Origin: Nitrospirota bacterium
GTDB lineage: Bacteria; Nitrospirota; Thermodesulfovibrionia; Thermodesulfovibrionales; JdFR-85
Assembly (NCBI GenBank): GCA_015492645.1
Contig: WGER01000001.1
Location: 15,926-79,925 of the forward strand
Reading direction: 5' to 3'
DNA length: 64,000 nt
Position 1 is the stretch's first letter; the number at the start of each line of letters is the position of its first letter. The position numbers and the translations under genes were made by a program. A model generated the notes under the pieces. It searched no databases. It saw only the letters and a program-made list of their open reading frames with translations, and had not been told where the DNA came from. Below are positions 1-64,000 of the stretch, piece after piece.

Positions 1-746
<746 letters not shown>

Positions 747-767
747 GGAACTCTAAAGGAGGAGTTG

Positions 768-1988
768 ATGAATCCTGTGCCTATAAAGGATGTGTTGAAC
801 AAACTCACCATTGAGGACCTGGACCTCAGAGGTAAGAGGGTATTTATAAGGGTGGACTTCAATGTCCCGCTGGACGAACATCTCAACATCACTGATGACA
901 GAAGGGTAAGGGCCGCTCTGCCAACAATTAACTATGCCATTGATGAAGGTGCCATGGTCATTCTGGCATCCCATCTGGGCAGGCCAAAGGGCAAACCAGA
1001 CCCCCGCTACTCCCTGGAACCTGTAGCAAGGAGGCTCCGGAGGTTGCTGAACAAAGATGTCATATTTGTGCCTGACTGTATTGGACCACAGGTAAAAAAC
1101 GTGGTGGAAAAGATGAAACCAGGTGATGTGGTCCTCCTTGAGAACCTGAGGTTTCATCCAGGCGAGACAGAAAACGATGAGAATTTTTCCCGTCAACTCG
1201 CATCCCTGGCTGACTACTATGTAAACGATGCCTTTGGTACTGCCCACAGGGCTCATGCATCTATTGTGGGGGTGCCGAAGTTTCTGCCAGCAGCAGCGGG
1301 TTTCTTGCTGAAGAAAGAGATAGAGTATCTAAAGGGGGTGGTAAATAACCCTGTAAGGCCCTTTGTTGCAATACTCGGTGGTGCAAAGGTATCAGGTAAG
1401 ATAGGAGTGCTGGAGAATCTGGAGTCAAAGGTGGACAAGGTGCTGATCGGGGGTGGAATGGCCTTCACATTTATAAAGTCGATGGGTTACGAGGTTGGCA
1501 AATCCCTGGTTGAACTTGAAATGCTCGATACTGCCAGGAGGATAATGGACAAACTGAAAGAGCAGGGGGTGAGATTCTATCTCCCGGTGGATTGTGTTAT
1601 TGCCCAGAGCCTGGAGCCTGGAGCAGTTGTCAAGATAGTCCCCACTCAGGAGATACCACCTGGCTGGCAGGCGGTGGATATAGGTCCGGCTACGGTGAAA
1701 CTCTTTTCTGAGGCACTTCAGGATGCCAAGACGATACTCTGGAATGGACCAATGGGTATATTTGAGATCGATGCCTTTTCAAGAGGGACCTTCGCAATAG
1801 CAAGGGCGGTGGCTGATGCCTATGCACTTACCATAGTGGGTGGAGGTGATACAGATCTGGCAGTGCACAGGGCGGGTGTCTCTGATAGCATCTCTTTTAT
1901 CTCTACAGGAGGCGGGGCTACCCTCCAACTACTTGAAGGCAAGGAACTGCCAGGGATTGCTGTACTGACAGATAAAAAAACTGAATAA
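768..1988 (+). CDS. pgk: phosphoglycerate kinase
   Basis: [17 protein letters not shown] and GGGDT motifs. AAGGAGG RBS favours ATG 768 over the TTG at 765 used by the ORF track. Confidence 0.95.
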
Positions 1989-2323
1989 TGTATGGTTCAC
2001 AGTTAAGGAGGCAGGTAAGGGCCGAGAAGAAGAAGACAAGGGTGGTCATTTTCACCTTTCTCCTGCTGTTGATCCTCTATTTAATCACCTCGATGGTCTT
2101 CGGCGAAAATGGACTCCTTAAGTATCTCAAGTTGAAGCAGAAGAAGGCGGAGATGCTCTCCTATATCAAGACCCTGCAACAGGAGAATACCAAGTTGAAG
2201 GAAGAGGTTAGTCAGTTGAGGTCAGATCCCTTTTACATTGAAAAGAGGGCACGAGAGGAGTTGAACCTCTCAAGACCGGATGAATATATCTTCTTTTTTG
2301 ATGATGGATCCGGAAGGCCGTAG
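1988..2323 (+). CDS. ftsB: septum formation initiator family protein (FtsB/DivIC-like)
   Basis: Single N-terminal TM followed by a coiled coil and the ...DPFYIEKRAREELNL... motif. TAATG overlap with pgk. Confidence 0.7.
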   Translation: MYGSQLRRQVRAEKKKTRVVIFTFLLLLILYLITSMVFGENGLLKYLKLKQKKAEMLSYIKTLQQENTKLKEEVSQLRSDPFYIEKRAREELNLSRPDEYIFFFDDGSGRP

Positions 2324-2447
2324 TCCCCTTTAAAGGTATGGAGGGTTGACTTTTTTGTGCTATATATAAATAAAATTAACAAGACCTCCAGGTCCCGGGA
2401 GAAGGGAAATACTCTCCGGGGTCTAAAAAGAACGAAAGAGGTGTGTT

Positions 2448-3374
2448 ATGAGTAAGAAACTCTTTTTGGCAGATGATAGCGTAACCATCCAGAAGGTGGT
2501 TGAACTGATCCTTGCAGATGAGGGCTTTGATGTGAGGGTCTTCTCAAATGGTGAGGAAGCCTGGAATGCGATGAGACAGGAACGTCCTGATATTGTCCTT
2601 GCAGATATAGAGATGCCCGGCATGAATGGCTATCAACTCTGTGAAAGGATTAAGGCAGATACGGAGTTGAGTGATATACCTGTGGTACTCCTTGCCGGTG
2701 CCTTCGAACCCATTGATGAGGAACTGGCAAGGGATGTCAAGGCAGATGATTATATTGTGAAGCCTTTTGAGAGTGAGGAACTCATCAGCAAGATCAATGC
2801 ACTCCTCACAGAGAAGGGGGAGTTTGTTGAGGTGGCAGAGGCAGAGGAAGCAGAACCAGAAGTGGCAGTGGAGGCGGAAGAAGAGGCCCCAGAGGGAGTC
2901 TTTGCCTTTGAGGAGGAGAGCGAAGTGGAGGCCCTGGATATTACAGAAGAGGTACCAACAGCAGAAACAGGAATGGAAGAGGTTATGACCAGTGAAGAGG
3001 AGGCCCCTCCTGAAGAGGTTACCCCTGAGGTAAAAAGAACAGAGGCGCCTGAGACAGCCATGCCTTCTGTCTCGGAGGATGCCTTAATGCAGACCCTTTC
3101 GTCTCTGCTTGATGAAAAGGTAAAGGAACTGTTTAACAACATAGACGCAGAGACCCTGGTGAGCCAATCCCTCGACAGGGTGATCGGACCTCAACTTGAA
3201 AAGGTCTTTACAGAGAAGGTCTCTCCTGCGGTTGAGGAGTCAATAAAGAAGACAGTAGAGGAACTGACTGCTAATTTCAAAAAAGAGATAGAAAGGATAA
3301 TATGGGAGACTGTACCTGATCTGGCCGAGACAATAATTACCAAGGAGATTGAGAGGATAAAATCGACCTTTTAG
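2448..3374 (+). CDS. response regulator receiver protein with Glu-rich linker and uncharacterised C-terminal domain
   Basis: CheY-like REC (DD...D...KPF) in the first ~120 aa, then a ~80 aa acidic low-complexity stretch and a ~100 aa C-terminal domain with no recognisable output motif. Confidence 0.8.
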   Translation: MSKKLFLADDSVTIQKVVELILADEGFDVRVFSNGEEAWNAMRQERPDIVLADIEMPGMNGYQLCERIKADTELSDIPVVLLAGAFEPIDEELARDVKADDYIVKPFESEELISKINALLTEKGEFVEVAEAEEAEPEVAVEAEEEAPEGVFAFEEESEVEALDITEEVPTAETGMEEVMTSEEEAPPEEVTPEVKRTEAPETAMPSVSEDALMQTLSSLLDEKVKELFNNIDAETLVSQSLDRVIGPQLEKVFTEKVSPAVEESIKKTVEELTANFKKEIERIIWETVPDLAETIITKEIERIKSTF

Positions 3375-3466
3375 GTCTTCAACAGAGTCTTCTTGATTTA
3401 TGAGCCCTTCCCTGACAAACCATATTCGGTTTGTCTTTTGTAAAATAGTTTAGAGGAGCCTGAGTT

Positions 3467-6334
3467 ATGAGACAACTGCCCAGAAGTTACAATCACTCTG
3501 AAGAGATGAGATGGTACGAGATGTGGGAAAGGGAGGGGTATTTCAGGCCAGAAATCAATCCTGAAGGCAGACCATACTGCATTGTGATCCCCCCTCCTAA
3601 TGTGACAGGTTCTCTGCATATGGGGCATGCCCTGAATGTGACACTGCAGGATATACTCATCCGATGGAAGAGGATGCAGGGTTACAGGGCCCTGTGGCTT
3701 CCTGGAACTGACCATGCAGGAATTGCAACCCAGAATGTGGTGGAGAGGGAGATAGCAAAGGAGGGGCTTGATAGATACACCCTTGGCAGGGAAGAATTCA
3801 TCAGGAGGGTGTGGCAATGGAAGGAGGAGTATGGTAACAGGATCATAAACCAGTTGAAGAGAATCGGTGCCTCCTGTGACTGGCAGAGGCAGAGGTTCAC
3901 CTTAGATGAGGGTCTTTCAAGGGCGGTGAGGGAGGTCTTTGTGAGGCTCTTTGAGGAGGGCCTCATCTACCGTGACCTGAGGCTTATAAACTGGTGCCCG
4001 AGGTGTCATACCGCCCTGAGTGACCTTGAGGTGGAACATGAGGAAGTGGAGGGGAGACTCACCTTTATCAGATATCCCTTTAAAGATGGTGAAGGTTACG
4101 TGGTTGTGGCAACAACCAGACCAGAGACGATGCTTGGTGATGTGGCTGTTGCCGTTCATCCAGAGGACCCGAGATACCAGAGTATAATAGGAAGGGTCCT
4201 GACCCTCCCACTCACAGAGAGAGAGATACCGGTAATAGGCGATGAAGGAGTTGACCCTGAGTTTGGTACAGGGGCTGTCAAGGTTACCCCGGCCCATGAT
4301 TTTTCTGATGAGGCGATAGCAAAAAGACAGTCACCACCTCTGCCTTTTATAACAGTGATAGACGAAAATGGAAGGATGACAGAGGCAGCAGGTAAGAGGT
4401 ATGCAGGCCTTGATAGATACGAATGCAGAAAGAGGGTGGTACAGGACCTGAAGGAACTGGGTCTGATCGAGAAAGAACAGCGGTACACCCATTCAGTAGG
4501 CCATTGCTACAGGTGTAAGACAGTTATAGAGCCCTTGCTCACGATCCAGTGGTACCTGAATGTGAAGGGGATGGCAAAGGAGGCCATCAGGGCGGTCAGG
4601 GACGGGAGGATAAGGATAATCCCTGAGGGCTGGGCAAACAGTTTCTATGCCTGGATGGAGGATATAAGGGACTGGTGTATATCCCGTCAGATCTGGTGGG
4701 GGCATCAGATACCTGTCTGGTATTGTCCCTATTGCAAGACACCGGAAGGTGTGCATCAGGGTGACCTTATCCATATCACCTTTTACAGGCCGGTAGAGAT
4801 TGATGGAGAGAAGGTACAAGGAGGCAGTTACACCGAGTTGAGGTTAAGGGGCATCCCTGCAGCCGAGATTATGAAGTATGCCAACAGGGTGAGGGTGGAT
4901 CCTTCTGTGAGGCCCCTCTGCAGCAGGGAGGACCTCCAGAGGTGTCCGCACTGTGACAGCCCGGAACTCTTCAGAGATCCAGATGTGCTTGATACATGGT
5001 TTTCCTCAGCACTCTGGCCCTTTTCCACTCTTGGTTGGCCTGAACAGACTGAAGACCTCAGGACCTTTTACCCCACCGATGTCCTGGTTACCGGTTTTGA
5101 TATCCTCTTTTTCTGGGTCGCAAGAATGATTATGATGGGACTGAAGTTTATGAAGGATGTGCCCTTCAGGGATGTCTATATACACGCCCTGGTCAGGGAT
5201 GCAGAGGGGCAGAAGATGAGCAAATCGAGGGGGAATGTGATAGACCCCCTTGTAATGATCGACCGATATGGCACAGATGCCTTCAGGTTCACCCTTACGG
5301 CCTTTGCAGCCCAGGGCAGAGACATCAGGTTCTCTGAGGAGAGGGTGGAGGGGTATAAGAACTTCATAAATAAACTCTGGAACGCCTCTAAGTATATCCT
5401 GATGAATATCAAAGAGGGGGAGGAGACAGAGGTCCTGAATTACAGGGCCTGGAAAGAGTCGCTCGATCTACCCGGCAGGTGGATACTCAGCAGGCTCAAC
5501 AGGACAACCCAGAAGATGCACACAGCCCTAACAGAATATAAGTTCAATGAGGCGGCCAGTGCCATCTATCAGTTTATATGGCACGAATTCTGTGACTGGT
5601 ATATAGAGTTTTCCAAGCCTGTAATATACAGTTCTAAAAAAGGCCCATCTCCGAATAAGAGATTCTCTGAAGGACTGAGAAGGGCAACCCAGAGGTGCCT
5701 TCTCCATGTGCTGGATGTCTCACTGAGACTCCTGCATCCATTTATGCCATTTGTAACTGAAGAACTGTGGGGTTATCTGCCAGGTAGAAGGGAGAGCATA
5801 ATGCTTGCCGAGTACCCACTCTTTGAAGAGGTTGATCATGAGGCAGAAAGGAGGATGTCTGTCGTTATGGAGGCTGTTGGGGGGATAAGGAGTGTGCGTG
5901 GTGAGTTAAACATATCTCCTTCGGCACCACTCAATGCGATAATTAAACCCTATAACTCTGTCACAGAGGAGGTCCTGAGGGATAATATTGAGTATATCAA
6001 GAGGCTTGCTCATGTGGGGGACCTAACAATTGACCCGGATGCAGAGAGGTCAAGGGGGATGGCCCTCGAGGTGAGAGAATCCTTAGAGATATACATTCCT
6101 CTGGAGGGGCTACTCGATGTGGATACAGAGTTGAGGCGTCTTGAGAAGGACCTAAGAAAGGTGGAGGATACGCTATCCTTTCTGGACAGAAAACTGCTCA
6201 ATGAGGATTTTATAAGGAAGGCTCCCAAGGAGGTTGTAGAAAAGGAGCGGATGCGATATAATGAATTTATGCAGAAGAAACAGCGCCTCCTTGACAGCAT
6301 CAACAAACTCGAGGAGGTGAGAGGTGGTTCATGA
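3467..6334 (+). CDS. valS: valine--tRNA ligase
   Basis: 955 aa. HIGH-type (SLHMGHAL) and KMSKS motifs and a C-terminal coiled coil. GAGGAG RBS. Confidence 0.95.
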   Translation: MRQLPRSYNHSEEMRWYEMWEREGYFRPEINPEGRPYCIVIPPPNVTGSLHMGHALNVTLQDILIRWKRMQGYRALWLPGTDHAGIATQNVVEREIAKEGLDRYTLGREEFIRRVWQWKEEYGNRIINQLKRIGASCDWQRQRFTLDEGLSRAVREVFVRLFEEGLIYRDLRLINWCPRCHTALSDLEVEHEEVEGRLTFIRYPFKDGEGYVVVATTRPETMLGDVAVAVHPEDPRYQSIIGRVLTLPLTEREIPVIGDEGVDPEFGTGAVKVTPAHDFSDEAIAKRQSPPLPFITVIDENGRMTEAAGKRYAGLDRYECRKRVVQDLKELGLIEKEQRYTHSVGHCYRCKTVIEPLLTIQWYLNVKGMAKEAIRAVRDGRIRIIPEGWANSFYAWMEDIRDWCISRQIWWGHQIPVWYCPYCKTPEGVHQGDLIHITFYRPVEIDGEKVQGGSYTELRLRGIPAAEIMKYANRVRVDPSVRPLCSREDLQRCPHCDSPELFRDPDVLDTWFSSALWPFSTLGWPEQTEDLRTFYPTDVLVTGFDILFFWVARMIMMGLKFMKDVPFRDVYIHALVRDAEGQKMSKSRGNVIDPLVMIDRYGTDAFRFTLTAFAAQGRDIRFSEERVEGYKNFINKLWNASKYILMNIKEGEETEVLNYRAWKESLDLPGRWILSRLNRTTQKMHTALTEYKFNEAASAIYQFIWHEFCDWYIEFSKPVIYSSKKGPSPNKRFSEGLRRATQRCLLHVLDVSLRLLHPFMPFVTEELWGYLPGRRESIMLAEYPLFEEVDHEAERRMSVVMEAVGGIRSVRGELNISPSAPLNAIIKPYNSVTEEVLRDNIEYIKRLAHVGDLTIDPDAERSRGMALEVRESLEIYIPLEGLLDVDTELRRLEKDLRKVEDTLSFLDRKLLNEDFIRKAPKEVVEKERMRYNEFMQKKQRLLDSINKLEEVRGGS

Positions 6335-6801
6335 GTGAAGATGTGGAAAAGAAGGACCTTGGGTATGTGGATGCCGATTTTGTAAATGTCTCACAGAGCA
6401 CGATCCGATCAGTAGAGGGTGGACATGTCCAGTTGCAACAGGTAGGTGCCCTCAGTGTAGATGGTGAAAGGGTTGAGATGACACAGTCAGCCACATTTAT
6501 CAACCGGGCCAACCATGTGGAATCCAACCAGGGATTAACGGGAATCACAGTGGCAGAAAGCATCACACTCAATTCCTCCATGGCAGCAGGTGTATTCAGT
6601 TCTTCCAGGTCTGAGGTGAACAACAGTCTCAGCCTTATAATGGCCGCCAATAACCTCAAGTCTGAACAGACCAAGACCCTGTTCCTCCTGGCAAAACAGG
6701 TGGATGGAGAGATACAGACCCTGTTTGATTGGAAGTCTATACTATCCCTTGGTGCGATTCTGGGCGGTCTCTTCGGCCTCTTTTCACTCCTGAAGCGATG
6801 A
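6331..6801 (+). CDS. hypothetical protein, repetitive beta-rich region plus C-terminal TM anchor
   Basis: ATGA overlap with the valS stop. C-terminal hydrophobic helix (ILSLGAILGGLFGLFSLL). No family recognised. Confidence 0.5.
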   Translation: MSEDVEKKDLGYVDADFVNVSQSTIRSVEGGHVQLQQVGALSVDGERVEMTQSATFINRANHVESNQGLTGITVAESITLNSSMAAGVFSSSRSEVNNSLSLIMAANNLKSEQTKTLFLLAKQVDGEIQTLFDWKSILSLGAILGGLFGLFSLLKR

Positions 6802-6804
6802 ACA

Positions 6805-7644
6805 ATGAACCCCTTTGTAGTAAAGGAACTCATAAGGAGGGCCTTAGAGGAAGATATAGGGCCTGCAGATATCACCACCCTCTCCTGTGTTCCTGAAGGA
6901 CATCTGTCAAAGGCGATAATCCTTGCGAAGGAGTCTTTTGTACTGGCTGGTCTGGATGTGGCCAGGGAGGCATTCCTGCAGTTTGATTCCTCACTGGTAT
7001 TTAAAAAGGGATGTAAAGATGGTGAAGTGGTCTCAGAGGGACAGGCTATTGCATCAGTTGAGGGCAACACCCGCTCAATACTGACGGTAGAAAGGACCGC
7101 CCTGAACTTTCTGCAGAAACTATCAGGTATCGCCACTCTAACACGGCGGTTCGTGGAGCAGACCCAGGGGACGGGTGCTACGGTCCTGGACACGAGGAAG
7201 ACCACCCCCACCCTCAGGATACTCGAAAAGTATGCTGTCAGTGTAGGAGGAGGCAGCAACCACCGATTCGGACTCTATGACGGGATACTGATAAAGGACA
7301 ACCATATAAGGGCAGCAGGGGGTGTAAGGGAGGCGATAAGGAGGGTGAAGGCCCATGCATCAGGGATGCTGAAGATCGAGGTGGAGGTGAACAGCCTTGA
7401 GGAACTGAGGGAGGCATTAAAGGAGTCTCCTCACATAGTGATGCTGGACAACATGCCGATTGAAGATGTCCGTAAGGCGGTGGAGTTAGTAAGACAGATT
7501 GCCCCCCAAACAGAGATAGAGGTCTCTGGGGGGGTGAGTCTTGAAACCGTGGGGGAGATCGCCCGTGCGGGTGTGGACTACATCTCCATAGGTGCCTTGA
7601 CCCACTCCGCAAGGGCAGTGGACATCTCCCTTGAGATCTTATAA
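6805..7644 (+). CDS. nadC: nicotinate-nucleotide diphosphorylase (carboxylating)
   Basis: 279 aa. ERTALNFLQ..SGIAT and LDTRKTTP motifs typical of NadC. Confidence 0.9.
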   Translation: MNPFVVKELIRRALEEDIGPADITTLSCVPEGHLSKAIILAKESFVLAGLDVAREAFLQFDSSLVFKKGCKDGEVVSEGQAIASVEGNTRSILTVERTALNFLQKLSGIATLTRRFVEQTQGTGATVLDTRKTTPTLRILEKYAVSVGGGSNHRFGLYDGILIKDNHIRAAGGVREAIRRVKAHASGMLKIEVEVNSLEELREALKESPHIVMLDNMPIEDVRKAVELVRQIAPQTEIEVSGGVSLETVGEIARAGVDYISIGALTHSARAVDISLEIL

Positions 7645-7653
7645 GGAGGTCAT

Positions 7654-8502
7654 ATGGCTGAAGAGGGATATCCAGAGATACCACCAAACAGGGAGGATGA
7701 CCTTCATAATATCCAGTATATGGAGGATGCCCAACTTGTGCTGTTTATGGCCGGGAACCAGTTTATGGTGATGGAAGAACTCCTTGAGGCATTTCAGCGG
7801 AGACATCCAGAAGTGGAGAGGATATTTTACGAGACCCTACCACCCGGCCTGGAACTGAAACAGATACTGGCAGGTGGTGCACTCTTCCGAGGAAGACTGA
7901 TTACAGGGAGACCTGATGTGTATACCTCTGTCACTGAAGAGGCGATGATTGAACTCAAAAATCGTGGAATTATAAGGGAGTACTTTCCCTATCTGCATAA
8001 CAGGATTGTGTTACTTGTTCCGGAGGGGAATCCTGCAAATATAAGAGGTGTTCTGGACCTCGGAAGGGACGATGTGAGGGTATCGCAGCCCGGGGCAATG
8101 GAGAATATCACTCATTACATCCTGGACATGTATGAGAAGGCAGGGGGACAGAAGTTCGTCAGGAGGATAATGGAAGAAAAGAGGGCGGAGGGAACGACTG
8201 TGTTCACCATTGTTCATCACAGAGAGACACCATTGAGGTTAAAGAAGGGGACTGTGGATGTAGGGCCTGTGTGGGCCACAGAGGCCCAGTATGCGAGACA
8301 GAAGGGGTTGCCCGTGGAGGTGGTAGAACCGGGTGAGGACCTTGATCAGAGAGACAGGGTAACCTATTATATCGCATCACTTCTGGATGCCCCGAATCCT
8401 GAGAATGCCAGAAAGTTTGTTGAGTTCATACTATCCGGAGAGGCCCAGGAGATCTATAAGAGATACGGCTTTGTCCCCCATACAGGAAGAAGAGATGCCT
8501 GA
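7654..8502 (+). CDS. molybdate/tungstate-binding-protein-like (ModA/PBP2-fold) protein without signal peptide
   Basis: Periplasmic-binding-protein type 2 pattern (LVLFMAGNQF..., ...RVSQPG..., FILSGEAQEIYKRYGF). The N-terminus is hydrophilic with no export signal. Confidence 0.55.
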   Translation: MAEEGYPEIPPNREDDLHNIQYMEDAQLVLFMAGNQFMVMEELLEAFQRRHPEVERIFYETLPPGLELKQILAGGALFRGRLITGRPDVYTSVTEEAMIELKNRGIIREYFPYLHNRIVLLVPEGNPANIRGVLDLGRDDVRVSQPGAMENITHYILDMYEKAGGQKFVRRIMEEKRAEGTTVFTIVHHRETPLRLKKGTVDVGPVWATEAQYARQKGLPVEVVEPGEDLDQRDRVTYYIASLLDAPNPENARKFVEFILSGEAQEIYKRYGFVPHTGRRDA

Positions 8503-9667
8503 AAAGAATCTGATCCCGATCTGCTCCTGGTGCAAGAAGATAAGAACAGATACAGACTGCTGGGAGAGCATTGAGGTCTATCTCACAAAGGCTGGTTTCG
8601 GTGTCTTTACCCACGGTATGTGTCCTGCCTGCGCAGAGAGGATATTCAAAAAGAGGGTCTACTTGGAGAGCTACCAGGGTATATGCAAGGCGATAAGTTC
8701 CAGCATCTCCCTACAGGAGGTCCTGAATCTCATCGTCACCAATGTTGTTAAGGTGATGAATGTGAAGGCGAGCATGATCAGGCTCCTGAATAAAGAGACG
8801 AACCGGCTGGAGGTGGTTGCCCATTATGGGTTGAGTAGAGAGTATGTGAATAAGGGACCTGTGGAGTCTGATGCGAGTGTCGAGGATGCCCTGCAGGGGA
8901 AGGCGGTCTCTGTATATGATATCAGGAGGGATAAAAAGGCACGCTACAGACAGGAGGCGATAAGGGAAGGGATAAGGAGTATACTCTCTGTACCACTGAG
9001 GGTGAAAAACGAGGTGATAGGGATCCTCAGGATGTATACATCTGAGCCTGTAAATTACACTGAAGAGGATCTGAAGTTTATAACCGCCATAGCAGAACAG
9101 GCAGCAATTGCCATCAATAATGCCAGGATCTTTGAATCGAGAATAACACAGGAGAGGGAGTATCTCAGGATGTTTGAAGAAGTGACAAAGACAGTCAGTT
9201 CAACACTTGATCTGAGGGAGGTCCTCGACCTTATAGTTCGGAAACTGCCAGAGGTGATGGGGCTGAGGGCAGCCACCATAAGGCTTCTGGATGAGAGTGG
9301 AAAGCGGTTACACCTGGTTGCTGCACATGGCCTGAGCGATAGATACCTCAGCCGTGGACCGGTAGATGAGGAGGTGAATGTACAGGAGGCCCTCAGATTA
9401 AAACCCGTGGCGATATATGATGTGGCAAGGGACAGCAGGGTCCTCTACCAGAGACAGATGGAGGAAGAGGGGATAAAGAGTATGCTTACTCTGCCGATCC
9501 TTGCAAAGGGGAGACTGCTCGGGGTGCTGAGGCTCCTGTCCGGGGTACCGAGGCACTTCACCACAGATGAAGTCAACTTCGCAATGTCTCTGGCAGAGGT
9601 CTGTGGTATAGCAATAGAGAATGCAAGGATGTATGAGATGCTTAAATCGACAAGAAGGACTGCCTGA
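8495..9667 (+). CDS. zinc-ribbon (CxxC...CxxC) plus tandem GAF domain protein
   Basis: Start moved to the internal ATG 8495 (8-nt overlap with the upstream stop). N-terminal ICSWCKKIR...HGMCPAC motif followed by two GAF-like repeats. Confidence 0.7.
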   Translation: MPEKNLIPICSWCKKIRTDTDCWESIEVYLTKAGFGVFTHGMCPACAERIFKKRVYLESYQGICKAISSSISLQEVLNLIVTNVVKVMNVKASMIRLLNKETNRLEVVAHYGLSREYVNKGPVESDASVEDALQGKAVSVYDIRRDKKARYRQEAIREGIRSILSVPLRVKNEVIGILRMYTSEPVNYTEEDLKFITAIAEQAAIAINNARIFESRITQEREYLRMFEEVTKTVSSTLDLREVLDLIVRKLPEVMGLRAATIRLLDESGKRLHLVAAHGLSDRYLSRGPVDEEVNVQEALRLKPVAIYDVARDSRVLYQRQMEEEGIKSMLTLPILAKGRLLGVLRLLSGVPRHFTTDEVNFAMSLAEVCGIAIENARMYEMLKSTRRTA

Positions 9668-10053
9668 TGGGCACACCCCTGAAGATCCTCATCACTGTTA
9701 TCAATTACTCCCATGACATTGCAACGGCTATGCTCGGAATAACCTCCATCTGTATGTATTTCATCTATCGTTACTACAGGAATGCCGAGACACCGGAGTC
9801 AATAAGGTCCTTTCTACTTCTTTACTCCAGGCTGACAAGATTGGCCATTGTCTCACTTATATGGTTACTCTTGGCAGGTGTACCGAGGGTGATCTTTTAC
9901 AGAGAGATGGAATGGTCTGTACAGGCCGGTAGTGTCCAGATTTATGCAATAGGAATAAAGCATCTCTTCATGTTCTTTCTTGTGGGCACAGGAGTCCTCC
10001 ACTGGAGGAGACTCTCGAGTAAGGTGAGAGAATTGAAAAGGGGGTTACAGTAG
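9667..10053 (+). CDS. hypothetical integral membrane protein (about 4 TM)
   Basis: ATGA-type overlap with the upstream gene. Four hydrophobic segments. Confidence 0.5.
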   Translation: MGTPLKILITVINYSHDIATAMLGITSICMYFIYRYYRNAETPESIRSFLLLYSRLTRLAIVSLIWLLLAGVPRVIFYREMEWSVQAGSVQIYAIGIKHLFMFFLVGTGVLHWRRLSSKVRELKRGLQ

Positions 10054-10428
10054 ATGTTACCCTTCCATCCACCGGTCAGGAGGGAGAAGATAGAGGAACT
10101 TATCAGAAGGATGCAGGCCCTCGGTATAAAGGAAGAGGATCTCTTGGAGAGGTTTGTAAGGAGTTCTGGCCACGGGGGACAGAAGTTGAACAAGACCTCT
10201 ACCTGTGTATATCTGAAACACATTCCAACTTCTGTTGAGGTGAAGTGTCAGAAGACGAGGAGTCAGGTGATGAACAGGTTTCTTGCAAGGCGTATACTCG
10301 TTGAGAAGATAGAGGCCCTGAGGAACGGTCTTGAGAGTCCTGAAATGAAAAGGATAAGGAAGATCAGAAAGCAGAAATTAAAACGGAAGAAGAGGGCAAG
10401 GGCGAAGGTAGAATCGAGAGGTTCTTGA
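10054..10428 (+). CDS. RF-1 domain (GGQ) peptidyl-tRNA hydrolase-like protein with basic tail
   Basis: SGHGGQKLNKTST motif (class I release factor/ArfB-type GGQ) and a Lys/Arg-rich C-terminus. Confidence 0.7.
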   Translation: MLPFHPPVRREKIEELIRRMQALGIKEEDLLERFVRSSGHGGQKLNKTSTCVYLKHIPTSVEVKCQKTRSQVMNRFLARRILVEKIEALRNGLESPEMKRIRKIRKQKLKRKKRARAKVESRGS

Positions 10429-10445
10429 GTTTTGGTCTTCTCACC

Positions 10446-10454
10446 TGTTAAATT
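10446..10454 (+). promoter_or_regulatory. extended -10 box TGTTAAATT, 5 nt upstream of ATG 10460 (leaderless candidate)
   Basis: Read directly. No Shine-Dalgarno between box and ATG. Confidence 0.4.
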
Positions 10455-10459
10455 ATTGC

Positions 10460-10888
10460 ATGATAAGGATAGGTGTGGTTGATGGCCAGGGAGGCGGGGT
10501 TGGTAGCCTCATAGTGAAGAAACTGAGAGAGACCTTTGGGGATGATATAGAGATATATGCACTCGGTACAAACTCTGCTGCTACAGTGGCAATGATGAAG
10601 GCAAGGGCAAATAAGGGGGCAACTGGCGAGAATGCGATAATGCTAAATGCTGAGAGGATGGACGTCATAATCGGCCCTTTAAGTGTGGTCCTTGCCAATG
10701 CAATGCTCGGGGAATTGACCCCTGGGATGGCTGAGGCGATCGCCACCTCACCTGCGAGGAAGATCCTCTTGCCAATCAGTCAGGAAGAGGTGGAGGTAAT
10801 CGGAGTGGTCAGAGAGCCCCTGCCCCACCTTGTTGACAAATTGATAGAGAGGGTGAAGGAGGTTGTTGGTCAAAAGTTGAGAAGTTGA
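10460..10888 (+). CDS. DUF3842-family protein
   Basis: N-terminal MIRIGVVDGQGGGVG and GTNSAAT motifs as remembered for DUF3842. Confidence 0.55.
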   Translation: MIRIGVVDGQGGGVGSLIVKKLRETFGDDIEIYALGTNSAATVAMMKARANKGATGENAIMLNAERMDVIIGPLSVVLANAMLGELTPGMAEAIATSPARKILLPISQEEVEVIGVVREPLPHLVDKLIERVKEVVGQKLRS

Positions 10889-10913
10889 GTTATAATTGAA
10901 AGAGGAGACGGCC

Positions 10914-11105
10914 ATGTGTGAGGCAAACGCCTATATATATGAAAACGGTGAAGAAAGGCTCTATCTGGAGAGCGTTGACATCCTGAGGCCAGAGGGTGAC
11001 AGGATATACCTGAGGAACCTCTTTGGAGAACAAAAGGAACTGAAGGGGAGGATAAAGGAGATCTCTCTACTGAGCCACAAGATTGTACTGGAGAGAGTTG
11101 AATGA
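10914..11105 (+). CDS. CooT-family nickel-binding protein
   Basis: Starts MCEANAY (Cys2 signature) and is ~63 aa. AGGAG RBS before ATG 10914, so the ORF-track start at 10896 is probably too long. Confidence 0.65.
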   Translation: MCEANAYIYENGEERLYLESVDILRPEGDRIYLRNLFGEQKELKGRIKEISLLSHKIVLERVE

Positions 11106-11914
11106 TAAGGTCTTTTGTGGTCACCCTTTTCTCCTTTATTTTTATCATTCTCCTCTCTTCGGTTTCCTATCCCTTCGGTGGATGTGACTCTGAATGCCAG
11201 AGGTGTCATACCCTCAGCAAAGAAGAAGCCGAGGACCTCCTGAAGACCCTGGCCCCAGATATAAAGGTTATCGGAGTGAAGATGGCACCAGCAAAGGGAC
11301 TGTGGGAGATTGCTGTGGAAAGGAGTGGGAGAAAGGGGATAACCTATATTGATTTTGCCAAAGAAAACGTGATATCAGGTCAGATCTTCCATATAAAGAC
11401 GAAGGAGAATCTAACAAGAAAGAGTTTCGTGGAACTACAGCGGGTTGATTTTTCGAAGATTCCATTAGAGGACTCTCTTGTTATGGGCAATCCAGAGGCG
11501 CCCACGAAGATTGTGATCTTTGATGACCCTGATTGACCATTCTGTGCAAAACTTCACCAGGTGGTGAAGGAGATACTCCAGAGCAGATCAGATTTGGCCT
11601 TTTATATAAAACTCTATCCACTGAAGATCCACAAGGATGCATACAGAAAGGCAAAGGCGATTGTATGCAGTAACTCCCTTGAACTCCTTGAAAGGGCCTT
11701 TGAAAGAAAAGAGGTTCCAGATCCTGAATGTGAAACCGATGTGGTGGACAGGACGATCGCCCTCGCGAAGGAACTGGGCATCACAGGGACCCCGACCATA
11801 GTTCTTCCTGATGGGAGAGTGCTTTCAGGGGCGCTTACCAAAGAGGTGCTTCTTCAGTATATAGACTCCTTAGAAGCCCCCACTGAGGTCAAAGAGGAAT
11901 CGGACCCCAGTTAA
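11102..11914 (+). CDS. DsbC-like thiol:disulfide interchange selenoprotein, with in-frame TGA (11534-11536) read as selenocysteine
   Basis: ORFs 11102-11536 and 11561-11914 are in the same frame and separated only by TGA. Read-through gives FDDPD-U-PFCAKLH, aligning with the DsbC FTD..CxxCxKLH active site. Signal anchor and DsbC-type N-terminal dimerisation region present. Confidence 0.8.
11552..11569 (+). promoter_or_regulatory. SECIS-like hairpin downstream of UGA 11534
   Basis: CTTCACC-AGGT-GGTGAAG: 7-bp perfect stem with a G-containing apical loop. The stem starts 15 nt after the UGA. Confidence 0.65.
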
Positions 11915-11918
11915 CCCC

Positions 11919-12872
11919 TTGTCACTGGAGTACTTTTCAAAGGTCTATCGTGAGATAATACCCAATTTTGATGACTTCCTGGAGTCTATTCATAGGCCTC
12001 ACCCCTCTCACCTCAGGGTCAACACACTTAAAACCACTGACGATAGGGTGAGAGAGGCCCTGAGCAGATACGGTGCAAGCCTCGAACCACTGCCTTTGAG
12101 ACACTGTTATCTCTTCAGTGGGCTGGACAACCCGGGTGCTACATTAGAGTACTATCTCGGTTATTATCATATGCAGGGACTGAGTTCGGCCCTGCCACCC
12201 CTTGTGCTCGCCCCACAAGAAGGCGACAGGGTGTTAGACCTGTGTGCTGCTCCGGGCAGCAAGACCACACAGATGGCCGCCATGATGAACAACACCGGCC
12301 TCATTGTGGCAAACGAATTGAACAGGAGAAGGTTGAGTATCCTGAAGTTCCATTTAGAGAGACTTGGTGTGACCAACACAGTGGTTACCAGTTTTCAGGC
12401 CCAGAACTTTCCCATGAAGAGGGCTGACAGGAGCAATCTCTACTTTGACAGGGTGCTCCTTGATGCCCCATGTTCAGGAGAGGGAAGGTTCAGGACAGTT
12501 ATGCGAAAGGATGAACGGGAGAAGATGCAGCCTCACTCAGAGGAGTATAGTTTGAAGATGTCAGAATATCAGAAACAGATGATCCTCAGGGGATTCGACC
12601 TTCTCAAGGAGGGTGGCACCATGGTCTACTCCACCTGTACCTATTCTCCCCATGAAAATGAAACTGTAGTGGACTACCTGCTTCAGTGCAGGAGGGATGC
12701 AGTGGTGCTGCCTTTCGAAATCCAGGGGATCAGAACTGCACAGGGGCTTACCAGGTACAGATCTCAGAGGTTTAGTGAGGATCTGAAAAACACCGTTCGG
12801 ATATATCCTCATATGGTTGATTCCTGGGGCTTTTACATAGCATTGATAATGAAGGCCTCCAGACCACATTAA
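11919..12872 (+). CDS. NOL1/NOP2/Sun-family RNA cytosine-C5 methyltransferase
   Basis: LDLCAAPGSKT SAM-binding motif, DAPCSGEG and TCT catalytic Cys motifs. TTG start. Confidence 0.85.
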   Translation: MSLEYFSKVYREIIPNFDDFLESIHRPHPSHLRVNTLKTTDDRVREALSRYGASLEPLPLRHCYLFSGLDNPGATLEYYLGYYHMQGLSSALPPLVLAPQEGDRVLDLCAAPGSKTTQMAAMMNNTGLIVANELNRRRLSILKFHLERLGVTNTVVTSFQAQNFPMKRADRSNLYFDRVLLDAPCSGEGRFRTVMRKDEREKMQPHSEEYSLKMSEYQKQMILRGFDLLKEGGTMVYSTCTYSPHENETVVDYLLQCRRDAVVLPFEIQGIRTAQGLTRYRSQRFSEDLKNTVRIYPHMVDSWGFYIALIMKASRPH

Positions 12873-12915
12873 CATCTCCTGCCTCGTTAATCTCCAGGTT
12901 TGCTGACAGAAATGA

Positions 12916-12957
12916 TTCGGCAAAACAGGGTAACCGCTGAGCAGTCAATCGGGTGAT
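12916..12957 (+). repeat. copy of dispersed intergenic repeat (TTCGGCAA ... AGTCAAT-GGG block)
   Basis: Shares blocks with copies at 19885-19937(-), 28559-28626, 45695-45788 and 63227-63270. Confidence 0.35.
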
Positions 12958-12960
12958 TTT

Positions 12961-12969
12961 TGATATAAT
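12961..12969 (+). promoter_or_regulatory. extended -10 box TGATATAAT, 6 nt upstream of ATG 12976 (leaderless candidate)
   Basis: Read directly. No SD. Confidence 0.45.
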
Positions 12970-12975
12970 TTAAAA

Positions 12976-13665
12976 ATGGCTACCAGGATACTTGTCATAG
13001 AAGATGAGGAGAAGATCTCATCTATTGTTAAGGGGTATCTCCAGAAAGAGGGATTTATTGTAACAGTCGCCTCTACCGGTCAGGAGGGACTGAACCGGTT
13101 GGCGGAGGGGTATGACCTTGTTATCCTTGACCTTATGCTCCCTGATATGGAGGGCGAAGAGATCTGTAGGTTTATAAGGGAAGACTCCAATATACCCATC
13201 ATCATGTTAACAGCAAAGAGCGATGAAGAGGACAGGGTGAAGGGGCTGGGGATAGGCGCTGATGACTATGTGGTGAAGCCCTTCAGCCCTCGGGAACTGG
13301 TTGCCAGGGTAAAGGCCCTTTTAAGAAGGGTATCTCCCAGACAGAAGGTCTACAGTTTCAACAATGGTGACCTGGTGATCGATATGGAGAAGATGGAGGT
13401 AAGAAAGGGGGGCACCCCCATTGAACTTACTAATACCGAGTTCAAACTCCTGCAGTGTCTGGCAGACAGGCCCGGACAGGTCTTTACGCGTCTACAGTTG
13501 ATAAACCTCATACTCGGCTATGACTTCGAGGGATATGACAGGACCATAGATGCTCATATAAAAAACCTTCGCCATAAGATAGAGGACAACCCCCGTTCTC
13601 CCTCCTACATAAAGACGGTCTATGGTGTAGGATATAAATTCATCGGTTCCAGGGATGAGAACTAA
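12976..13665 (+). CDS. OmpR-family DNA-binding response regulator
   Basis: REC domain plus winged-helix C-terminus (...YIKTVYGVGYKF). Confidence 0.9.
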   Translation: MATRILVIEDEEKISSIVKGYLQKEGFIVTVASTGQEGLNRLAEGYDLVILDLMLPDMEGEEICRFIREDSNIPIIMLTAKSDEEDRVKGLGIGADDYVVKPFSPRELVARVKALLRRVSPRQKVYSFNNGDLVIDMEKMEVRKGGTPIELTNTEFKLLQCLADRPGQVFTRLQLINLILGYDFEGYDRTIDAHIKNLRHKIEDNPRSPSYIKTVYGVGYKFIGSRDEN

Positions 13666-15049
13666 GTTATTCTTCTCTTTCATTGTAATAATCTTACTGG
13701 CCCTCCTTTCTAACATCGTCTTTGAACACCTAATAATGAAAGACTTTCAGGAGTATGTACAGAGCACAAATGAGGACCACATCTACTGGCTTCTTGCCGC
13801 TGTGGAGGGGGCCTATCGTGGTAGAGAAGGACGAAATGAGTGGGATAGAGAACTCCTCAGTGAGGCCCTTCACTGGGGTATGATGCTCGGTTTTGAGAGT
13901 TATGTCACAGATGCTGAAGGCAGAATGATACTCTCTTCAGGCAGTGTCTATGCCTCTCTGTCAGAGACAATGCTCAAGAGGATGAACTCTATGTTTGTAT
14001 TGCCCCATGGAGAGGGGGAGTTTCAATGGTATCCACTCTTCGTTGCAGGACAGGAGGTTGGTGGACTCTACATAAGACCTCTCAAGAGGCTTGGCAATGT
14101 CCCGCTTAAGGAGTTGATTTTCAGGAAGAGGGGCAGGACCTTTCTGCTTATCTCCTTTCTGATAGCAGGTGGTGGGGCCCTCTGTCTCGCTGTCATATTT
14201 ACCGTCTTTCTCTCAAATCCCCTCCGGAGACTGACTGCAGCGGCAGAAAGGGTGGGCAAGGGGGACTTCTCTCTTAAGGTGATACCACAGCACAGGTTCA
14301 GCAGACTCTACCAGCGGCTCAGGTGCACAGATGAGATCGACAGACTCACAGAGTCCTTCAATTACATGGTTGAGGCCCTCAGAAAGGAAGACACCCTCCG
14401 GAGACATCTCACCTCCAATATCGCACATGAACTGAGGACCCCCCTCACCATCCTGAGGGGCAATTTAGAGGCGATAGAGGATGGAGTGATTGAGAGGCCT
14501 GAAGATGTCCTCAAATCCATGAAGGATGAGGTGATGAGACTCATCAATCTGGTGGAAGGGATTGAAGATATAACAAGGGCAGAGGCGAGTTTTTTCAAAA
14601 TGGGAGAAAAGGAAACTGTGGACCTCAAGGAATTTATTACTTCACTGGCAGAGGCCTTCAGGGGTCTATGTACTGACAGGGGTCTGTATCTAAGGCTCAA
14701 AGGGCCTTCTTTAATTGTGAAGACCTATCCCGACAAACTCCACATTATACTCAAAAACCTTCTGACGAACGGGATAAGGTTTACTGAAAGGGGTGGGATT
14801 GAGATTAGATGGGGAAAACTGAAGACGGGTGGGTTCTTCATCTCTGTCTCAGATACAGGCCCTGGGATACCGGAGGAGCAACAACAGAAGGTCTTTGAAA
14901 GGTTTTACAAGGGGGAGAGGTCTCAGGGCAGAGGCCTCGGACTCTCTATTGTCAAGGAACTGATTGAAACAATGGGAGGAAGGATCATCCTGAGGTCCCG
15001 ACCTGGTGAGGGTTCTGAGTTTACTGTGGAATTGCCTAATCCTCTATGA
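13655..15049 (+). CDS. sensor histidine kinase (2 TM, HAMP, HisKA, HATPase_c)
   Basis: H-box SNIAHELRTPL. N/G boxes (DTGPGIP, GLGLSIV). Overlaps the RR stop. Confidence 0.9.
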   Translation: MRTKLFFSFIVIILLALLSNIVFEHLIMKDFQEYVQSTNEDHIYWLLAAVEGAYRGREGRNEWDRELLSEALHWGMMLGFESYVTDAEGRMILSSGSVYASLSETMLKRMNSMFVLPHGEGEFQWYPLFVAGQEVGGLYIRPLKRLGNVPLKELIFRKRGRTFLLISFLIAGGGALCLAVIFTVFLSNPLRRLTAAAERVGKGDFSLKVIPQHRFSRLYQRLRCTDEIDRLTESFNYMVEALRKEDTLRRHLTSNIAHELRTPLTILRGNLEAIEDGVIERPEDVLKSMKDEVMRLINLVEGIEDITRAEASFFKMGEKETVDLKEFITSLAEAFRGLCTDRGLYLRLKGPSLIVKTYPDKLHIILKNLLTNGIRFTERGGIEIRWGKLKTGGFFISVSDTGPGIPEEQQQKVFERFYKGERSQGRGLGLSIVKELIETMGGRIILRSRPGEGSEFTVELPNPL

Positions 15050-16382
15050 ATGCCTTCAACCATTTACTCCTTGAGGGATGTCTCAGTTTCTTCATCGCCC
15101 TTGATTCGATCTGTCTTACCCTCTCACGTGTAATAGAAAGTAATCTTCCCACCTCCTCAAGTGTGTAAGGACCTTGGTCATCCAGTCCGTATCTCAGCCT
15201 GATCACCTCTGCCTCTTTAGGATTCAATGTCTTCAGTACCTCCTCTATCCTGCTCCTGAGGTCCTCCCTCATAGCCTCTTCCAGGGGTGATATGGCATGG
15301 GGGTCTTCTATAAAGTCAAGCAGTTGACTGTCTTCCTCGTCTCCAACAGGGGTCTCAAGAGACAGTACATCCTTGGATGATCCGAGCATCTGTTTCAGTT
15401 TCTCCTCCGGTATCCCCAACCTCCTTGCCACCTCATCCATCTGTGGTTCTCTGCCCAGTTCCTGTACCATCTGGCGACACAGTTTCTGATAATTCGTTAT
15501 GTGTTCTATCACATGCACAGGCAGTCTGACTGTCCTTGAGTGTTCAGCCAGTGCCCTTGTAATTGCCTGCCTTATCCACCATGTGGCATAGGTGCTGAAC
15601 TTATATCCCTTTCTGTAGTCGTATCTACAGGCAGCCCTCATCAGCCCCATGTTTCCTTCCTGGATAAGATCCTCTATACTCAGCCCCCTGCCCAAGTACC
15701 TCTTTGCCACGCTCACCACCAGTCTGAGGTTTGCCTCTATCAGCCTCTGTCTGGCATTGAAGATGATCTTCTCACATCTGTTTATCACCTTGAGGACCCT
15801 CTGAATCTCTCTTTCATCATCCCCCACAATGGCATTCTGCCTCGCCAGTCTCTTCACCTCATCCGAGAAGGTGAAAATGGCCGATTCCAGTAATCCCAGA
15901 GAAAGGACCTCCCTGCTGATCGCCTTTCTATTTCTCCTCAGTTCTGCTGTGGAGGCCCCCCTTGAGAGCATCTCCCTCCTTTCTACAAGCAGTTTCTGGA
16001 TCTCAGAGGTGCATTTGTAAAATTCCGTCTTCCTTTCCATAAGGTCATCGTCAGTGCCTATCTCAAATATCTCCTCCAAGGGTGCCTCTGCCCTGTTTAT
16101 GAGTTCACCAAGGGCCACTAACTTCTCAAGCATTCTGGGTAGTGAGAAGACCGCCATCATGATTGCGTTTCTCGCCCATTCTATCCTCCTGCCAATTATT
16201 ACCTCTTCCTCTCTGGTGAGGATAGGGACTGTCCCCATCTCTTTCAGGTATGCGGTAAATGCCTGATTATCAGGTTCGGAGACACCCTGCTGCATATCCC
16301 CCTGGGTCTCCTCCTCATACTCATTGATGCCACCCAGGTCCTGTTCCTCAGGAAGGTCGTCTAAATCCTCATAAGAATCCAT
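15036..16382 (-). CDS. rpoD: RNA polymerase sigma factor RpoD (sigma-70)
   Basis: Acidic N-terminus. Regions 2-4 (YATWWIRQAITRA, ...TLEEVG...VTRERVRQIE). Confidence 0.95.
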   Translation of the reverse strand: MDSYEDLDDLPEEQDLGGINEYEEETQGDMQQGVSEPDNQAFTAYLKEMGTVPILTREEEVIIGRRIEWARNAIMMAVFSLPRMLEKLVALGELINRAEAPLEEIFEIGTDDDLMERKTEFYKCTSEIQKLLVERREMLSRGASTAELRRNRKAISREVLSLGLLESAIFTFSDEVKRLARQNAIVGDDEREIQRVLKVINRCEKIIFNARQRLIEANLRLVVSVAKRYLGRGLSIEDLIQEGNMGLMRAACRYDYRKGYKFSTYATWWIRQAITRALAEHSRTVRLPVHVIEHITNYQKLCRQMVQELGREPQMDEVARRLGIPEEKLKQMLGSSKDVLSLETPVGDEEDSQLLDFIEDPHAISPLEEAMREDLRSRIEEVLKTLNPKEAEVIRLRYGLDDQGPYTLEEVGRLLSITRERVRQIESRAMKKLRHPSRSKWLKAFIED

Positions 16383-18078
16383 CCCTTTTACCCTCCTTTA
16401 AGAGGTTCATTAACTGTATCTGGAGTTCCTGAAGCCCTTTATGGTCATTGGTCACCTCTGCCTCCTTTATCGCCCTCTGCAGGGACTGCAATCTTCTCTG
16501 GAAGTGTCTCCTGTACAATTTCTGCACACAATCGTTTACTGTCTTTTCAACCTCATTCTTGTCTATATTCAAACTCATAACCACAGAGGAAACAAAGGAC
16601 ATCTCCTCACCATCAAGGACCTCATTCAGATTATCCTCCTGGTATATCTTCAGAAAGATCTCCCTCACCATCGGGTCTTCAAACATCTCAGGTCCAACCC
16701 TCTCCATAATAGAATCCTTCTGGTTCTGAAAGGATACAGCGATACCAAGGAGGGTCTTCTCTTCATCCGGCACCACCACAGGGACCTCCCTCTCTATCCT
16801 GTATCCCCTTGTCTTGTTGTTTACCCCGCCTTTCTGTCTCCTGAGGGCCTCTATTATGAAACCCTCCGAAAGTCCGGTCCTCTCAGACAGGGCCTTCACC
16901 ATTTCACCTTTCTTGATGGGGTCCTTCACAGATGAAGTAATCTCAACGAGTTCTCTTATGGTTGAATCCCTGTCCGTACCCACAGAGAAGTAGAAATCCA
17001 CAATCCCTTTTGCTTCAGATATTATGGCCTTTAGCCTCTCAATACCTGAGTTTCTGAGAAAGGAATCAGGGTCTTCTCCTTGAGGAAGTGTCACCGCCTT
17101 TGTGATGATACCCTCCCGACAGAGGAGTCCCATGGCCCTCTTCGTCGCCTTCACACCAGGTTCATCAGAATCAAACAACACCAGGACCTTGTCTGTTAAG
17201 GTCTTCATCCTCCTTACCTGGGCCTCTGTCAGGGCAGTACCAAGGGGGGCAATGGCATTCCTTATACCGTACTGATATGCCACAAGGACATCCATATACC
17301 CCTCAACCAGGACCGCATAGCCCCTCTTTTTTATCTCTTCCTTTGCCTGATAGAGCCCAAATATCTCGTGAGACTTCTTAAATATCAATGACTCCGCTGA
17401 GTTCAGATACTTTGGCCCCAATTGCTCCTCTGACAGGGTCCTCCCTCCAAAGGCTATCACTTCCCCCCTGATATTCTGTATGGGAAAGATGACCCTCCTC
17501 CTGAAGGTATCCATCACCCTGCCGCTGTCGGTCTTTTTACACAATCCTGACATCAGTATCTGCTCCTCTGTGAACCCCTCTGCCCTGAGGTGATGGTACA
17601 GGACGTCACCCCCGGAAGGGGCATATCCAAGATGGAAGTATCGGATGGTCTCTTCAGAGAGTCCTCTCCTCTTGAAATACCTCCTGCCCTCGTCTGATTC
17701 CCTCAACTGTTGAACAAAAAAGTCAGTTGCAATTCTGTGCATCCTGAGGAGGGCATCCTTCAGGCCAGAGGACCTCTTATTACCCCCTGTATCCTCTATC
17801 TCTATACCGATTGTCTCTCCGAGTTTCTTTACTGCAGAAGGGAAGTCAAGGTCTTCATACTTCATGACAAAGGTGATAACATCCCCACCCACCCCACAAC
17901 CGAAACAGTGAAAGAACTGTCTCTCCTGATTGACCACAAAGGATGGGGTCTTCTCCGAATGGAACGGACAGAGGGCCTTGTAGTGCCTTCCTGCCCTCCT
18001 GAGATCAATATATCTGGATATTGTCTCTACAATATCAACCCTTGCCTTTATTTCATCAACAGCATCTGAAAGTCTCAT
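16369..18078 (-). CDS. dnaG: DNA primase
   Basis: Zinc finger CPFHSEKTPSF...CFGCG and TOPRIM (EGYMDV). Overlaps the rpoD start. Confidence 0.95.
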   Translation of the reverse strand: MRLSDAVDEIKARVDIVETISRYIDLRRAGRHYKALCPFHSEKTPSFVVNQERQFFHCFGCGVGGDVITFVMKYEDLDFPSAVKKLGETIGIEIEDTGGNKRSSGLKDALLRMHRIATDFFVQQLRESDEGRRYFKRRGLSEETIRYFHLGYAPSGGDVLYHHLRAEGFTEEQILMSGLCKKTDSGRVMDTFRRRVIFPIQNIRGEVIAFGGRTLSEEQLGPKYLNSAESLIFKKSHEIFGLYQAKEEIKKRGYAVLVEGYMDVLVAYQYGIRNAIAPLGTALTEAQVRRMKTLTDKVLVLFDSDEPGVKATKRAMGLLCREGIITKAVTLPQGEDPDSFLRNSGIERLKAIISEAKGIVDFYFSVGTDRDSTIRELVEITSSVKDPIKKGEMVKALSERTGLSEGFIIEALRRQKGGVNNKTRGYRIEREVPVVVPDEEKTLLGIAVSFQNQKDSIMERVGPEMFEDPMVREIFLKIYQEDNLNEVLDGEEMSFVSSVVMSLNIDKNEVEKTVNDCVQKLYRRHFQRRLQSLQRAIKEAEVTNDHKGLQELQIQLMNLLKEGKRDGFL

Positions 18079-18079
18079 T

Positions 18080-19033
18080 TTAACTCCTCTTTATCCTCCT
18101 GAAGCCTGAGCACTCGAGAACCTCTACATCTTCATCAAGTATCGCATCCAGAAGGAGGTTGAGTCCCAGATTGTCACTGGCAATATGTCCTGCTATAACC
18201 ACATTGAGGTGATGCTTTTCCGCTTCCTTCCTGTGGTCCTCACTCAGGTGCATCGCCACGATCGTGTTTACCCCGCTCAAGGTGAGGGAATGGAATATCT
18301 CTTTAGCACCTTCTGTGCCCCCTGTCATATCCACAAATATCTTACCTGCCTTCCGGTTCTTGGAACCGAGGAGGACCTTGGGGCCTCCCCCGTTTCTGGC
18401 CGCCTCCTGGTATTCGGGCATCTCAAGCAGAAGATCTATTATATCTTCTATAGTGTAAGGCTTCTTCTCCTCGAAGAGCCTCTGGAGGTAGGTTGTGACC
18501 ATATTGTCTGAGGGGGTATGAAGACATATAAATGGAATCCCCAGGAGTTTTGCAGCATCAACCGCCCTCTGGTGATTTACGGGCATCAATCTTCTTTCCA
18601 CCTCCTTTATCCTGCCCTCCATCAGGTCTTCTGCAATATTTATAGGCACCCCAAACCGGCCCAGTATATCCGCCTGTATCTTCATCACCTCATAGAGGTT
18701 GGCATAGGCCATACCCTCCGGGTGATGGGCCAGAATAAGGTCTACCTGATGCCCCCTCTGCCGGAGGCCCTCTGCGAGCATCACCTCTGCCACTTCCATA
18801 TCTATCCCGGCAAGAATCGTCTTTATCTCCGCATCAGGTGAGCCGAAGAGTATCCTGGTGTCAGAATAGGGATTTCTCAGACTTTCTTCATCAAAGAACT
18901 TTCTCTCCTTTTCCGTCATCCTCTCATACTGCCTCTTTCTCTCCTCCAACTCCTTTCTGACAGCCTCCTCCCCCCTGGGGTCATTCCTGATCCCCTCACT
19001 CACCGCCCTTTCATACAGTTGTCCCAGTTTCAT
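18080..19033 (-). CDS. NIF3-family (dinuclear metal centre) protein
   Basis: ILAHHP motif and position in the rpsU-dnaG-rpoD operon. AAGGAGG RBS favours the second ATG (19033) over 19048. Confidence 0.65.
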   Translation of the reverse strand: MKLGQLYERAVSEGIRNDPRGEEAVRKELEERKRQYERMTEKERKFFDEESLRNPYSDTRILFGSPDAEIKTILAGIDMEVAEVMLAEGLRQRGHQVDLILAHHPEGMAYANLYEVMKIQADILGRFGVPINIAEDLMEGRIKEVERRLMPVNHQRAVDAAKLLGIPFICLHTPSDNMVTTYLQRLFEEKKPYTIEDIIDLLLEMPEYQEAARNGGGPKVLLGSKNRKAGKIFVDMTGGTEGAKEIFHSLTLSGVNTIVAMHLSEDHRKEAEKHHLNVVIAGHIASDNLGLNLLLDAILDEDVEVLECSGFRRIKRS

Positions 19034-19144
19034 ATAACCTCCTTTCATTATGTATCAACATTGTGGGATTAGAAGAGACCTCTCCAATTCCGCCTTATAC
19101 CCTCTCAACAGAACCCTGCTAAAGAGGGTGCATTGAAAGAGGTG

Positions 19145-19603
19145 TCATGAACCTCCGGGGGCCTCCAGTTCTGCCTTCACCATCTCGCTCACCTTCCTGC
19201 CGTCGGCCCTCCCCTTTACCTTTGGCATAAGTGCCTTCATCACCTTCCCCATCTCCCTTACTGAAACAGCCCCTGTCTCCTCAATGGTCTCTTTTATCAG
19301 TCTGGAGAGTTCTTCCTCACTGAGTTCCTCTGGCAGATAGGACTTTATTATTGCGAGTTCCCTCTCTTCCTTTTCCACAAGGTCAGCCCTGCCCCCTCTT
19401 CTGAACCCCTCGATAGATTCCCTTCTCTGTTTTACAAGGGTGGTGAGGACATCAATGACATCTTCATCTGTTAGAGGAGCCCCCTTACCAATCTCTCGGT
19501 TTTTCAGAACAGATTTTATAAACCTCAGGGTTGAAACCGCTATTTTATCTCCAGACTTCAGCGCAGTCTTCAGATCATCATCAATCCTCTGCAGAAGTGA
19601 CAT
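19145..19603 (-). CDS. yqeY: GatB/YqeY domain protein
   Basis: N-terminal L..I..DLK.A.K..D and ...SYLP motifs. Lies directly downstream of rpsU. Confidence 0.85.
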   Translation of the reverse strand: MSLLQRIDDDLKTALKSGDKIAVSTLRFIKSVLKNREIGKGAPLTDEDVIDVLTTLVKQRRESIEGFRRGGRADLVEKEERELAIIKSYLPEELSEEELSRLIKETIEETGAVSVREMGKVMKALMPKVKGRADGRKVSEMVKAELEAPGGS

Positions 19604-19605
19604 AA

Positions 19606-19806
19606 TTATCGGTTCTGCATCAGTTTCATCCTCCTGAGAGCCTTTTTCCTGGCCGCCAGGAGTTTCTTCTTTCTCTTCACACTCGGCTTTTCATAATGCT
19701 CTCTTTTTTTGATCTCGGAGAGGATACCCTCTTTTTCGCACTGTTTCTTAAACTTCTTCAGCGCTACCTCAAAGGACTCGCTCTCCTTTACACTTACCAT
19801 CGGCAT
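19606..19806 (-). CDS. rpsU: 30S ribosomal protein S21
   Basis: 66 aa and basic, with the ...[10 protein letters not shown]...[10 protein letters not shown] pattern. Confidence 0.9.
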
Positions 19807-19884
19807 CCTCTTTATACACCCCTCTTTCCTTTGAGAATTTATTAAAATCCAAAAATTTCAGTATTGACATTATAATTTATCAAT

Positions 19885-19937
19885 AATTGCTATTGACTGT
19901 CAAGCAGTCATATTGCCCCGAATTTGCCGAAAAAGCC
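19885..19937 (-). repeat. copy of dispersed intergenic repeat (minus orientation, upstream of rpsU)
   Basis: Minus-strand reading is TTTTTCGGCAA...TTGACAGTCAATAGCAATT. It shares three blocks with 45695-45788. Confidence 0.4.
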
Positions 19938-19995
19938 AGTTACCTTCAGTGTCTTTACATGGCAGCCTTAAAATACGGCGGGACAGATATATGAG

Positions 19996-20025
19996 TTGAT
20001 TAATAATAAGGAAAACACCTATCAT
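19996..20025 (+). promoter_or_regulatory. sigma-70-type promoter TTGATT-N18-TATCAT, with -10 ending 6 nt before ATG 20032
   Basis: Read directly. No SD before the ATG. Confidence 0.4.
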
Positions 20026-20031
20026 TAAATT

Positions 20032-20541
20032 ATGCCACGCTTATCAATCATGCTGCTGATTTTAGGACTTTCCCTTTCTGGCTGTGAGAGAGGGCCCGGT
20101 GAAATCCAGATTGTACAGATGGACAGTGAGGCACCTCTGTTCAGTCTAAAGGGTCTCGATGGTAAGACCTACAGCCTTGTGGACTTCCGGGGCAGGGTTG
20201 TTGTGATAGAGTTCTGGGCGACATGGTGTCATGCCTGTAAAGAGACAGCCCCTGTACTTGAGGCCCTATATGAGAGTTATAAAGACAGAGGGCTTATTGT
20301 GATAGGCATCACTATGGACAGTGGCTATGGGGCAGAGGAGAACGTGAGGGAATTTGTAAAGAGACACAATCAGACCTATCCTATCCTATGGGATGATGAT
20401 AGGGTAAGCAGGGCATACCAGGCGATACAGATCCCCCTCACCTATGTACTTGACAGGGATCTCATTGTACGAAAAAAGATTGTGGGTTATACTTCTGAGT
20501 ATCAGCAGATCTTGGAGGAGACGATAAAGGAGTTATTATGA
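20032..20541 (+). CDS. TlpA/ResA-family thiol-disulfide oxidoreductase lipoprotein
   Basis: Lipobox LSLSGC. Thioredoxin motif WATWCHAC. Confidence 0.85.
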   Translation: MPRLSIMLLILGLSLSGCERGPGEIQIVQMDSEAPLFSLKGLDGKTYSLVDFRGRVVVIEFWATWCHACKETAPVLEALYESYKDRGLIVIGITMDSGYGAEENVREFVKRHNQTYPILWDDDRVSRAYQAIQIPLTYVLDRDLIVRKKIVGYTSEYQQILEETIKELL

Positions 20542-20924
20542 GTGCAGAGGTCAGACAGAAGAGATTCAGGCAGGCGGAGGAGAGTCTTGAAGAGGCCAAA
20601 GTGGTGAGGGAGGCGAGGGTGAGCAATCTCGCGGTGCTTACAAAACTCTATCACGCAATGATCTATTCCCTGATGGCCCTCTATGAGATTGAGGAGATTG
20701 GAGGACTCACCCATGCTGACCTTATAGAGAGGTTCAAGAAGGAATATGTTGAAAGGGGACTGGTTGATAGCAGGTATCTTGAGGCCCTCATGAAAGGGTA
20801 TGAGTATACCCATGAATGCGACTGTATTCATATGAAGGAACCAGAAGACACGGAGATAGAGAACCTTCTTCCGCTTACAGAAGGATTGCTTAAGAAGACC
20901 AGGGATCTGACAGGAGGACAGTAG
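20538..20924 (+). CDS. HEPN-like domain protein
   Basis: Four-helix pattern (..AEESLEEAK...LYHAMIYSLMAL...). No clear Rx4-6H motif. ATGA overlap with tlpA. Confidence 0.45.
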   Translation: MSAEVRQKRFRQAEESLEEAKVVREARVSNLAVLTKLYHAMIYSLMALYEIEEIGGLTHADLIERFKKEYVERGLVDSRYLEALMKGYEYTHECDCIHMKEPEDTEIENLLPLTEGLLKKTRDLTGGQ

Positions 20925-20925
20925 A

Positions 20926-21690
20926 TTAATTCTCGGCCACGTGACCTGCCTGCTGTGCTGAGTTATGAAGATCCAGTATCCTTATACCATCTATATAGTT
21001 GGTAGTCCTGTAATGGGTTATATGTAACATCTTCTTGATAATGTCATCCATCTTGAGGCACTGCTGCCTGAGTGTTTCCAGATCGTGCTCCACAGGTTCG
21101 CCACTGTCGATCTGGATCTTCAGGAGTTCCGTGAGCCCTATTATAACGGACAGCGGCTGGCGCATCTCATGGGCAGTGGCACCTGCAAGTTCAATCAATG
21201 CACTCAATCTCTTCTCTTCTATCTCTCTGTTAAGCCTATGATGGACCTTCCTGGAAAGGTGCCAGGAGATAAAGAATACCGAGACAGTGGATAGGAGACC
21301 TATAGATAAAAAGGACAGGATATCTCTTTTTATCTTCTGCCTGTGTACTCTGTCAGATACGGTCATGGGAATTTCTATAGAATTCAGGTTGCTGTCTCTG
21401 CCTTGTTGATAGTAGAAGACCCTTGAGCCTTCTCTGTTCACAATCCTGTATCTTTCACCATCAGGAATAATATCTGAAGGCCTGATTTTCCTCTTTTCCC
21501 CCAGGGATGCGATATCTCTGTTGGTAACATATATGGAGAGCATCCTTCCAGTCTCTATCAGTTCCTCAATCTGTTCCTGTCTGTGCTTCCTTATTGACCA
21601 GAGGCTGAGAGCAACAACCAGAAAAACAATGACCGCAGTAAATGGCAGTGTGTAATACAGCGTTAGATTTAAAGGTCTCCTGTAACTCAT
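20926..21690 (-). CDS. membrane protein with HisKA-like dimerisation/phosphoacceptor domain but no ATPase domain
   Basis: Two TM segments. H-box ATAHEMRQPLSVI. The ORF ends ~60 aa later with no HATPase_c. AGGAGG RBS supports the start at 21690. Confidence 0.65.
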   Translation of the reverse strand: MSYRRPLNLTLYYTLPFTAVIVFLVVALSLWSIRKHRQEQIEELIETGRMLSIYVTNRDIASLGEKRKIRPSDIIPDGERYRIVNREGSRVFYYQQGRDSNLNSIEIPMTVSDRVHRQKIKRDILSFLSIGLLSTVSVFFISWHLSRKVHHRLNREIEEKRLSALIELAGATAHEMRQPLSVIIGLTELLKIQIDSGEPVEHDLETLRQQCLKMDDIIKKMLHITHYRTTNYIDGIRILDLHNSAQQAGHVAEN

Positions 21691-21744
21691 TGTCACCTCC
21701 TGAGAATTAAGAGGCAGCCAGGACTCTGGCTGCCTCTCAGTCAA

Positions 21745-22143
21745 TTAATACCAGCAGGGAGAACCGAATACTCCACCTCTCTGGGCTGTCCTCGGTGTCT
21801 TCTGATAGATCTTCTGCTGTAGTTCTGTGATCTCCTTCTGGAGTCCTGTTAAGACCTCAGGGCTGGTCTTGGGGTCTCTCAGGGCCTCAAAATACTCGAA
21901 CTGTTTCTCCTGCAACTGTCTTCTAAGGTCCTTGGTTTCATCAAGGAACCTCTGGTCATAGCCATATCCACCGGCCCAGCCCATCATCCCAGGGCCCATG
22001 CCATAACCACCCATCATGCCTCGTCCCATCATTCCATAGCCACCACCCATCATGCCTCCAAACCAGCCTGGACCAAAGGCAAAGGCACCTGCACCAAGGG
22101 CCAGTACTGCTGTGACTGTCAATACTACGAGTAACCTCTTCAT
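21745..22143 (-). CDS. periplasmic Spy/CpxP/ZraP-like protein with Gly/Met-rich region
   Basis: Signal peptide, then GMMGGGYGMMGRGMMGGYGMGPGMMG, then a helical LxxxQ-type region. GAGGAGG RBS. Confidence 0.6.
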   Translation of the reverse strand: MKRLLVVLTVTAVLALGAGAFAFGPGWFGGMMGGGYGMMGRGMMGGYGMGPGMMGWAGGYGYDQRFLDETKDLRRQLQEKQFEYFEALRDPKTSPEVLTGLQKEITELQQKIYQKTPRTAQRGGVFGSPCWY

Positions 22144-22269
22144 TTAAAACCTCCTCTGGTTGATTTTGGCTGCCAAGCAACCCATATCTTGGTTTCTATA
22201 ATACATCCAGGTTTTGAATTTAAGATGAAAATAAAATGAAAGAAATGTGAAGATCATCGCAAGGCGGAA

Positions 22270-22464
22270 GTGAGGACTCATCTATTCAGGATCAATACCT
22301 CTCCTGATGCATCTATGTTCTATACAGAGGAGGTAAAGGGGAAAAAGAAGACCTTTGCGAGGGGTTTTATTACAGTGGACTTTGCCTGTCTGGGTTGTCA
22401 TAAAAACAGGGATAAGAAATGGGCCTCTCAGATGGCAAAGGGGGTTCATACCAGAGGGAAATAG
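22270..22464 (+). pseudogene. possible C-terminal remnant of a c-type (multi)heme cytochrome
   Basis: 64-aa GTG ORF with a single CLGCH motif near the C-terminus. There is no signal peptide and no upstream continuation in frame. Confidence 0.3.
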
Positions 22465-22474
22465 TCAAAAGAAA

Positions 22475-22496
22475 GGGGCAGCCTTGAGGCTGCCCC
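22475..22496 (-). terminator. intrinsic terminator hairpin between convergent genes
   Basis: GGGGCAGCC-TTGA-GGCTGCCCC (9 bp). On the minus strand it is followed by CTTTCTTTT. Confidence 0.7.
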
Positions 22497-22523
22497 TGAA
22501 GGGAGGTACGAGGCGGTTCAGCC

Positions 22524-23714
22524 TCAGATAAGACAACTCCTGTAAAGCGGGTCTCTCACATCCTGGACTCTACCATGTGCCAACTGGATGGTGTCTCTCA
22601 ACATAGCCTTTATTTCCGCCGTAAACCCAATATGCTGAATCACGTCTAACAGGACTCTGTTAGACAGATCACTCAGTTGATAGAAATCGGTGTCAGTTAT
22701 GGTGTGTACATTATTTCTGAGCATGTATACCACCCTTTCTATGGTTCTTCCTGCCTCATGGCCGTAAACATTTCTTCCGAACCAGGACAGGTCGTCCTTT
22801 GTCAGAGGCATGTAACTATGTACTGGAAGTGCTATGTACAGCATCTTCAGAGTTACATTTAAGAACCTCTCAACAGGGCCATGCCCCTGACAAACTCCCT
22901 TTCTTTTACATTCTCCTGATAAACTGTGGGAGTCTCTTATCTGCCGGGCCAGGTCTCTTATAGATCCGTAGTACTGTGTAAGGATTCCATTATAAAGAGC
23001 CTTAAGGATATATCTTCTGGTTGGCATACGAGGTGGATAGAGGTTTTCCACCCTCTCCATAAAACCATCAGAACGGATCTTTACTCCATGCCTGAGAGAA
23101 TATGAGAATGGAGAAGAATTACGAAATTCCTCTCTTACCATCTCCTCTGTCAGGACCGTGTACTCAATGTCTGTCTTCTGTCCGTGGGACTGTTCATCGA
23201 TCTCCCTCTGAAACACCAGATCGCACACCTTTTCAAAACTGCCATCTTTACATATCAGCACCACATCAATATCCGATCCTGATGTATTTCTCTTAAAGGC
23301 CATGCTACCAACAAGTACAACCGCACTGATTTCATCTAATACCGGTCTCAGGAAACCTAACTTCTCTTCCACCTCCTTTAACTGTTCTCCAGAAATCCTC
23401 TCATGCCTTCTGGTATGTGGTGTAGCAGGAGTCTTCTTTTTAAATGATAGGGACTCCAGGAGCCATAGAGAAATGAATCTTCCACCTATTGCCAAAAATA
23501 CTGCATATAGGAGCCCAAGGAAAATCCCGGTCAGGATCACTGTCTTTTCCAGGAGACAGGGCTCTTTTACAGGGAAAGTGAACCTTGACAGGAGGACCAT
23601 TGGACCATAACTCCCAATAAACAGTCCCAGGGGTAGCCCTATTAATAAGAATAAAGCCGGGATACCCCATTTGATTAAGACCTTCCAGACCTTTCTGCTC
23701 TCTGTCCTTTCCAT
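22524..23714 (-). CDS. membrane-anchored nucleotidyltransferase-domain protein with helical C-terminal domain
   Basis: TM helices, then the NTase motif GSMAFKRNTSGSDIDVVLI, then ~230 aa of helical region. Start set at the internal ATG 23714 (TATCAT box 6 nt upstream); the ORF track starts at 23786. Confidence 0.6.
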   Translation of the reverse strand: MERTESRKVWKVLIKWGIPALFLLIGLPLGLFIGSYGPMVLLSRFTFPVKEPCLLEKTVILTGIFLGLLYAVFLAIGGRFISLWLLESLSFKKKTPATPHTRRHERISGEQLKEVEEKLGFLRPVLDEISAVVLVGSMAFKRNTSGSDIDVVLICKDGSFEKVCDLVFQREIDEQSHGQKTDIEYTVLTEEMVREEFRNSSPFSYSLRHGVKIRSDGFMERVENLYPPRMPTRRYILKALYNGILTQYYGSIRDLARQIRDSHSLSGECKRKGVCQGHGPVERFLNVTLKMLYIALPVHSYMPLTKDDLSWFGRNVYGHEAGRTIERVVYMLRNNVHTITDTDFYQLSDLSNRVLLDVIQHIGFTAEIKAMLRDTIQLAHGRVQDVRDPLYRSCLI

Positions 23715-23720
23715 GCTGAC

Positions 23721-23726
23721 ATGATA
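23721..23726 (-). promoter_or_regulatory. -10 box TATCAT, 6 nt upstream of ATG 23714 (leaderless candidate)
   Basis: The minus strand reads CTGTATCAT-GTCAGC-ATG. Confidence 0.3.
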
Positions 23727-24134
23727 CAGGGGATTTTTGAACAAAAGATGAAAGAGATATGAAGAAAATGTGAACTGGATCTTCATATCTCTGGTATCTT
23801 AATTGCAGGTATGGCATAAAGGCATTTTAGAGACATCGAATCTGGAGAGACTACAGTGAAAGAGGTGTCGTTAATGATTTTTCAGAGACTGTTAGATTGG
23901 CAACGGCGATGGAGTGTAGTTGAAATCCGTAATTCTTTCAGAGGTCGCCCTGCCCCGATATTTTCATAGATACCACTGTGGTCTTGCCAGGGGGTAATTC
24001 ATTAGATCGGTCGCCTCTTTGTCCCTTCCGAAGAAACAATACATATTACATCTGACCAATAAGCAGTCCCTTTCAGCAGGACATGCCGGACAATGTCAGT
24101 CCAGAGGCAATAAGTGGAATCCGATGGGCGGTTC

Positions 24135-24143
24135 TGATATAAT
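24135..24143 (+). promoter_or_regulatory. extended -10 box TGATATAAT, 7 nt upstream of ATG 24151 (leaderless candidate)
   Basis: Read directly. No SD. Confidence 0.45.
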
Positions 24144-24150
24144 ACATTTG

Positions 24151-24864
24151 ATGGTCAAAACGGAAAGAGCGAGTCTCATTGAAAGAATCTCTGAGGTCTA
24201 CAAGAGGGTATCCCATGCAGCAATGAGGGCTGGCAGGGACCCCTCAGAGGTGAAGGTAATTGCTGTCACAAAGACCATACCAGCAGAACAGATCATGGAG
24301 GCGGTGGAAGCAGGGATAAGGATTATCGGAGAGAACAGGGTCCAGGAGGCAAGGCAGAAGATTCTGGCCCTGAAGGATACCATTCCACCAACCGTGCAAT
24401 GGCATATGATAGGCCATCTCCAGAAGAACAAGGTGAGGCCCGCCCTACAGATGTTTGAACTGATCCATTCCCTTGACAGTATGGAACTGGCTGAAAGGAT
24501 AAACAGGATCGCTGCGGAGTATGGGAAGGTCCAGAGGTGTCTCATACAGGTGAAACTCTCTGATGAAGAGACCAAATACGGTATCAGACCAGAATACCTC
24601 GAGGCAATGCTCAACAGGGTCTCGGAGATGCAGAACATAAGGGTTGAAGGACTCATGACAATCCCTCCATACCTTGAAGACCCGGAGATGGTGAGACCCT
24701 ATTTCAGGAGACTGAGACGGTTGAGGGACGAACTCCAGGAACGTGGATATCAACTGCCTGAACTGTCGATGGGGATGTCAGGGGACTATGAGGTGGCTGT
24801 TGAGGAAGGGGCAACGATTGTGAGAATAGGTACGGCCATATTTGGGCCAAGGAGGTATGGATGA
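24151..24864 (+). CDS. yggS: YggS-family pyridoxal-phosphate homeostasis protein
   Basis: VTKT PLP-lysine motif and HMIGHLQ.NK. Start moved from 24019 to 24151 to match family length (~237 aa). Confidence 0.85.
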   Translation: MVKTERASLIERISEVYKRVSHAAMRAGRDPSEVKVIAVTKTIPAEQIMEAVEAGIRIIGENRVQEARQKILALKDTIPPTVQWHMIGHLQKNKVRPALQMFELIHSLDSMELAERINRIAAEYGKVQRCLIQVKLSDEETKYGIRPEYLEAMLNRVSEMQNIRVEGLMTIPPYLEDPEMVRPYFRRLRRLRDELQERGYQLPELSMGMSGDYEVAVEEGATIVRIGTAIFGPRRYG

Positions 24865-25646
24865 TCGGGTTCATTGGTGGTGGTAACATGGCAGAGGCGA
24901 TAATAAGGGGTCTTGTAGAGAAAGAGACGGGGATCATAGTGTCTGACAGGAGGCAGGAAAGGCTTGCCTTTCTGAGAGACAACTACGGGGTGCAGACCAC
25001 ACCTGATAACTTAGAGGTCTGTCAGAGGGCCTCTCTCATAGTCCTTGCAGTGAAACCTCAGAATATGAAGGAGGTCCTAGAAGAGATAAGGCCGGCTATA
25101 GAGGAAGGACATCTTATTGTCTCGATTGCTGCCGGCATAAGGCTTCTGTGGATATCTGAGATGCTCAATACGGACAGGGTTATAAGGGTAATGCCCAACT
25201 GTGCTGCCCTCTTTGGGGAATCCATGACTGTATTGTCTCCACACAAAGGGGTTACAGAGTCTGACCTTAAGAGGGTGGAGGAGGTCTTCAGGTCAGTGGG
25301 TGATGTTATGGTAATGGAGGAGGAGAAGATGGATACAGTTACGGCCCTCAGCGGCAGTGGGCCTGCCTATGTGGCAGAGTTCGTCGAGTCCCTTGTAGAG
25401 GCTGCGGTGAGGGAGGGTATTACCCATGAGGATGCCCTCAACCTTGTGCTCCAGACCCTGAGGGGGGCTCTAAGGCTCCTTTCAGAGGGGATAGGCACTC
25501 AGGAACTGAAGAGGATGGTCACCTCTCCAGGAGGAACGACTGCGGAGGCACTGTACAGCCTTGACAGGGGTGGTTTCAGGGCAACTGTAAAGGAGGCCCT
25601 CAGGGCGGCAAAAAGGCGTTCAGAAGAATTGAGTAAAGGGAGGTAG
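24861..25646 (+). CDS. proC: pyrroline-5-carboxylate reductase
   Basis: IGFIGGGNMA Rossmann motif and ...SPGGTT... C-terminal motif. Confidence 0.9.
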   Translation: MIGFIGGGNMAEAIIRGLVEKETGIIVSDRRQERLAFLRDNYGVQTTPDNLEVCQRASLIVLAVKPQNMKEVLEEIRPAIEEGHLIVSIAAGIRLLWISEMLNTDRVIRVMPNCAALFGESMTVLSPHKGVTESDLKRVEEVFRSVGDVMVMEEEKMDTVTALSGSGPAYVAEFVESLVEAAVREGITHEDALNLVLQTLRGALRLLSEGIGTQELKRMVTSPGGTTAEALYSLDRGGFRATVKEALRAAKRRSEELSKGR

Positions 25647-25648
25647 AA

Positions 25649-25945
25649 ATGTTTGTTATTGGTAACCTCTTTATAGCAGTGGGTAATGTCCTGGATATCC
25701 TCCTCACCATCTACATGTGGATAATCATCATAGCAGCCCTTGTTAGTTGGGTCAACCCTGACCCCTATAACCCGATAGTGAGATTTCTCTATGGGGTAAC
25801 AGATCCTGTATTGAGACCTATAAGGAGAAGGATCGGTATATTTGGTGGTATAGATATCTCACCCATGATAGCAATACTGATAATACTGTTTCTGAAGTAC
25901 TTCCTGGTCAGAAGCCTTATAGATCTCGGCTACAGGATTAGATAG
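25649..25945 (+). CDS. yggT: YggT-family membrane protein
   Basis: 98 aa and 2 TM, in the conserved yggS-proC-yggT-divIVA context. Confidence 0.8.
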   Translation: MFVIGNLFIAVGNVLDILLTIYMWIIIIAALVSWVNPDPYNPIVRFLYGVTDPVLRPIRRRIGIFGGIDISPMIAILIILFLKYFLVRSLIDLGYRIR

Positions 25946-25953
25946 GAGGAGTT

Positions 25954-26511
25954 ATGAGGATAACACCATTGGATATCCAGCAAAAGCAGTTCCCCGTGAG
26001 GTTCAGGGGATTTGACATGGAGGAGGTTCTCGCCTTTCTGGAGGTGATAAGGGAAGAGATGGAAGACCTCCTCAGAGAAAACGCCTCTCTGAAGGAGCAA
26101 CTGCACAGGGCAGAGGCCCAGTTAGAGGAGTACAGAGAGATGGAGCAGACATTGAGAGAGACCCTGATGACCGCTCAGCAGATGGTGGAGGAATACAAAA
26201 ACAATGCAAGGAAGGAGGCTGAATTGATAATAAGGGAGGCGGAACTGAAGGCAGAGGCGATGATCAAAGACGCTCAACAGAAGGTGATCAAGATCCATGA
26301 GGATATAGTCGATCTTAAGGGGATAAGGAGACATTTTAAGGAGGAGATCAGACGTCTCATAGAGAGCCACCTCAGGATGCTGGAGTTTGATGAGGACAGG
26401 GAACAGGATATGAGGGAGGAGATGCCGGTAAAGGAGACGGAGGAGGCTGAAAGGGTATTTTCAGACCGAGAGAGTGAGGAAGGACAAGAGGGTGAAGTAC
26501 AGGACACCTAA
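25954..26511 (+). CDS. DivIVA domain protein
   Basis: N-terminal ITPLDIQQKQFPVRFRGFDMEEV signature plus coiled coil. Confidence 0.85.
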   Translation: MRITPLDIQQKQFPVRFRGFDMEEVLAFLEVIREEMEDLLRENASLKEQLHRAEAQLEEYREMEQTLRETLMTAQQMVEEYKNNARKEAELIIREAELKAEAMIKDAQQKVIKIHEDIVDLKGIRRHFKEEIRRLIESHLRMLEFDEDREQDMREEMPVKETEEAERVFSDRESEEGQEGEVQDT

Positions 26512-27760
26512 GGGTGTACAGGACATTCTGCCGCCGGAGGTCTCTGTCTGGCAGAAGATTGAAAATGTAGCAAGGAGGGTATTTTCTGTATACGGGTATC
26601 AGGAGATCAGGCCTCCCATTATTGAGTTTACGGAACTCTTTGTGCGCGGGATAGGAGAGGAGACGGATATTGTGGAAAAGGAGATGTACACCTTTCAGGA
26701 CAGGGCAGGCCGGAGCATCACCCTGAGGCCTGAGGGGACCGCCTCAGTTGTGAGGGCATATATCCAGCACCACCTGTACAACCTTCCATCGCCCCAGAGG
26801 TTCTATTACATGGGTCCCATGTTCAGGTACGAGAGACCACAGAAGGGCAGGTACAGACAGTTTCATCAGATAGGAGTGGAGTGCTTCGGTGAGGATACAC
26901 CAAGAGTCGATGCCGAGTTGATGCATATGCTATTCAGATACCTGGAGGCGATAGGTCTAAGGGACCTCAGTTTTGAGATTAACTCCATTGGTTGCAGGCA
27001 GTGTCGGCCTCGGTACAGGGAGAAACTTCTTCAGTTTCTCTCTTCAAAGAGAGAGCAACTCTGTACAGACTGCCTGAGGAGGTACAGCAGGAATCCTCTC
27101 AGAGTGCTGGACTGCAAGGTGCCTGAGTGTATAGAGGCAACAAAGGGGGCACCCGCTGTGACTGAGTATCTCTGTGCCAACTGTCAGGAACACTTCGGGA
27201 GTTTGAAGAGATATCTTGAACAGTTAGGGCTCACCTTCAGGGTTAATCCGAGGATGGTCAGGGGCCTTGACTACTACACGAGGACGACCTTTGAGGTCCT
27301 GTCATCTGAACTGGGTGCCCAGAACGCAGTTGCCGCCGGGGGGAGATACGATGATCTGGTGGAAGAGTTTGGGGGGCCTCCCACCCCTGCGATAGGATTT
27401 GCTGTAGGTGTGGAAAGACTGGCCACCCTCATTATGGAGAGGGCAGATACAGAAGGCCCAAGGTTGTTTGGCTATTTTGCCACCCTTGGTGAAAGGGCGA
27501 CGGAGGAGGCCATGGGCCTTGCCTCAAGACTCCGTGACAGGGGGCTGTGGGTTGAGATGAACTATCGCCCTGAGGCATCATTGAAGAGTCAGTTGAGGAA
27601 GGCCAACAGGATGAAGGCGATGTATGTATTTATACTCGGTGAAGAGGAGATACAGAAGGGTGTAATAAGATACAAGAGGATGGATGACGGTTTTCAGTCA
27701 GAGGTGAAACTGTCTGATTTCGTGGCCTTCATTACCGGTTCAATGGTTCAGGAGTCCTGA
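26474..27760 (+). CDS. hisS: histidine--tRNA ligase
   Basis: Class II motifs (RYERPQKGRYRQFHQ, GGGRYD). The start is uncertain: GTG 26474 or GTG 26492. Confidence 0.9.
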   Translation: MRKDKRVKYRTPKGVQDILPPEVSVWQKIENVARRVFSVYGYQEIRPPIIEFTELFVRGIGEETDIVEKEMYTFQDRAGRSITLRPEGTASVVRAYIQHHLYNLPSPQRFYYMGPMFRYERPQKGRYRQFHQIGVECFGEDTPRVDAELMHMLFRYLEAIGLRDLSFEINSIGCRQCRPRYREKLLQFLSSKREQLCTDCLRRYSRNPLRVLDCKVPECIEATKGAPAVTEYLCANCQEHFGSLKRYLEQLGLTFRVNPRMVRGLDYYTRTTFEVLSSELGAQNAVAAGGRYDDLVEEFGGPPTPAIGFAVGVERLATLIMERADTEGPRLFGYFATLGERATEEAMGLASRLRDRGLWVEMNYRPEASLKSQLRKANRMKAMYVFILGEEEIQKGVIRYKRMDDGFQSEVKLSDFVAFITGSMVQES

Positions 27761-28466
27761 AGATGCTTAAAGAGCAGAGGTCAGTATCCAGGCTCCATCT
27801 ACCCCTTCTGGTGGGTGCCCTGAGGGCCTTTCTGAGCATCCTGAGAAACTGAGCCCTCTTCACCTCCTTCGCCCCAAACCTGAGCATATGTTCGGTCTTC
27901 ACCTGGCAGTCTATAAAATGGAAGTTCCATCTCTTTAATTGAAAGACAAGGCCTACAAATGCGACCTTTGATGCATTACTCACCCTTGTGAACATGCTCT
28001 CTCCAAAGAAGGCCGCCCCAAGACTGACCCCATACAGTCCACCGACCAGTCTGTCTTCCACCCAGGTCTCAACAGAGTGAGCATATCCCTCGTGATGAAG
28101 GTTGATATATGCCTCTACCATCTCATCTGTTAGCCAGGTGCCACCTGACTTCTCTGTATGTACCTGTCTGCAGGAGGTGATCACTTCTTCAAAGGAGGAG
28201 TCCATGGTCAACCTGAAGATCCCCTTTTTTATGACCTGCCTCAGTGATCTGCTGAGTTTCAATTCATGGGGCAGTAGCACAGGTCTCGGATCAGGTGACC
28301 ACCATAGGATGGGTGAGCCTTCGGAGTACCAGGGGAATATACCCATCTCGTAGGCCTTCAGGAGCCTCTCAAGGGACAAATCGCCTCCAATCGCCAGGAG
28401 CCCATCCTCTTCTGCGAACTCCGGCGGTGGAAACAGTGGCTCTTCCGTAAGAAGAAAAAGGGCCAT
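27732..28466 (-). CDS. aat: leucyl/phenylalanyl-tRNA--protein transferase
   Basis: GIFPWY..., WWSPDPR and GESMF motifs. Start moved to ATG 28466. The 3' end overlaps hisS convergently by 29 nt. Confidence 0.9.
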   Translation of the reverse strand: MALFLLTEEPLFPPPEFAEEDGLLAIGGDLSLERLLKAYEMGIFPWYSEGSPILWWSPDPRPVLLPHELKLSRSLRQVIKKGIFRLTMDSSFEEVITSCRQVHTEKSGGTWLTDEMVEAYINLHHEGYAHSVETWVEDRLVGGLYGVSLGAAFFGESMFTRVSNASKVAFVGLVFQLKRWNFHFIDCQVKTEHMLRFGAKEVKRAQFLRMLRKALRAPTRRGRWSLDTDLCSLSIFRTPEPLNR

Positions 28467-28472
28467 ATTTTT

Positions 28473-28478
28473 ATTATA
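28473..28478 (-). promoter_or_regulatory. -10 box TATAAT, 6 nt upstream of ATG 28466 (leaderless candidate)
   Basis: The minus strand reads TTTTATAAT-AAAAAT-ATG. Confidence 0.4.
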
Positions 28479-28558
28479 AAACTGGGTACCCCGAGAGGTC
28501 ATCACCTGGGCGTAATTCTCCCAAATTTATACCCTGAATTGGCATTATATAGGCAATA

Positions 28559-28626
28559 GGCAAAGGACATCGGCCTCCCTTGCCCCTTCTTTGATTTTTG
28601 ACTGAAGTCAATGGGCAATCTACGGG
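28559..28626 (+). repeat. copy of dispersed intergenic repeat
   Basis: GGCAAAGGACATCGGCC..CCCTTGCCCC..TTTGATTTTTGACTGAAGTCAATGGGCAATCTAC. By eye it is ~80% identical to the core of 45745-45788. Confidence 0.45.
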
Positions 28627-28649
28627 AGCCCATTTAAGATGAAAATATA

Positions 28650-28658
28650 TGTTAAAAT
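28650..28658 (+). promoter_or_regulatory. extended -10 box TGTTAAAAT, 6 nt upstream of ATG 28665 (leaderless candidate)
   Basis: Read directly. Confidence 0.4.
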
Positions 28659-28664
28659 ATGTCA

Positions 28665-29063
28665 ATGTTGAAAGAGATTACCGTGAAGACAAGGAGCAGG
28701 ATGGAGATGGTGGATATAACCTCTCAGGTGCAGGAGGTGGTGAGGGAGTCTGGGGTGAAGGAAGGTATCTGTTACCTCTATGTACCTCACACCACTGCCG
28801 GGATAACCATAAATGAGGGTGCCGATCCATCAGTGGTAAGGGATATAAACAACACCCTAAGAAAACTGGTTCCACCAGACGCGGGTTATGCCCACCTTGA
28901 GGGCAATGCAGACTCACATGTAAAGACGACAATTGTTGGTCCCAACACATTCGCCTTTGTAGAAGGTGGAAGACTCAGGCTGGGTACATGGCAGTCCATT
29001 TTTCTCTGTGAGTTTGACGGTCCAAGGACGCGGAGGGTCCTTGTAAAGGTATTTTCAGGATGA
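28665..29063 (+). CDS. YjbQ/UPF0047-family protein (secondary thiamine-phosphate synthase family)
   Basis: ...VDIT..V...V..SG...[16 protein letters not shown]... signature. Start at 28665 or 28659. Confidence 0.8.
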
Positions 29064-29299
29064 GAGGCAGGGTGGAAGTAGACAGGGAACTCTGTAAGGG
29101 CTGTGGCTATTGTGTGGTCACCTGTCCAAAGAAGGTGCTGGTTATAGATGAGGACTTCAATTCACAGGGCTATTATCCTGTAAAGGTGGCTCTGCCAGAG
29201 GAATGCACAGGTTGTTCTCTATGTGCAGAGATCTGTCCAGATATTGCGATAACCGTGTGGAAGCAGGTAAGCCCCCTGGTCAGGGAGACCTCAGGATGA
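29060..29299 (+). CDS. 2x[4Fe-4S] ferredoxin-domain protein
   Basis: [12 protein letters not shown] and [12 protein letters not shown] motifs. Confidence 0.85.
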
Positions 29300-29802
29300 A
29301 AGGGCTGAGTCTGGTCTTTTTACTTTTATTTGTGAGTTTGAGTAATGGAGCAGTGGCTCCCTGGGAGATTGAAGAGATCATGAACAAACCTGCCCCTCAG
29401 TTTACCCTTTCAGATATGGATGGCAGGGAGATATCGCTTTCGTCCTTTAACGGAAAGGTGATAATTATCAATTTCTGGGCTACCTGGTGCCCTCCCTGCA
29501 AGGCAGAGATGCCCTCACTGGACAGTCTTTACAGAGAGTTCAGGAATTCAGGTCTTGAGGTGATTGCCGTATCAGTCGATCGTTCTAAAGATGACATAAA
29601 AGACTTCCTGAGATCGAGGTCGCTCGAGTTTATCATACTCCATGATAAAGAACTGAGGGTCTCAAGGGACTATAAGGTGTATGCCTATCCGACCAGTTTT
29701 ATTATTGACAGGAAAGGGATTCTCAGGGAGAAGTTTATAGGGGAGGTTGACTGGCTGTCAGAAGAGATGAAGAGGACCGTCAAGGGATACCTCTCTCAAT
29801 GA
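29296..29802 (+). CDS. TlpA-family periplasmic thiol-disulfide oxidoreductase
   Basis: Signal peptide and WATWCPPC motif. Start moved to ATG 29296 (ATGA overlap with the ferredoxin stop). Confidence 0.85.
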   Translation: MKGLSLVFLLLFVSLSNGAVAPWEIEEIMNKPAPQFTLSDMDGREISLSSFNGKVIIINFWATWCPPCKAEMPSLDSLYREFRNSGLEVIAVSVDRSKDDIKDFLRSRSLEFIILHDKELRVSRDYKVYAYPTSFIIDRKGILREKFIGEVDWLSEEMKRTVKGYLSQ

Positions 29803-30335
29803 ATACAGGAAGGATACTACCAAGGATCGTGATCTTCATCGCCGTCCTTGTAACGGGGGTCCTTGTATTGTCGTTTTTTTCCATCAGAAAGGAGCCGATA
29901 AGGGAGGGAGAGGTGGGTGTAGTAGAGAAGCGGGACGGAAGTTTCCGATTCTATCAGCCTGGGGACAGGCCCTTCCTGATACCCTTTCTCCAGAAGTTGA
30001 CAGTGATCTCCACCAGACCGCAGACCGTTATATTTAAGGAGGAAGAGGGTTTTAAAATAAAAAGGCCCGAAGGAGAGATGCAGATTGATGTGAGGGTCGT
30101 CTATTTTATCAAAGACCTCGAAAGTGCTCTCACCTCCTTTGGCGTGATGGAACCCCATAGAGAGATCAGGGAACTGCTCAGGAAGACCTTGACTGAACTG
30201 CTGAATGAGAGATTCTCTGAGGAGGCATACGAAGGGCGGAAGAGGCACCTTTTAATTGCAGAGTTACATCTGACCCTGAATGAGATATTCAGTAACAAAG
30301 GAGTGGCGATAACCAGTTTTGAGGTGAGGTTCTGA
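29799..30335 (+). CDS. membrane-anchored SPFH/band-7-like protein (tentative)
   Basis: N-terminal TM, then I.EGE.GVV.. and a beta/alpha pattern reminiscent of the SPFH fold. Weak call. Confidence 0.35.
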   Translation: MNTGRILPRIVIFIAVLVTGVLVLSFFSIRKEPIREGEVGVVEKRDGSFRFYQPGDRPFLIPFLQKLTVISTRPQTVIFKEEEGFKIKRPEGEMQIDVRVVYFIKDLESALTSFGVMEPHREIRELLRKTLTELLNERFSEEAYEGRKRHLLIAELHLTLNEIFSNKGVAITSFEVRF

Positions 30336-30337
30336 AG

Positions 30338-31297
30338 ATGGTGAGGTTATTGTTCTCTGCGCTGATAATTGTCTTTGCTGTCCTTGGCTGTTCAAGGGAG
30401 GAATCTGTAAGGGAGTACAGGCCACCGGAGTTCAAGGGGAGGGCCTATGTGCTGCCAGAAGGTGCTGACCATATTGCTGTTGTCTCGCTCAAGGATGGTA
30501 GCCTTAATTCAATAAAGATCTCCTCTCCTGCAAACCAGGTAATCAAGACAGACGAGGGTACATTATATATCCTCGGTAAGGACGGCATTCTCAGTGTCTT
30601 TGATATAAACAACCACAGGATGGTAAAGACCTACAGGGTTGGAGTAAACCTGTGTGGCGGGGCATTAGATGACAGGGGCAGGGTGTGGGTAACGGATGTG
30701 GGAACACAGCGGCTCCTGTTGTTTGATCCTTCACAGCAGAAGGTGCTTGATGGAGTGGAGATTCCAGAGGGGCTCTGCGGGGTTATTTTTGACAGGAACA
30801 GGGGAAGCCTCTACCTGATTGACAGGAGGCAATCCGCTCTACTTGTTTTTGATCTGAAGTCCAAGAAGGTTGTTGACAGGATTCCCTCTATTGGAAACTC
30901 TGTCCACCTGGGAGCACTTTCTCCTGCCGGGGACAGCCTCTGGATTGCCGAAGGTAATGAATACAGGGATGGCAGGCCCTACGGGGTGGGTTTTGCCAGG
31001 ACAGAGGCTATGCCAGGTGGTATAAATATAGTGGACCTTAAACTGAAACAGATGGTTGATTTCATATTGGTGGGTGGTAACACAGTGGACATAGGGTTCT
31101 CACCAGACGGTGGGCTTGCCTATGCCGTCTCCAGCCAGATGGCAGAATACGATGATGCTTCTCTTGCTGTAATAGATGTCAGGACCAGAAGGGTTATAAA
31201 GACTTACTCACTCTGTAAGCCCTGTCATGTAAAGACATCTCCAGGTGTCAAACTTGAGAGGGCGTTCGTAAGGTCTGTAGCCCTCGAATTGGAGTGA
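30338..31297 (+). CDS. YVTN-type beta-propeller lipoprotein with C-terminal CxxCH motif (paralogue of 39855-40919)
   Basis: Lipobox VLGC. Repeated ...G..YV.D blades. The C-terminal half aligns with 39855-40919, including EGNE..G.PYGVG and YS.CK.CH. Confidence 0.7.
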   Translation: MVRLLFSALIIVFAVLGCSREESVREYRPPEFKGRAYVLPEGADHIAVVSLKDGSLNSIKISSPANQVIKTDEGTLYILGKDGILSVFDINNHRMVKTYRVGVNLCGGALDDRGRVWVTDVGTQRLLLFDPSQQKVLDGVEIPEGLCGVIFDRNRGSLYLIDRRQSALLVFDLKSKKVVDRIPSIGNSVHLGALSPAGDSLWIAEGNEYRDGRPYGVGFARTEAMPGGINIVDLKLKQMVDFILVGGNTVDIGFSPDGGLAYAVSSQMAEYDDASLAVIDVRTRRVIKTYSLCKPCHVKTSPGVKLERAFVRSVALELE

Positions 31298-31300
31298 TTC

Positions 31301-32998
31301 CTATCTCTCCCCCTGCCTGATAGCAAGGTAAGGCTCCATCCTGGAGGCCCGGAGGGCAGGATAAAACCCTGAGACAAGACCCACTAACAGGGATATAAGC
31401 ACTGTCGATAGGGCCACCACCATCACCACTGAAGGCGGTGGCCATATATAAAGGAGATTCAGGGCACTCATTATCCTGTTCTTAAATACCAGTAATAATA
31501 CAGTTCCCCAGAGGATTCCAATAATTCCGCCTATGGTGGTAAGGACAATTGCTTCACCAAGGACCATCCTGAACACATGGACCCTTCTGGCCCCTACCGC
31601 TCTGAGGAGTCCTATCTCTCTCAGTCTTTCAGTAACGCTCATACTGAAGACGACTGCAAGTATAAGGGTCCCCATTCCGAGTAAGAGGAGTATCGGTAGA
31701 AAGAGGCTCTTTATCATGGAGATAAGGTGTCTCTTCACCGTTATAGTGGATTCCTTCACCTTGACCACATCCACCTCCGGAAAGGCATCCTTTATCCTCC
31801 TGACAAAGGCATCCACATCCACCCCATCCTTTGTCTTGATAAAGATTGCAGATATCCCCTCAGGGTCTATCTCCTCTGGAGAGGGGATATTTTCAGGGCC
31901 AAAAAGGTGAGTAAAGGAGTCATCCCTGATCTGTTTCCTCTTTTCCACCTCTCCCGCCTCTACCCTGGACTTCACATCTCTCAGTGCGATTCTTATACCG
32001 GTGTAGGGCACAAAGATGGAGTTATCGAAGTAGCCGACCCCTGTAGGGTCAAGACTGGCCACCACATTGAAACTCCTTCCAAAGAGATCTATCTTCTGTC
32101 CAGGATAGAACTTCACTCCTCTGCCCACAACAAGGTCATATGGCCCCTGCCTTCTCTTCAGTTTATAGTTTATCCATGGGGCCACTGTAAAGTCGGTTTC
32201 AGGATCATAGGCTATTATCAGTACATTCTCCACTATACAACACACCAGATAGGAAAAGGGCTGGACAAATAACTGGGAGGTGATCCTGTCCACCTCAGGA
32301 AACCTGCTCAAGCCATCGAATATCCCCTTTTTCAGATAAAATGTGGTTGGACCCCCGCTCAGAAGGACGGTCTTTGCCTCCACCTGTCTGCCCTTGGGTA
32401 CAACCATGAGGTCTGCACCCAGCCTGCCCGCCCCTATCTCAAGGGCATTCTCAACACTCTCCGTCAGAAGCATGTCCATGAAGAGTGCACCAAGGACTAT
32501 AACCAGACTGAGAACTACAGTGGTGGTCCTGAATCTCCGCATCCCGAGATTCGCCTTTATCAGTAAGGGGAGGGTGATCCTCCTTGCCTGTCTCCTTCTG
32601 AACAGGTAGTGGGCCAGGAATACAAAGAGGACAAGAAGTGCCAGTATCAGGAGGGACTCCCTGAGGTGAGTATGTGCCCTTATAGAGTTGGTCTGAGCAA
32701 GGATAACAATCGGTTCCTCCGTGCCCAGATAGAAACTCACAGGCCTCAATGCCAGGGCCTGGATGACGGTAAGCAGGGAAAGGGGAATGAGCAAAAGAAT
32801 GATTCCCCTCTTTTTCAGGTACAATAACCCCACAATTCCGATTGCCACTCCAAGGTATATCTCTGGATGGTACCATACAGAACATTCTGTAAGAAGAAGC
32901 GCCCCTGTTCCACCTTTAAACAATCCAAGGGGCAGGAGAAAGTGGGGCAGGATTATGTAAAGTGTCCCTATGACCAGCAGTACAAGGCTTATAAGCAT
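31301..32998 (-). CDS. MacB/FtsX-family ABC permease with ~140 aa N-terminal 4-TM extension
   Basis: The FtsX C-terminal 3-TM bundle and periplasmic domain (RLGADLMVVPKG...DPETDF) are paralogous to 38266-39477. An extra N-terminal hydrophobic region is present. Start at 32998 or 33001. Confidence 0.8.
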   Translation of the reverse strand: MLISLVLLVIGTLYIILPHFLLPLGLFKGGTGALLLTECSVWYHPEIYLGVAIGIVGLLYLKKRGIILLLIPLSLLTVIQALALRPVSFYLGTEEPIVILAQTNSIRAHTHLRESLLILALLVLFVFLAHYLFRRRQARRITLPLLIKANLGMRRFRTTTVVLSLVIVLGALFMDMLLTESVENALEIGAGRLGADLMVVPKGRQVEAKTVLLSGGPTTFYLKKGIFDGLSRFPEVDRITSQLFVQPFSYLVCCIVENVLIIAYDPETDFTVAPWINYKLKRRQGPYDLVVGRGVKFYPGQKIDLFGRSFNVVASLDPTGVGYFDNSIFVPYTGIRIALRDVKSRVEAGEVEKRKQIRDDSFTHLFGPENIPSPEEIDPEGISAIFIKTKDGVDVDAFVRRIKDAFPEVDVVKVKESTITVKRHLISMIKSLFLPILLLLGMGTLILAVVFSMSVTERLREIGLLRAVGARRVHVFRMVLGEAIVLTTIGGIIGILWGTVLLLVFKNRIMSALNLLYIWPPPSVVMVVALSTVLISLLVGLVSGFYPALRASRMEPYLAIRQGER

Positions 32999-33005
32999 CA
33001 TTTTT

Positions 33006-33014
33006 ATTATAACA
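33006..33014 (-). promoter_or_regulatory. extended -10 box TGTTATAAT (minus strand), 4/7 nt upstream of the tandem ATGs at 33001/32998
   Basis: The minus strand reads TGTTATAAT-AAAA-ATGATG. Suggests an internal promoter for the distal permease. Confidence 0.4.
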
Positions 33015-33066
33015 TATAACCAGCATTAGAGACTCCAATCAGTTTTTTCGGCTGGATTTGTCAGGC

Positions 33067-33142
33067 GGGCAGTGCTGGTTCGGACACAAAGAGACAAAAG
33101 ACGATAGGCAATGAGACGATAGGCAATGGCAGCACTGCACCC
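33067..33142. repeat. tandem 14-nt direct repeat (GACGATAGGCAATG x2, 33100-33113 and 33115-33128) enclosed by a 9-bp inverted repeat (GCAGTGCTG 33069-33077 / CAGCACTGC 33130-33138)
   Basis: Read directly in the 156-nt gap between two minus-strand genes. Confidence 0.6.
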
Positions 33143-33157
33143 TTATTTGATCTAACA

Positions 33158-34156
33158 CTATCCTTCAAGGACAAAGGAGGAAAAGAGCATGGGATAGACT
33201 GAGATGGCCGTAAATACCATCACCGAGATACCGCCAGCAGTTGTCCAGAGCCTCTGCCACCTCCTCAGTGGTAGTTCACTTCTGCCCTTAAAGAACTCTG
33301 ATAGGGATGGGAAGAGCCCAAAAAGGGTCCCCAGAAGAAGACTGATGTAGAGGGGATACCCGACATACCCATAGAGGCCCTGCAGGAGATCAAAGGGGCA
33401 GTGGTGGGTGGGTAGTTCATAGAAGTAGGGGGATATAAAACTGATTATTGATGCTATGCTGACTGGCAGAAAGACCAGTGCCAGTCCCCCCAGCAGATAC
33501 TTTAAGAAGTCCATCTGAAAAACAATGAAGCACAGGGCCACTATGAGGTAAAGGAATACCACAGTAAAGAAGAGATACTCCATCGGTCTGACAGGTGCTC
33601 CAGCAATTGAACTGGCAATTCCACCGGAGTTCTCACTGAAGAGGGCACCACAGCATGAGGTGATGATATTTGGTCTCAGCCCTAAGAAGAATCTCAACTG
33701 AAGGAGTGCCTCTGTTACAAACAGCGGGGTCATGACCAGCAGCAGGGCGTATCTCTTCTTCACAAATGGGACATCCTCTGTCCTCTGGTCCAGGTAATTA
33801 AGGAATATCCAGACTGCTGAGAAAAGGAAGAGGACCAATTTCATGCCAAGGACCCACCACCCAATGGGATTGGCATTGAGTGTGCCTGTGGCACACATGG
33901 CACCCACAAACTGGGTATGAAGATCATCTGCTGTGTATATAAAGAGAAACAGCCCCAGGAGGTTTACCCCGAGGACGAATGAGAGGATAGAGGAGAGCAG
34001 ATAGGTCCTTCTTTCGAGGCTTAATTGGAGGGCTGAACTGCTCTTACTATCCCAGTACCGTATTATCCTCAACCCTGCAAAGGCGCTATAAAGCATCATC
34101 ATATTTACTATTGCAGAACTGCCCAGCAGTGCCACTATCCCTGGATGCAGTATCAC
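33158..34156 (-). CDS. hypothetical polytopic membrane protein (~8-9 TM) with conserved-looking Cys/His motifs
   Basis: 332 aa and highly hydrophobic. Motifs MCATG, SCCGA and THHCPF. Overlaps the stop of the upstream ABC ATPase by 4 nt. Confidence 0.6.
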   Translation of the reverse strand: MILHPGIVALLGSSAIVNMMMLYSAFAGLRIIRYWDSKSSSALQLSLERRTYLLSSILSFVLGVNLLGLFLFIYTADDLHTQFVGAMCATGTLNANPIGWWVLGMKLVLFLFSAVWIFLNYLDQRTEDVPFVKKRYALLLVMTPLFVTEALLQLRFFLGLRPNIITSCCGALFSENSGGIASSIAGAPVRPMEYLFFTVVFLYLIVALCFIVFQMDFLKYLLGGLALVFLPVSIASIISFISPYFYELPTHHCPFDLLQGLYGYVGYPLYISLLLGTLFGLFPSLSEFFKGRSELPLRRWQRLWTTAGGISVMVFTAISVYPMLFSSFVLEG

Positions 34157-34836
34157 TGCCCTTCCTCAAGGATTATACCATCACGCATATGGATCACCCT
34201 GTCAACCAGAGACGATTCGTACACCAGGGGATCATGGGTGGCTATTACCACTGTCTTTCCTGCCCCCTTTATTTCTGAGATCATCCTCAGAAATTCCTCG
34301 GAGAGGTGGGTGTCCAGATGGGCTGTGGGTTCATCCGCAAGGACAATCTCAGGATCATTCACCAGTGCCCTCGCAATCGCCACCCTCTGCTGTTCACCCC
34401 CTGAGAGTTGCTCTACCCTGAAATTGGCCCTATGCGATATCTGTAGGAGGTCCATGACCTCCTCTGTCCTCCTTTTTATCTCTCCCAGTGATACCCCGGC
34501 AGGATAAAGTGGCAGCATTATATTCTCCTTCACCGTTATTCCTCTCAACAGATTGAACTGCTGGAAGATGAATCCACATCTCTGGCGTCTTATCTCCGTG
34601 AGAAACCTCTCGGGCAGTTTTGCAACATCTCTGCCATTGACCAGCACCCTGCCTGATGTGGGTCGACTCATACATCCGATAATGCTCAACAGAGAGGTCT
34701 TTCCTGATCCACTTGGCCCTTTCAGGATAACCACCTCATTTTTACCTATCCTGAGGGAGACACCCTTTACCGCGTGGACTTCATTCGGCTGACCCGGGTT
34801 GTATATCTTTGTTACATCCTCTAAGACGATGGCCAT
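34153..34836 (-). CDS. ABC transporter ATP-binding protein (MacB/LolD-type)
   Basis: Walker A GPSGSGKTS, signature LSGGEQQR and Walker B ILADEP. Confidence 0.9.
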   Translation of the reverse strand: MAIVLEDVTKIYNPGQPNEVHAVKGVSLRIGKNEVVILKGPSGSGKTSLLSIIGCMSRPTSGRVLVNGRDVAKLPERFLTEIRRQRCGFIFQQFNLLRGITVKENIMLPLYPAGVSLGEIKRRTEEVMDLLQISHRANFRVEQLSGGEQQRVAIARALVNDPEIVLADEPTAHLDTHLSEEFLRMISEIKGAGKTVVIATHDPLVYESSLVDRVIHMRDGIILEEGQ

Positions 34837-34837
34837 C

Positions 34838-35986
34838 TCAGGACCTTATCACCTCCTCAGGGTCTGTCATGGCAGCCTTCCAGGATGGTGCTATAGTGGC
34901 AGCCATATAGGGGACAACAGTGAGAAACAAGAGGACCATTAATTGGTATACCTCAATTACAGGCCTCAGTTTCAATGATGGAAAGAGCACCGACCATCCC
35001 TTAAGGGCTGACTCCAGCAGGGGGGCACCCAGCATGAACACATGGACAAAACCTGTTATGGTGCCAGTAAGGTAGGCCAGGGAAGAAAGGACAAGCCCTT
35101 CCCAGAACTTCATCTCCATTATATCAGAGGAGTCCCATCCTATCGCCTTCAGAACCCCTATCTCCCTTCTCTCCTCTGCAGAAAGTCCCGTTGCCTTGTC
35201 CCATGCAAAGATGAAGAAGGCGAGCAGTGCTCCTATGAACATACTCAGGACCATACCACTACGCCAGTCAAAAAGCGATTCATATGTCCTGAGGATCTCT
35301 GTACGTGTGATGGGCCTTGAAGAGGGTATCTTCTCCTTTATCTTCTTTGCTATGGTATCTATCTCAGAGGGATTTGCAACCCTCACCACAAGATCAACCG
35401 CATATCCCTCAGGAATCTGGAAGAACCTCTTTATCGTTTCCTCTTTGAGGACCACAAGGTCATTGGTGAGAATGGATGAGGATGTACTGAAGACTCCTGC
35501 CACCCTGAAGGGTCTTGCAATCCCCTCTGGGTCCACCATTACGAGACTGTCTCCTGTCCTGAGTAAGCCCGTTTCAGAGACACCACTTCCGATGAGACAG
35601 TCTTCAGGATCAAGATCTTCTCTACCCTTCAGAGGGAATTCGGAAGACCTTACCCCAAGGACTGTGAAGTTGGCTCCGGTGAAGGGGTCGTAATAGTATC
35701 CCCAGTATCTGGGGCTGGCATCAATAACCCCTGGAATAGAGACGATAGTATCCACCCAGTCAACTGGCACTAAGGCATGTCTGCCTGCCATGAGCCTCTG
35801 GACTGTTATCTCCGGGGATGACTGTAGCAGTAGTTCTGCCTCCCTTTTAAGGGCATGGGTCAAAAAGAGGATGGAGGAGATTATAAAGATGAGAAGAGAG
35901 TAGGCGACCAGAAGGGCCAGGTTCTTGTAACGTCTCCTGCAGAGCCCGGAGAGTGCAAACTCCAGTATAAACAGGTGACGTCTCAT
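34838..35986 (-). CDS. FtsX-family ABC transporter permease
   Basis: 4 TM with a large periplasmic loop and a C-terminal FtsX bundle. Start moved to ATG 35986 (ATGA overlap with the upstream small ORF). Confidence 0.8.
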   Translation of the reverse strand: MRRHLFILEFALSGLCRRRYKNLALLVAYSLLIFIISSILFLTHALKREAELLLQSSPEITVQRLMAGRHALVPVDWVDTIVSIPGVIDASPRYWGYYYDPFTGANFTVLGVRSSEFPLKGREDLDPEDCLIGSGVSETGLLRTGDSLVMVDPEGIARPFRVAGVFSTSSSILTNDLVVLKEETIKRFFQIPEGYAVDLVVRVANPSEIDTIAKKIKEKIPSSRPITRTEILRTYESLFDWRSGMVLSMFIGALLAFFIFAWDKATGLSAEERREIGVLKAIGWDSSDIMEMKFWEGLVLSSLAYLTGTITGFVHVFMLGAPLLESALKGWSVLFPSLKLRPVIEVYQLMVLLFLTVVPYMAATIAPSWKAAMTDPEEVIRS

Positions 35987-36285
35987 GGTATCTCCTCGGG
36001 TCTCCTTAGATGGGGAGGTACAGAGACTATAGAGCCTGATGGAAAGTGCTCCAGACAGCCTGGACAGTCTTGGAAGGCACTGAAAAGATCTGTCTGTGAT
36101 GGGTGTCGTGTGTACCTCGCCTCTGTCCATATTGAAAGGTCAGTGAGCATCAGGGAGGTCACCAGATCCTTCAATCCCGTAAGACGGACGAACTCCGTTT
36201 GTCCCCTGTAATGACCCCACAACAGGAGTCCCAGCAGTATCAGGCTCTCCGTAATGAGTAATATCAGAAATCTCCTGTATTTCAT
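35983..36285 (-). CDS. hypothetical small membrane-anchored protein
   Basis: 100 aa with an N-terminal TM. Translationally coupled (ATGA) to the downstream permease. AGAGGAAA RBS. Confidence 0.45.
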   Translation of the reverse strand: MKYRRFLILLITESLILLGLLLWGHYRGQTEFVRLTGLKDLVTSLMLTDLSIWTEARYTRHPSQTDLFSAFQDCPGCLEHFPSGSIVSVPPHLRRPEEIP

Positions 36286-36307
36286 TTATTTCCTCTGGGG
36301 TATATAT

Positions 36308-36329
36308 CGGGGCAGGCAGACCTGCCCCG
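36308..36329 (-). terminator. GC-rich hairpin between nosL-like gene and the next ABC module (terminator/attenuator or processing site)
   Basis: CGGGGCAGG-CAGA-CCTGCCCCG (9 bp), 6 nt after the NosL stop. No clear U-tract. Confidence 0.4.
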
Positions 36330-36334
36330 ACAGT

Positions 36335-36841
36335 TTACATCCCCTTCATCCCTTTCATCTTGTGGTGCTTCATCACCGGCAGGTCCGCCGGGGTCACCTC
36401 AGAGAACCTGATCATCTTTCTGCCCTTGTGGTCCTTCATGAAGGTCTCGGCATTTGCCTTCCCCTTAACAGGGATCAGTTCTGCACCCATCGGGCCCATC
36501 ACATCGCTGCCAACAATGAAGTACAGGTCCTCCTCATCAGCCCTTATTAACTTCGTGGTGTAGTACTCTGTCACATACAGTGCCTTTATCTGGGATTTGT
36601 CCTTACCGTATTTAGAGAGGTTGAAGTAGTACCTGAACATGTCCTTTGGTCCGTCAAAGAAGGCGTAACTGCCATCTGTGAACTCGATCTCTGCCACCCA
36701 GTTGGGGTATGGCTTGACCGCCATACCACAGACAGGACATTTGTCTTTATCACCTGGATGCTTTGGTCCCTCTGCAAGCCCATAACCAGCAGAGGTCATT
36801 ATTAAGAAACAAATAGACAGAACACACAGGACCTTCTTCAT
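36335..36841 (-). CDS. nosL: NosL-family copper chaperone-like lipoprotein/periplasmic protein
   Basis: Signal peptide, CPVCGM motif and a His/Met-rich tail (HHKMKGMKGM). Confidence 0.8.
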   Translation of the reverse strand: MKKVLCVLSICFLIMTSAGYGLAEGPKHPGDKDKCPVCGMAVKPYPNWVAEIEFTDGSYAFFDGPKDMFRYYFNLSKYGKDKSQIKALYVTEYYTTKLIRADEEDLYFIVGSDVMGPMGAELIPVKGKANAETFMKDHKGRKMIRFSEVTPADLPVMKHHKMKGMKGM

Positions 36842-36895
36842 AACAGACCTCCTTTTCAGTAAAGATTTCTGGATCGGATATGAAATGTCTGTGGG

Positions 36896-37186
36896 TTATG
36901 CCTCTGGTGGTTTAAAGACCTTTGAGGGGATCAACAGTTTATAAAGTGAGTCAGCGGAATACTGGAGAACCTCGCTGATATCATAAGAGAATGCTATCTC
37001 CGTCTGGGGTTCAAAAATCGTGCTTGAGAGGTCTGCAATGAGCCCTCTCGTCTTCTTTGAACATGTATCCAGAGAAAGGGCAACCTTCTGGCCTTTTCCA
37101 TTTATAGAATAGACCGGGGTAAGGACAGCAAAGAATATACTGGCAACAAAGATAAAAAGAATACATACGAGTAAAGGTTTTCTCAT
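36896..37186 (-). CDS. hypothetical small exported/membrane-anchored protein
   Basis: 96 aa with an N-terminal hydrophobic helix. ATGA overlap with the upstream PCuAC-like gene. Confidence 0.4.
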   Translation of the reverse strand: MRKPLLVCILFIFVASIFFAVLTPVYSINGKGQKVALSLDTCSKKTRGLIADLSSTIFEPQTEIAFSYDISEVLQYSADSLYKLLIPSKVFKPPEA

Positions 37187-37599
37187 AGTCTCTTCACCCC
37201 TGCGGTTATCTCAATCTCACCGCTTCTTTGAAACTGAAGTACAATGGTTACCTTCTCAGGCAGGTCATCAGGCAGTCCAAAGAGCATCAGGTGTTTGCTG
37301 CCCGGTTTTAGTTCCAGTTCAGAGTTAGACCTTATCACCATTTTCTGAACCTTTTTCATTCTTCCACCCTGGATATCATGGAGTTCACAGACGACACCAG
37401 GGTATCCCTTGAGGCCACATCCCACAAGTATATCCTCTCCACTGCCATCGTTCAGGATAAGCATAAATACCGAACCAACAGACCTCTTTGTGGAGACCAG
37501 TTGAGGCCATTTTATCGAAAGGAGGGGCTCCCCCTTTTCGCAGGCCAACAGCATCAGGGGCAGAATTAACCAGGTGATCATCTTTTTAACCGTTTTCAA
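37183..37599 (-). CDS. PCu(A)C-like (DUF461) periplasmic copper chaperone lipoprotein
   Basis: Lipobox LLAC. ELH...M...M...PGSKHLML pattern (H/M ... HxM) typical of PCuAC. Confidence 0.6.
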   Translation of the reverse strand: MKTVKKMITWLILPLMLLACEKGEPLLSIKWPQLVSTKRSVGSVFMLILNDGSGEDILVGCGLKGYPGVVCELHDIQGGRMKKVQKMVIRSNSELELKPGSKHLMLFGLPDDLPEKVTIVLQFQRSGEIEITAGVKRL

Positions 37600-38269
37600 T
37601 CTGAAGCCTCCCGCGAGCCATCCTGTACACCCTATTGGTCAGTTTTGCCAGGGCCGAGTTGTGAGTGACCATAATGAACGTTATCTGATTCTCACGATTC
37701 ATCTTCTGGAAAAACTCCATCACCTCAGCCTCTGTCTCCTCATCAAGGTCACCTGTGGGTTCATCAGCCAGGATTATCTGTGGTCTGTTTATAAAGGCCC
37801 TTGCAATGGCAACCCTCCTCTGCTGTCCACCACTCAACTGCGCTGGATAGGAGTTTACCTTGTCGTCTATCTTTAGCATCTTCAACAGTTCAATCGCATA
37901 CTCATAGGGATCTGTCTTTTCCCTGCTGAAGGCTGTGGGCAGGAGGACATTCTCAATCACGTTCAGGGTGGGCACCAGACTGGCAAACTGGTATATAAAA
38001 TTTATCTTTCTGTTTCTCAACTCACTCAGTTCATCGTCACTTATTGCCCAGATATCCGTACCATCAATGATGACAGTGCCAGAGTCGGGCTTGGTGAGAC
38101 CACCTATAAGGCTCAAGAGCGTGGTCTTACCACTGCCAGAATGGCCGAGTATAGACAGAAAATCCCCCCTCTGGACGGTGAATGAGACATTGTCCACCGC
38201 CTTGATTACATCTGACCCCACCCTGTATGTCTTCGTGAGGTCTTTCACTTCAATTATCGCATCCATCAT
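37586..38269 (-). CDS. ABC transporter ATP-binding protein (MacB/LolD-type)
   Basis: Walker A GHSGSGKTT, signature LSGGQQRR and Walker B ILADEP. Confidence 0.9.
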   Translation of the reverse strand: MMDAIIEVKDLTKTYRVGSDVIKAVDNVSFTVQRGDFLSILGHSGSGKTTLLSLIGGLTKPDSGTVIIDGTDIWAISDDELSELRNRKINFIYQFASLVPTLNVIENVLLPTAFSREKTDPYEYAIELLKMLKIDDKVNSYPAQLSGGQQRRVAIARAFINRPQIILADEPTGDLDEETEAEVMEFFQKMNRENQITFIMVTHNSALAKLTNRVYRMARGRLQIENG

Positions 38270-39477
38270 TCACCTCTCCTTATCGCATTATAGGGTTCCA
38301 TGATCATGGATCTTATTGCTGGATATAGAGCAGCTCCCACCCCTGTAATAAGAGACAGTGTTATACAGAGTACTATAAGTACCAGATACTCCCCTACGGA
38401 AGGCCATAGATAGGGGATGTTTAGTGCCTCTCTGATATGGCCCCTGAAGATATACAGAAAGGCACCTCCACCGATGATACCAAGGATACCGCCTATTAAA
38501 GACAGCATCGTCGCTTCTGTCATGATCAATTGAAAGATGTTTCGTCTCTTTGCCCCCATTGCCCTGAGGAGTCCAATCTCTCTCTGGCGTTCATTTACTA
38601 TCATGGAAAAGACGACACCTATCAACAGGAGGGCCATTATCCAGAGTATAAGGCTTACAGAGAGGATACTCCTGAGGAGGATGAAGAGTTGTCTCCTCAC
38701 AGAGGCTATCACCTGTTCAGCCTCTATAGCCTTTACTCCATCAACATCATGTTCAATAAATATGGCCACCCTCCTGGCACTTATTTCAGGGTCTACCTGG
38801 ACAAGGACGGTTGATATCTTGTTCACTGGGAGGTTTGCAGGGACAACACCCTTTTTTTTCTTTGATTCTTCTGCCAGTTTCTTCAGAGCATCATAGGGCA
38901 TGAACACAGAGTTATCTATAAAGTCCATCCCTGTCTCCTCAAGTATACCAACCACCTCAAATTCCTTACCGTAGAACCTTATCTTTGAGCCAACTGTATA
39001 GGCGGTGATCCCTCTACCGATAATCACCTCTTCGGTGCCGAGCGGTCTTGTGAGTTCCTTCGAAAGCCAGGGCATGATAGTAAAATCTGTCTCTGGGTCG
39101 AACCCTATAAGGAGCATGTTGGCCAGGTCACAGCACTGGTATGAGGCACTCTGAAGAAAGACCTGAGATGATGCCCTCTTTACACCCCGCACCCTTCTTA
39201 CCTTCTCCTCGACCTCTCTGTCCATATAAAAGATAGAGGGTTCTCCTGCAAGGAGGGCCGTTTTTGCCTTCGCCTCTGCCTCTGCAGGCACCACCATGAT
39301 GTCGGCACCGAGTCTGGCTGTCCCCCTTTTCAGGCTCCTCTCCACAGACTCTATCACAGTGGTTACAGCAAACAGTGTCCCCGCAACCACCATCACAGAG
39401 GCCACAATAGCGGTGCTTCTGAAGAGTTTCCTTCTGAGGTTTTTTCTTGCTATATGGAAAAGGCTTATACGTGCCAC
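38266..39477 (-). CDS. MacB/FtsX-family ABC transporter permease
   Basis: 403 aa. RLGADIMVVP...DPETDF periplasmic domain and a C-terminal FtsX bundle. Paralogue of 31301-32998. Confidence 0.85.
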   Translation of the reverse strand: MARISLFHIARKNLRRKLFRSTAIVASVMVVAGTLFAVTTVIESVERSLKRGTARLGADIMVVPAEAEAKAKTALLAGEPSIFYMDREVEEKVRRVRGVKRASSQVFLQSASYQCCDLANMLLIGFDPETDFTIMPWLSKELTRPLGTEEVIIGRGITAYTVGSKIRFYGKEFEVVGILEETGMDFIDNSVFMPYDALKKLAEESKKKKGVVPANLPVNKISTVLVQVDPEISARRVAIFIEHDVDGVKAIEAEQVIASVRRQLFILLRSILSVSLILWIMALLLIGVVFSMIVNERQREIGLLRAMGAKRRNIFQLIMTEATMLSLIGGILGIIGGGAFLYIFRGHIREALNIPYLWPSVGEYLVLIVLCITLSLITGVGAALYPAIRSMIMEPYNAIRRGE

Positions 39478-39535
39478 TTTGGTCTCCTTTTTTTATATAT
39501 TGGGTTTTAATTATTTGCTATAGACCTCTGAGAAG

Positions 39536-39805
39536 TCAAGTTAAAGGTGGTCTGTCAATCCTGTGAATGGGAGGAAAGGGTATATACAGGAATACACTGA
39601 AAGAGCCCTGAATGGGCCTGCAGTGGTAGAACCAGATGTATGAGACCGGTACAATAACAAGTATTGGATAAAAGATGTGATGTGTCTTATGTTTACACAC
39701 ATCTATGACAAGCCCATGAGACTCTGAAATGGGACCGGCAAGATAGAATGCACCGATAGAGTAGAAGACAAGTAATAGAACTATGATGAAGAGAATCTTC
39801 TTCAT
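39536..39805 (-). CDS. hypothetical small membrane protein
   Basis: 89 aa with 2-3 hydrophobic segments and His/Cys residues (CKHKTHH, YHC). Confidence 0.4.
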   Translation of the reverse strand: MKKILFIIVLLLVFYSIGAFYLAGPISESHGLVIDVCKHKTHHIFYPILVIVPVSYIWFYHCRPIQGSFSVFLYIPFPPIHRIDRPPLT

Positions 39806-39854
39806 AACTTAAGAATGCCTGGAGGAGAAATACCCTCCTCCAGGCACCATTTCC

Positions 39855-40919
39855 TTACTGTTCCAGGTCTATTGCCTTCTTCGGGAAGCCCTTTCTGTTC
39901 CAGTCAATGTCGATTCCGCAGAGGAATGGTCTTCCTCCGTCTTTTTCCTCTGGAATCACCACACCAAGGGCACCGTGGCACTTCTTACAGGCAGAGTAGA
40001 CCTTCACGACCCTCTTTGTCTTGGTGTCAATCACCACGATACCGCTGTCGTCCTGCTCAGGGACCTGTCTCACGGCAGCGAGGGCGAACCTTCCGTCAGG
40101 GGTGAAGTCTACATCATGGGGGTTACCACCTGTGATGATAAAGTCCTTCACCTTGCCAGTCTTGGCATCAACGACGACAACACCACCAGGGGCACCACCT
40201 GCCTCGGCATAGCCCACGCCATAGGGCTTGCCACCTTTCAGTTCATTACCCTCGGACTGCCATATTTCTGTCCCCTGGGGATTGAGTCTTGCACGGTGAA
40301 TGAAGTTACCGACACCCTCAATCTTACCAATAACCTTTTTGGTTTTTACATCCACAATGCTTATAAACCCACCGGGCATGTCACTGATATAGGCCTTTTT
40401 GCCATCCTTTGAGAAGGTGATGCCACATATGGACTTGCTGACAGGGAAACTGTCCAGGAGTTTGTGGGTCTTCGGGTCATAGACATAGACATGGCCATCA
40501 GCCATATCAGAGACCCATACAGTACCATCAGGGGCGATATTGGACCCACAGTGTTTTTTACCCAACTTGATCCAGTCGGTCTGTTTGCCCGTCTCCAGGT
40601 CGATCTCCTTTGCATAGCCATCCAGGCTGAATACATAAAGGGTCTTACCGTCCTTTGAGAGTGTGAGGGCGTCTGAATCCTTGCCGTGGGGTATCCTTGC
40701 AACCTTTCCTGTTACAAGGTCAACAAGGGCAACGTGACCGCCGTGAGTCTGGATGTAGGCAACGCCTTTTGTGAACTTAACACCTGCCCTTTCAACACCG
40801 GCTGCCGGACTCTGAGGCACTTCATAGCACTCACCCTTGCCGATTGCAGCATAAACGGAGGGAATAACAAGAACCATAATTAACATTGATAGACCAAGTA
40901 CCATCAATACCTTCTTCAT
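39855..40919 (-). CDS. secreted YVTN-type beta-propeller protein with C-terminal CxxCH motif
   Basis: Signal peptide. Repeated PDG/KDG..YV.D blades. SACKKCHG near the C-terminus. GGGAGGAAG RBS. Confidence 0.75.
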   Translation of the reverse strand: MKKVLMVLGLSMLIMVLVIPSVYAAIGKGECYEVPQSPAAGVERAGVKFTKGVAYIQTHGGHVALVDLVTGKVARIPHGKDSDALTLSKDGKTLYVFSLDGYAKEIDLETGKQTDWIKLGKKHCGSNIAPDGTVWVSDMADGHVYVYDPKTHKLLDSFPVSKSICGITFSKDGKKAYISDMPGGFISIVDVKTKKVIGKIEGVGNFIHRARLNPQGTEIWQSEGNELKGGKPYGVGYAEAGGAPGGVVVVDAKTGKVKDFIITGGNPHDVDFTPDGRFALAAVRQVPEQDDSGIVVIDTKTKRVVKVYSACKKCHGALGVVIPEEKDGGRPFLCGIDIDWNRKGFPKKAIDLEQ

Positions 40920-41106
40920 ACTTCCTCCCCTTTCTTTTGGAGTTTTTTGTTTCTCCTAATTAGTATCCCTCAGAACACCTACATTACCTTCTCTGGCTAC
41001 CACCCCCTTTCCTGAGTCTTTCCTGCAATTATAGTGTAAAAATTTTTTTTGCGGCTGTCAACTTCAATTTCAAATTTTAGAGCATCTGTTAATGTCAATT
41101 TGGAGT

Positions 41107-41126
41107 CCGGGGGGTATACCCCCCGG
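41107..41126 (-). terminator. perfect 8-bp GC hairpin just downstream of the extended YeeE stop
   Basis: CCGGGGGG-TATA-CCCCCCGG, 6 nt after the TAA at 41133-41135 (minus strand). Confidence 0.55.
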
Positions 41127-41132
41127 ATCCCC

Positions 41133-42185
41133 TTAGATATCCAAGTCCTTCATCGGCTTTATAAACAGGAAATAGACCATCGTCCAGTTACCGAGGACAA
41201 TAAAAATTGTGGCCACTATGCTTGAGATAGCCAAGGTTGACACGCCTGTCAACCCGTGTCCAACGTTTCAACCTCCGCCCACAGTGGCTCCGAATCCCAT
41301 TATGAGACCACCCACAAAGACCCTCAGTAGTTCCTCTGCACCAGGGGCCTTCAGTTTGAACTCCTTCAGTCCTATTGCACTTAGGGCCGCCCCGAGCGGG
41401 GTGCCGAGCACGAGCATGGCGCTCCAGGTAGGCTCCTTTCCCTTAAGAATAAAATTAAAGAGTTCTCTCGTTGGCCCGGTGTAGGAGACACCCCTTGCGC
41501 CACCACCCCATTTCTCTGAGGCGAACCAAGCGAGTACTATCACAACACCGATCAGTAAGCCGGCCACAGGCCACGGGTAACCCTTCTGTGGTTTCTGGTA
41601 TTTGCCCTTCAGCAGGATCGGGATCACTATCACAACAATGGCTGCAATAACTATCCATTTATTCACACCTATGATATTGTAAAGGGTAGGAACCTGTGTT
41701 TCGAGAGTGGTTTCTTCGAGCTGGGCATCGGTCATCAACTTCAGTCCCTGCTCAGTCTGCCAGATGTGTATGCTGGTCAGAAAGTTGTAAACCGGCTTGA
41801 GTATTCCATCCCTTGTTGTGAATATCCCTATCATGAAGCCCAGGACTGCAACCCAGGCAGCAAACAACCCCTCACCCACACGGTACCAGATACCGCTTCC
41901 ACAGCCACCTGCCAGCACTATCCCGAGACCGAAGATATAGCCCCCGATTATATTTGCCAGGGGAAAGAATGCCTGTCTCCTGAGTTCTTCGATCACTCCA
42001 ACATCTTCCAGGAGGTTCGCACCAATAATGGATACCACCAATGCAACCAGATAGGCCTTGAAGAGAGTAAAGTCATTGATGAAGATCAAGTCTCTGAAGG
42101 CAGTATTCATGCAGTAACGACCTCTCTGCAGGACCCACCCCGTGATTATACCCACCAGAAGGCCTGTGATGACAAGCGCTACCAT
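41133..42185 (-). CDS. YeeE/YedE-family sulfur (thiosulfate/selenium?) transporter, with in-frame TGA (41268-41270) read as selenocysteine
   Basis: The ORF track stops at GFGATVGGG-TGA. Read-through gives U-NVGHGLTGVSTLAISSIVATIFIVLG..., aligning residue for residue with the paralogue 60663-61892 (GFGAVVAKG-C-NIGQGMSGFSTLSAGSLVTVLFIILG). The 350-aa product matches family length. Confidence 0.8.
41234..41255 (-). promoter_or_regulatory. SECIS-like hairpin downstream of UGA 41270-41268
   Basis: The minus strand reads GGGTTGACA-GGCG-TGTCAACCT: 8 Watson-Crick pairs plus 1 GU, with a G-rich loop. It starts 12 nt after the UGA. Confidence 0.65.
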
Positions 42186-42264
42186 AAAGCCCTCCCTCTT
42201 CCCTTTCTTTTTAAGGGCTACGCCCCTCTTTTTATGAGAAAAATATTAGAGGATAACAGGGTGG

Positions 42265-43290
42265 TCAGTCAATAGGGGAATGATTAAAAATGCTTATAGA
42301 ATCTTTTATTTTATTAATCACTTCTTCTGGTCTGACCCCATTCATGCAACTGGTGTGCTCGCAGGTCCTTTTGAAACAGGGCCTGCATGGAAGGTCTGTC
42401 TTCAGGACATTCTGGATCTGTCCATAAGGGCCGGTTAGTTCTTCACTGGTGGGACCGAATATAGCAAACACAGGGGTGTCCATTGCCGCAGCAAGGTGCA
42501 TTGGACCAGAGTCATTGGTGAGCATAAACCTTGCCCCCTTGAGTACTGACGCAAGTGTTTTCAGGTCTGTCCTGCCTGTAAGGTCAATACATTCCACACC
42601 ACTCATCTCCGATATCTCCTTCGCCAGTTCGGTGTCAGAGGCGCCTCCGACAATCACTGGTGTGAGTGAGGGGAGCATGTGCTTTAAAAGGCCTATCGTC
42701 TCAGAGAAGTGTCCTGTAGGCCATATCTTTGTCTTCCACCTTGCACCGGGGGCCACCACATAGTAGGGGGTTCTAACAGGCGTTGGTGGTAGATGTGGTA
42801 ATGGAAACTCAACCCCGCCAGGGACAATCCCTATCAAAGGCAGGAGTTTCAAATATCTCTCAACAGCATGGGTCTTTCCACCTGCAGTGCTTCTGTTGTA
42901 AAACAAAGGGCTCCCTTCCCTTGCATCACTGAATCCCACCCTTAGAGGTGCACCGGAGACAAACGTGAGTATTCCACTCCTGAAGAGCCCCTGAATATCA
43001 AGGACCACATCATAGGCCTCTCTCCTGAAAGACATTTTTAGAAGGATTACATCCCTGAAAAACCTGATCACCCCCATTGGTCCCCTCCAACGGTCCTTGC
43101 TTACTACCCAGAGCCTGTTCAACATGGGATGTCCTCTCAGCAGACCATCAAACCCAGAGGCAACCAACCAGTCTATGTAGAACTCACCTGACCTGTAGAT
43201 CTGACTGAGTACCGGGAGGGTATGCACTATATCGCCGAGTGAACTCGGTTTTATAATTAATAGTCTCTTCTTGTCTCTGGACTCAGACAT
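42265..43290 (-). CDS. glycosyltransferase family 9 (heptosyltransferase-like)
   Basis: LLIIKPSSLGDIVHTLPVL N-terminus and ...NDSGPMHLAAA... motif. Confidence 0.85.
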   Translation of the reverse strand: MSESRDKKRLLIIKPSSLGDIVHTLPVLSQIYRSGEFYIDWLVASGFDGLLRGHPMLNRLWVVSKDRWRGPMGVIRFFRDVILLKMSFRREAYDVVLDIQGLFRSGILTFVSGAPLRVGFSDAREGSPLFYNRSTAGGKTHAVERYLKLLPLIGIVPGGVEFPLPHLPPTPVRTPYYVVAPGARWKTKIWPTGHFSETIGLLKHMLPSLTPVIVGGASDTELAKEISEMSGVECIDLTGRTDLKTLASVLKGARFMLTNDSGPMHLAAAMDTPVFAIFGPTSEELTGPYGQIQNVLKTDLPCRPCFKRTCEHTSCMNGVRPEEVINKIKDSISIFNHSPID

Positions 43291-44101
43291 TTAAGGGACG
43301 CGAGTCTACAATGTTTCTGTATCTGTCCAACCACCTTTCTCTCTGCATCTGCCTCCAATCCGGATCGGTCATTTTCACTACAACCCCGGAATTCAGTATC
43401 CTCTCTATAATCACCTCAAAGGCATTGGGCTGCTTGAGAAAGAGGGGATGGATCTCTGAAAGGACCTTGTGCAGAAGGGCCTCAGCAAGGCTACCACCTA
43501 TTGCCTTTGAAAGGTCCTCCTTTATCACCCTCCTGAGCAGATCTTCAAATCCCTCCACTGAAGTCATAGGCCTGGGTATGCCAGCAAGCCACTTCTTGAC
43601 AAGGGACTTGTATCTCTCTCTGTCGACCCTCTCCTGAAGAAGATTATAGACCGTTTTAAACAGTGCAAGAAACCCCTCTCTCGTGTCCTCTACAGAAGGC
43701 AGAGAACTCGCTATCCTTCTTATATCCGGTTCTGACAACTCAACCCTGAATACCCTTTTGAGGTCGGGAAGCATCACTTCTGTCAAAAAGTCCATTAAGG
43801 GGCCGGTCCCTTTTGCCCTCCTGGTCTCTTTAAATCTGAGTTCTTTTATCCTCTCATCATAGAGCCCCATTAAGAGTTCATCCTTCACCTTTTTATGGAG
43901 TTTCTCCAGTACAAGATTGAGCCTCTCTCTCTTTATCCCCCTCTTTATTATCTCGGAATAATTTACCTCCTTCCTGTAGACCACCATCCCGCCCAGAAAG
44001 ACAGTGGATACCATAGTACATTTTTCCCCTCCCATATCCTCCGTCTGGATATGGAATACCGCCCCCTGATAATTTACATTCTCATTAAACCCCTGAACCA
44101 T
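43283..44101 (-). CDS. hypothetical protein
   Basis: 272 aa with the N-terminal motif ...AVFHIQTEDMG.... Overlaps the GT9 start by 8 nt. No family recognised. Confidence 0.5.
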   Translation of the reverse strand: MVQGFNENVNYQGAVFHIQTEDMGGEKCTMVSTVFLGGMVVYRKEVNYSEIIKRGIKRERLNLVLEKLHKKVKDELLMGLYDERIKELRFKETRRAKGTGPLMDFLTEVMLPDLKRVFRVELSEPDIRRIASSLPSVEDTREGFLALFKTVYNLLQERVDRERYKSLVKKWLAGIPRPMTSVEGFEDLLRRVIKEDLSKAIGGSLAEALLHKVLSEIHPLFLKQPNAFEVIIERILNSGVVVKMTDPDWRQMQRERWLDRYRNIVDSRPLNV

Positions 44102-44245
44102 CTGAATTTATTTTAACATAGGCTACAGAGGTGAGACGTAAAATGCCCCTGAAGGCACGCCCCCTGTTAACCTGACATCTAATTAAATAACATATGCTTT
44201 CTGCAAAAGTATAAACCAATATATTATGTTATTAGAATTAACATC

Positions 44246-44274
44246 TTGATTAATAATACATTTTTTGTTATAAT
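44246..44274 (+). promoter_or_regulatory. sigma-70 promoter TTGATT-N17-TATAAT (with TGn), with -10 ending 7 nt before ATG 44282
   Basis: Read directly. This is the best-formed leaderless promoter in the window. Confidence 0.55.
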
Positions 44275-44281
44275 AAAAGCC

Positions 44282-44506
44282 ATGCTGGAGAGTAAGACCT
44301 TTCAGATGGCGCTGGAGATGGTAAGAAAGGGGCTCCAACAGGAGGGAGGTGATCTTGAGGTGGTGGAGTTTAAGGAGGGGGTTCTTTATGTGAGGCTTAA
44401 AGGCAGATGTAAGGGCTGTCTGATGGCCGGAATGACGATGAAGACCTGGGTTGAAAAGATCTTCCGGGAGGCGGTATCAGAGATCAGGGAGGTGAGGGAA
44501 TTGTGA
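44282..44506 (+). CDS. NifU C-terminal (Nfu-like) Fe-S cluster domain protein
   Basis: ...QQEGGDLEVVEF..GVLYVRLKGRCKGC... CxxC motif. Start moved from TTG 44246 to ATG 44282. Confidence 0.8.
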   Translation: MLESKTFQMALEMVRKGLQQEGGDLEVVEFKEGVLYVRLKGRCKGCLMAGMTMKTWVEKIFREAVSEIREVREL

Positions 44507-45615
44507 AGAGATTGGCCTTCTGTCTCATCTTCCTGCTCATTGCTGTTGATACCTTCTCAGCAGAACTTAAAGAGGTCAGATATAGCCATTCAGAGGAAAA
44601 GACCAGAGTGGTGTTTGAACTGGATCGCTCAGTTCAATATGTATCAGGGTTTCTCAGAGAACCTGCAAGGATATACTTTGATCTTAAGGATGTCAGGAAT
44701 GGCACCAGAAGGGATCAGGTGGAGATATCACGTGGACCGGTGAAGAGGATAAGGATTGGTAGATTCAAGAGGGATGTCCTAAGGATAGTTGTAGACCTTA
44801 AGAGCGAGGAGAGATACAGGACATTCTTTCTCAACTCCCCTCCGCGAATAGTCCTTGACATCATTCATGAGGCCGATCCATTCTTCAGGCCAAGGAGAGT
44901 GGTGGTGATTGACCCAGGACATGGCGGGGAAGACCCGGGTGCTATAGGGCCTGGAGGCTTGAAAGAAAAGGATGTTACCCTTGACATAGCGAAGAGGCTG
45001 AAGAAGATTCTGGAGAATAGATATAAACTGAAGGTGTATCTCACGCGTGATAACGACAGATTTGTGAGTCTCAAAGACAGGACCCTTTTAGCAAACCGTT
45101 ATAATGCCGATGTCTTTGTCTCTATTCATATCAATGCGAGCAGGAGAAAGACCCTGAGAGGGGTTGAGACCTATCTGCTGAACTGGACCAATGATGAAGA
45201 GGCCCTGAAGGTAGCAGCCAGAGAGAATGCCATATCAGTAGAGAAGATGAAAAAGAGCCAGACTGAACTGGGGATGATTCTTGCCTCCTTGGAAAGGGAG
45301 AGTAAGAGGGATGAGTCTCTAAGACTGGCCTATCATGTTCATAACAGCCTTGTTGGAAGACTCAGCAGATACTACAGAGAGATAGAAGACCTTGGTGTTA
45401 AACAGGCCCTCTTTTATGTCCTTGTAGGTGCAGAGATGCCCTCTGTGCTTGTTGAAGTGGGATTTATCAGCAATCCTAAAGAGGAGAGACTACTTAGGAA
45501 GGCCTCTTTCAGACAGAGGACTGCCGAGGCCCTTGGAAGGGGGATCTACAGATATATCCTCACACTACCCGGTTCACCCAAACTTGCAATGGCAGGTGAG
45601 GATGATACGGGTTAA
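44503..45615 (+). CDS. N-acetylmuramoyl-L-alanine amidase (AMIN + Amidase_3 domains)
   Basis: IDPGHGGEDPGA, ...SIHINA... and ...VEVGFISN... motifs with an N-terminal AMIN-like domain. Confidence 0.9.
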   Translation: MKRLAFCLIFLLIAVDTFSAELKEVRYSHSEEKTRVVFELDRSVQYVSGFLREPARIYFDLKDVRNGTRRDQVEISRGPVKRIRIGRFKRDVLRIVVDLKSEERYRTFFLNSPPRIVLDIIHEADPFFRPRRVVVIDPGHGGEDPGAIGPGGLKEKDVTLDIAKRLKKILENRYKLKVYLTRDNDRFVSLKDRTLLANRYNADVFVSIHINASRRKTLRGVETYLLNWTNDEEALKVAARENAISVEKMKKSQTELGMILASLERESKRDESLRLAYHVHNSLVGRLSRYYREIEDLGVKQALFYVLVGAEMPSVLVEVGFISNPKEERLLRKASFRQRTAEALGRGIYRYILTLPGSPKLAMAGEDDTG

Positions 45616-45694
45616 AAGGGTCCAATAGTTTTGACCGAAATTAATTAATACAGTTCTGAACCTTGTTCACCTTCCGGGTAAAGGTGGTTACTTT

Positions 45695-45788
45695 GGCAAA
45701 GGCACTGTCGGTGTCGCTGAAATTCAGATTTTTCGGCAACCCTCGCCCTTTATTTGATTTTGACCAGAGTCAAACGGCAATTTACAGA
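45695..45788 (+). repeat. copy of dispersed intergenic repeat (longest copy)
   Basis: GGCAAAGGCAC...TTTTTCGGCAACCCTCGCCC...TTTGATTTTGACCAGAGTCAAACGGCAATTTAC. Confidence 0.45.
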
Positions 45789-45872
45789 GTGGATGTCTCT
45801 GTTGCATTGGTCACCTCAAATCTGACAGAATACCAGATGAGATCTGAAAGTTGATATCTGGAGGGTTAAGGA

Positions 45873-46460
45873 ATGGTTGGGATATATCTGAGGATCTTTT
45901 CTTTTCTCCTTCTCCTTTTAATTGTATTTCTGAATCAGGACCCCTTTTTTGCCCTCCTGGGTATAGCGGTATCTTCGATGATTATGCTATTCTGGCCTGA
46001 CAGCAGGATGCGGAAGGGGCTTTTCTTTATAGTTCTACTTACAGGAGGCACCTTTGTGGGCAATCTCTTCTCGTTGCCAGGAAGGGTTCTGGTCCATAAT
46101 GGGCTCTTTACAATAACTGAGGAGTCATTGAAGGCGGCCCTTGTGAGGGCATCAAGAGTTGCAGTTCTGATGGTAGGGGCAAAGGTTCTCTTTCTGGGCC
46201 CATTAAAGGGAGGACCTCTTGCTGGAATGGAGAGGTTTCTTTTTGCCCTGAGGAGGCTCCTTGGTCCACTTGAGAGACTCCGGATACCTGTTAATGATTT
46301 CTTTGAAATAACAGGACAGACCCTCAGGATGGTCCCCCTGTTGACTGAGTCAATAAAGAAGGAGACAGAGGGAGTGAAGAGGCCCTGGAGACTCACTAAA
46401 TACATCTATAGGTTATTCATAACCGAGTTAAAGGCGGATCGAAAGGTGAGACAGAGGTGA
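45873..46460 (+). CDS. small membrane protein, CbiQ/EcfT-like (tentative)
   Basis: 4-5 TM and an Arg-rich cytoplasmic helix. Weak resemblance to ECF T components. GGAGGG RBS. Confidence 0.35.
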   Translation: MVGIYLRIFSFLLLLLIVFLNQDPFFALLGIAVSSMIMLFWPDSRMRKGLFFIVLLTGGTFVGNLFSLPGRVLVHNGLFTITEESLKAALVRASRVAVLMVGAKVLFLGPLKGGPLAGMERFLFALRRLLGPLERLRIPVNDFFEITGQTLRMVPLLTESIKKETEGVKRPWRLTKYIYRLFITELKADRKVRQR

Positions 46461-47512
46461 GCACGGGAAGGTTCTATCTCTTCATGCTCATAGGGATAAC
46501 CGGGATCCTTGCATATCTGTCCTTTCAGATAATAAGACCCTTTCTGACACCTATAGCATGGGCAATAGTTATGACAGTGGTCTTCTATCCCCTCTATGCA
46601 TATATTACGAGGTTCATAAGGTGGAAAGGCCTGGCTTCAGGACTAACCCTGGTGGTTGTTGCACTGATTATTATAGGACCATTCACATATCTTCTGGTAA
46701 ACCTTGCAGTGGAGATCAGGGACTTTCTCCATTATCTAAATACCAAGGGTATACCACAGATTGATGGATGGATGAAGACTGAAAGGGTAATCCTTTTGCA
46801 GGAACGCCTGAAAGAGGCATTGAACTTGAAGGAACTTGACCTGTCCTCCATGGTCTCCACTGCGGTCACCCGCTTGGGCAGGTCTGTACTGAGCAATGTC
46901 ACCACAGGGGTGGCCAATGTGGCATCTGTAGTTATAAACTTTGTATTTATGCTGTTTGCCATGTTCTTCATGCTGAAGGACGGCCCCGGATTCGTAGCAA
47001 GAATAGGTGACTACCTACCCTTTTCAGACCGACAGAAGGACAGACTCGCCACACAGATGAAGGATATGGTGATATCCACCATTTATGGAGGGGTTGTGGT
47101 CTCAGTTATACAGGGAATTCTTGGTGGCATAACCTTTCTGTTGCTCGGTCTTGGCGCACCAGTGCTTCTGGGTACTGCCACCGCAATAATGTCATTCATC
47201 CCTGCCCTCGGGGCCTTTGGAGTATGGGGCCCGGTCCTCGTCTATCTCATTGTGAAGAAACTCTACCTGAAGGCAATTATACTTTTTTTTGTAGGAACCT
47301 TTATAATAAGTATGGTGGACAATTTCCTGAAGCCCGTTATTATCAGCGGGCGTACCAGAATGCCCACGCTCCTGATATTTTTTAGTGTCCTCGGTGGATT
47401 GAGGTTCTTTGGCCTGATAGGTCTCGTCCTGGGGCCTCTTGTGATAGCAATGTTTATATCGGTTATTGAGATATTCAGAAATCTGGAAGGAGGTAGGTAT
47501 GGTAAGCCGTGA
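46457..47512 (+). CDS. AI-2E (PerM/UPF0118) family transporter
   Basis: 351 aa, ~8 TM, with ...DNFLKP.I... and GLIGLVLGP motifs. Confidence 0.8.
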   Translation: MSTGRFYLFMLIGITGILAYLSFQIIRPFLTPIAWAIVMTVVFYPLYAYITRFIRWKGLASGLTLVVVALIIIGPFTYLLVNLAVEIRDFLHYLNTKGIPQIDGWMKTERVILLQERLKEALNLKELDLSSMVSTAVTRLGRSVLSNVTTGVANVASVVINFVFMLFAMFFMLKDGPGFVARIGDYLPFSDRQKDRLATQMKDMVISTIYGGVVVSVIQGILGGITFLLLGLGAPVLLGTATAIMSFIPALGAFGVWGPVLVYLIVKKLYLKAIILFFVGTFIISMVDNFLKPVIISGRTRMPTLLIFFSVLGGLRFFGLIGLVLGPLVIAMFISVIEIFRNLEGGRYGKP

Positions 47513-48623
47513 AGAGTTGAGAGAACTGGAAGAGATCACAGCAGGTGAACACTATTATGTGAGCCTCTATCTTAATGTTGATCCAATTACAAATCCGAAG
47601 GGGGAATACATCACCCACCTGAAGAATCTCATAAAGGAGGCTGAAGAGAATACGCCCAAGGAGATATATAAGTCAATAAAGGGTGACATTGAAAGGATTG
47701 AATCTTATATAGTTACCAATAAGAGGGAGTTCAAAAGGGCGCTGGTGATATTTTCTTCTGGAATGACCGGCCTCTGGAGGATCTATCATCTGTCAGTGCC
47801 GGTAAAGAATCAACTCGTAATCGACATGACCCCCTGCATTGAACCACTGCTGGACCTGATAGATAATTACCCGAGATATCTTGTGCTTATTATAGACAAG
47901 GAACATGGGAGGGTTTTTATAGTACAGCAGTCAGAGATCATGGAGTATGCCATGGTACACACCCCTGATGTGCCGGGCAAACACAAAAAAGGGGGATGGT
48001 TTGCACTTGCAGAAAAAAACTATCAGCGACATATAGACTACCATGTAGGAATACATTTAAAGGAGGTTGAAAAGACCCTTGAGGACCTTCTACATAATGA
48101 GAGGATCGATATCATCTTTGTTGGGGGGCACGAAGAGGCGAGGACAAGATTTCTCCAGATATTGCCCCAGCATATCAGGGAGAAGGTGAAGGGGGAATTC
48201 AATGCGGAGATCCTTATAAGACCGGATGACGTCCTTCAGAAGGTCAGTCCATTAATACAGGAATATGAGAGGCAGAAGGAGAGGGGGTTGCTGGAGAGGC
48301 TCATAACCAAGGCACTGAAAGGTGATGCTGCAGTGCTTGGAGTGGATGATACAATCACAGCCCTCTGGGAGGGGAAGGTGCATATACTTGTTATTGATAG
48401 GGACCTTGCCATGAGTGGATTCAGATGTAAGGGATGCGGGTTTCTTACTGTCAACCATATGGATATCTGTCCTTACTGTGCTAATAATATGGAAGAGGTA
48501 GAGCATATAGGTGATTACATGTCTCAGAAGGCCCTTGAACAGGGTGCTACAGTTGAGGTTATTGCCTATGAAAAGGATCTGCTGAGAGAAAGGGGTGGTG
48601 TTGGGGCGATACTCCGGTACTGA
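47499..48623 (+). CDS. bacterial eRF1-like (baeRF/VLRF1-type) protein with C-terminal zinc ribbon
   Basis: C-terminal ...VLGVDDT..AL..G.V..L........CxxC...CPYC....E...........GA.VE.I.......GGVGAILRY. Start at ATG 47499 behind GGAGG. Confidence 0.6.
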   Translation: MVSREELRELEEITAGEHYYVSLYLNVDPITNPKGEYITHLKNLIKEAEENTPKEIYKSIKGDIERIESYIVTNKREFKRALVIFSSGMTGLWRIYHLSVPVKNQLVIDMTPCIEPLLDLIDNYPRYLVLIIDKEHGRVFIVQQSEIMEYAMVHTPDVPGKHKKGGWFALAEKNYQRHIDYHVGIHLKEVEKTLEDLLHNERIDIIFVGGHEEARTRFLQILPQHIREKVKGEFNAEILIRPDDVLQKVSPLIQEYERQKERGLLERLITKALKGDAAVLGVDDTITALWEGKVHILVIDRDLAMSGFRCKGCGFLTVNHMDICPYCANNMEEVEHIGDYMSQKALEQGATVEVIAYEKDLLRERGGVGAILRY

Positions 48624-48697
48624 TGTAATACCCATTACATTAACGAGTCGTTGGTTTAGGATAAAATAAAAAAGATCTTTAAGAAAGGAGGTCAAAG

Positions 48698-49057
48698 ATG
48701 AAAATCACATCATTAATGCTGTCCGTTTTAGGGGTTCTGCTCGTTGCAGGACTGGTCTTTGCGGGAGGTGATATACAGAGGGGCAAGGCCCTCTTTGATG
48801 ACCCCTCCCTCGGTACAAATGGTAAGAGTTGTTCCAGTTGTCATCCAGAAGGGAGAGGGATTAATGGACAGAAAGAGAGTTTCACAATTATGGGTAAAAA
48901 GCAGGCAACAATTGAAGATGCAATTAACTTCTGCATCCAGAATGCCCTGAAGGGTCAGGCACTCTCAAAGGACTCACCAAAGATGAAGGATCTGGCAGCC
49001 TATCTAAAGACACTGAAGGGAGAAAAGAGAAAGAGGAAGAGAATAAAAGGTTGTTAA
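48698..49057 (+). CDS. periplasmic monoheme c-type cytochrome
   Basis: Signal peptide, a single CSSCH and a Lys/Arg-rich tail. AAGGAGG RBS. Confidence 0.75.
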   Translation: MKITSLMLSVLGVLLVAGLVFAGGDIQRGKALFDDPSLGTNGKSCSSCHPEGRGINGQKESFTIMGKKQATIEDAINFCIQNALKGQALSKDSPKMKDLAAYLKTLKGEKRKRKRIKGC

Positions 49058-49065
49058 CCGCTGAG

Positions 49066-49407
49066 ATGTCAAAAGAGATCAGGGTCTTTAAGGTTTCTGA
49101 GTTGTTGAAGGGGTCCGGAGAGTACATACTCGGTGCAGAACAGACGGGTTCTCATGGTTGCTACCTCATCTATGGTGTAATGGGGCCGGGTGAGAAGGGG
49201 AGATTGCTCAAACCTGGCAGAGGTCATGAGGAGATAGTGTTTGCTGTGAGGGGAGAATTCGGCATATCCGGGGAGTACACTGGAAGACTGAGAGAGGGTG
49301 AGGCAATCCATCTGCGTGGTGAGGAGACCTGTTTGATGGACAACCTCGGCCCCTCAGAGGCTGTGTATATAATAGCAGGTGGACACTCTGAGGGTGGGCA
49401 TCATTGA
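49066..49407 (+). CDS. cupin-fold small protein (tentative)
   Basis: ~113 aa with a G.HEE....V.G pattern resembling cupin motif 1. His-rich C-terminus. Confidence 0.35.
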   Translation: MSKEIRVFKVSELLKGSGEYILGAEQTGSHGCYLIYGVMGPGEKGRLLKPGRGHEEIVFAVRGEFGISGEYTGRLREGEAIHLRGEETCLMDNLGPSEAVYIIAGGHSEGGHH

Positions 49408-49997
49408 AGCCCGAGCAGACCCTGTAAGCCGAGTCTTATCATCATTACTGCTATTGATGCGAGCAGTATGGCCATCAACTTCGAGATTGCAAGGACCCCT
49501 TCTTTCCCTATGATTCTCACCACTCTGGTGGCATTCTTACACAGAAGCCATACTATAAATAGGTTGAGCAACAGAGAAAAAAGGGTTATAATTACACCAT
49601 AGTGGTCCACAAGCACAAGCAGGGTGGTGAGAAGGGCTGGCCCAACAATCATCGGTACACCAAGAGGAACAACACCAATGGTTGTTGTAACTGACTTCTT
49701 CCTGTGCCTTCCCTCTTCCTTAACGAGTTCAAGCACCGCGATAACCAGCAGTACCAGACCTCCTGCCACCTTAAAGTCATCCACAGTGATGCCCAGAATC
49801 CTGAATATACCCTCTCCTATTGCAACAAACCCTATGCTCACACCAAGGGCTGTCATTATAGACTGATTTATTACCCTCCGTACAGCATCGGGAGGTAACC
49901 CCCTTGTGTAACTGATAAAGAAGGGTAGAAGGGCAAAGACATCAATCGCCACGAATACTGGTATAAATACTTCTGGGAACTCTTTTATGTCTGGCAT
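49401..49997 (-). CDS. MarC (UPF0056) family membrane protein
   Basis: 198 aa and 6 TM, with ...FVAIDVF...P.F and GE.I...LGI motifs. Confidence 0.8.
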   Translation of the reverse strand: MPDIKEFPEVFIPVFVAIDVFALLPFFISYTRGLPPDAVRRVINQSIMTALGVSIGFVAIGEGIFRILGITVDDFKVAGGLVLLVIAVLELVKEEGRHRKKSVTTTIGVVPLGVPMIVGPALLTTLLVLVDHYGVIITLFSLLLNLFIVWLLCKNATRVVRIIGKEGVLAISKLMAILLASIAVMMIRLGLQGLLGLQ

Positions 49998-50025
49998 ACC
50001 TCACCAGGTCCTCAATGGTGTCTAT

Positions 50026-50103
50026 CTAACCATCAACCCTGGAGAGGGTCTCCTCCAGAACCGCCTCCTCGTTCAATACTGGCATTACAATAGGGATTCT
50101 CAT
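50026..50103 (-). pseudogene. 25-codon remnant resembling the N-terminus of a family-2 glycosyltransferase
   Basis: The minus strand encodes [25 protein letters not shown]. This matches the IPV(L/Y)NEE...L N-terminal signature of GT2 enzymes and ends at TAG. The ATG overlaps the macro-domain stop (TGATG). Confidence 0.3.
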
Positions 50104-50642
50104 CAGAGTTTATCGAATTCAGCAACAAAGTGTTTCAGGGTTTCGTTATCAAAGATGCAGAATTCCACCACTTCCAGGGATGTATCAGGATTTTCCTTTA
50201 AAAAACTCCTGGACTCTCCCACCAGTATCTGGGCACATCTGTCCTTCGGAAACCCGAAGATTCCTGAACTTATCGCAGGCATAGAAATGCTTTTAAACCC
50301 CTTTTCTGTAGCAAGCCGGAGTGCACTCCGTACAGCACTGCGGAGTTTGTTGTCCTCATCTCCTTCACCCATCCTGGGACCCACAGCATGTATCACAGCC
50401 TTACAGGGGAGGCTTCCGGCTGTAGTTATGGCCGCAGAGCCAACAGGTACATAACCTATCCTGTCGCTCTCCTGCTGGATCACCTGTCCACCCTTTCTGA
50501 CTATTGCACCTGCTACCCCTCCTCCATGTTTCAGATGGGAGTTTGCAGCATTCACGATCGCATCAACATCCCTTTCAGTGATATCCCCCTTGACAAGTCT
50601 GAGGACCTTCCCGTTCACCCTTTTTTCACTGATAACCTCCAT
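50103..50642 (-). CDS. macro domain protein (ADP-ribose/O-acetyl-ADP-ribose hydrolase family)
   Basis: GDIT...[18 protein letters not shown] and ...[13 protein letters not shown]... motifs. Confidence 0.9.
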
Positions 50643-50705
50643 AACAGCCCTCCTTAGTTCAGTTTTTTAATATTTTACAAAAATTGGGACTGGGTTTTTC
50701 AGAAA

Positions 50706-50723
50706 GTTTAGAAGTTTCTAAAC
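50706..50723. promoter_or_regulatory. perfect 8-bp inverted repeat GTTTAGAA-GT-TTCTAAAC, candidate operator
   Basis: Read directly. It lies 3 nt upstream of the -35 box of the dsrE-like gene promoter. Confidence 0.45.
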
Positions 50724-50726
50724 ATA

Positions 50727-50756
50727 TTGACAAATTATCAACACTCCGTTTATAAT
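50727..50756 (+). promoter_or_regulatory. sigma-70 promoter TTGACA-N18-TATAAT
   Basis: Consensus hexamers ~30 nt upstream of ATG 50787, which has a GAAGGAGGAG RBS. Confidence 0.6.
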
Positions 50757-50786
50757 TGAATAAATCCATTAAAGAAGGAGGAGAAG

Positions 50787-51185
50787 ATGGCGGCAAAGAA
50801 GATGGCGATTGTGGCCAGCAAGGCCACCCTTGACATGGCTTATGCCCCACTTGTAATTGGAGCAACTGCTGCCACACTTGATGCAGATGTGAGGATATTC
50901 TTTGCCTTTGGTGGTCTTAATATCCTCCACAGGGAGAAGAACAGGAATCTGCCACCTCCACAGGGAATGGAGGAACTCCCTCAACTGGCTAACAATGTCG
51001 GTTGGGCAGGCATACCAGAGATGCTCCAGATGTGTAAGGATGCCGGCGTTAAACTGATCGCCTGTTCCGCAACAATGAAGATGCTTGGTTACAAGGAAGA
51101 AGACCTGATCGAGGGTGTCGAGGTAGCCGATGCCGACAGATTTGTAGAGTTCGCACTCGAGGCAGACTCTACCCTATTTATTTAG
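50787..51185 (+). CDS. DsrE/DsrF/DsrH-like family protein (cytoplasmic)
   Basis: 132 aa. MAIVASKATLD... and ...KLIACSATM... conserved-Cys pattern. Confidence 0.7.
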   Translation: MAAKKMAIVASKATLDMAYAPLVIGATAATLDADVRIFFAFGGLNILHREKNRNLPPPQGMEELPQLANNVGWAGIPEMLQMCKDAGVKLIACSATMKMLGYKEEDLIEGVEVADADRFVEFALEADSTLFI

Positions 51186-51213
51186 CCCCTTCTGCTCAGA
51201 ACCCCTTTCTCAT

Positions 51214-51237
51214 AGGCCCTGCCTGATGGCAGGGCCT
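51214..51237 (+). terminator. terminator-like hairpin after dsrE-like gene
   Basis: AGGCCCTGCC-TGAT-GGCAGGGCCT (10 bp). No strong U-tract. Confidence 0.5.
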
Positions 51238-51428
51238 CTATCTCCCTACAAGATAATGTAAACCCTGTTCAGTTAGGCAAAAAGGGTGTAACTCTGGCAT
51301 CGGCACTCAAGGTATCACTGGATTTAATGCCTCACTTTAACCCTTATTCACCTATGAATCTATTACAGGCCACGCCTATGGCGGTGTAATTCTGAGCAGA
51401 TGACAAGATGAATTTTTGTCCCCATAAG

Positions 51429-51437
51429 TGCTATATT
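51429..51437 (+). promoter_or_regulatory. extended -10 box TGCTATATT, 5 nt upstream of ATG 51443 (leaderless candidate)
   Basis: Read directly. Confidence 0.4.
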
Positions 51438-51442
51438 TTTAT

Positions 51443-52387
51443 ATGCCCGCTAATCTACCTCCTGAGTACTTTGAGGTTGAGAAACGGTTTAGAGAAGCCC
51501 AGAGTATTCAGGAAAAGATTGCCCTTCTTGAAGAGTTAATTTCCACTGTTCCAAAACACAAGGGAACGGATAAACTCAGGGCAGAACTGAGAAGAAGACT
51601 CTCAAAACTCCGTCAGGAATCCGAAAAGAGGAAGAAGTCAGGCAGAGGCGACCTCTACAGTGTAGAGAAAGAGGGGGCTGCACAGATTGTGCTCGTAGGC
51701 CTTCCAAATTCTGGCAAGTCCTCCCTCCTGGCAACCCTTACCAATGCACGTCCTGTTATTGCATCTTATCCTATGAGTACTGTAATGCCCATGCCAGGGA
51801 TGATGCCCTTTGAAGACATACAATTTCAGATTGTGGATCTGCCACCTATAGGGAACTCATCTACAGATGGATGGGTCTCATCAATTATAAGAGGGAGCAA
51901 TCTTATGCTGGTTGTGATTGATCTGTCTGATGCACCTGAGATACAGGCTGAACTCATACTGGAACAACTCCAGAAATGGAAGATCATCCCAGGTAAGCCA
52001 CTGATTCTGGTAGCAAATAAGGCAGATCTTGATCCTGAGGAAGGCGGGTTGAAGGCTCTCAGAGAGGCATTTAAAGATAGGTATCCAGTAGTGTCTGTTT
52101 CAACCACAAAAAAGACAGGGCTTGAAGAACTGAAAAGAATGGTATTTGAGCACTCAGGGATCATCCGTGTTTATACAAAGGAGCCTGGTAACAAACCCGA
52201 TCTTACCGTCCCCTTTATCCTTCCAAAAGGAGCCACTGTGCTTGACCTTGCCTCCTTAATCCATAAGGATTTTGTAAGAAACCTCAAATACGCCTGTATC
52301 TGGGGGTCATCAAAGTTTCCAGGTCAGAGGGTTCAAAAGGACTATCCTCTTCAGGACAGAGACATAGTTGAGTTACACGTAAGATGA
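51443..52387 (+). CDS. DRG/Obg-superfamily GTPase with C-terminal TGS domain
   Basis: G1 GLPNSGKSS and NKAD motifs and a C-terminal TGS-like ...G..V.D.A..IH.DF. Start moved to MPANLPPEY (51443). Confidence 0.8.
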   Translation: MPANLPPEYFEVEKRFREAQSIQEKIALLEELISTVPKHKGTDKLRAELRRRLSKLRQESEKRKKSGRGDLYSVEKEGAAQIVLVGLPNSGKSSLLATLTNARPVIASYPMSTVMPMPGMMPFEDIQFQIVDLPPIGNSSTDGWVSSIIRGSNLMLVVIDLSDAPEIQAELILEQLQKWKIIPGKPLILVANKADLDPEEGGLKALREAFKDRYPVVSVSTTKKTGLEELKRMVFEHSGIIRVYTKEPGNKPDLTVPFILPKGATVLDLASLIHKDFVRNLKYACIWGSSKFPGQRVQKDYPLQDRDIVELHVR

Positions 52388-52484
52388 CGGTATTCATTTT
52401 TGGAAGAATATTCCTGCTGCAAAATTGACTTATATCATGAAAAAATATTATTCTAAAAATCTAAGGTTAATTTGTTTTGCTGAT

Positions 52485-52560
52485 GGGCCGCTAGCTCAGT
52501 CGGCAGAGCACCGCCCTTTTAAGGCGGGTGTGCGGGGTTCGAATCCCCGGCGGCTCACCA
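52485..52560 (+). tRNA. tRNA-Lys (anticodon UUU)
   Basis: Cloverleaf read by eye: acceptor GGGCCGC/GCGGCTC, anticodon arm CCGCC-CTTTTAA-GGCGG, T-loop GGTTCGAATCC, encoded CCA. Confidence 0.9.
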
Positions 52561-52570
52561 GAAGGGAAGA

Positions 52571-52629
52571 CAGAGTCAGAAGTCGGATCTCTGAATATCT
52601 GATTTCTGACTTCCGATTTCTGACTTCTG
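52571..52629 (+). other. long imperfect hairpin in the tRNA-Lys/tRNA-Glu spacer, containing a 13-nt direct repeat (GATTTCTGACTTC x2)
   Basis: CAGAGTCAGAAGTCGG (52571-52586) pairs with CCGATTTCTGACTTCTG (52613-52629) over ~16 bp with one bulge. Followed by TTTTG. Confidence 0.5.
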
Positions 52630-52635
52630 TTTTGC

Positions 52636-52713
52636 GTCCCCATCGTCTAGCCAGGCCTAGGACACCGCCCTTTCAAGGCGGTAACACGGGTTCGAATCCC
52701 GTTGGGGACGCCA
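52636..52713 (+). tRNA. tRNA-Glu (anticodon UUC)
   Basis: GTCCCCATCGTCTAG...CCGCC-CTTTCAA-GGCGG...GGTTCGAATCC...GGGGACGCCA. Close to the canonical bacterial tRNA-Glu. Confidence 0.9.
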
Positions 52714-52752
52714 TTTTTTCTGAACATTTTGGTCTATCTCCTTTATCCCCTC

Positions 52753-52768
52753 TGTACAAAAATGTACA
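52753..52768. promoter_or_regulatory. TGTACA-N4-TGTACA repeat, candidate enhancer (UAS) for the sigma-54 activator
   Basis: Two self-palindromic TGTACA hexamers one helical turn apart, ~45-55 nt upstream of the -24 element. Confidence 0.3.
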
Positions 52769-52808
52769 TTATGATGTCAAAGTTCCTCTGTGAATTAAGC
52801 ATGTAAAC

Positions 52809-52824
52809 TGGCACATCTTTTGCT
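52809..52824 (+). promoter_or_regulatory. sigma-54 (-24/-12) promoter TGGCAC-N5-TTGCT
   Basis: Exact match to the TGGCAC-N5-TTGCW consensus. A TATAAT box (52826-52831) overlaps just downstream. The first ATG of the following gene is at 52838. Confidence 0.7.
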
Positions 52825-52837
52825 ATATAATGTTGTC

Positions 52838-53215
52838 ATGAGACAGATGATGATACACTGGGCTGTGTTTCTTATCCTTATTACTTCAGTTTATGCAGGT
52901 CCCTCTAAGAGACTTCTGTTTTTTTATGATGAAAGTTGTAAATGGTGTGAATATATGCAGAAGGTCCTGGAGGATAGGGATGTGAAGAGAATGTTGCATG
53001 AAATAGAGGTTATAAAGATAGATACGCAGAATAACAGAAAAATCGGTCCATGGGGCAAAACCGCAAGGGAATTAACAGACCTCTACATGATCAGGAGTGT
53101 ACCTACGCTCATTTTTGAGGAAGAGGGTGGCAAGGAACTGCTCAGGATACCAGGCGCTATAGAAAAGAAGGACTTGGTTGATTTGCTCTGTGAGTATATC
53201 CTTAGTAAGTGTTAG
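52838..53215 (+). CDS. exported thioredoxin-fold protein (CxxC)
   Basis: Signal peptide and CKWC motif in a thioredoxin-like context (...FFYDESCKWCEYM...SVPTLIF). Start moved from TTG 52820, which lies inside the promoter, to ATG 52838. Confidence 0.7.
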   Translation: MRQMMIHWAVFLILITSVYAGPSKRLLFFYDESCKWCEYMQKVLEDRDVKRMLHEIEVIKIDTQNNRKIGPWGKTARELTDLYMIRSVPTLIFEEEGGKELLRIPGAIEKKDLVDLLCEYILSKC

Positions 53216-53280
53216 TCCCCCTCAAAGGCCGGATTCTGGCAGAGGTGGGTAGTATAAATTAATCTTTCAAGGAGGTCACA

Positions 53281-53760
53281 ATGAGGAGTTTGGCAACTCT
53301 GATGTTAGGGATTTCTCTTGTCGTTGGTTCTCTTACGGTGGCCAATGCAGATGAAAAGGTGAGAAAAGCAGTATATCACTGTGACTTCGGTGATGCAAAG
53401 AGGTTTGATGCAATGTTGAGAAATATTTATAATTTGGTTAACTACTACACCACAAATGGCATCTTCTATGATGTCAGGATGGTGGCAAACTCCGCCTGTG
53501 TCCAGTTTTTACTCAAGGACAAAGCGGGAACCAAGTTTGCCAAGAAGCAGATCCCTCCAAAACTGGCAAAGGCCATAAATGACAGAATGAAGACACTGGT
53601 GGATGCCTATGGTGTGAAGTTTGAACAGTGCAGTATAACCCTCCAGAGATTAAACATTGACAAGAAAAAATTGGAGCACTTTGTGGCTACTGTACCCTCT
53701 GCACAGGTAAGAGTTGTGGAATTACAGGATGAGGGATTCGCATATATAAAGGTTAAATGA
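53281..53760 (+). CDS. periplasmic DsrE-family (COG1416-like) protein
   Basis: Signal peptide, ...KAVYHCDFGD... and ...MVANSACVQFL pattern. AAGGAGG RBS. Confidence 0.55.
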   Translation: MRSLATLMLGISLVVGSLTVANADEKVRKAVYHCDFGDAKRFDAMLRNIYNLVNYYTTNGIFYDVRMVANSACVQFLLKDKAGTKFAKKQIPPKLAKAINDRMKTLVDAYGVKFEQCSITLQRLNIDKKKLEHFVATVPSAQVRVVELQDEGFAYIKVK

Positions 53761-54239
53761 AAGGGAGAGTTCGTCATATGGAGAGAAGAGAATTCTTGAA
53801 ACTCTGTCTTGCGGTGTGGGGTGCTACATTATTATGTGAACCATTTGTGGAAACAGAGGCTGCAGAGGATGATGAGGCAAGGTTGAAGAGGGTCTTAAAG
53901 GAGAAATTTGGCGGTAGAGAGATTAGACCCTCCTCCAAGATTAATCTGAGTGTGCCGATAATAGCCGAAAATGGTGCTGTGGTCCCAGTAAAAGTGAGTG
54001 CAGATATGCCTATGAAGGTCTCTTTATATGTAAAAAAGATCTATATATTTGTGGATGGGAATATGAACCCTTATGTGGGCAGTGTAGAACTTTCCCCAAA
54101 GAATGGTAGGGCAGAGGTTGCAATGAGAATCAAGATGAGGAAGACTTCTCCTGTCAGGGCAGTAATAGAAATGAGCGACGGTTCTCTGTATACCACAATG
54201 AAGGAAGTGAAGGTTACCAGGGGGGGTTGTGGCGGATGA
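53757..54239 (+). CDS. soxY: sulfur-compound carrier protein SoxY
   Basis: Tat signal (RREFLK) and the diagnostic C-terminal GGCGG swinging-arm motif. Alternative start at ATG 53778. Confidence 0.9.
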   Translation: MKGRVRHMERREFLKLCLAVWGATLLCEPFVETEAAEDDEARLKRVLKEKFGGREIRPSSKINLSVPIIAENGAVVPVKVSADMPMKVSLYVKKIYIFVDGNMNPYVGSVELSPKNGRAEVAMRIKMRKTSPVRAVIEMSDGSLYTTMKEVKVTRGGCGG

Positions 54240-54256
54240 ACTCAGGAGGACAGGGG

Positions 54257-54589
54257 ATGAGTGAAATAGGTAAGATCAGATTCAGGATACCGAAAAATAT
54301 AAAAAGGGGGCAGATAATACCAGTAAAGGTCCTTATTAGACATCCCATGGAGACGGGGTTCAGAAAAGATAAAGCCACGGGTGAGACAATCCCAGCATAC
54401 TATATTAACCGGGTAGAGATATATTACTCAGGAGAGTTGATAACCCTCTTTGACTGGACAAGGGCTATAAGTGCAAATCCATTGATTACCTTTTATCTAA
54501 GGGCGGATAAGAAGGCACCACTCCGAATAGTATGGAAAGACAACAAAGGTGGCGTTTACGAAAAGTCAGTGATGATAAATCCTCAATAG
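54257..54589 (+). CDS. soxZ: SoxZ
   Basis: ~110 aa with ...IRFRIP....G.I..VK.LI.HPMETG... typical of SoxZ. AGGAGG RBS before ATG 54257. Confidence 0.85.
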   Translation: MSEIGKIRFRIPKNIKRGQIIPVKVLIRHPMETGFRKDKATGETIPAYYINRVEIYYSGELITLFDWTRAISANPLITFYLRADKKAPLRIVWKDNKGGVYEKSVMINPQ

Positions 54590-54598
54590 GGGAAGATC

Positions 54599-56260
54599 AT
54601 GATCAGCAGAAGGGAGTTTCTATACTGTCTGGCGATTGCAATGGGTGGATCTGCAATAAATCTAAAGGGATTGTCTGCAGAAGAACCCACTTTTGAGTCT
54701 GTTGTTAGTTTTCGGTCAATCGGAAATGTGACCATACTGCATACCACTGATACCCATGCCCAGCTCCTTCCAACCTATTACAGGGAGCCTGATACCAACA
54801 TCGGTATAGGTGCAATGAAGGGCACCCCACCGCATTTAACAGGTATGGAGTTCCTAAAGTACTATGGAATAAGGCACGGTAGCCCATTGGCTTATGCCTT
54901 TACTTATTTAGATTTTCAGACACTTGCCAGAGAATATGGCAAGATGGGGGGATTTTCCCATCTTGCCACTCTTATTAAACAGGTGAGACAGGAAAGAGAG
55001 GGCAAGGTTGTGTATGTAGATACAGGAGACACCCTTCAAGGCTCTGCATTGAGCCTCTGGTCCAGAGGAGAGGATATGGTAGAGGTACTGAATCTTCTTA
55101 AATGTGATGCTATGACCGGTCACTGGGAATTCACATATGGCCAGCAGAGGCTTATGGAACTGATAAAGAAGATGAAATTTCCATTTATTGCACATAATGT
55201 GCATGATGCAATCTGGGAAGATCCTGTGTTTGAGCCTTATGTGATAAAGTCATTAAAGGATGTCTCTGTTGCCCTTATAGGTCAGGCATTCCCATATACC
55301 CCCATAGCCAATCCGAAAAGGTTTATTCCTGACTGGTCCTTTGGGATCAAAGAGGAAAACCTTCAAAGAGTTGTAGATGAGGTGAGGGCAAAGAAGGTAG
55401 ATTTAGTAATCCTATTATCCCACAGTGGCTTTGATGTGGACAGAAAAATAGCATCAAGGGTAAAGGGAATAGACGTGATCTTAGGTGGGCATACCCATGA
55501 TGCTATACCGAGACCCTTTGTAGTGGGGAAAACCCTTGTCATTGGATCAGGCTGTTATGGAAAGTTTTTAGCAAGATTGGATCTGAAGGTGAGGTCAAAA
55601 AGGATTGAAGACTTTTCCTTTAAACTCATACCTGTCTTCTCCAGAGTTATCAAACCTGACCATGAAATGGAAACACTTATAAAGAGATTAAGGACTCCAT
55701 ATCTCAAGCAGTTGAGCGAGGTGATTGGAGAGACGGAGGTCCTGCTCTTCAGAAGAGGCAATTTTGACGGTACCTTTGACGATCTTATATGTGATGCACT
55801 AATGGAATACTATGATGTGGATTTCACCTTGTCTCCAGGATTCAGATGGGGAGCAACGATTCTTCCAGGTAAAATAACCAGTGAGGATGTCTATTCTCAC
55901 ACTGCAATCACATATCCAAACACCTACAGAGGTAAGATAAAAGGTTCACAACTAAAAGAGATCCTTGAGGATATAGCCGATAACCTCTTTAATCCAGACC
56001 CCTACAGACAACAGGGTGGTGACATGGTACGTTCAAGAGGCATCCACTATATACTCTATCCTGAACAGAAGATGGGCAACAGGATAGCAGATCTCCGTGT
56101 AAGGGGAAAGCCTGTTGACCCTGACAGGGAATACACCTTTGCCGGATGGGCCTCTATGCAACTACAGGAGGGTCCCCCTGTATATGAGATTGTGTTAGAC
56201 TATATCAGGAAGAAAAAAAGAATTAATGTTGAGGTGGACCGACCGAGGGTTATAATCTGA
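54599..56260 (+). CDS. soxB: thiosulfohydrolase SoxB (5'-nucleotidase/metallophosphatase family)
   Basis: Tat signal SRREFL, metallophosphatase motifs (HTTDTHAQ, GDT.QGS, GHWEF, GGHTHD) and a C-terminal 5'-nucleotidase domain. Confidence 0.85.
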   Translation: MISRREFLYCLAIAMGGSAINLKGLSAEEPTFESVVSFRSIGNVTILHTTDTHAQLLPTYYREPDTNIGIGAMKGTPPHLTGMEFLKYYGIRHGSPLAYAFTYLDFQTLAREYGKMGGFSHLATLIKQVRQEREGKVVYVDTGDTLQGSALSLWSRGEDMVEVLNLLKCDAMTGHWEFTYGQQRLMELIKKMKFPFIAHNVHDAIWEDPVFEPYVIKSLKDVSVALIGQAFPYTPIANPKRFIPDWSFGIKEENLQRVVDEVRAKKVDLVILLSHSGFDVDRKIASRVKGIDVILGGHTHDAIPRPFVVGKTLVIGSGCYGKFLARLDLKVRSKRIEDFSFKLIPVFSRVIKPDHEMETLIKRLRTPYLKQLSEVIGETEVLLFRRGNFDGTFDDLICDALMEYYDVDFTLSPGFRWGATILPGKITSEDVYSHTAITYPNTYRGKIKGSQLKEILEDIADNLFNPDPYRQQGGDMVRSRGIHYILYPEQKMGNRIADLRVRGKPVDPDREYTFAGWASMQLQEGPPVYEIVLDYIRKKKRINVEVDRPRVII

Positions 56261-56267
56261 TCATTAA

Positions 56268-57722
56268 GTGACAAAGAGATTCTTTATAATCTCACTGATA
56301 TGGATACTCTGGACAGGTAGTGTTCAGTCAATAGAAGAGTTGAGATTTGTGCTCATACCCCTTGAGTCTCCCACTACCATGTACAAAAGGTTTCTCCCTC
56401 TTAAGAGATATCTGCAGGAGAGACTTTCATTAAGGATCACCTTGCGGGTTGCCACTGATGGAGAGGACATCCTGAAACAATTAAGAGAAGGAAAGGCTGA
56501 TCTGGCCTTCCTCTGTCCAACCCTTTACTGCAGGGCCGCGGCAGAGAGCCCTTTGCTGCCCCTCATCAAACTCAGTGTTCGTGGTGCTTCAAAATACAGG
56601 AGTGCAATTGTTGTCCGGCAAGATTCTGATATAAAGAAGACGATTGACCTGAGAGACAGAAGTTTCGTCTATGGCCGATATCAGTGTCCGGGCTCAGGGC
56701 TTCTACCCACTGTTATGTTGAAGAGGGTTGGTATTACTGAAGAGGGACTCTTTGAGGTTGTCAAGTTAGGCTCTGATAAGAGCGCAGTGGTTTCTGTACT
56801 GGCAAAGGTATTTGATGCCACAGGTGTGCCCGAGTCAGTAGCAGAGAAATATGCTGACAAAGGGCTCAGGACTGTCAGATATTCCTATTCTATCCCTCAG
56901 TATCTCATCGCTGCTCGTAAGGATTTAGGTGTTGACCTTTTGGCCAACCTCAGGGAGACCTTTCTTGAGGTAAACAGCAGTCCTTCAGGATCTCATATAT
57001 TTGAGAGTATAGGTGAGGGAGTTGATTCCTTCAGACCTGCCTCAGACAGTGAATATGACATTGTAAGGGCACTGATGAATATTCCTGTTCCAAAAGGTAC
57101 AGATCCGATTTCGGTAATAGTAGAACCGGTACTCTCTAAGGTGGAGATTTTAAGTAGAGTAGGAGAGATGATGAACTATCTGACTAAAGAGACAGGCCTC
57201 AGGTTCAGAATAATTGTTCCTGCTGATGAGAGATTATTCATCGAGCGGATGAAGGAAGGTGATGGTGTATTATTTCTGTATTCAGCCCTGTTTGAAAACG
57301 ACAGTGAGACCTCACTCACCAGATTAGCAAAGGTGTGGATATTCGGTAGAGATGCCCGTTTTTTCCTCATAAGAGGCGAGAATAAAGGGGGGGAGATAGC
57401 AGTGGCTTCTCTGATGCATAATATTTCTGGCATAAGCAAGAAGAGATTGACTCCGGTGGGCACCTATGAGAAAGTACTGCTCAGTGTGTACAATGGAAAT
57501 ATCTCCATGGGGTTAATAAATTCTGCAGTGTATGAGGCATTTATTGATGACCTCCATGTACAGAAACTATCCATTCTGAGAACTGTTCCACTGCCGACAT
57601 ATTGGACCTTGGAGGCAGGATATGGTGTTGATCAAAAGATAATTGATAAAATAAAAAAAGCATTAAATAATTATAAAGGATTCCCTGCTGTTGAATTATA
57701 CAATGAGATGGTATCTTCTTAA
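56268..57722 (+). CDS. periplasmic PhnD/SsuA-like substrate-binding protein (apparently duplicated PBP domain)
   Basis: Signal peptide. ...LRFVLIPLESP..., ...ADLAFL... and ...YRSAIVVR... (PhnD-like), with a second PBP-like half. Confidence 0.6.
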   Translation: MTKRFFIISLIWILWTGSVQSIEELRFVLIPLESPTTMYKRFLPLKRYLQERLSLRITLRVATDGEDILKQLREGKADLAFLCPTLYCRAAAESPLLPLIKLSVRGASKYRSAIVVRQDSDIKKTIDLRDRSFVYGRYQCPGSGLLPTVMLKRVGITEEGLFEVVKLGSDKSAVVSVLAKVFDATGVPESVAEKYADKGLRTVRYSYSIPQYLIAARKDLGVDLLANLRETFLEVNSSPSGSHIFESIGEGVDSFRPASDSEYDIVRALMNIPVPKGTDPISVIVEPVLSKVEILSRVGEMMNYLTKETGLRFRIIVPADERLFIERMKEGDGVLFLYSALFENDSETSLTRLAKVWIFGRDARFFLIRGENKGGEIAVASLMHNISGISKKRLTPVGTYEKVLLSVYNGNISMGLINSAVYEAFIDDLHVQKLSILRTVPLPTYWTLEAGYGVDQKIIDKIKKALNNYKGFPAVELYNEMVSS

Positions 57723-59172
57723 ATGGATATATGATCGGACCAGTTTTAAGACAAAAGGAATATTTTATGTGGTCATCCTTATAATGGTCATCTTTCTGTC
57801 GGTAAGCCTCCTGGTGCTCTCATCTGCAAAAAAGAATCTTAAGAATCAATTACAGACCTTCCATGAAGGGATCGCAGCCCGTCTCGCTATTGATGCCTCT
57901 GATGCCTTTATAAGTAAGGACTTTGGTAGTTTACTCACGAGAATTGAACAACTACGAAAGGCTTCACAGATAAAAGGGGCAACAGTTATTGACCTAAATG
58001 GTGTTGTTGTCTCTTCAGAGGATCTCCGAAAACTTGGTACAATCGATGATGAACTTTTAAGGTTGCTTGAGTCATATAAAAAAAAGCATTTTATAACAAA
58101 ATTAGATGGAAAGATTTTCATGCCTGTTGAGGTAGATGGTGATCTCTTCGGGTTTATGGAAGTAGTCTTTGATTGGGAGAAGGAACAACAGAACCTGAAT
58201 AAAGAGTTCAAGAACACGGTGAGACATCTCATCTATCTTGCCATTGTGATTACCGCACTCGGTATATGTGGTGCCTTTGTGGTTTCATCTCTGTTAACAA
58301 AACCTGTTGTAGACCTTACTAAAGAGATAGAGAATTTTGAGAGAGAACTCATTTCATCCACAAAGGGAGAGATTTCATCGCCCCTGAGAGACGAGACCAT
58401 TTACCTCAGGGAAGCATTCCATCGGATGATTCAGAGTCTTAAAAAATATCTGAGTGAATACAAAAGGATTTCAGAAGAGAGGCAGAGACTGTCCTGTCTT
58501 GCGACGGTGGGTGAGGTATCAGCGCAAATCGCTCATGAAATAAGGAATAGTATGCATGCAATAAAGGCTGCCATTGGAGGTATAGAAGAAACTGGGTATA
58601 ACGGCAATATAAAGGAGTACATAGAGATAATCAAGGAAGAGGCAGCGGATATGTCTGCCACTATGGAGGAATTCCTGAGATTCTCAAAGATGCCATCGCC
58701 AGTACTGAAGGAATGCAGGATTGAGGAGGTGATTGACCGTGTGATTGAATTACTTGAACCTGATCTGGAAGAAGCAGGGGTCAAGGTGATAAAGAAGAAA
58801 GATATACAATTACCTTTGTTGAAGGGTGATCCGGCCCTTCTAAAACAGGCCTTTATGAATTTATTTATGAACTCCATACAGGCAATGCCCACTGGTGGTA
58901 AGATAATCATAGACTTCAGGATCAACGAGCACTGGCTTGATGTCTCTTTTAAGGATACAGGTCCGGGGATCCCACAGGAGTTGAAGGATAAAATTTTTCA
59001 GCCTTTCTTTACAACTAAAACAGACGGGATTGGGTTGGGACTCACTACTGTCTACAAGATTGTAATAGCCCATTATGGTCAGATTTATCTGCTGGACTCT
59101 GAAGTGGGTGCAAACTTTCTGATAAGGCTTCCCTTAGGAGAACAGAGGCTGACCTTTATGGAGGATATCTGA
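57691..59172 (+). CDS. sensor histidine kinase (NtrB/AtoS-like: TM, HisKA, HATPase_c)
   Basis: H-box SAQIAHEIRNSM and N/G boxes (DTGPGIP, GIGLGL). The 5' end overlaps the PBP gene. Confidence 0.85.
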   Translation: MNYTMRWYLLKWIYDRTSFKTKGIFYVVILIMVIFLSVSLLVLSSAKKNLKNQLQTFHEGIAARLAIDASDAFISKDFGSLLTRIEQLRKASQIKGATVIDLNGVVVSSEDLRKLGTIDDELLRLLESYKKKHFITKLDGKIFMPVEVDGDLFGFMEVVFDWEKEQQNLNKEFKNTVRHLIYLAIVITALGICGAFVVSSLLTKPVVDLTKEIENFERELISSTKGEISSPLRDETIYLREAFHRMIQSLKKYLSEYKRISEERQRLSCLATVGEVSAQIAHEIRNSMHAIKAAIGGIEETGYNGNIKEYIEIIKEEAADMSATMEEFLRFSKMPSPVLKECRIEEVIDRVIELLEPDLEEAGVKVIKKKDIQLPLLKGDPALLKQAFMNLFMNSIQAMPTGGKIIIDFRINEHWLDVSFKDTGPGIPQELKDKIFQPFFTTKTDGIGLGLTTVYKIVIAHYGQIYLLDSEVGANFLIRLPLGEQRLTFMEDI

Positions 59173-59173
59173 A

Positions 59174-60514
59174 ATGCCGGAAGGCTGTTACAGGCTTCTT
59201 GTGGTGGATGATGAAAGGAATATAAGAAGGGCTCTTGAGAAGTTCTTCAAACAGAAAGGATTTTATGTGGAGACAGCAAGGAGTTATGAAGAGGCCGTTT
59301 CAAGACTCCAGCAGAACAACTTTGATCTGGTACTCACTGACATGCGTCTGCCCGGCAGATCAGGCTTAGAACTCCTCAAATGGATCAAACACCACTCTGC
59401 TGATGTGCCGGTTGTTGTGATTACCGCTTATGGCAGTATTGAAAACGCTGTAGAGGCGATGAAGGCTGGTGCATCTAATTATATTACAAAGCCGGTTGAT
59501 CTCACAGAGATATTTGCCATCGTTAGACATACACTGATACACAGTGGGCATATAGGTGTTGCTGAGACAGCAGAAAAACCCAATTATGGAATAATCGGGC
59601 AGAGTCGTGCAATAAAAGAAATTATGGCCATAATTGAAGCGGTGAGCACAAGCCGGTCTACTATATTGATTACCGGAGAATCAGGTACAGGCAAGGAGTT
59701 AGTTGCAAGGGCGATACATAGTGCCTCAGCAAGAAAAGGTCCTTTTGTTCCTATTAATTGTGCTGCTATACCTTCAGAGTTAATAGAGAATGAACTCTTT
59801 GGCCACGAGGCGGGTGCATACACAGGAGCAACAACCACAAAAAGGGGTAAGGTTGAGATTGCAAATGGGGGAACCCTCTTCCTTGATGAGATTGCCGAAA
59901 TGCCCATCCAGATGCAGGTGAAGTTACTGAGGTTCATTCAGGATAGAGAGTTTTATAGAGTGGGTGGAACCCTTCCCCTGAGTTCAGACTGTCGGATTAT
60001 AGCGGCCACCAATAAAGATATTGAGGAGGAGGTCACAGGAGGAAGATTCAGAGAAGACCTATACTGGAGATTGAATGTGATCCATATTCACGTCCCTCCA
60101 TTGAGGGAGCGGATGGAGGATATCCCCAAACTTGCTATGTCATTTTTGAGAAGATTTGCAGAAGAAAATCATAAACTCGTTACAGGTATTGAAGAAACAG
60201 CTATGGAAGCCTTAATGAGGTATAAATGGCCGGGAAATGTCAGGGAACTGGAGAATGTGATAGAAAGAGCGGTGGTGCTCACCAAGGGCCAAACCATTAC
60301 ACTCAGTGACCTGCCTCACAGGATAAGCAAAGTTGACAACACCTACTACACTGATCTTGCCCTGTTGTCAAGTATGAAACTCTCGGAAATTGAAAAGGCT
60401 GCTGTTATTAGAGCCCTGCAAGAGGAGAACTGGAACCAGACACGTGCAGCAAAAAGACTCGGGATAACACGAAGACAATTGAGAACAAAGATGCTCAAGT
60501 ACGGGCTTCTTTAA
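59174..60514 (+). CDS. sigma-54-dependent response regulator (NtrC family: REC-AAA+-HTH)
   Basis: REC domain, Walker A GESGTGKE, GAYTGA (GAFTGA-type) loop, ESELFGHE-like motif and a C-terminal Fis-type HTH. Confidence 0.9.
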   Translation: MPEGCYRLLVVDDERNIRRALEKFFKQKGFYVETARSYEEAVSRLQQNNFDLVLTDMRLPGRSGLELLKWIKHHSADVPVVVITAYGSIENAVEAMKAGASNYITKPVDLTEIFAIVRHTLIHSGHIGVAETAEKPNYGIIGQSRAIKEIMAIIEAVSTSRSTILITGESGTGKELVARAIHSASARKGPFVPINCAAIPSELIENELFGHEAGAYTGATTTKRGKVEIANGGTLFLDEIAEMPIQMQVKLLRFIQDREFYRVGGTLPLSSDCRIIAATNKDIEEEVTGGRFREDLYWRLNVIHIHVPPLRERMEDIPKLAMSFLRRFAEENHKLVTGIEETAMEALMRYKWPGNVRELENVIERAVVLTKGQTITLSDLPHRISKVDNTYYTDLALLSSMKLSEIEKAAVIRALQEENWNQTRAAKRLGITRRQLRTKMLKYGLL

Positions 60515-60605
60515 ATCTGTTCATTTTAGTACACCATAGGACTCATCTCAGGGGCATTTTTGTCCAGACGTCCTTGGAAGTTGTCTAAAAATCAGGATTT
60601 GACAC

Positions 60606-60621
60606 TGGCACGAAATATGAA
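60606..60621 (+). promoter_or_regulatory. possible sigma-54 promoter (TGGCAC-N5-ATGAA; weak -12)
   Basis: Perfect -24 element, but the -12 region matches only 2/4 of TTGC. Lies ~40 nt upstream of the yeeE-like ATG 60663. Confidence 0.35.
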
Positions 60622-60662
60622 ATCTCTTTCTGAATAAGAATCCCGTTAAAAAGGAGGCCTGA

Positions 60663-61892
60663 ATGAGAAAGAAGGAGATTCTCTGGTACATTTTCTTCAC
60701 AGGCTCGTTTCTGGGGCTCCTGGTCCTGATACTCAAACTCAAATCTCTTGGGGGTATTAACACGGATATGCTTACAGAAGAGGAAGTCTCTGCATTAAAG
60801 GAGTCTGTGAGAATGTGTGTCTTACTTGGTGGGCTACTGATTGGATTGATGCTGGGAGCCGTATTACAGAGGTCCATGCTCTGTCTTGTTATAGCATGCC
60901 ATGATGTAATAACCTTTAGAGACCTGACACAGATGAGGGCATTTGCTATCGCTGTATTTGTGGCAATATTGGGGACCCAGGTGCTGTACAGGATCGGAGA
61001 GGTGAATATAGAATACAGCATTTATCTTTCCACACCTTTTACCCCTGTCAGTTATATGGTGGGAGGGTTACTCTTTGGCTTTGGTATAGTCTTGGCTGGT
61101 GGATGTGCGGGCAGAATTTTGGTTTCCGCTGCTGAAGGTAATCTCTCGGGCCTCTTGAGTCTCATGGCCTTTGTATTTTCTTCTGGAGCCACCCTCTGGG
61201 GAGTTACAGCATGGATAAGGACAGACCTGCTTGATCGTTTCGTGCTCAGGATCTCGAGTCAGTATATACCAGAATTGATGAAAATGTTTCCGTGGTGGAT
61301 GAGCATTTTTCTGATAGGAGGTCCCTTGCTCCTATTTGTACTGAGGGCACCAAGAACCTCAAACTGGTGGTCATGGAAGTGGTTATTTACAGGCATCTCT
61401 GTGGGGCTTATAATAGTGCTTGCATGGTGGATAAATGGGATCAGTCACAGATTGATGCCACAACTTGATCCATTTACCTATACAGGTGTCGATGACCAGA
61501 CATTACTTCAGTACTGGAGGCCAAAGAGCCTCACCTTTGCACTGGCAAATGCCCAAACATTCAGATATCTCTTTATCTGGACAGCGGAGCAAATGAACTT
61601 CGCCATAGCTTCTGTATTTGGTGTCCTCATGGGAGCATTCCTGAGTTCCCTAATCACCAAAACATTCAGGGTGGTGGCACCTGATCTCAGACAATTTAAG
61701 GATAGCCTCATTGGTGGTTCACTAATGGGATTTGGTGCAGTGGTGGCGAAGGGATGTAACATTGGTCAGGGTATGAGTGGCTTTTCCACCCTTTCCGCTG
61801 GAAGCCTCGTTACCGTTCTGTTTATAATATTAGGAGCCTTTGCTGGCTCTTACTACATGAACTGGAGGATCAGCAGAGAGGTGAAATTTTGA
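60663..61892 (+). CDS. YeeE/YedE-family sulfur transporter (all-Cys form, with N-terminal extension)
   Basis: LAGGCAG and AKGCNIGQG motifs. 409 aa and ~10 TM. AAGGAGG RBS. Confidence 0.85.
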   Translation: MRKKEILWYIFFTGSFLGLLVLILKLKSLGGINTDMLTEEEVSALKESVRMCVLLGGLLIGLMLGAVLQRSMLCLVIACHDVITFRDLTQMRAFAIAVFVAILGTQVLYRIGEVNIEYSIYLSTPFTPVSYMVGGLLFGFGIVLAGGCAGRILVSAAEGNLSGLLSLMAFVFSSGATLWGVTAWIRTDLLDRFVLRISSQYIPELMKMFPWWMSIFLIGGPLLLFVLRAPRTSNWWSWKWLFTGISVGLIIVLAWWINGISHRLMPQLDPFTYTGVDDQTLLQYWRPKSLTFALANAQTFRYLFIWTAEQMNFAIASVFGVLMGAFLSSLITKTFRVVAPDLRQFKDSLIGGSLMGFGAVVAKGCNIGQGMSGFSTLSAGSLVTVLFIILGAFAGSYYMNWRISREVKF

Positions 61893-62368
61893 GAGGCATT
61901 CAGGTTCTTCTGATATCCCTGCTGGCGGGATGTTCTTTGCTAATAAAACCAGATACCCAGAATTGTTCCTATGTAAGGTTTTCTGTTGATGGTGATTTTC
62001 AGGATGTGATGGAAACACTAAATATGGTTATAACAGACAGAGGGCTTGTAGTTTCACATACCTTTGATATTGCTGGTATGCTAAAAAGGACAGAGGAGGT
62101 TACAGGTATAAAAACCTCTTTCAACAATGCTGAGGTGATAGAATTTTGCAGTGCTGGACTCAGTAGCAAGATGCTATCTGAGAACCCTCATAGGATAATA
62201 TTCTGTCCTTACAGAATAGCAGTTTACACATTGTATGAGGAGCCTTCCAAGGTCTTTCTTTCATATAGACCACTGGCATGTTCAGGGTCCTCACCAATCC
62301 TCTTTCAGATTGACAGTCTTGTTGAATCTCTCATAAGAGAAACTATTAAATTTCAAGATCAATATTAG
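61889..62368 (+). CDS. DUF302-domain lipoprotein
   Basis: Lipobox LLAGCS and a ...VVSHTFDI...EFC... pattern typical of DUF302. ATGA-type overlap with yeeE. Confidence 0.6.
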   Translation: MRGIQVLLISLLAGCSLLIKPDTQNCSYVRFSVDGDFQDVMETLNMVITDRGLVVSHTFDIAGMLKRTEEVTGIKTSFNNAEVIEFCSAGLSSKMLSENPHRIIFCPYRIAVYTLYEEPSKVFLSYRPLACSGSSPILFQIDSLVESLIRETIKFQDQY

Positions 62369-62369
62369 T

Positions 62370-63113
62370 TCAGAACAGCACCTCACATGGGATATGGGCA
62401 TCATCAAATGCCTTCTTTAGTTGACTTGCCATTCTTGAAAAGAATTCATCCTTCATCGCCCATTGCAATCCATGTCTTCTGTACACCCAGTCAGCGTACC
62501 GGTAGTTCATCCGGTCTATCAGGACATAATCCACTCTGTCTTTCAGCACAATCACAAGACCCTCTGCTCCTGGCAGCATAGGTGCTATCATCGCTTGAGT
62601 CTTTATCCCCTCTGAACGGAGGATTGAAAGTGTCTCGAGCCGTTGTTCGATGGATGGTGCCTTCGGTTCAAATATTCTTTTTATCTCATTATCTGCTGTG
62701 GTAATTGTTATACAAACCACTATATTCTTTGATTTCTTGAGTACATCTATATCTCTCGTTACAAGTGGTGATTTTGTCTGCACTGTAACAGGCCAGTTAT
62801 TTTCGACCAGGATTTCAAGGCATCTCCTTGTGAGTCTGTATCTTCTCTCCACTGGCTGGTATGGATCGCATACACCACTTATCCATACCCTGCCAGGCCG
62901 CTTTTTTTCCACCTCTCTCTCCAGCAGATCGGTGGCATTTGTTTTTACATCGACGAAGTAGCCCCATGGTTCACGGTGGAGGGTAAACCTCCTCATAAAC
63001 CTCGCATAACAATATGTACAGCCAAAGGCACATCCCACATAAGGGTTAAGTGCATACTCAAAGACACGAGATTTTGAGAGGATGCCTTTCGCCTTGCTCT
63101 CTCTAATTCTCAT
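62370..63113 (-). CDS. radical SAM protein (SplB/COG1533-like)
   Basis: CAFGCTYCYA CxxxCxxC motif near the N-terminus. 247 aa. Confidence 0.8.
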   Translation of the reverse strand: MRIRESKAKGILSKSRVFEYALNPYVGCAFGCTYCYARFMRRFTLHREPWGYFVDVKTNATDLLEREVEKKRPGRVWISGVCDPYQPVERRYRLTRRCLEILVENNWPVTVQTKSPLVTRDIDVLKKSKNIVVCITITTADNEIKRIFEPKAPSIEQRLETLSILRSEGIKTQAMIAPMLPGAEGLVIVLKDRVDYVLIDRMNYRYADWVYRRHGLQWAMKDEFFSRMASQLKKAFDDAHIPCEVLF

Positions 63114-63226
63114 TGAAAATTAATTTATTAAGTCTATTCCTCCACTCATTATATCACTAATCGGTATTTTAAACCCATGGTGTATATCCCAGATCTACCG
63201 TTAGAATCTTTGATCTTGTGGGGAGC

Positions 63227-63270
63227 CCCTACCGCGTGTTTTTGACCAAAAGTCTAACGGCAATTCGGAT
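63227..63270 (+). repeat. copy of dispersed intergenic repeat
   Basis: CCCCTACCGCGTGTTTTTGACCAAAAGTCTAACGGCAATTCGG. Shares the TTTTGACC..AGTC.AACGGCAATT core with 45760-45785. Confidence 0.4.
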
Positions 63271-63349
63271 GCAGACCGGGTTTTTGTATAGATGATAAGG
63301 ATTGTTTTATAATTATTGTTCAACAGTCTATTTTTCTGGGAGGCGTGCA

Positions 63350-64000
63350 TTGGAAGAGACGACTGAATTGATCCTGCAGAGGAAGAGGAAACTCAAGGAA
63401 CTCCGTGAGATGGGTATAGACCCTTACGGGGGCCCCTATGAATGTACCCACTCGGCCGCTGAACTACTTGGGCAGTACCAGGACTATGATGGACAGGACC
63501 TGGAGCAGTTGTCAGTCAGGTGTTCGGTGGCCGGCAGACTGATGGCATGGAGGTCCTTTGGCAAGGCAGTATTCTCCCATCTGCAGGACGCCACAGGCCG
63601 GATTCAGGTCTACTTCAGGAAAGACATACTCGGTGAAAGGTTCTCTCTTCTCAAAAAACTGGATATAGGCGATATCATTGGTGTGAAGGGATACCTATTC
63701 AAGACAAAGACAGGTGAACTCACCATAATGGTTGAGGAGTTCGTCCTCCTCTCAAAGTGTCTGAGACCACTGCCTGAGAAGTGGCATGGTCTGAGGGACA
63801 TAGAGTTAAGATACAGACAGCGGTATCTCGATCTTATAGTGAACCCCCAGGTGAGAGAGACCTTCCTGAAGAGGGCAAGGATTATAAGATTTATAAGGCA
63901 GTTCCTTGAAAACGAAGGGTTTATAGAAGTGGAGACCCCGATGATGCAGCCAATCCCCGGGGGTGCCACTGCGAGGCCCTTCAAGACCCACCATAATGCA
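63350..64000 (+). CDS. lysS: lysine--tRNA ligase (class II), N-terminal 217 aa (3' end outside window)
   Basis: Not in the ORF track. TTG start behind GGGAGG. Translation is LEETTELILQRKRKL...OB-fold...RYRQRYLDLI...GFIEVETPMMQPIPGGATARPF. Confidence 0.9.
   Translation, partial: MEETTELILQRKRKLKELREMGIDPYGGPYECTHSAAELLGQYQDYDGQDLEQLSVRCSVAGRLMAWRSFGKAVFSHLQDATGRIQVYFRKDILGERFSLLKKLDIGDIIGVKGYLFKTKTGELTIMVEEFVLLSKCLRPLPEKWHGLRDIELRYRQRYLDLIVNPQVRETFLKRARIIRFIRQFLENEGFIEVETPMMQPIPGGATARPFKTHHNA

Follow-up and report, generated by a model that had tools for sequence, protein, structure and literature searches.

The window analyzed here, a 64-kb stretch of Nitrospirota DNA, contains a group of sox genes that we tentatively interpret, with confidence just short of even, as belonging to one self-regulated periplasmic sulfur-processing cassette of the type found in a Nitrospirota/Desulfobacterota clade of SoxB, in a recurrent variant from which soxX and soxA have been lost. 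The regulatory part of this model is well supported; its chemistry is what we infer. Judged from its sequence, the cassette is a variant of known Sox systems that lacks SoxXA locally and is under sigma-54 control. A previous, sequence-only reading had placed the module at 52809-56260 and had listed, downstream of a promoter, genes for a thioredoxin-like protein (trx-like), a DsrE-like protein (hereafter abbreviated as DsrEp), SoxY, SoxZ and SoxB. All five are borne out by family profile matches, but the module does not end there: a PhnD-type gene, a kinase and a regulator run on to 60514, and YeeE-like and DUF302 genes continue to 62368. The elements of the cassette and its borders are as follows.

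52485-52713, + strand: tRNA-Lys and tRNA-Glu (ARAGORN), the upstream boundary of the cassette
52753-52768, + strand: candidate upstream activator site TGTACAAAAATGTACA, of TGT-N10-ACA type, 41 nt 5' of the -24 element
52809-52824, + strand: sigma-54 (-24/-12) promoter TGGCACATCTTTTGCT, TGGCAC-ATCTT-TTGCT, an exact consensus match
52826-52831, + strand: perfect TATAAT hexamer, 3' of the -12 element and 5' of the start codon (read from sequence)
52838-53215, + strand: trx-like, exported thioredoxin-fold protein (PF13098, 44.8 bits) with signal peptide, CKWC and two C-terminal Cys; alternative start codons at 52847 and 52850
53281-53760, + strand: DsrEp, DsrE-like exported protein (PF02635, 40.8 bits) with Sec signal peptide
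53757-54239 (gene-caller start 53778), + strand: SoxY carrier protein (TIGR04488, 152 bits vs cut-off 125) with RREFLK Tat motif and C-terminal GGCGG
54236-54589 (alternative start 54257), + strand: SoxZ (TIGR04490, 103 bits vs cut-off 76)
54599-56260, + strand: SoxB thiosulfohydrolase (TIGR04486, 810 bits vs cut-off 550) with Tat signal (SRREFL motif)
56268-57722, + strand: exported tandem PhnD-type binding protein (PF12974, 214 bits in three stretches)
57691-59172, + strand: membrane sensor histidine kinase (HisKA and HATPase_c domains)
59174-60514, + strand: NtrC-type sigma-54-dependent response regulator (PF00158, 232 bits; PF00072; PF02954)
60518-60620, + strand: putative second, weaker sigma-54 control region, 5' of the yeeE-like gene
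60663-61892, + strand: YeeE/YedE-family membrane protein, SoxT/TsuA-like sulfur importer (PF04143, 207 bits)
61889-62368, + strand: DUF302 protein (PF03625), conserved partner of the YeeE-like gene

The claim of an exact -24/-12 promoter at 52809-52824 stands, since a consensus scan of both strands of the 64 kb for TGGCAC-N5-TTGCW returned this single exact match (0.02 expected; 2 of 100 shuffled sequences contained one). The element is conserved in relatives: GG-N10-GC occurs at the equivalent place 5' of the trx-like gene in L004, L017, L083, L084/85, L086/87, L169, L171, L172 and L090, and in L170 the -12 element has decayed from GC to GT. The upstream motif TGTACAAAAATGTACA likewise occurs only once in exact form in the window; L169 and L090 carry the same 16-mer at the corresponding position, and related TGnACA-N4-nGnACA repeats precede the promoter in L004, L083, L084, L086 and L170. 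Both motifs, promoter and activator site, are thus kept in orthologous cassettes whatever their type. The start codon of the trx-like gene lies only 13 nt past the -12 element, which therefore predicts an mRNA with little or no leader, so that translation of the first gene of the cassette would start on a leaderless or nearly leaderless message, an unusual mode. Possibly, though this is speculative, the TATAAT hexamer allows basal expression as a weak -10 element of sigma-70 type; no good -35 element accompanies it and it is absent from the consensus scan output. The second control region contains TGTTCATTTTAGTACA at 60518-60533 and a TGGCAC at 60606-60611 followed by a poor -12 element; in relatives, good -24/-12 elements precede the yeeE-like gene (L084, TGGCATGTCCTTTGCA; L083, TGGCATAAAAAATGCT).

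The cognate sigma-54 activator, overlooked previously, is encoded in the same operon as the sox genes. The response regulator combines a receiver, an AAA+ domain with GAYTGA (read from sequence) and a Fis-type HTH; its orthologues in related cassettes are 59-63% identical and those of the sensor kinase 44-52%. The PhnD-type protein, to which PtxB, PhnD and ArrX are the closest proteins of solved structure, is presumed to be an oxyanion sensor, and its gene directly follows soxB in L083, L084, L086, L169, L170, L171, L173 and L175. The occurrence of binding protein, kinase and sigma-54 regulator in one tightly packed gene string supports a circuit in which a periplasmic sulfur oxyanion would be recognized by the PhnD-type protein and signalled to the sensor kinase, the NtrC-type regulator, once phosphorylated, would bind the TGT-N10-ACA site at 52753-52768 and open the sigma-54 promoter at 52809-52824, and this promoter would transcribe trx-dsrEp-soxY-soxZ-soxB plus the three regulator genes, the intergenic gaps being almost nil. 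Because the regulator genes would be transcribed from their own target promoter, positive feedback is predicted.

Sigma-54 control of sox genes, previously considered unusual, has a precedent in Acidithiobacillus caldus, where TspS/TspR activates sox-II from a sigma-54 promoter through the site TGTCCCAAATGGGACA (PMC6335251), and it is the conserved arrangement in the present SoxB clade. The likeness to that system lies in arrangement and site form: an NtrC-type regulator and a kinase adjoin the sox genes, and TGTACAAAAATGTACA, here a candidate site, has the same 16-bp TGT-N10-ACA-type form as the TspR site (PMC6335251). Unlike the TspS/TspR system, the window adds a separate binding protein of PhnD type to its sensor set and has its regulator genes downstream of the sox genes within one operon; it also comes from a different phylum, and the regulated cluster is without soxXA. 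The same logic and protein families, namely PhnD-family binding protein, kinase and sigma-54 regulator, are found in AioXSR/ArrXSR (PMC7533571), ArrX being one of the solved proteins most closely related to the binding protein, but here sox rather than arsenic genes are controlled and the binding protein consists of two domains in tandem.

Three forms of the cassette were found in Nitrospirota and Desulfobacterota MAGs, trx-XYZAB, trx-DsrEp-XYZAB and trx-DsrEp-YZB. The comparison of synteny suggested by the earlier reading shows that the last form recurs, in six cassettes with the window included, a count that leaves out about ten unclassified SoxB contigs; contig matching by length overlooked soxA in all three cases checked (P0006, P0041, P0033). 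In the XA-containing cassettes of the clade (at least nine loci inspected) soxX always lies before soxY and soxA between soxZ and soxB, while the soxZ-soxB gap of the six XA-less cassettes is 10-90 nt. The SoxB proteins of these six are 66-75% identical and do not form one group in a 12-sequence neighbour-joining tree without bootstrap, which is consistent with, but does not establish, more than one loss of soxXA. More than 200 invariant columns are common to the window SoxB and the SoxB of 29 clade members, among them those of other XA-less cassettes, which keep all of these columns; an alignment of SoxY with nine relatives revealed no features peculiar to the XA-less type. The yeeE-like gene closes the cassette in relatives too, and the DUF302 gene is kept in L084, L086, L169, L172, L173 and L174. 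Since the flanking genes are different in every relative, the cassette moves as a unit.

The same comparison bears on the two proteins that had been put forward as alternative loaders of SoxY. The trx-like gene, whose product shares its CxxC motif and its pair of C-terminal Cys with the aligned relatives, is the first in all three cassette types, with or without SoxXA, and therefore encodes a SoxS/SoxW-like partner that belongs to the core of the cassette rather than a loader specific to the lack of SoxXA. The case of DsrEp is mixed: it is found in all six XA-less cassettes (window, L083, L170, L172, L174 and L091), although four of these were found via DsrEp or a contig shared with it, which biases the link; it also shares the cassette with soxX and soxA in five loci (L089, L090, L169, L171 and L173). 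Proteobacterial homologues (33-42% identity) adjoin soxX or soxB in seven loci, and DsrEp has also been seen beside a porin without any sox gene. Since at least five cassettes, and Proteobacteria as well, have DsrEp along with SoxXA, DsrEp is neither a positional replacement of SoxX nor dedicated to replacing SoxXA, and it must have some function independent of SoxXA absence. By its distribution DsrEp is an accessory of cassettes with or without SoxXA, and it can reasonably be proposed for a role connected with the lack of SoxXA.

DsrEp is of the MTH1491/ST0148 type, with an invariant Cys117 and a co-varying Cys34/Cys73 pair. Its homologues (about 47 clusters, 57-74% identity) all carry a signal peptide. 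The AlphaFold2 model (pLDDT 89.8) retrieved 1L1S and 2PD2 as top Foldseek matches, followed by DsrEFH, TusBCD and YchN, and the conserved Cys of MTH1491 aligns with Cys117. An exported DsrE-family protein is also described inside the sox cluster of Methylovirgula thiovorans HY1 (MHY1_00068; PMC9371685), with which we compare DsrEp by description, and a DsrE-family gene lies in that of Cupriavidus pinatubonensis (Reut_A3253; PMC13122954), and for such a protein a relay of sulfur from SoxYZ in the direction of import has been put forward; unlike the window, those clusters keep SoxA or SoxXA.

In the self-regulated cassette, sulfur would be carried on the GGCGG cysteine of SoxYZ, the terminal sulfonate would be hydrolyzed to sulfate by SoxB, and the trx-like protein would keep the SoxY cysteine usable in the manner of SoxS/SoxW. 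Since there is no SoxCD, the remaining sulfane is predicted to go to the YeeE/SoxT-like importer, for which TsuA is the top NCBIfam match (under cut-off), and on to cytoplasmic metabolism. Similar truncated systems occur in Hyphomicrobium denitrificans and Allochromatium vinosum, where SoxXA, SoxYZ and SoxB function without SoxCD and oxidation is cytoplasmic via the YeeE-like SoxT; they share with the window periplasmic SoxYZ/SoxB, the lack of SoxCD and the thiol-disulfide oxidoreductase and YeeE-family protein alongside, and a route that leads to SoxT from SoxS, or from a DsbA-like protein, has been suggested for them (PMC11582611). They differ in having soxX and soxA, absent from both the cassette and the 64-kb window, and in being controlled by an ArsR-type SoxR repressor instead of sigma-54 and a two-component system.

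SoxX and SoxA are the cytochromes that normally start the Sox pathway; here SoxY would be loaded without them in the cassette. The likeliest alternative would be a non-oxidative thiol exchange with tetrathionate or other polythionates, yielding SoxY-S-S-SO3-; such SoxXA-independent loading, for instance from tetrathionate, is plausible but unproven. In vitro, tetrathionate converts SoxYZ into S-sulfonate and S-thiosulfonate adducts, the latter acting as a pathway intermediate (PMC5336275). SoxB action without SoxXA is also known from Erythrobacter flavus 21-3, in which TsdA and SoxB convert thiosulfate via tetrathionate (PMC9426585), but SoxYZ, retained here, is not invoked there, and a normal-size TsdA is not nearby here. 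DsrEp, via Cys117, may serve as a periplasmic sulfur relay that feeds SoxY, strips sulfane towards the importer, or both. In Metallosphaera cuprina, DsrE3A and TusA are reported to take up thiosulfonate from tetrathionate (PMC4175335), with the DsrE superfamily fold and a single reactive Cys as points of likeness; those proteins are cytoplasmic and of another DsrE subfamily, whereas DsrEp is closest to MTH1491 and ST0148.

Possible, but rather doubtful in our view, is an ordinary split Sox system, in which soxX and soxA (perhaps soxK) elsewhere in the genome would load SoxY oxidatively and DsrEp would only unload sulfane. In Allochromatium vinosum, soxBXA and soxYZ do lie at separate loci. DsrEp is found together with SoxXA in other cassettes, and split sox loci are a common arrangement: in 9 of 78 further loci (L005-L082, mostly proteobacterial), several of the nine on short contigs, no SoxA is encoded less than 10 kb from soxB. 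A. caldus sox-I is arranged as soxYZB...soxAX (PMC6335251), and for a periplasmic DsrE-like protein of a sox operon an unloading role, passing sulfur from SoxYZ towards import, has already been proposed (PMC9371685). Against this, both genes are cleanly gone in six cassettes from the positions that they hold in the at least nine XA-containing loci, and moving both in several lineages is less parsimonious than loss; moreover, soxXA is absent from the 64-kb window and from within 10 kb of the cassette in L083, L170 and L172.

The earlier statement that the window contains no soxAX or soxCD holds for soxX, soxA, soxC and soxD, none of which was found in the 64 kb, with the caveat of one small protein:

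48698-49057, + strand: exported monohaem cytochrome of 119 aa (PF21342, 34.2 bits vs cut-off 27)

This protein, the only secreted stand-alone CxxCH cytochrome in the window, has a SoxA/TsdA-type domain and was the only window match to SoxX and SoxA of close relatives in tblastn searches (E about 1e-3 to 2e-4); the 30 other window ORFs submitted to a Pfam scan, a part of the total, are mostly housekeeping genes. We regard it as unlikely that this cytochrome, with His/Cys-type haem, does the oxidative step, be it as a minimal SoxA-like enzyme that loads SoxY with thiosulfate or as a TsdA-like thiosulfate dehydrogenase whose product, tetrathionate, would go on to react with SoxY or DsrEp. In its favour, the protein is exported and encoded 3.8 kb upstream of the cassette, its domain scores over the Pfam cut-off, its alignment with TsdA (4WQ7) falls on the first-haem domain and places Cys79 opposite the Cys that ligates the haem, and the TsdA-plus-SoxB pathway offers a precedent (PMC9426585). 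However, unrelated genes and two tRNAs intervene, it has no sigma-54 promoter of its own and was not found within 10 kb of other XA-less cassettes. It also belongs to a broad family (about 490 clusters at 50% identity, in which CxxCH is invariant and the conservation of Cys79 is 90% or more) and has a single haem domain with no evident electron-transfer partner, while TsdA and SoxXA need two haem domains. Its tie to the sox cassette is uncertain.

Decay of a once complete soxXYZAB operon, of which the cassette would be a remnant no longer active in sulfur oxidation, would fit the loss of two core genes and the decayed -12 element of L170, but is very improbable: the remaining genes are all intact and score well over family cut-offs, the same reduced set is kept in six cassettes with SoxB proteins as divergent as noted above, and the promoter of the window is a perfect consensus. 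Hardly credible is a selenium species, as suggested earlier, or another non-sulfur species bound to SoxY, for although the organism probably uses selenocysteine (in-frame TGA at 11534-11536, in the CxxC position of a DsbC-like gene) and the YeeE-like and binding proteins weakly match YedE and a putative selenate-binding family, these matches are far under cut-offs (76 vs 350 and 59 vs 250 bits, respectively), the YeeE-like protein scores higher on the TsuA (thiosulfate) model, SoxY, SoxZ and SoxB are true equivalog matches and the cassette has no selenium-specific gene.

For the self-regulated cassette without soxX and soxA, the finding means that a stripped-down sox cassette recurs across several uncultured bacteria, with an exported DsrE-like protein in each one seen.

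The five genes 3' of the promoter at 52809-52824 lie on the same strand and are nearly gapless. Pfam and TIGR matches, signal peptides and Tat motifs bear out the sequence-only reading of an exported series formed by a thioredoxin-like protein (trx-like), a DsrE-fold protein (here called DsrEp), SoxY, SoxZ and SoxB, in this order. The three Sox proteins all score above their equivalog cut-offs, and SoxB carries the motifs of the dinuclear metallophosphatases (DTH, GDT, GHWE and GGHTHD). The same reading had the unit ending at 56260, a boundary that had to be moved since the gene string goes on through a binding protein, a kinase and a sigma-54 regulator to 60514.

Features of the sox cassette (52838-62368, + strand), of its 5' region and of the small cytochrome gene preceding it
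48698-49057, + strand: exported monohaem cytochrome of 119 aa (PF21342, 34.2 bits vs. a cut-off of 27), 3.8 kb 5' of the cassette
5' boundary of the cassette: tRNA-Lys and tRNA-Glu
52753-52768: perfect repeat TGTACAAAAATGTACA of the TGT-N10-ACA form, candidate activator site, 41 nt 5' of the -24 element
52809-52824, + strand: sigma-54 -24/-12 promoter, TGGCACATCTTTTGCT, exact TGGCAC-N5-TTGCW with GG-N10-GC
52838-53215, + strand: trx-like protein of thioredoxin fold (PF13098), with signal peptide and CKWC
53281-53760, + strand: DsrEp, DsrE fold (PF02635, 40.8 bits vs. a cut-off of 22.7), with Sec signal peptide
to 54239, + strand: SoxY of the GGCGG type (TIGR04488, 152.2 bits vs. 125), with RREFLK Tat motif and ending in ...VTRGGCGG
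to 54589, + strand: SoxZ, directly 3' of soxY (TIGR04490, 103.4 bits vs. 76)
54599-56260, + strand: SoxB, full-length (TIGR04486, 809.8 bits vs. 550), with SRREFL Tat motif
56268-57722: exported tandem PhnD-type binding protein (PF12974, 214 bits), 8 bases 3' of soxB
57691-59172: membrane histidine kinase, overlapping the binding-protein gene
59174-60514: NtrC-type response regulator, 2 bases past the kinase gene, with receiver, sigma-54 interaction domain (PF00158, 232 bits; GAYTGA) and Fis-type HTH
60518-60620: degenerate activator repeat TGTTCATTTTAGTACA and TGGCAC with a poor -12 element, 5' of the yeeE-like gene
60663-61892: YeeE/YedE-family membrane protein (PF04143), after a gap of 148 nt 3' of the regulator gene
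61889-62368: DUF302 protein, 3' of the YeeE-like gene

The slight dip in GC content of the cassette (40-46% vs. 45-48% in its flanks) provides no clear evidence of recent transfer.

The exact sigma-54 consensus previously noted is well founded, for it is conserved, an NtrC-type activator is encoded in the operon, and TGGCAC-N5-TTGCW has this sole exact occurrence in the 64-kb window (0.02 expected; two of 100 shuffles yield one). Matches with one mismatch are no more frequent in the window than expected by chance, so that the weight falls on the exact site. The promoter is kept at the orthologous position in 10 of 11 related loci (designated by L-numbers), with GG-N10-GC present 5' of the trx-like gene in L004, L017, L083, L084/85, L086/87, L169, L171, L172 and L090; in L170, the GC of the -12 element is replaced by GT. 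The candidate activator site TGTACAAAAATGTACA has one exact copy within the window; the same 16-mer is found identical in L169 and L090, and related TGnACA-N4-nGnACA repeats are seen in the remaining loci. The ATG of the first gene lies only 11-15 nt past the end of the -12 element in the window, L004, L083, L084 and L169/L090, and the mRNA of the trx-like gene would consequently be leaderless or nearly so. (Of note, a perfect TATAAT occurs in the window at 52826-52831, between the -12 element and the ATG.) Within the operon, a scan for consensus sigma-70 promoters and for terminators gave no more than the shuffled background did. At the position matching 60518-60620 of the window, L083 and L084 contain good -24/-12 elements.

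Because the NtrC-type regulator belongs to the same gene string, the sigma-54 promoter has its cognate activator encoded with it; the window contains no rpoN. The set formed by PhnD-family binding protein, kinase and sigma-54 regulator, adjoining a regulated sigma-54 operon, is complete and reproduces the arrangement of AioXSR (PMC7533571), and the solved proteins nearest to the binding protein include ArrX. Sigma-54 control had been considered unusual for sox genes, which it is when set against the paradigm of the SoxR repressor, yet it is no novelty: the sox-II cluster of Acidithiobacillus caldus is likewise under sigma-54 two-component control, established for TspS/TspR via the site TGTCCCAAATGGGACA (PMC6335251), AioXSR has the same components and the arrangement is conserved in the relatives considered here. 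It is strongly supported by these sequence features that the promoter and the three-part sensor/regulator drive a tightly packed operon that includes its own regulators.

The SoxXA cytochrome complex loads SoxY, whereas SoxCD is the sulfane dehydrogenase of the system. None of soxX, soxA, soxC and soxD was found in the 64-kb window by a CxxCH scan, tblastn and Pfam scans of 30 further ORFs, which form part of the window's ORFs and are mainly housekeeping (PGK, RpoD, DnaG, HisRS and MacB-type permeases). Consequently the SoxXA that a thiosulfate-oxidising Sox system requires, be it complete or truncated, is missing from cassette and window. The SoxCD required by a complete system is likewise missing among the scanned window ORFs: there is no second cytochrome in the window and no molybdoenzyme among those ORFs, and none of the related cassettes contains soxCD. 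The genes for SoxXA may lie elsewhere in the genome.

The CxxCH scan returned one secreted, stand-alone small cytochrome, the 119-aa protein, which also gave the sole match, a weak one, when SoxX and SoxA of close relatives were compared with the window by tblastn. This protein matches the cytochrome domain of SoxA and TsdA (PF21342) and aligns with the first-haem domain of the thiosulfate dehydrogenase TsdA, its Cys79 lying opposite the Cys haem ligand. Its family comprises about 490 clusters at 50% identity; most members are single-domain proteins of 100-130 aa without known function, CxxCH is invariant and the Cys79 position is at least 90% conserved. Having a single domain instead of the two domains, 250-290 aa and Cys-ligated catalytic haem of SoxA or TsdA, it cannot be classed with either; at most, it would functionally resemble part of one of them. 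The earlier statement that soxAX is absent from the window is thus correct for true SoxA and SoxX, with the qualification that a related minimal haem domain lies nearby. Directly 5' of this cytochrome gene, a bacterial homologue of the archaeo-eukaryotic release factors (baeRF family 10) is encoded at 47466-48623 (+). A DsrE-family protein without signal peptide (50787-51185, +; PF13686, 115 bits), a candidate cytoplasmic sulfur acceptor, is encoded between the cytochrome and the cassette.

Other parts of the window contain further genes of possible redox or sulfur function. A DsbC-like gene (11102-11914, +), with a DsbC_N domain, a signal peptide and an N-terminal CxxCH, has an in-frame TGA at 11534-11536 in place of the expected first Cys of its CxxC (...IFDDPD-TGA-PFC...), and a 7-bp hairpin (CUUCACC-AGGU-GGUGAAG) of non-significant fold z-score begins 18 nt past this codon; the two ORFs are probably a single gene, coding for a thiol-disulfide isomerase with selenocysteine (UxxC). 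The region 30338-44101 may be another sulfur-related export/import module, with beta-propeller proteins carrying a C-terminal CxxCH (30338-31297, +, and 39855-40919, -), three FtsX/MacB-type permeases, all on the - strand (31301-33001, 34838-36130 and 38266-39477), and a second YeeE-like Sulf_transp gene (41268-42185, -).

Two contigs, one of 17 kb from the MAG GCA_027053865.1 and one from ENA, encode a SoxB 100% identical to that of the window and share its gene order. Among the matches listed, the SoxB clade nearest to the window (61-69% identity, about 63 clusters) has names such as Candidatus Sulfobium, Nitrospiraceae, Nitrospirota, Desulfobulbus and Desulfobacterales, the taxonomy of relatives being that of the names attached to them; the next clade, of about 55% identity, is proteobacterial. 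A SoxB-alignment search of species-representative genomes returned mostly proteobacterial sequences, with at least three close relatives among the matches listed. Comparison of synteny in the relatives revealed one conserved cassette in three forms, the order trx-DsrEp-soxYZB recurring beyond the window:

type A: trx-soxX-soxY-soxZ-soxA-soxB, in L004/L175/L176, L017, L084/85 and L086/87
type C: trx-DsrEp-soxX-soxY-soxZ-soxA-soxB, in L089, L090, L169 and L171, and in L173 with DsrEp at the far end
type B: trx-DsrEp-soxY-soxZ-soxB, without soxX and soxA, in the window, L083, L170, L172, L174 and, partially, L091

This typing covers the long SoxB contigs other than about 10 of them. The gap between soxZ and soxB is 10-90 nt in type B. 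Nearly all cassettes contain either the trio of binding protein, kinase and sigma-54 regulator on the 3' side of soxB or a divergently transcribed dCache kinase with a sigma-54 regulator; a YeeE-like gene is present in all but L170 and L171 (the latter having a rhodanese instead) and DUF302 in most, L083 and L170 lacking it. The flanking genes are different in every genome, which indicates that the cassette moves as a unit. These comparisons establish a complete sensor-promoter-effector cassette, the soxXA-less form of which is a recurrent, intact variant. (An attempt to type cassettes from co-occurrence across the SoxB, DsrEp and SoxA match tables missed soxA in all three of the checks made, on P0006, P0041 and P0033, and its counts were dropped.)

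The type B cassettes do not form a group by their SoxB sequences; for instance, the SoxB of L083 is 78% identical to those of L171 (type C) and L086 (type A) and 66-75% identical to those of other type B cassettes. This weakly suggests, the tree being a neighbour-joining one without support values, that soxXA has been lost more than once. The co-occurrence of soxXA absence with DsrEp is affected by a retrieval bias, since L091 was retrieved with a DsrEp query and L170, L172 and L174 were picked via a contig shared by SoxB and DsrEp; the unbiased cases are the window and L083. Between DsrEp and soxY, the latter locus has a second exported DsrE-fold gene (8629-9063; 144 aa, FVACGNT), closer to the MTH1491 archetype.

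DsrEp belongs to the DsrE/DsrF/TusD/YchN superfamily by its PF02635 match, its fold and the conserved Cys after the third beta-strand, and it has no match among NCBIfam models. A word-based search found a family of about 47 clusters (57-74% identity, about 165 aa), all with signal peptides. Across 37 sequences Cys117 (EQC[SDN]IT) is invariant, while Cys34 and Cys73 co-vary, being either both Cys or Val and Gly. The AlphaFold2 model (pLDDT 89.8) is closest in Foldseek to MTH1491 (1L1S) and ST0148 (2PD2), DsrE-fold proteins without known function, Cys117 aligning with the conserved Cys of MTH1491; DsrEFH, TusBCD and YchN (2HY5, 2D1P and 1JX7) follow. In contrast with DsrEFH, DsrEp is exported.

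Outside sox cassettes, DsrEp is paired with a phosphate-selective-type (Porin_O_P-type) outer-membrane porin and has a sigma-54 two-component system of its own (L168, L088 and L092-097, with further cases listed in L146, L153, L155, L156 and L166), as in the two-gene module of L168 (10001-11896), beside which a dCache kinase and a sigma-54 regulator are divergently encoded; one genome with such a module also encodes, 28 kb from it, a full soxXYZAB cassette. More distant homologues are located beside a porin-like gene or alone. In seven of 78 further loci listed, mostly from Proteobacteria, an exported homologue of 33-42% identity is the immediate neighbour of soxX or soxB; these include complete sox clusters (L039, L045, L047, L059, L062 and L069, Advenella and Pseudorhodoplanes among them). 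A DsrE-family gene is also part of the sox cluster of Cupriavidus pinatubonensis (PMC13122954), and for Methylovirgula thiovorans, whose sox operon encodes a 'periplasmic DsrE-like sulfurtransferase', a relay of sulfur by this protein from SoxYZ to import has been proposed (PMC9371685).

What then could replace SoxXA? The sequence-only reading had named the trx-like and DsrE-like proteins as candidate loaders of SoxY. DsrEp could act on either side of SoxY, loading or unloading it. It is present in every soxXA-less cassette seen, a hint that it may, in addition, relieve the cassette of the need for SoxXA, but type C cassettes and Proteobacteria have it together with SoxXA, and a role as unloader or general relay is therefore the safer reading. 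That DsrEp takes the position of SoxX is ruled out by the cassettes holding both. The trx-like protein is present in all cassette types, with or without soxXA, and was dismissed as a specific alternative loader.

The structural products of the operon, SoxYZ, SoxB, the trx-like protein and DsrEp, are exported, and the gene of the YeeE-type membrane protein follows. In the working that we propose from established Sox chemistry, SoxB would cleave the terminal sulfonate off the SoxY-bound adduct and, SoxCD being absent, the leftover sulfane would have to exit SoxY, for which the trx-like protein, DsrEp and the YeeE/SoxT-like importer would match a route that has been put forward for truncated Sox systems (PMC11582611). 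Without SoxXA, SoxY might be loaded by exchanging thiols with tetrathionate or another polythionate, the best-supported alternative route. Tetrathionate in vitro turns SoxYZ into S-sulfonate and S-thiosulfonate adducts, the latter acting as a pathway intermediate (PMC5336275); the thiosulfonate from tetrathionate is accepted by DsrE3A and TusA (PMC4175335), and Erythrobacter flavus converts thiosulfate via tetrathionate to sulfur by TsdA and SoxB (PMC9426585). A bolder interpretation, which we consider unlikely, is that several anaerobic lineages have rewired the Sox carrier system to a haem-free, non-oxidative pathway, in which SoxY would receive from DsrEp thiosulfonate or sulfane derived from polythionates or polysulfide, and sulfate would be freed by SoxB; SoxYZB and DsrEp would then constitute a periplasmic polythionate hydrolase with sulfur import, switched by an oxyanion sensor and with SoxXA dispensable.

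There is a precedent for each ingredient, namely truncated Sox, sigma-54 two-component control of sox, DsrE-like proteins in sox clusters and SoxXA-independent use of SoxB; in the literature searched, we found no account of their combination, in which several lineages have cleanly lost soxX and soxA and kept DsrEp. SoxB and SoxYZ are routine metagenome markers of thiosulfate oxidation, and 'incomplete Sox' is usually blamed on poor assembly. The soxXA-less form described here is intact and recurs as a clean architecture with its own sensor and promoter, and its hosts are Nitrospirota and Desulfobacterota MAGs otherwise tied to sulfate reduction or sulfur disproportionation. The conserved promoter, activator site and binding-protein sensor offer a ready handle for reporter and ligand-binding experiments. 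If the cassette works without SoxXA, the role of exported DsrE-like proteins across sox clusters would become directly testable, and marker-gene inference for these Nitrospirota and Desulfobacterota groups would need revision.
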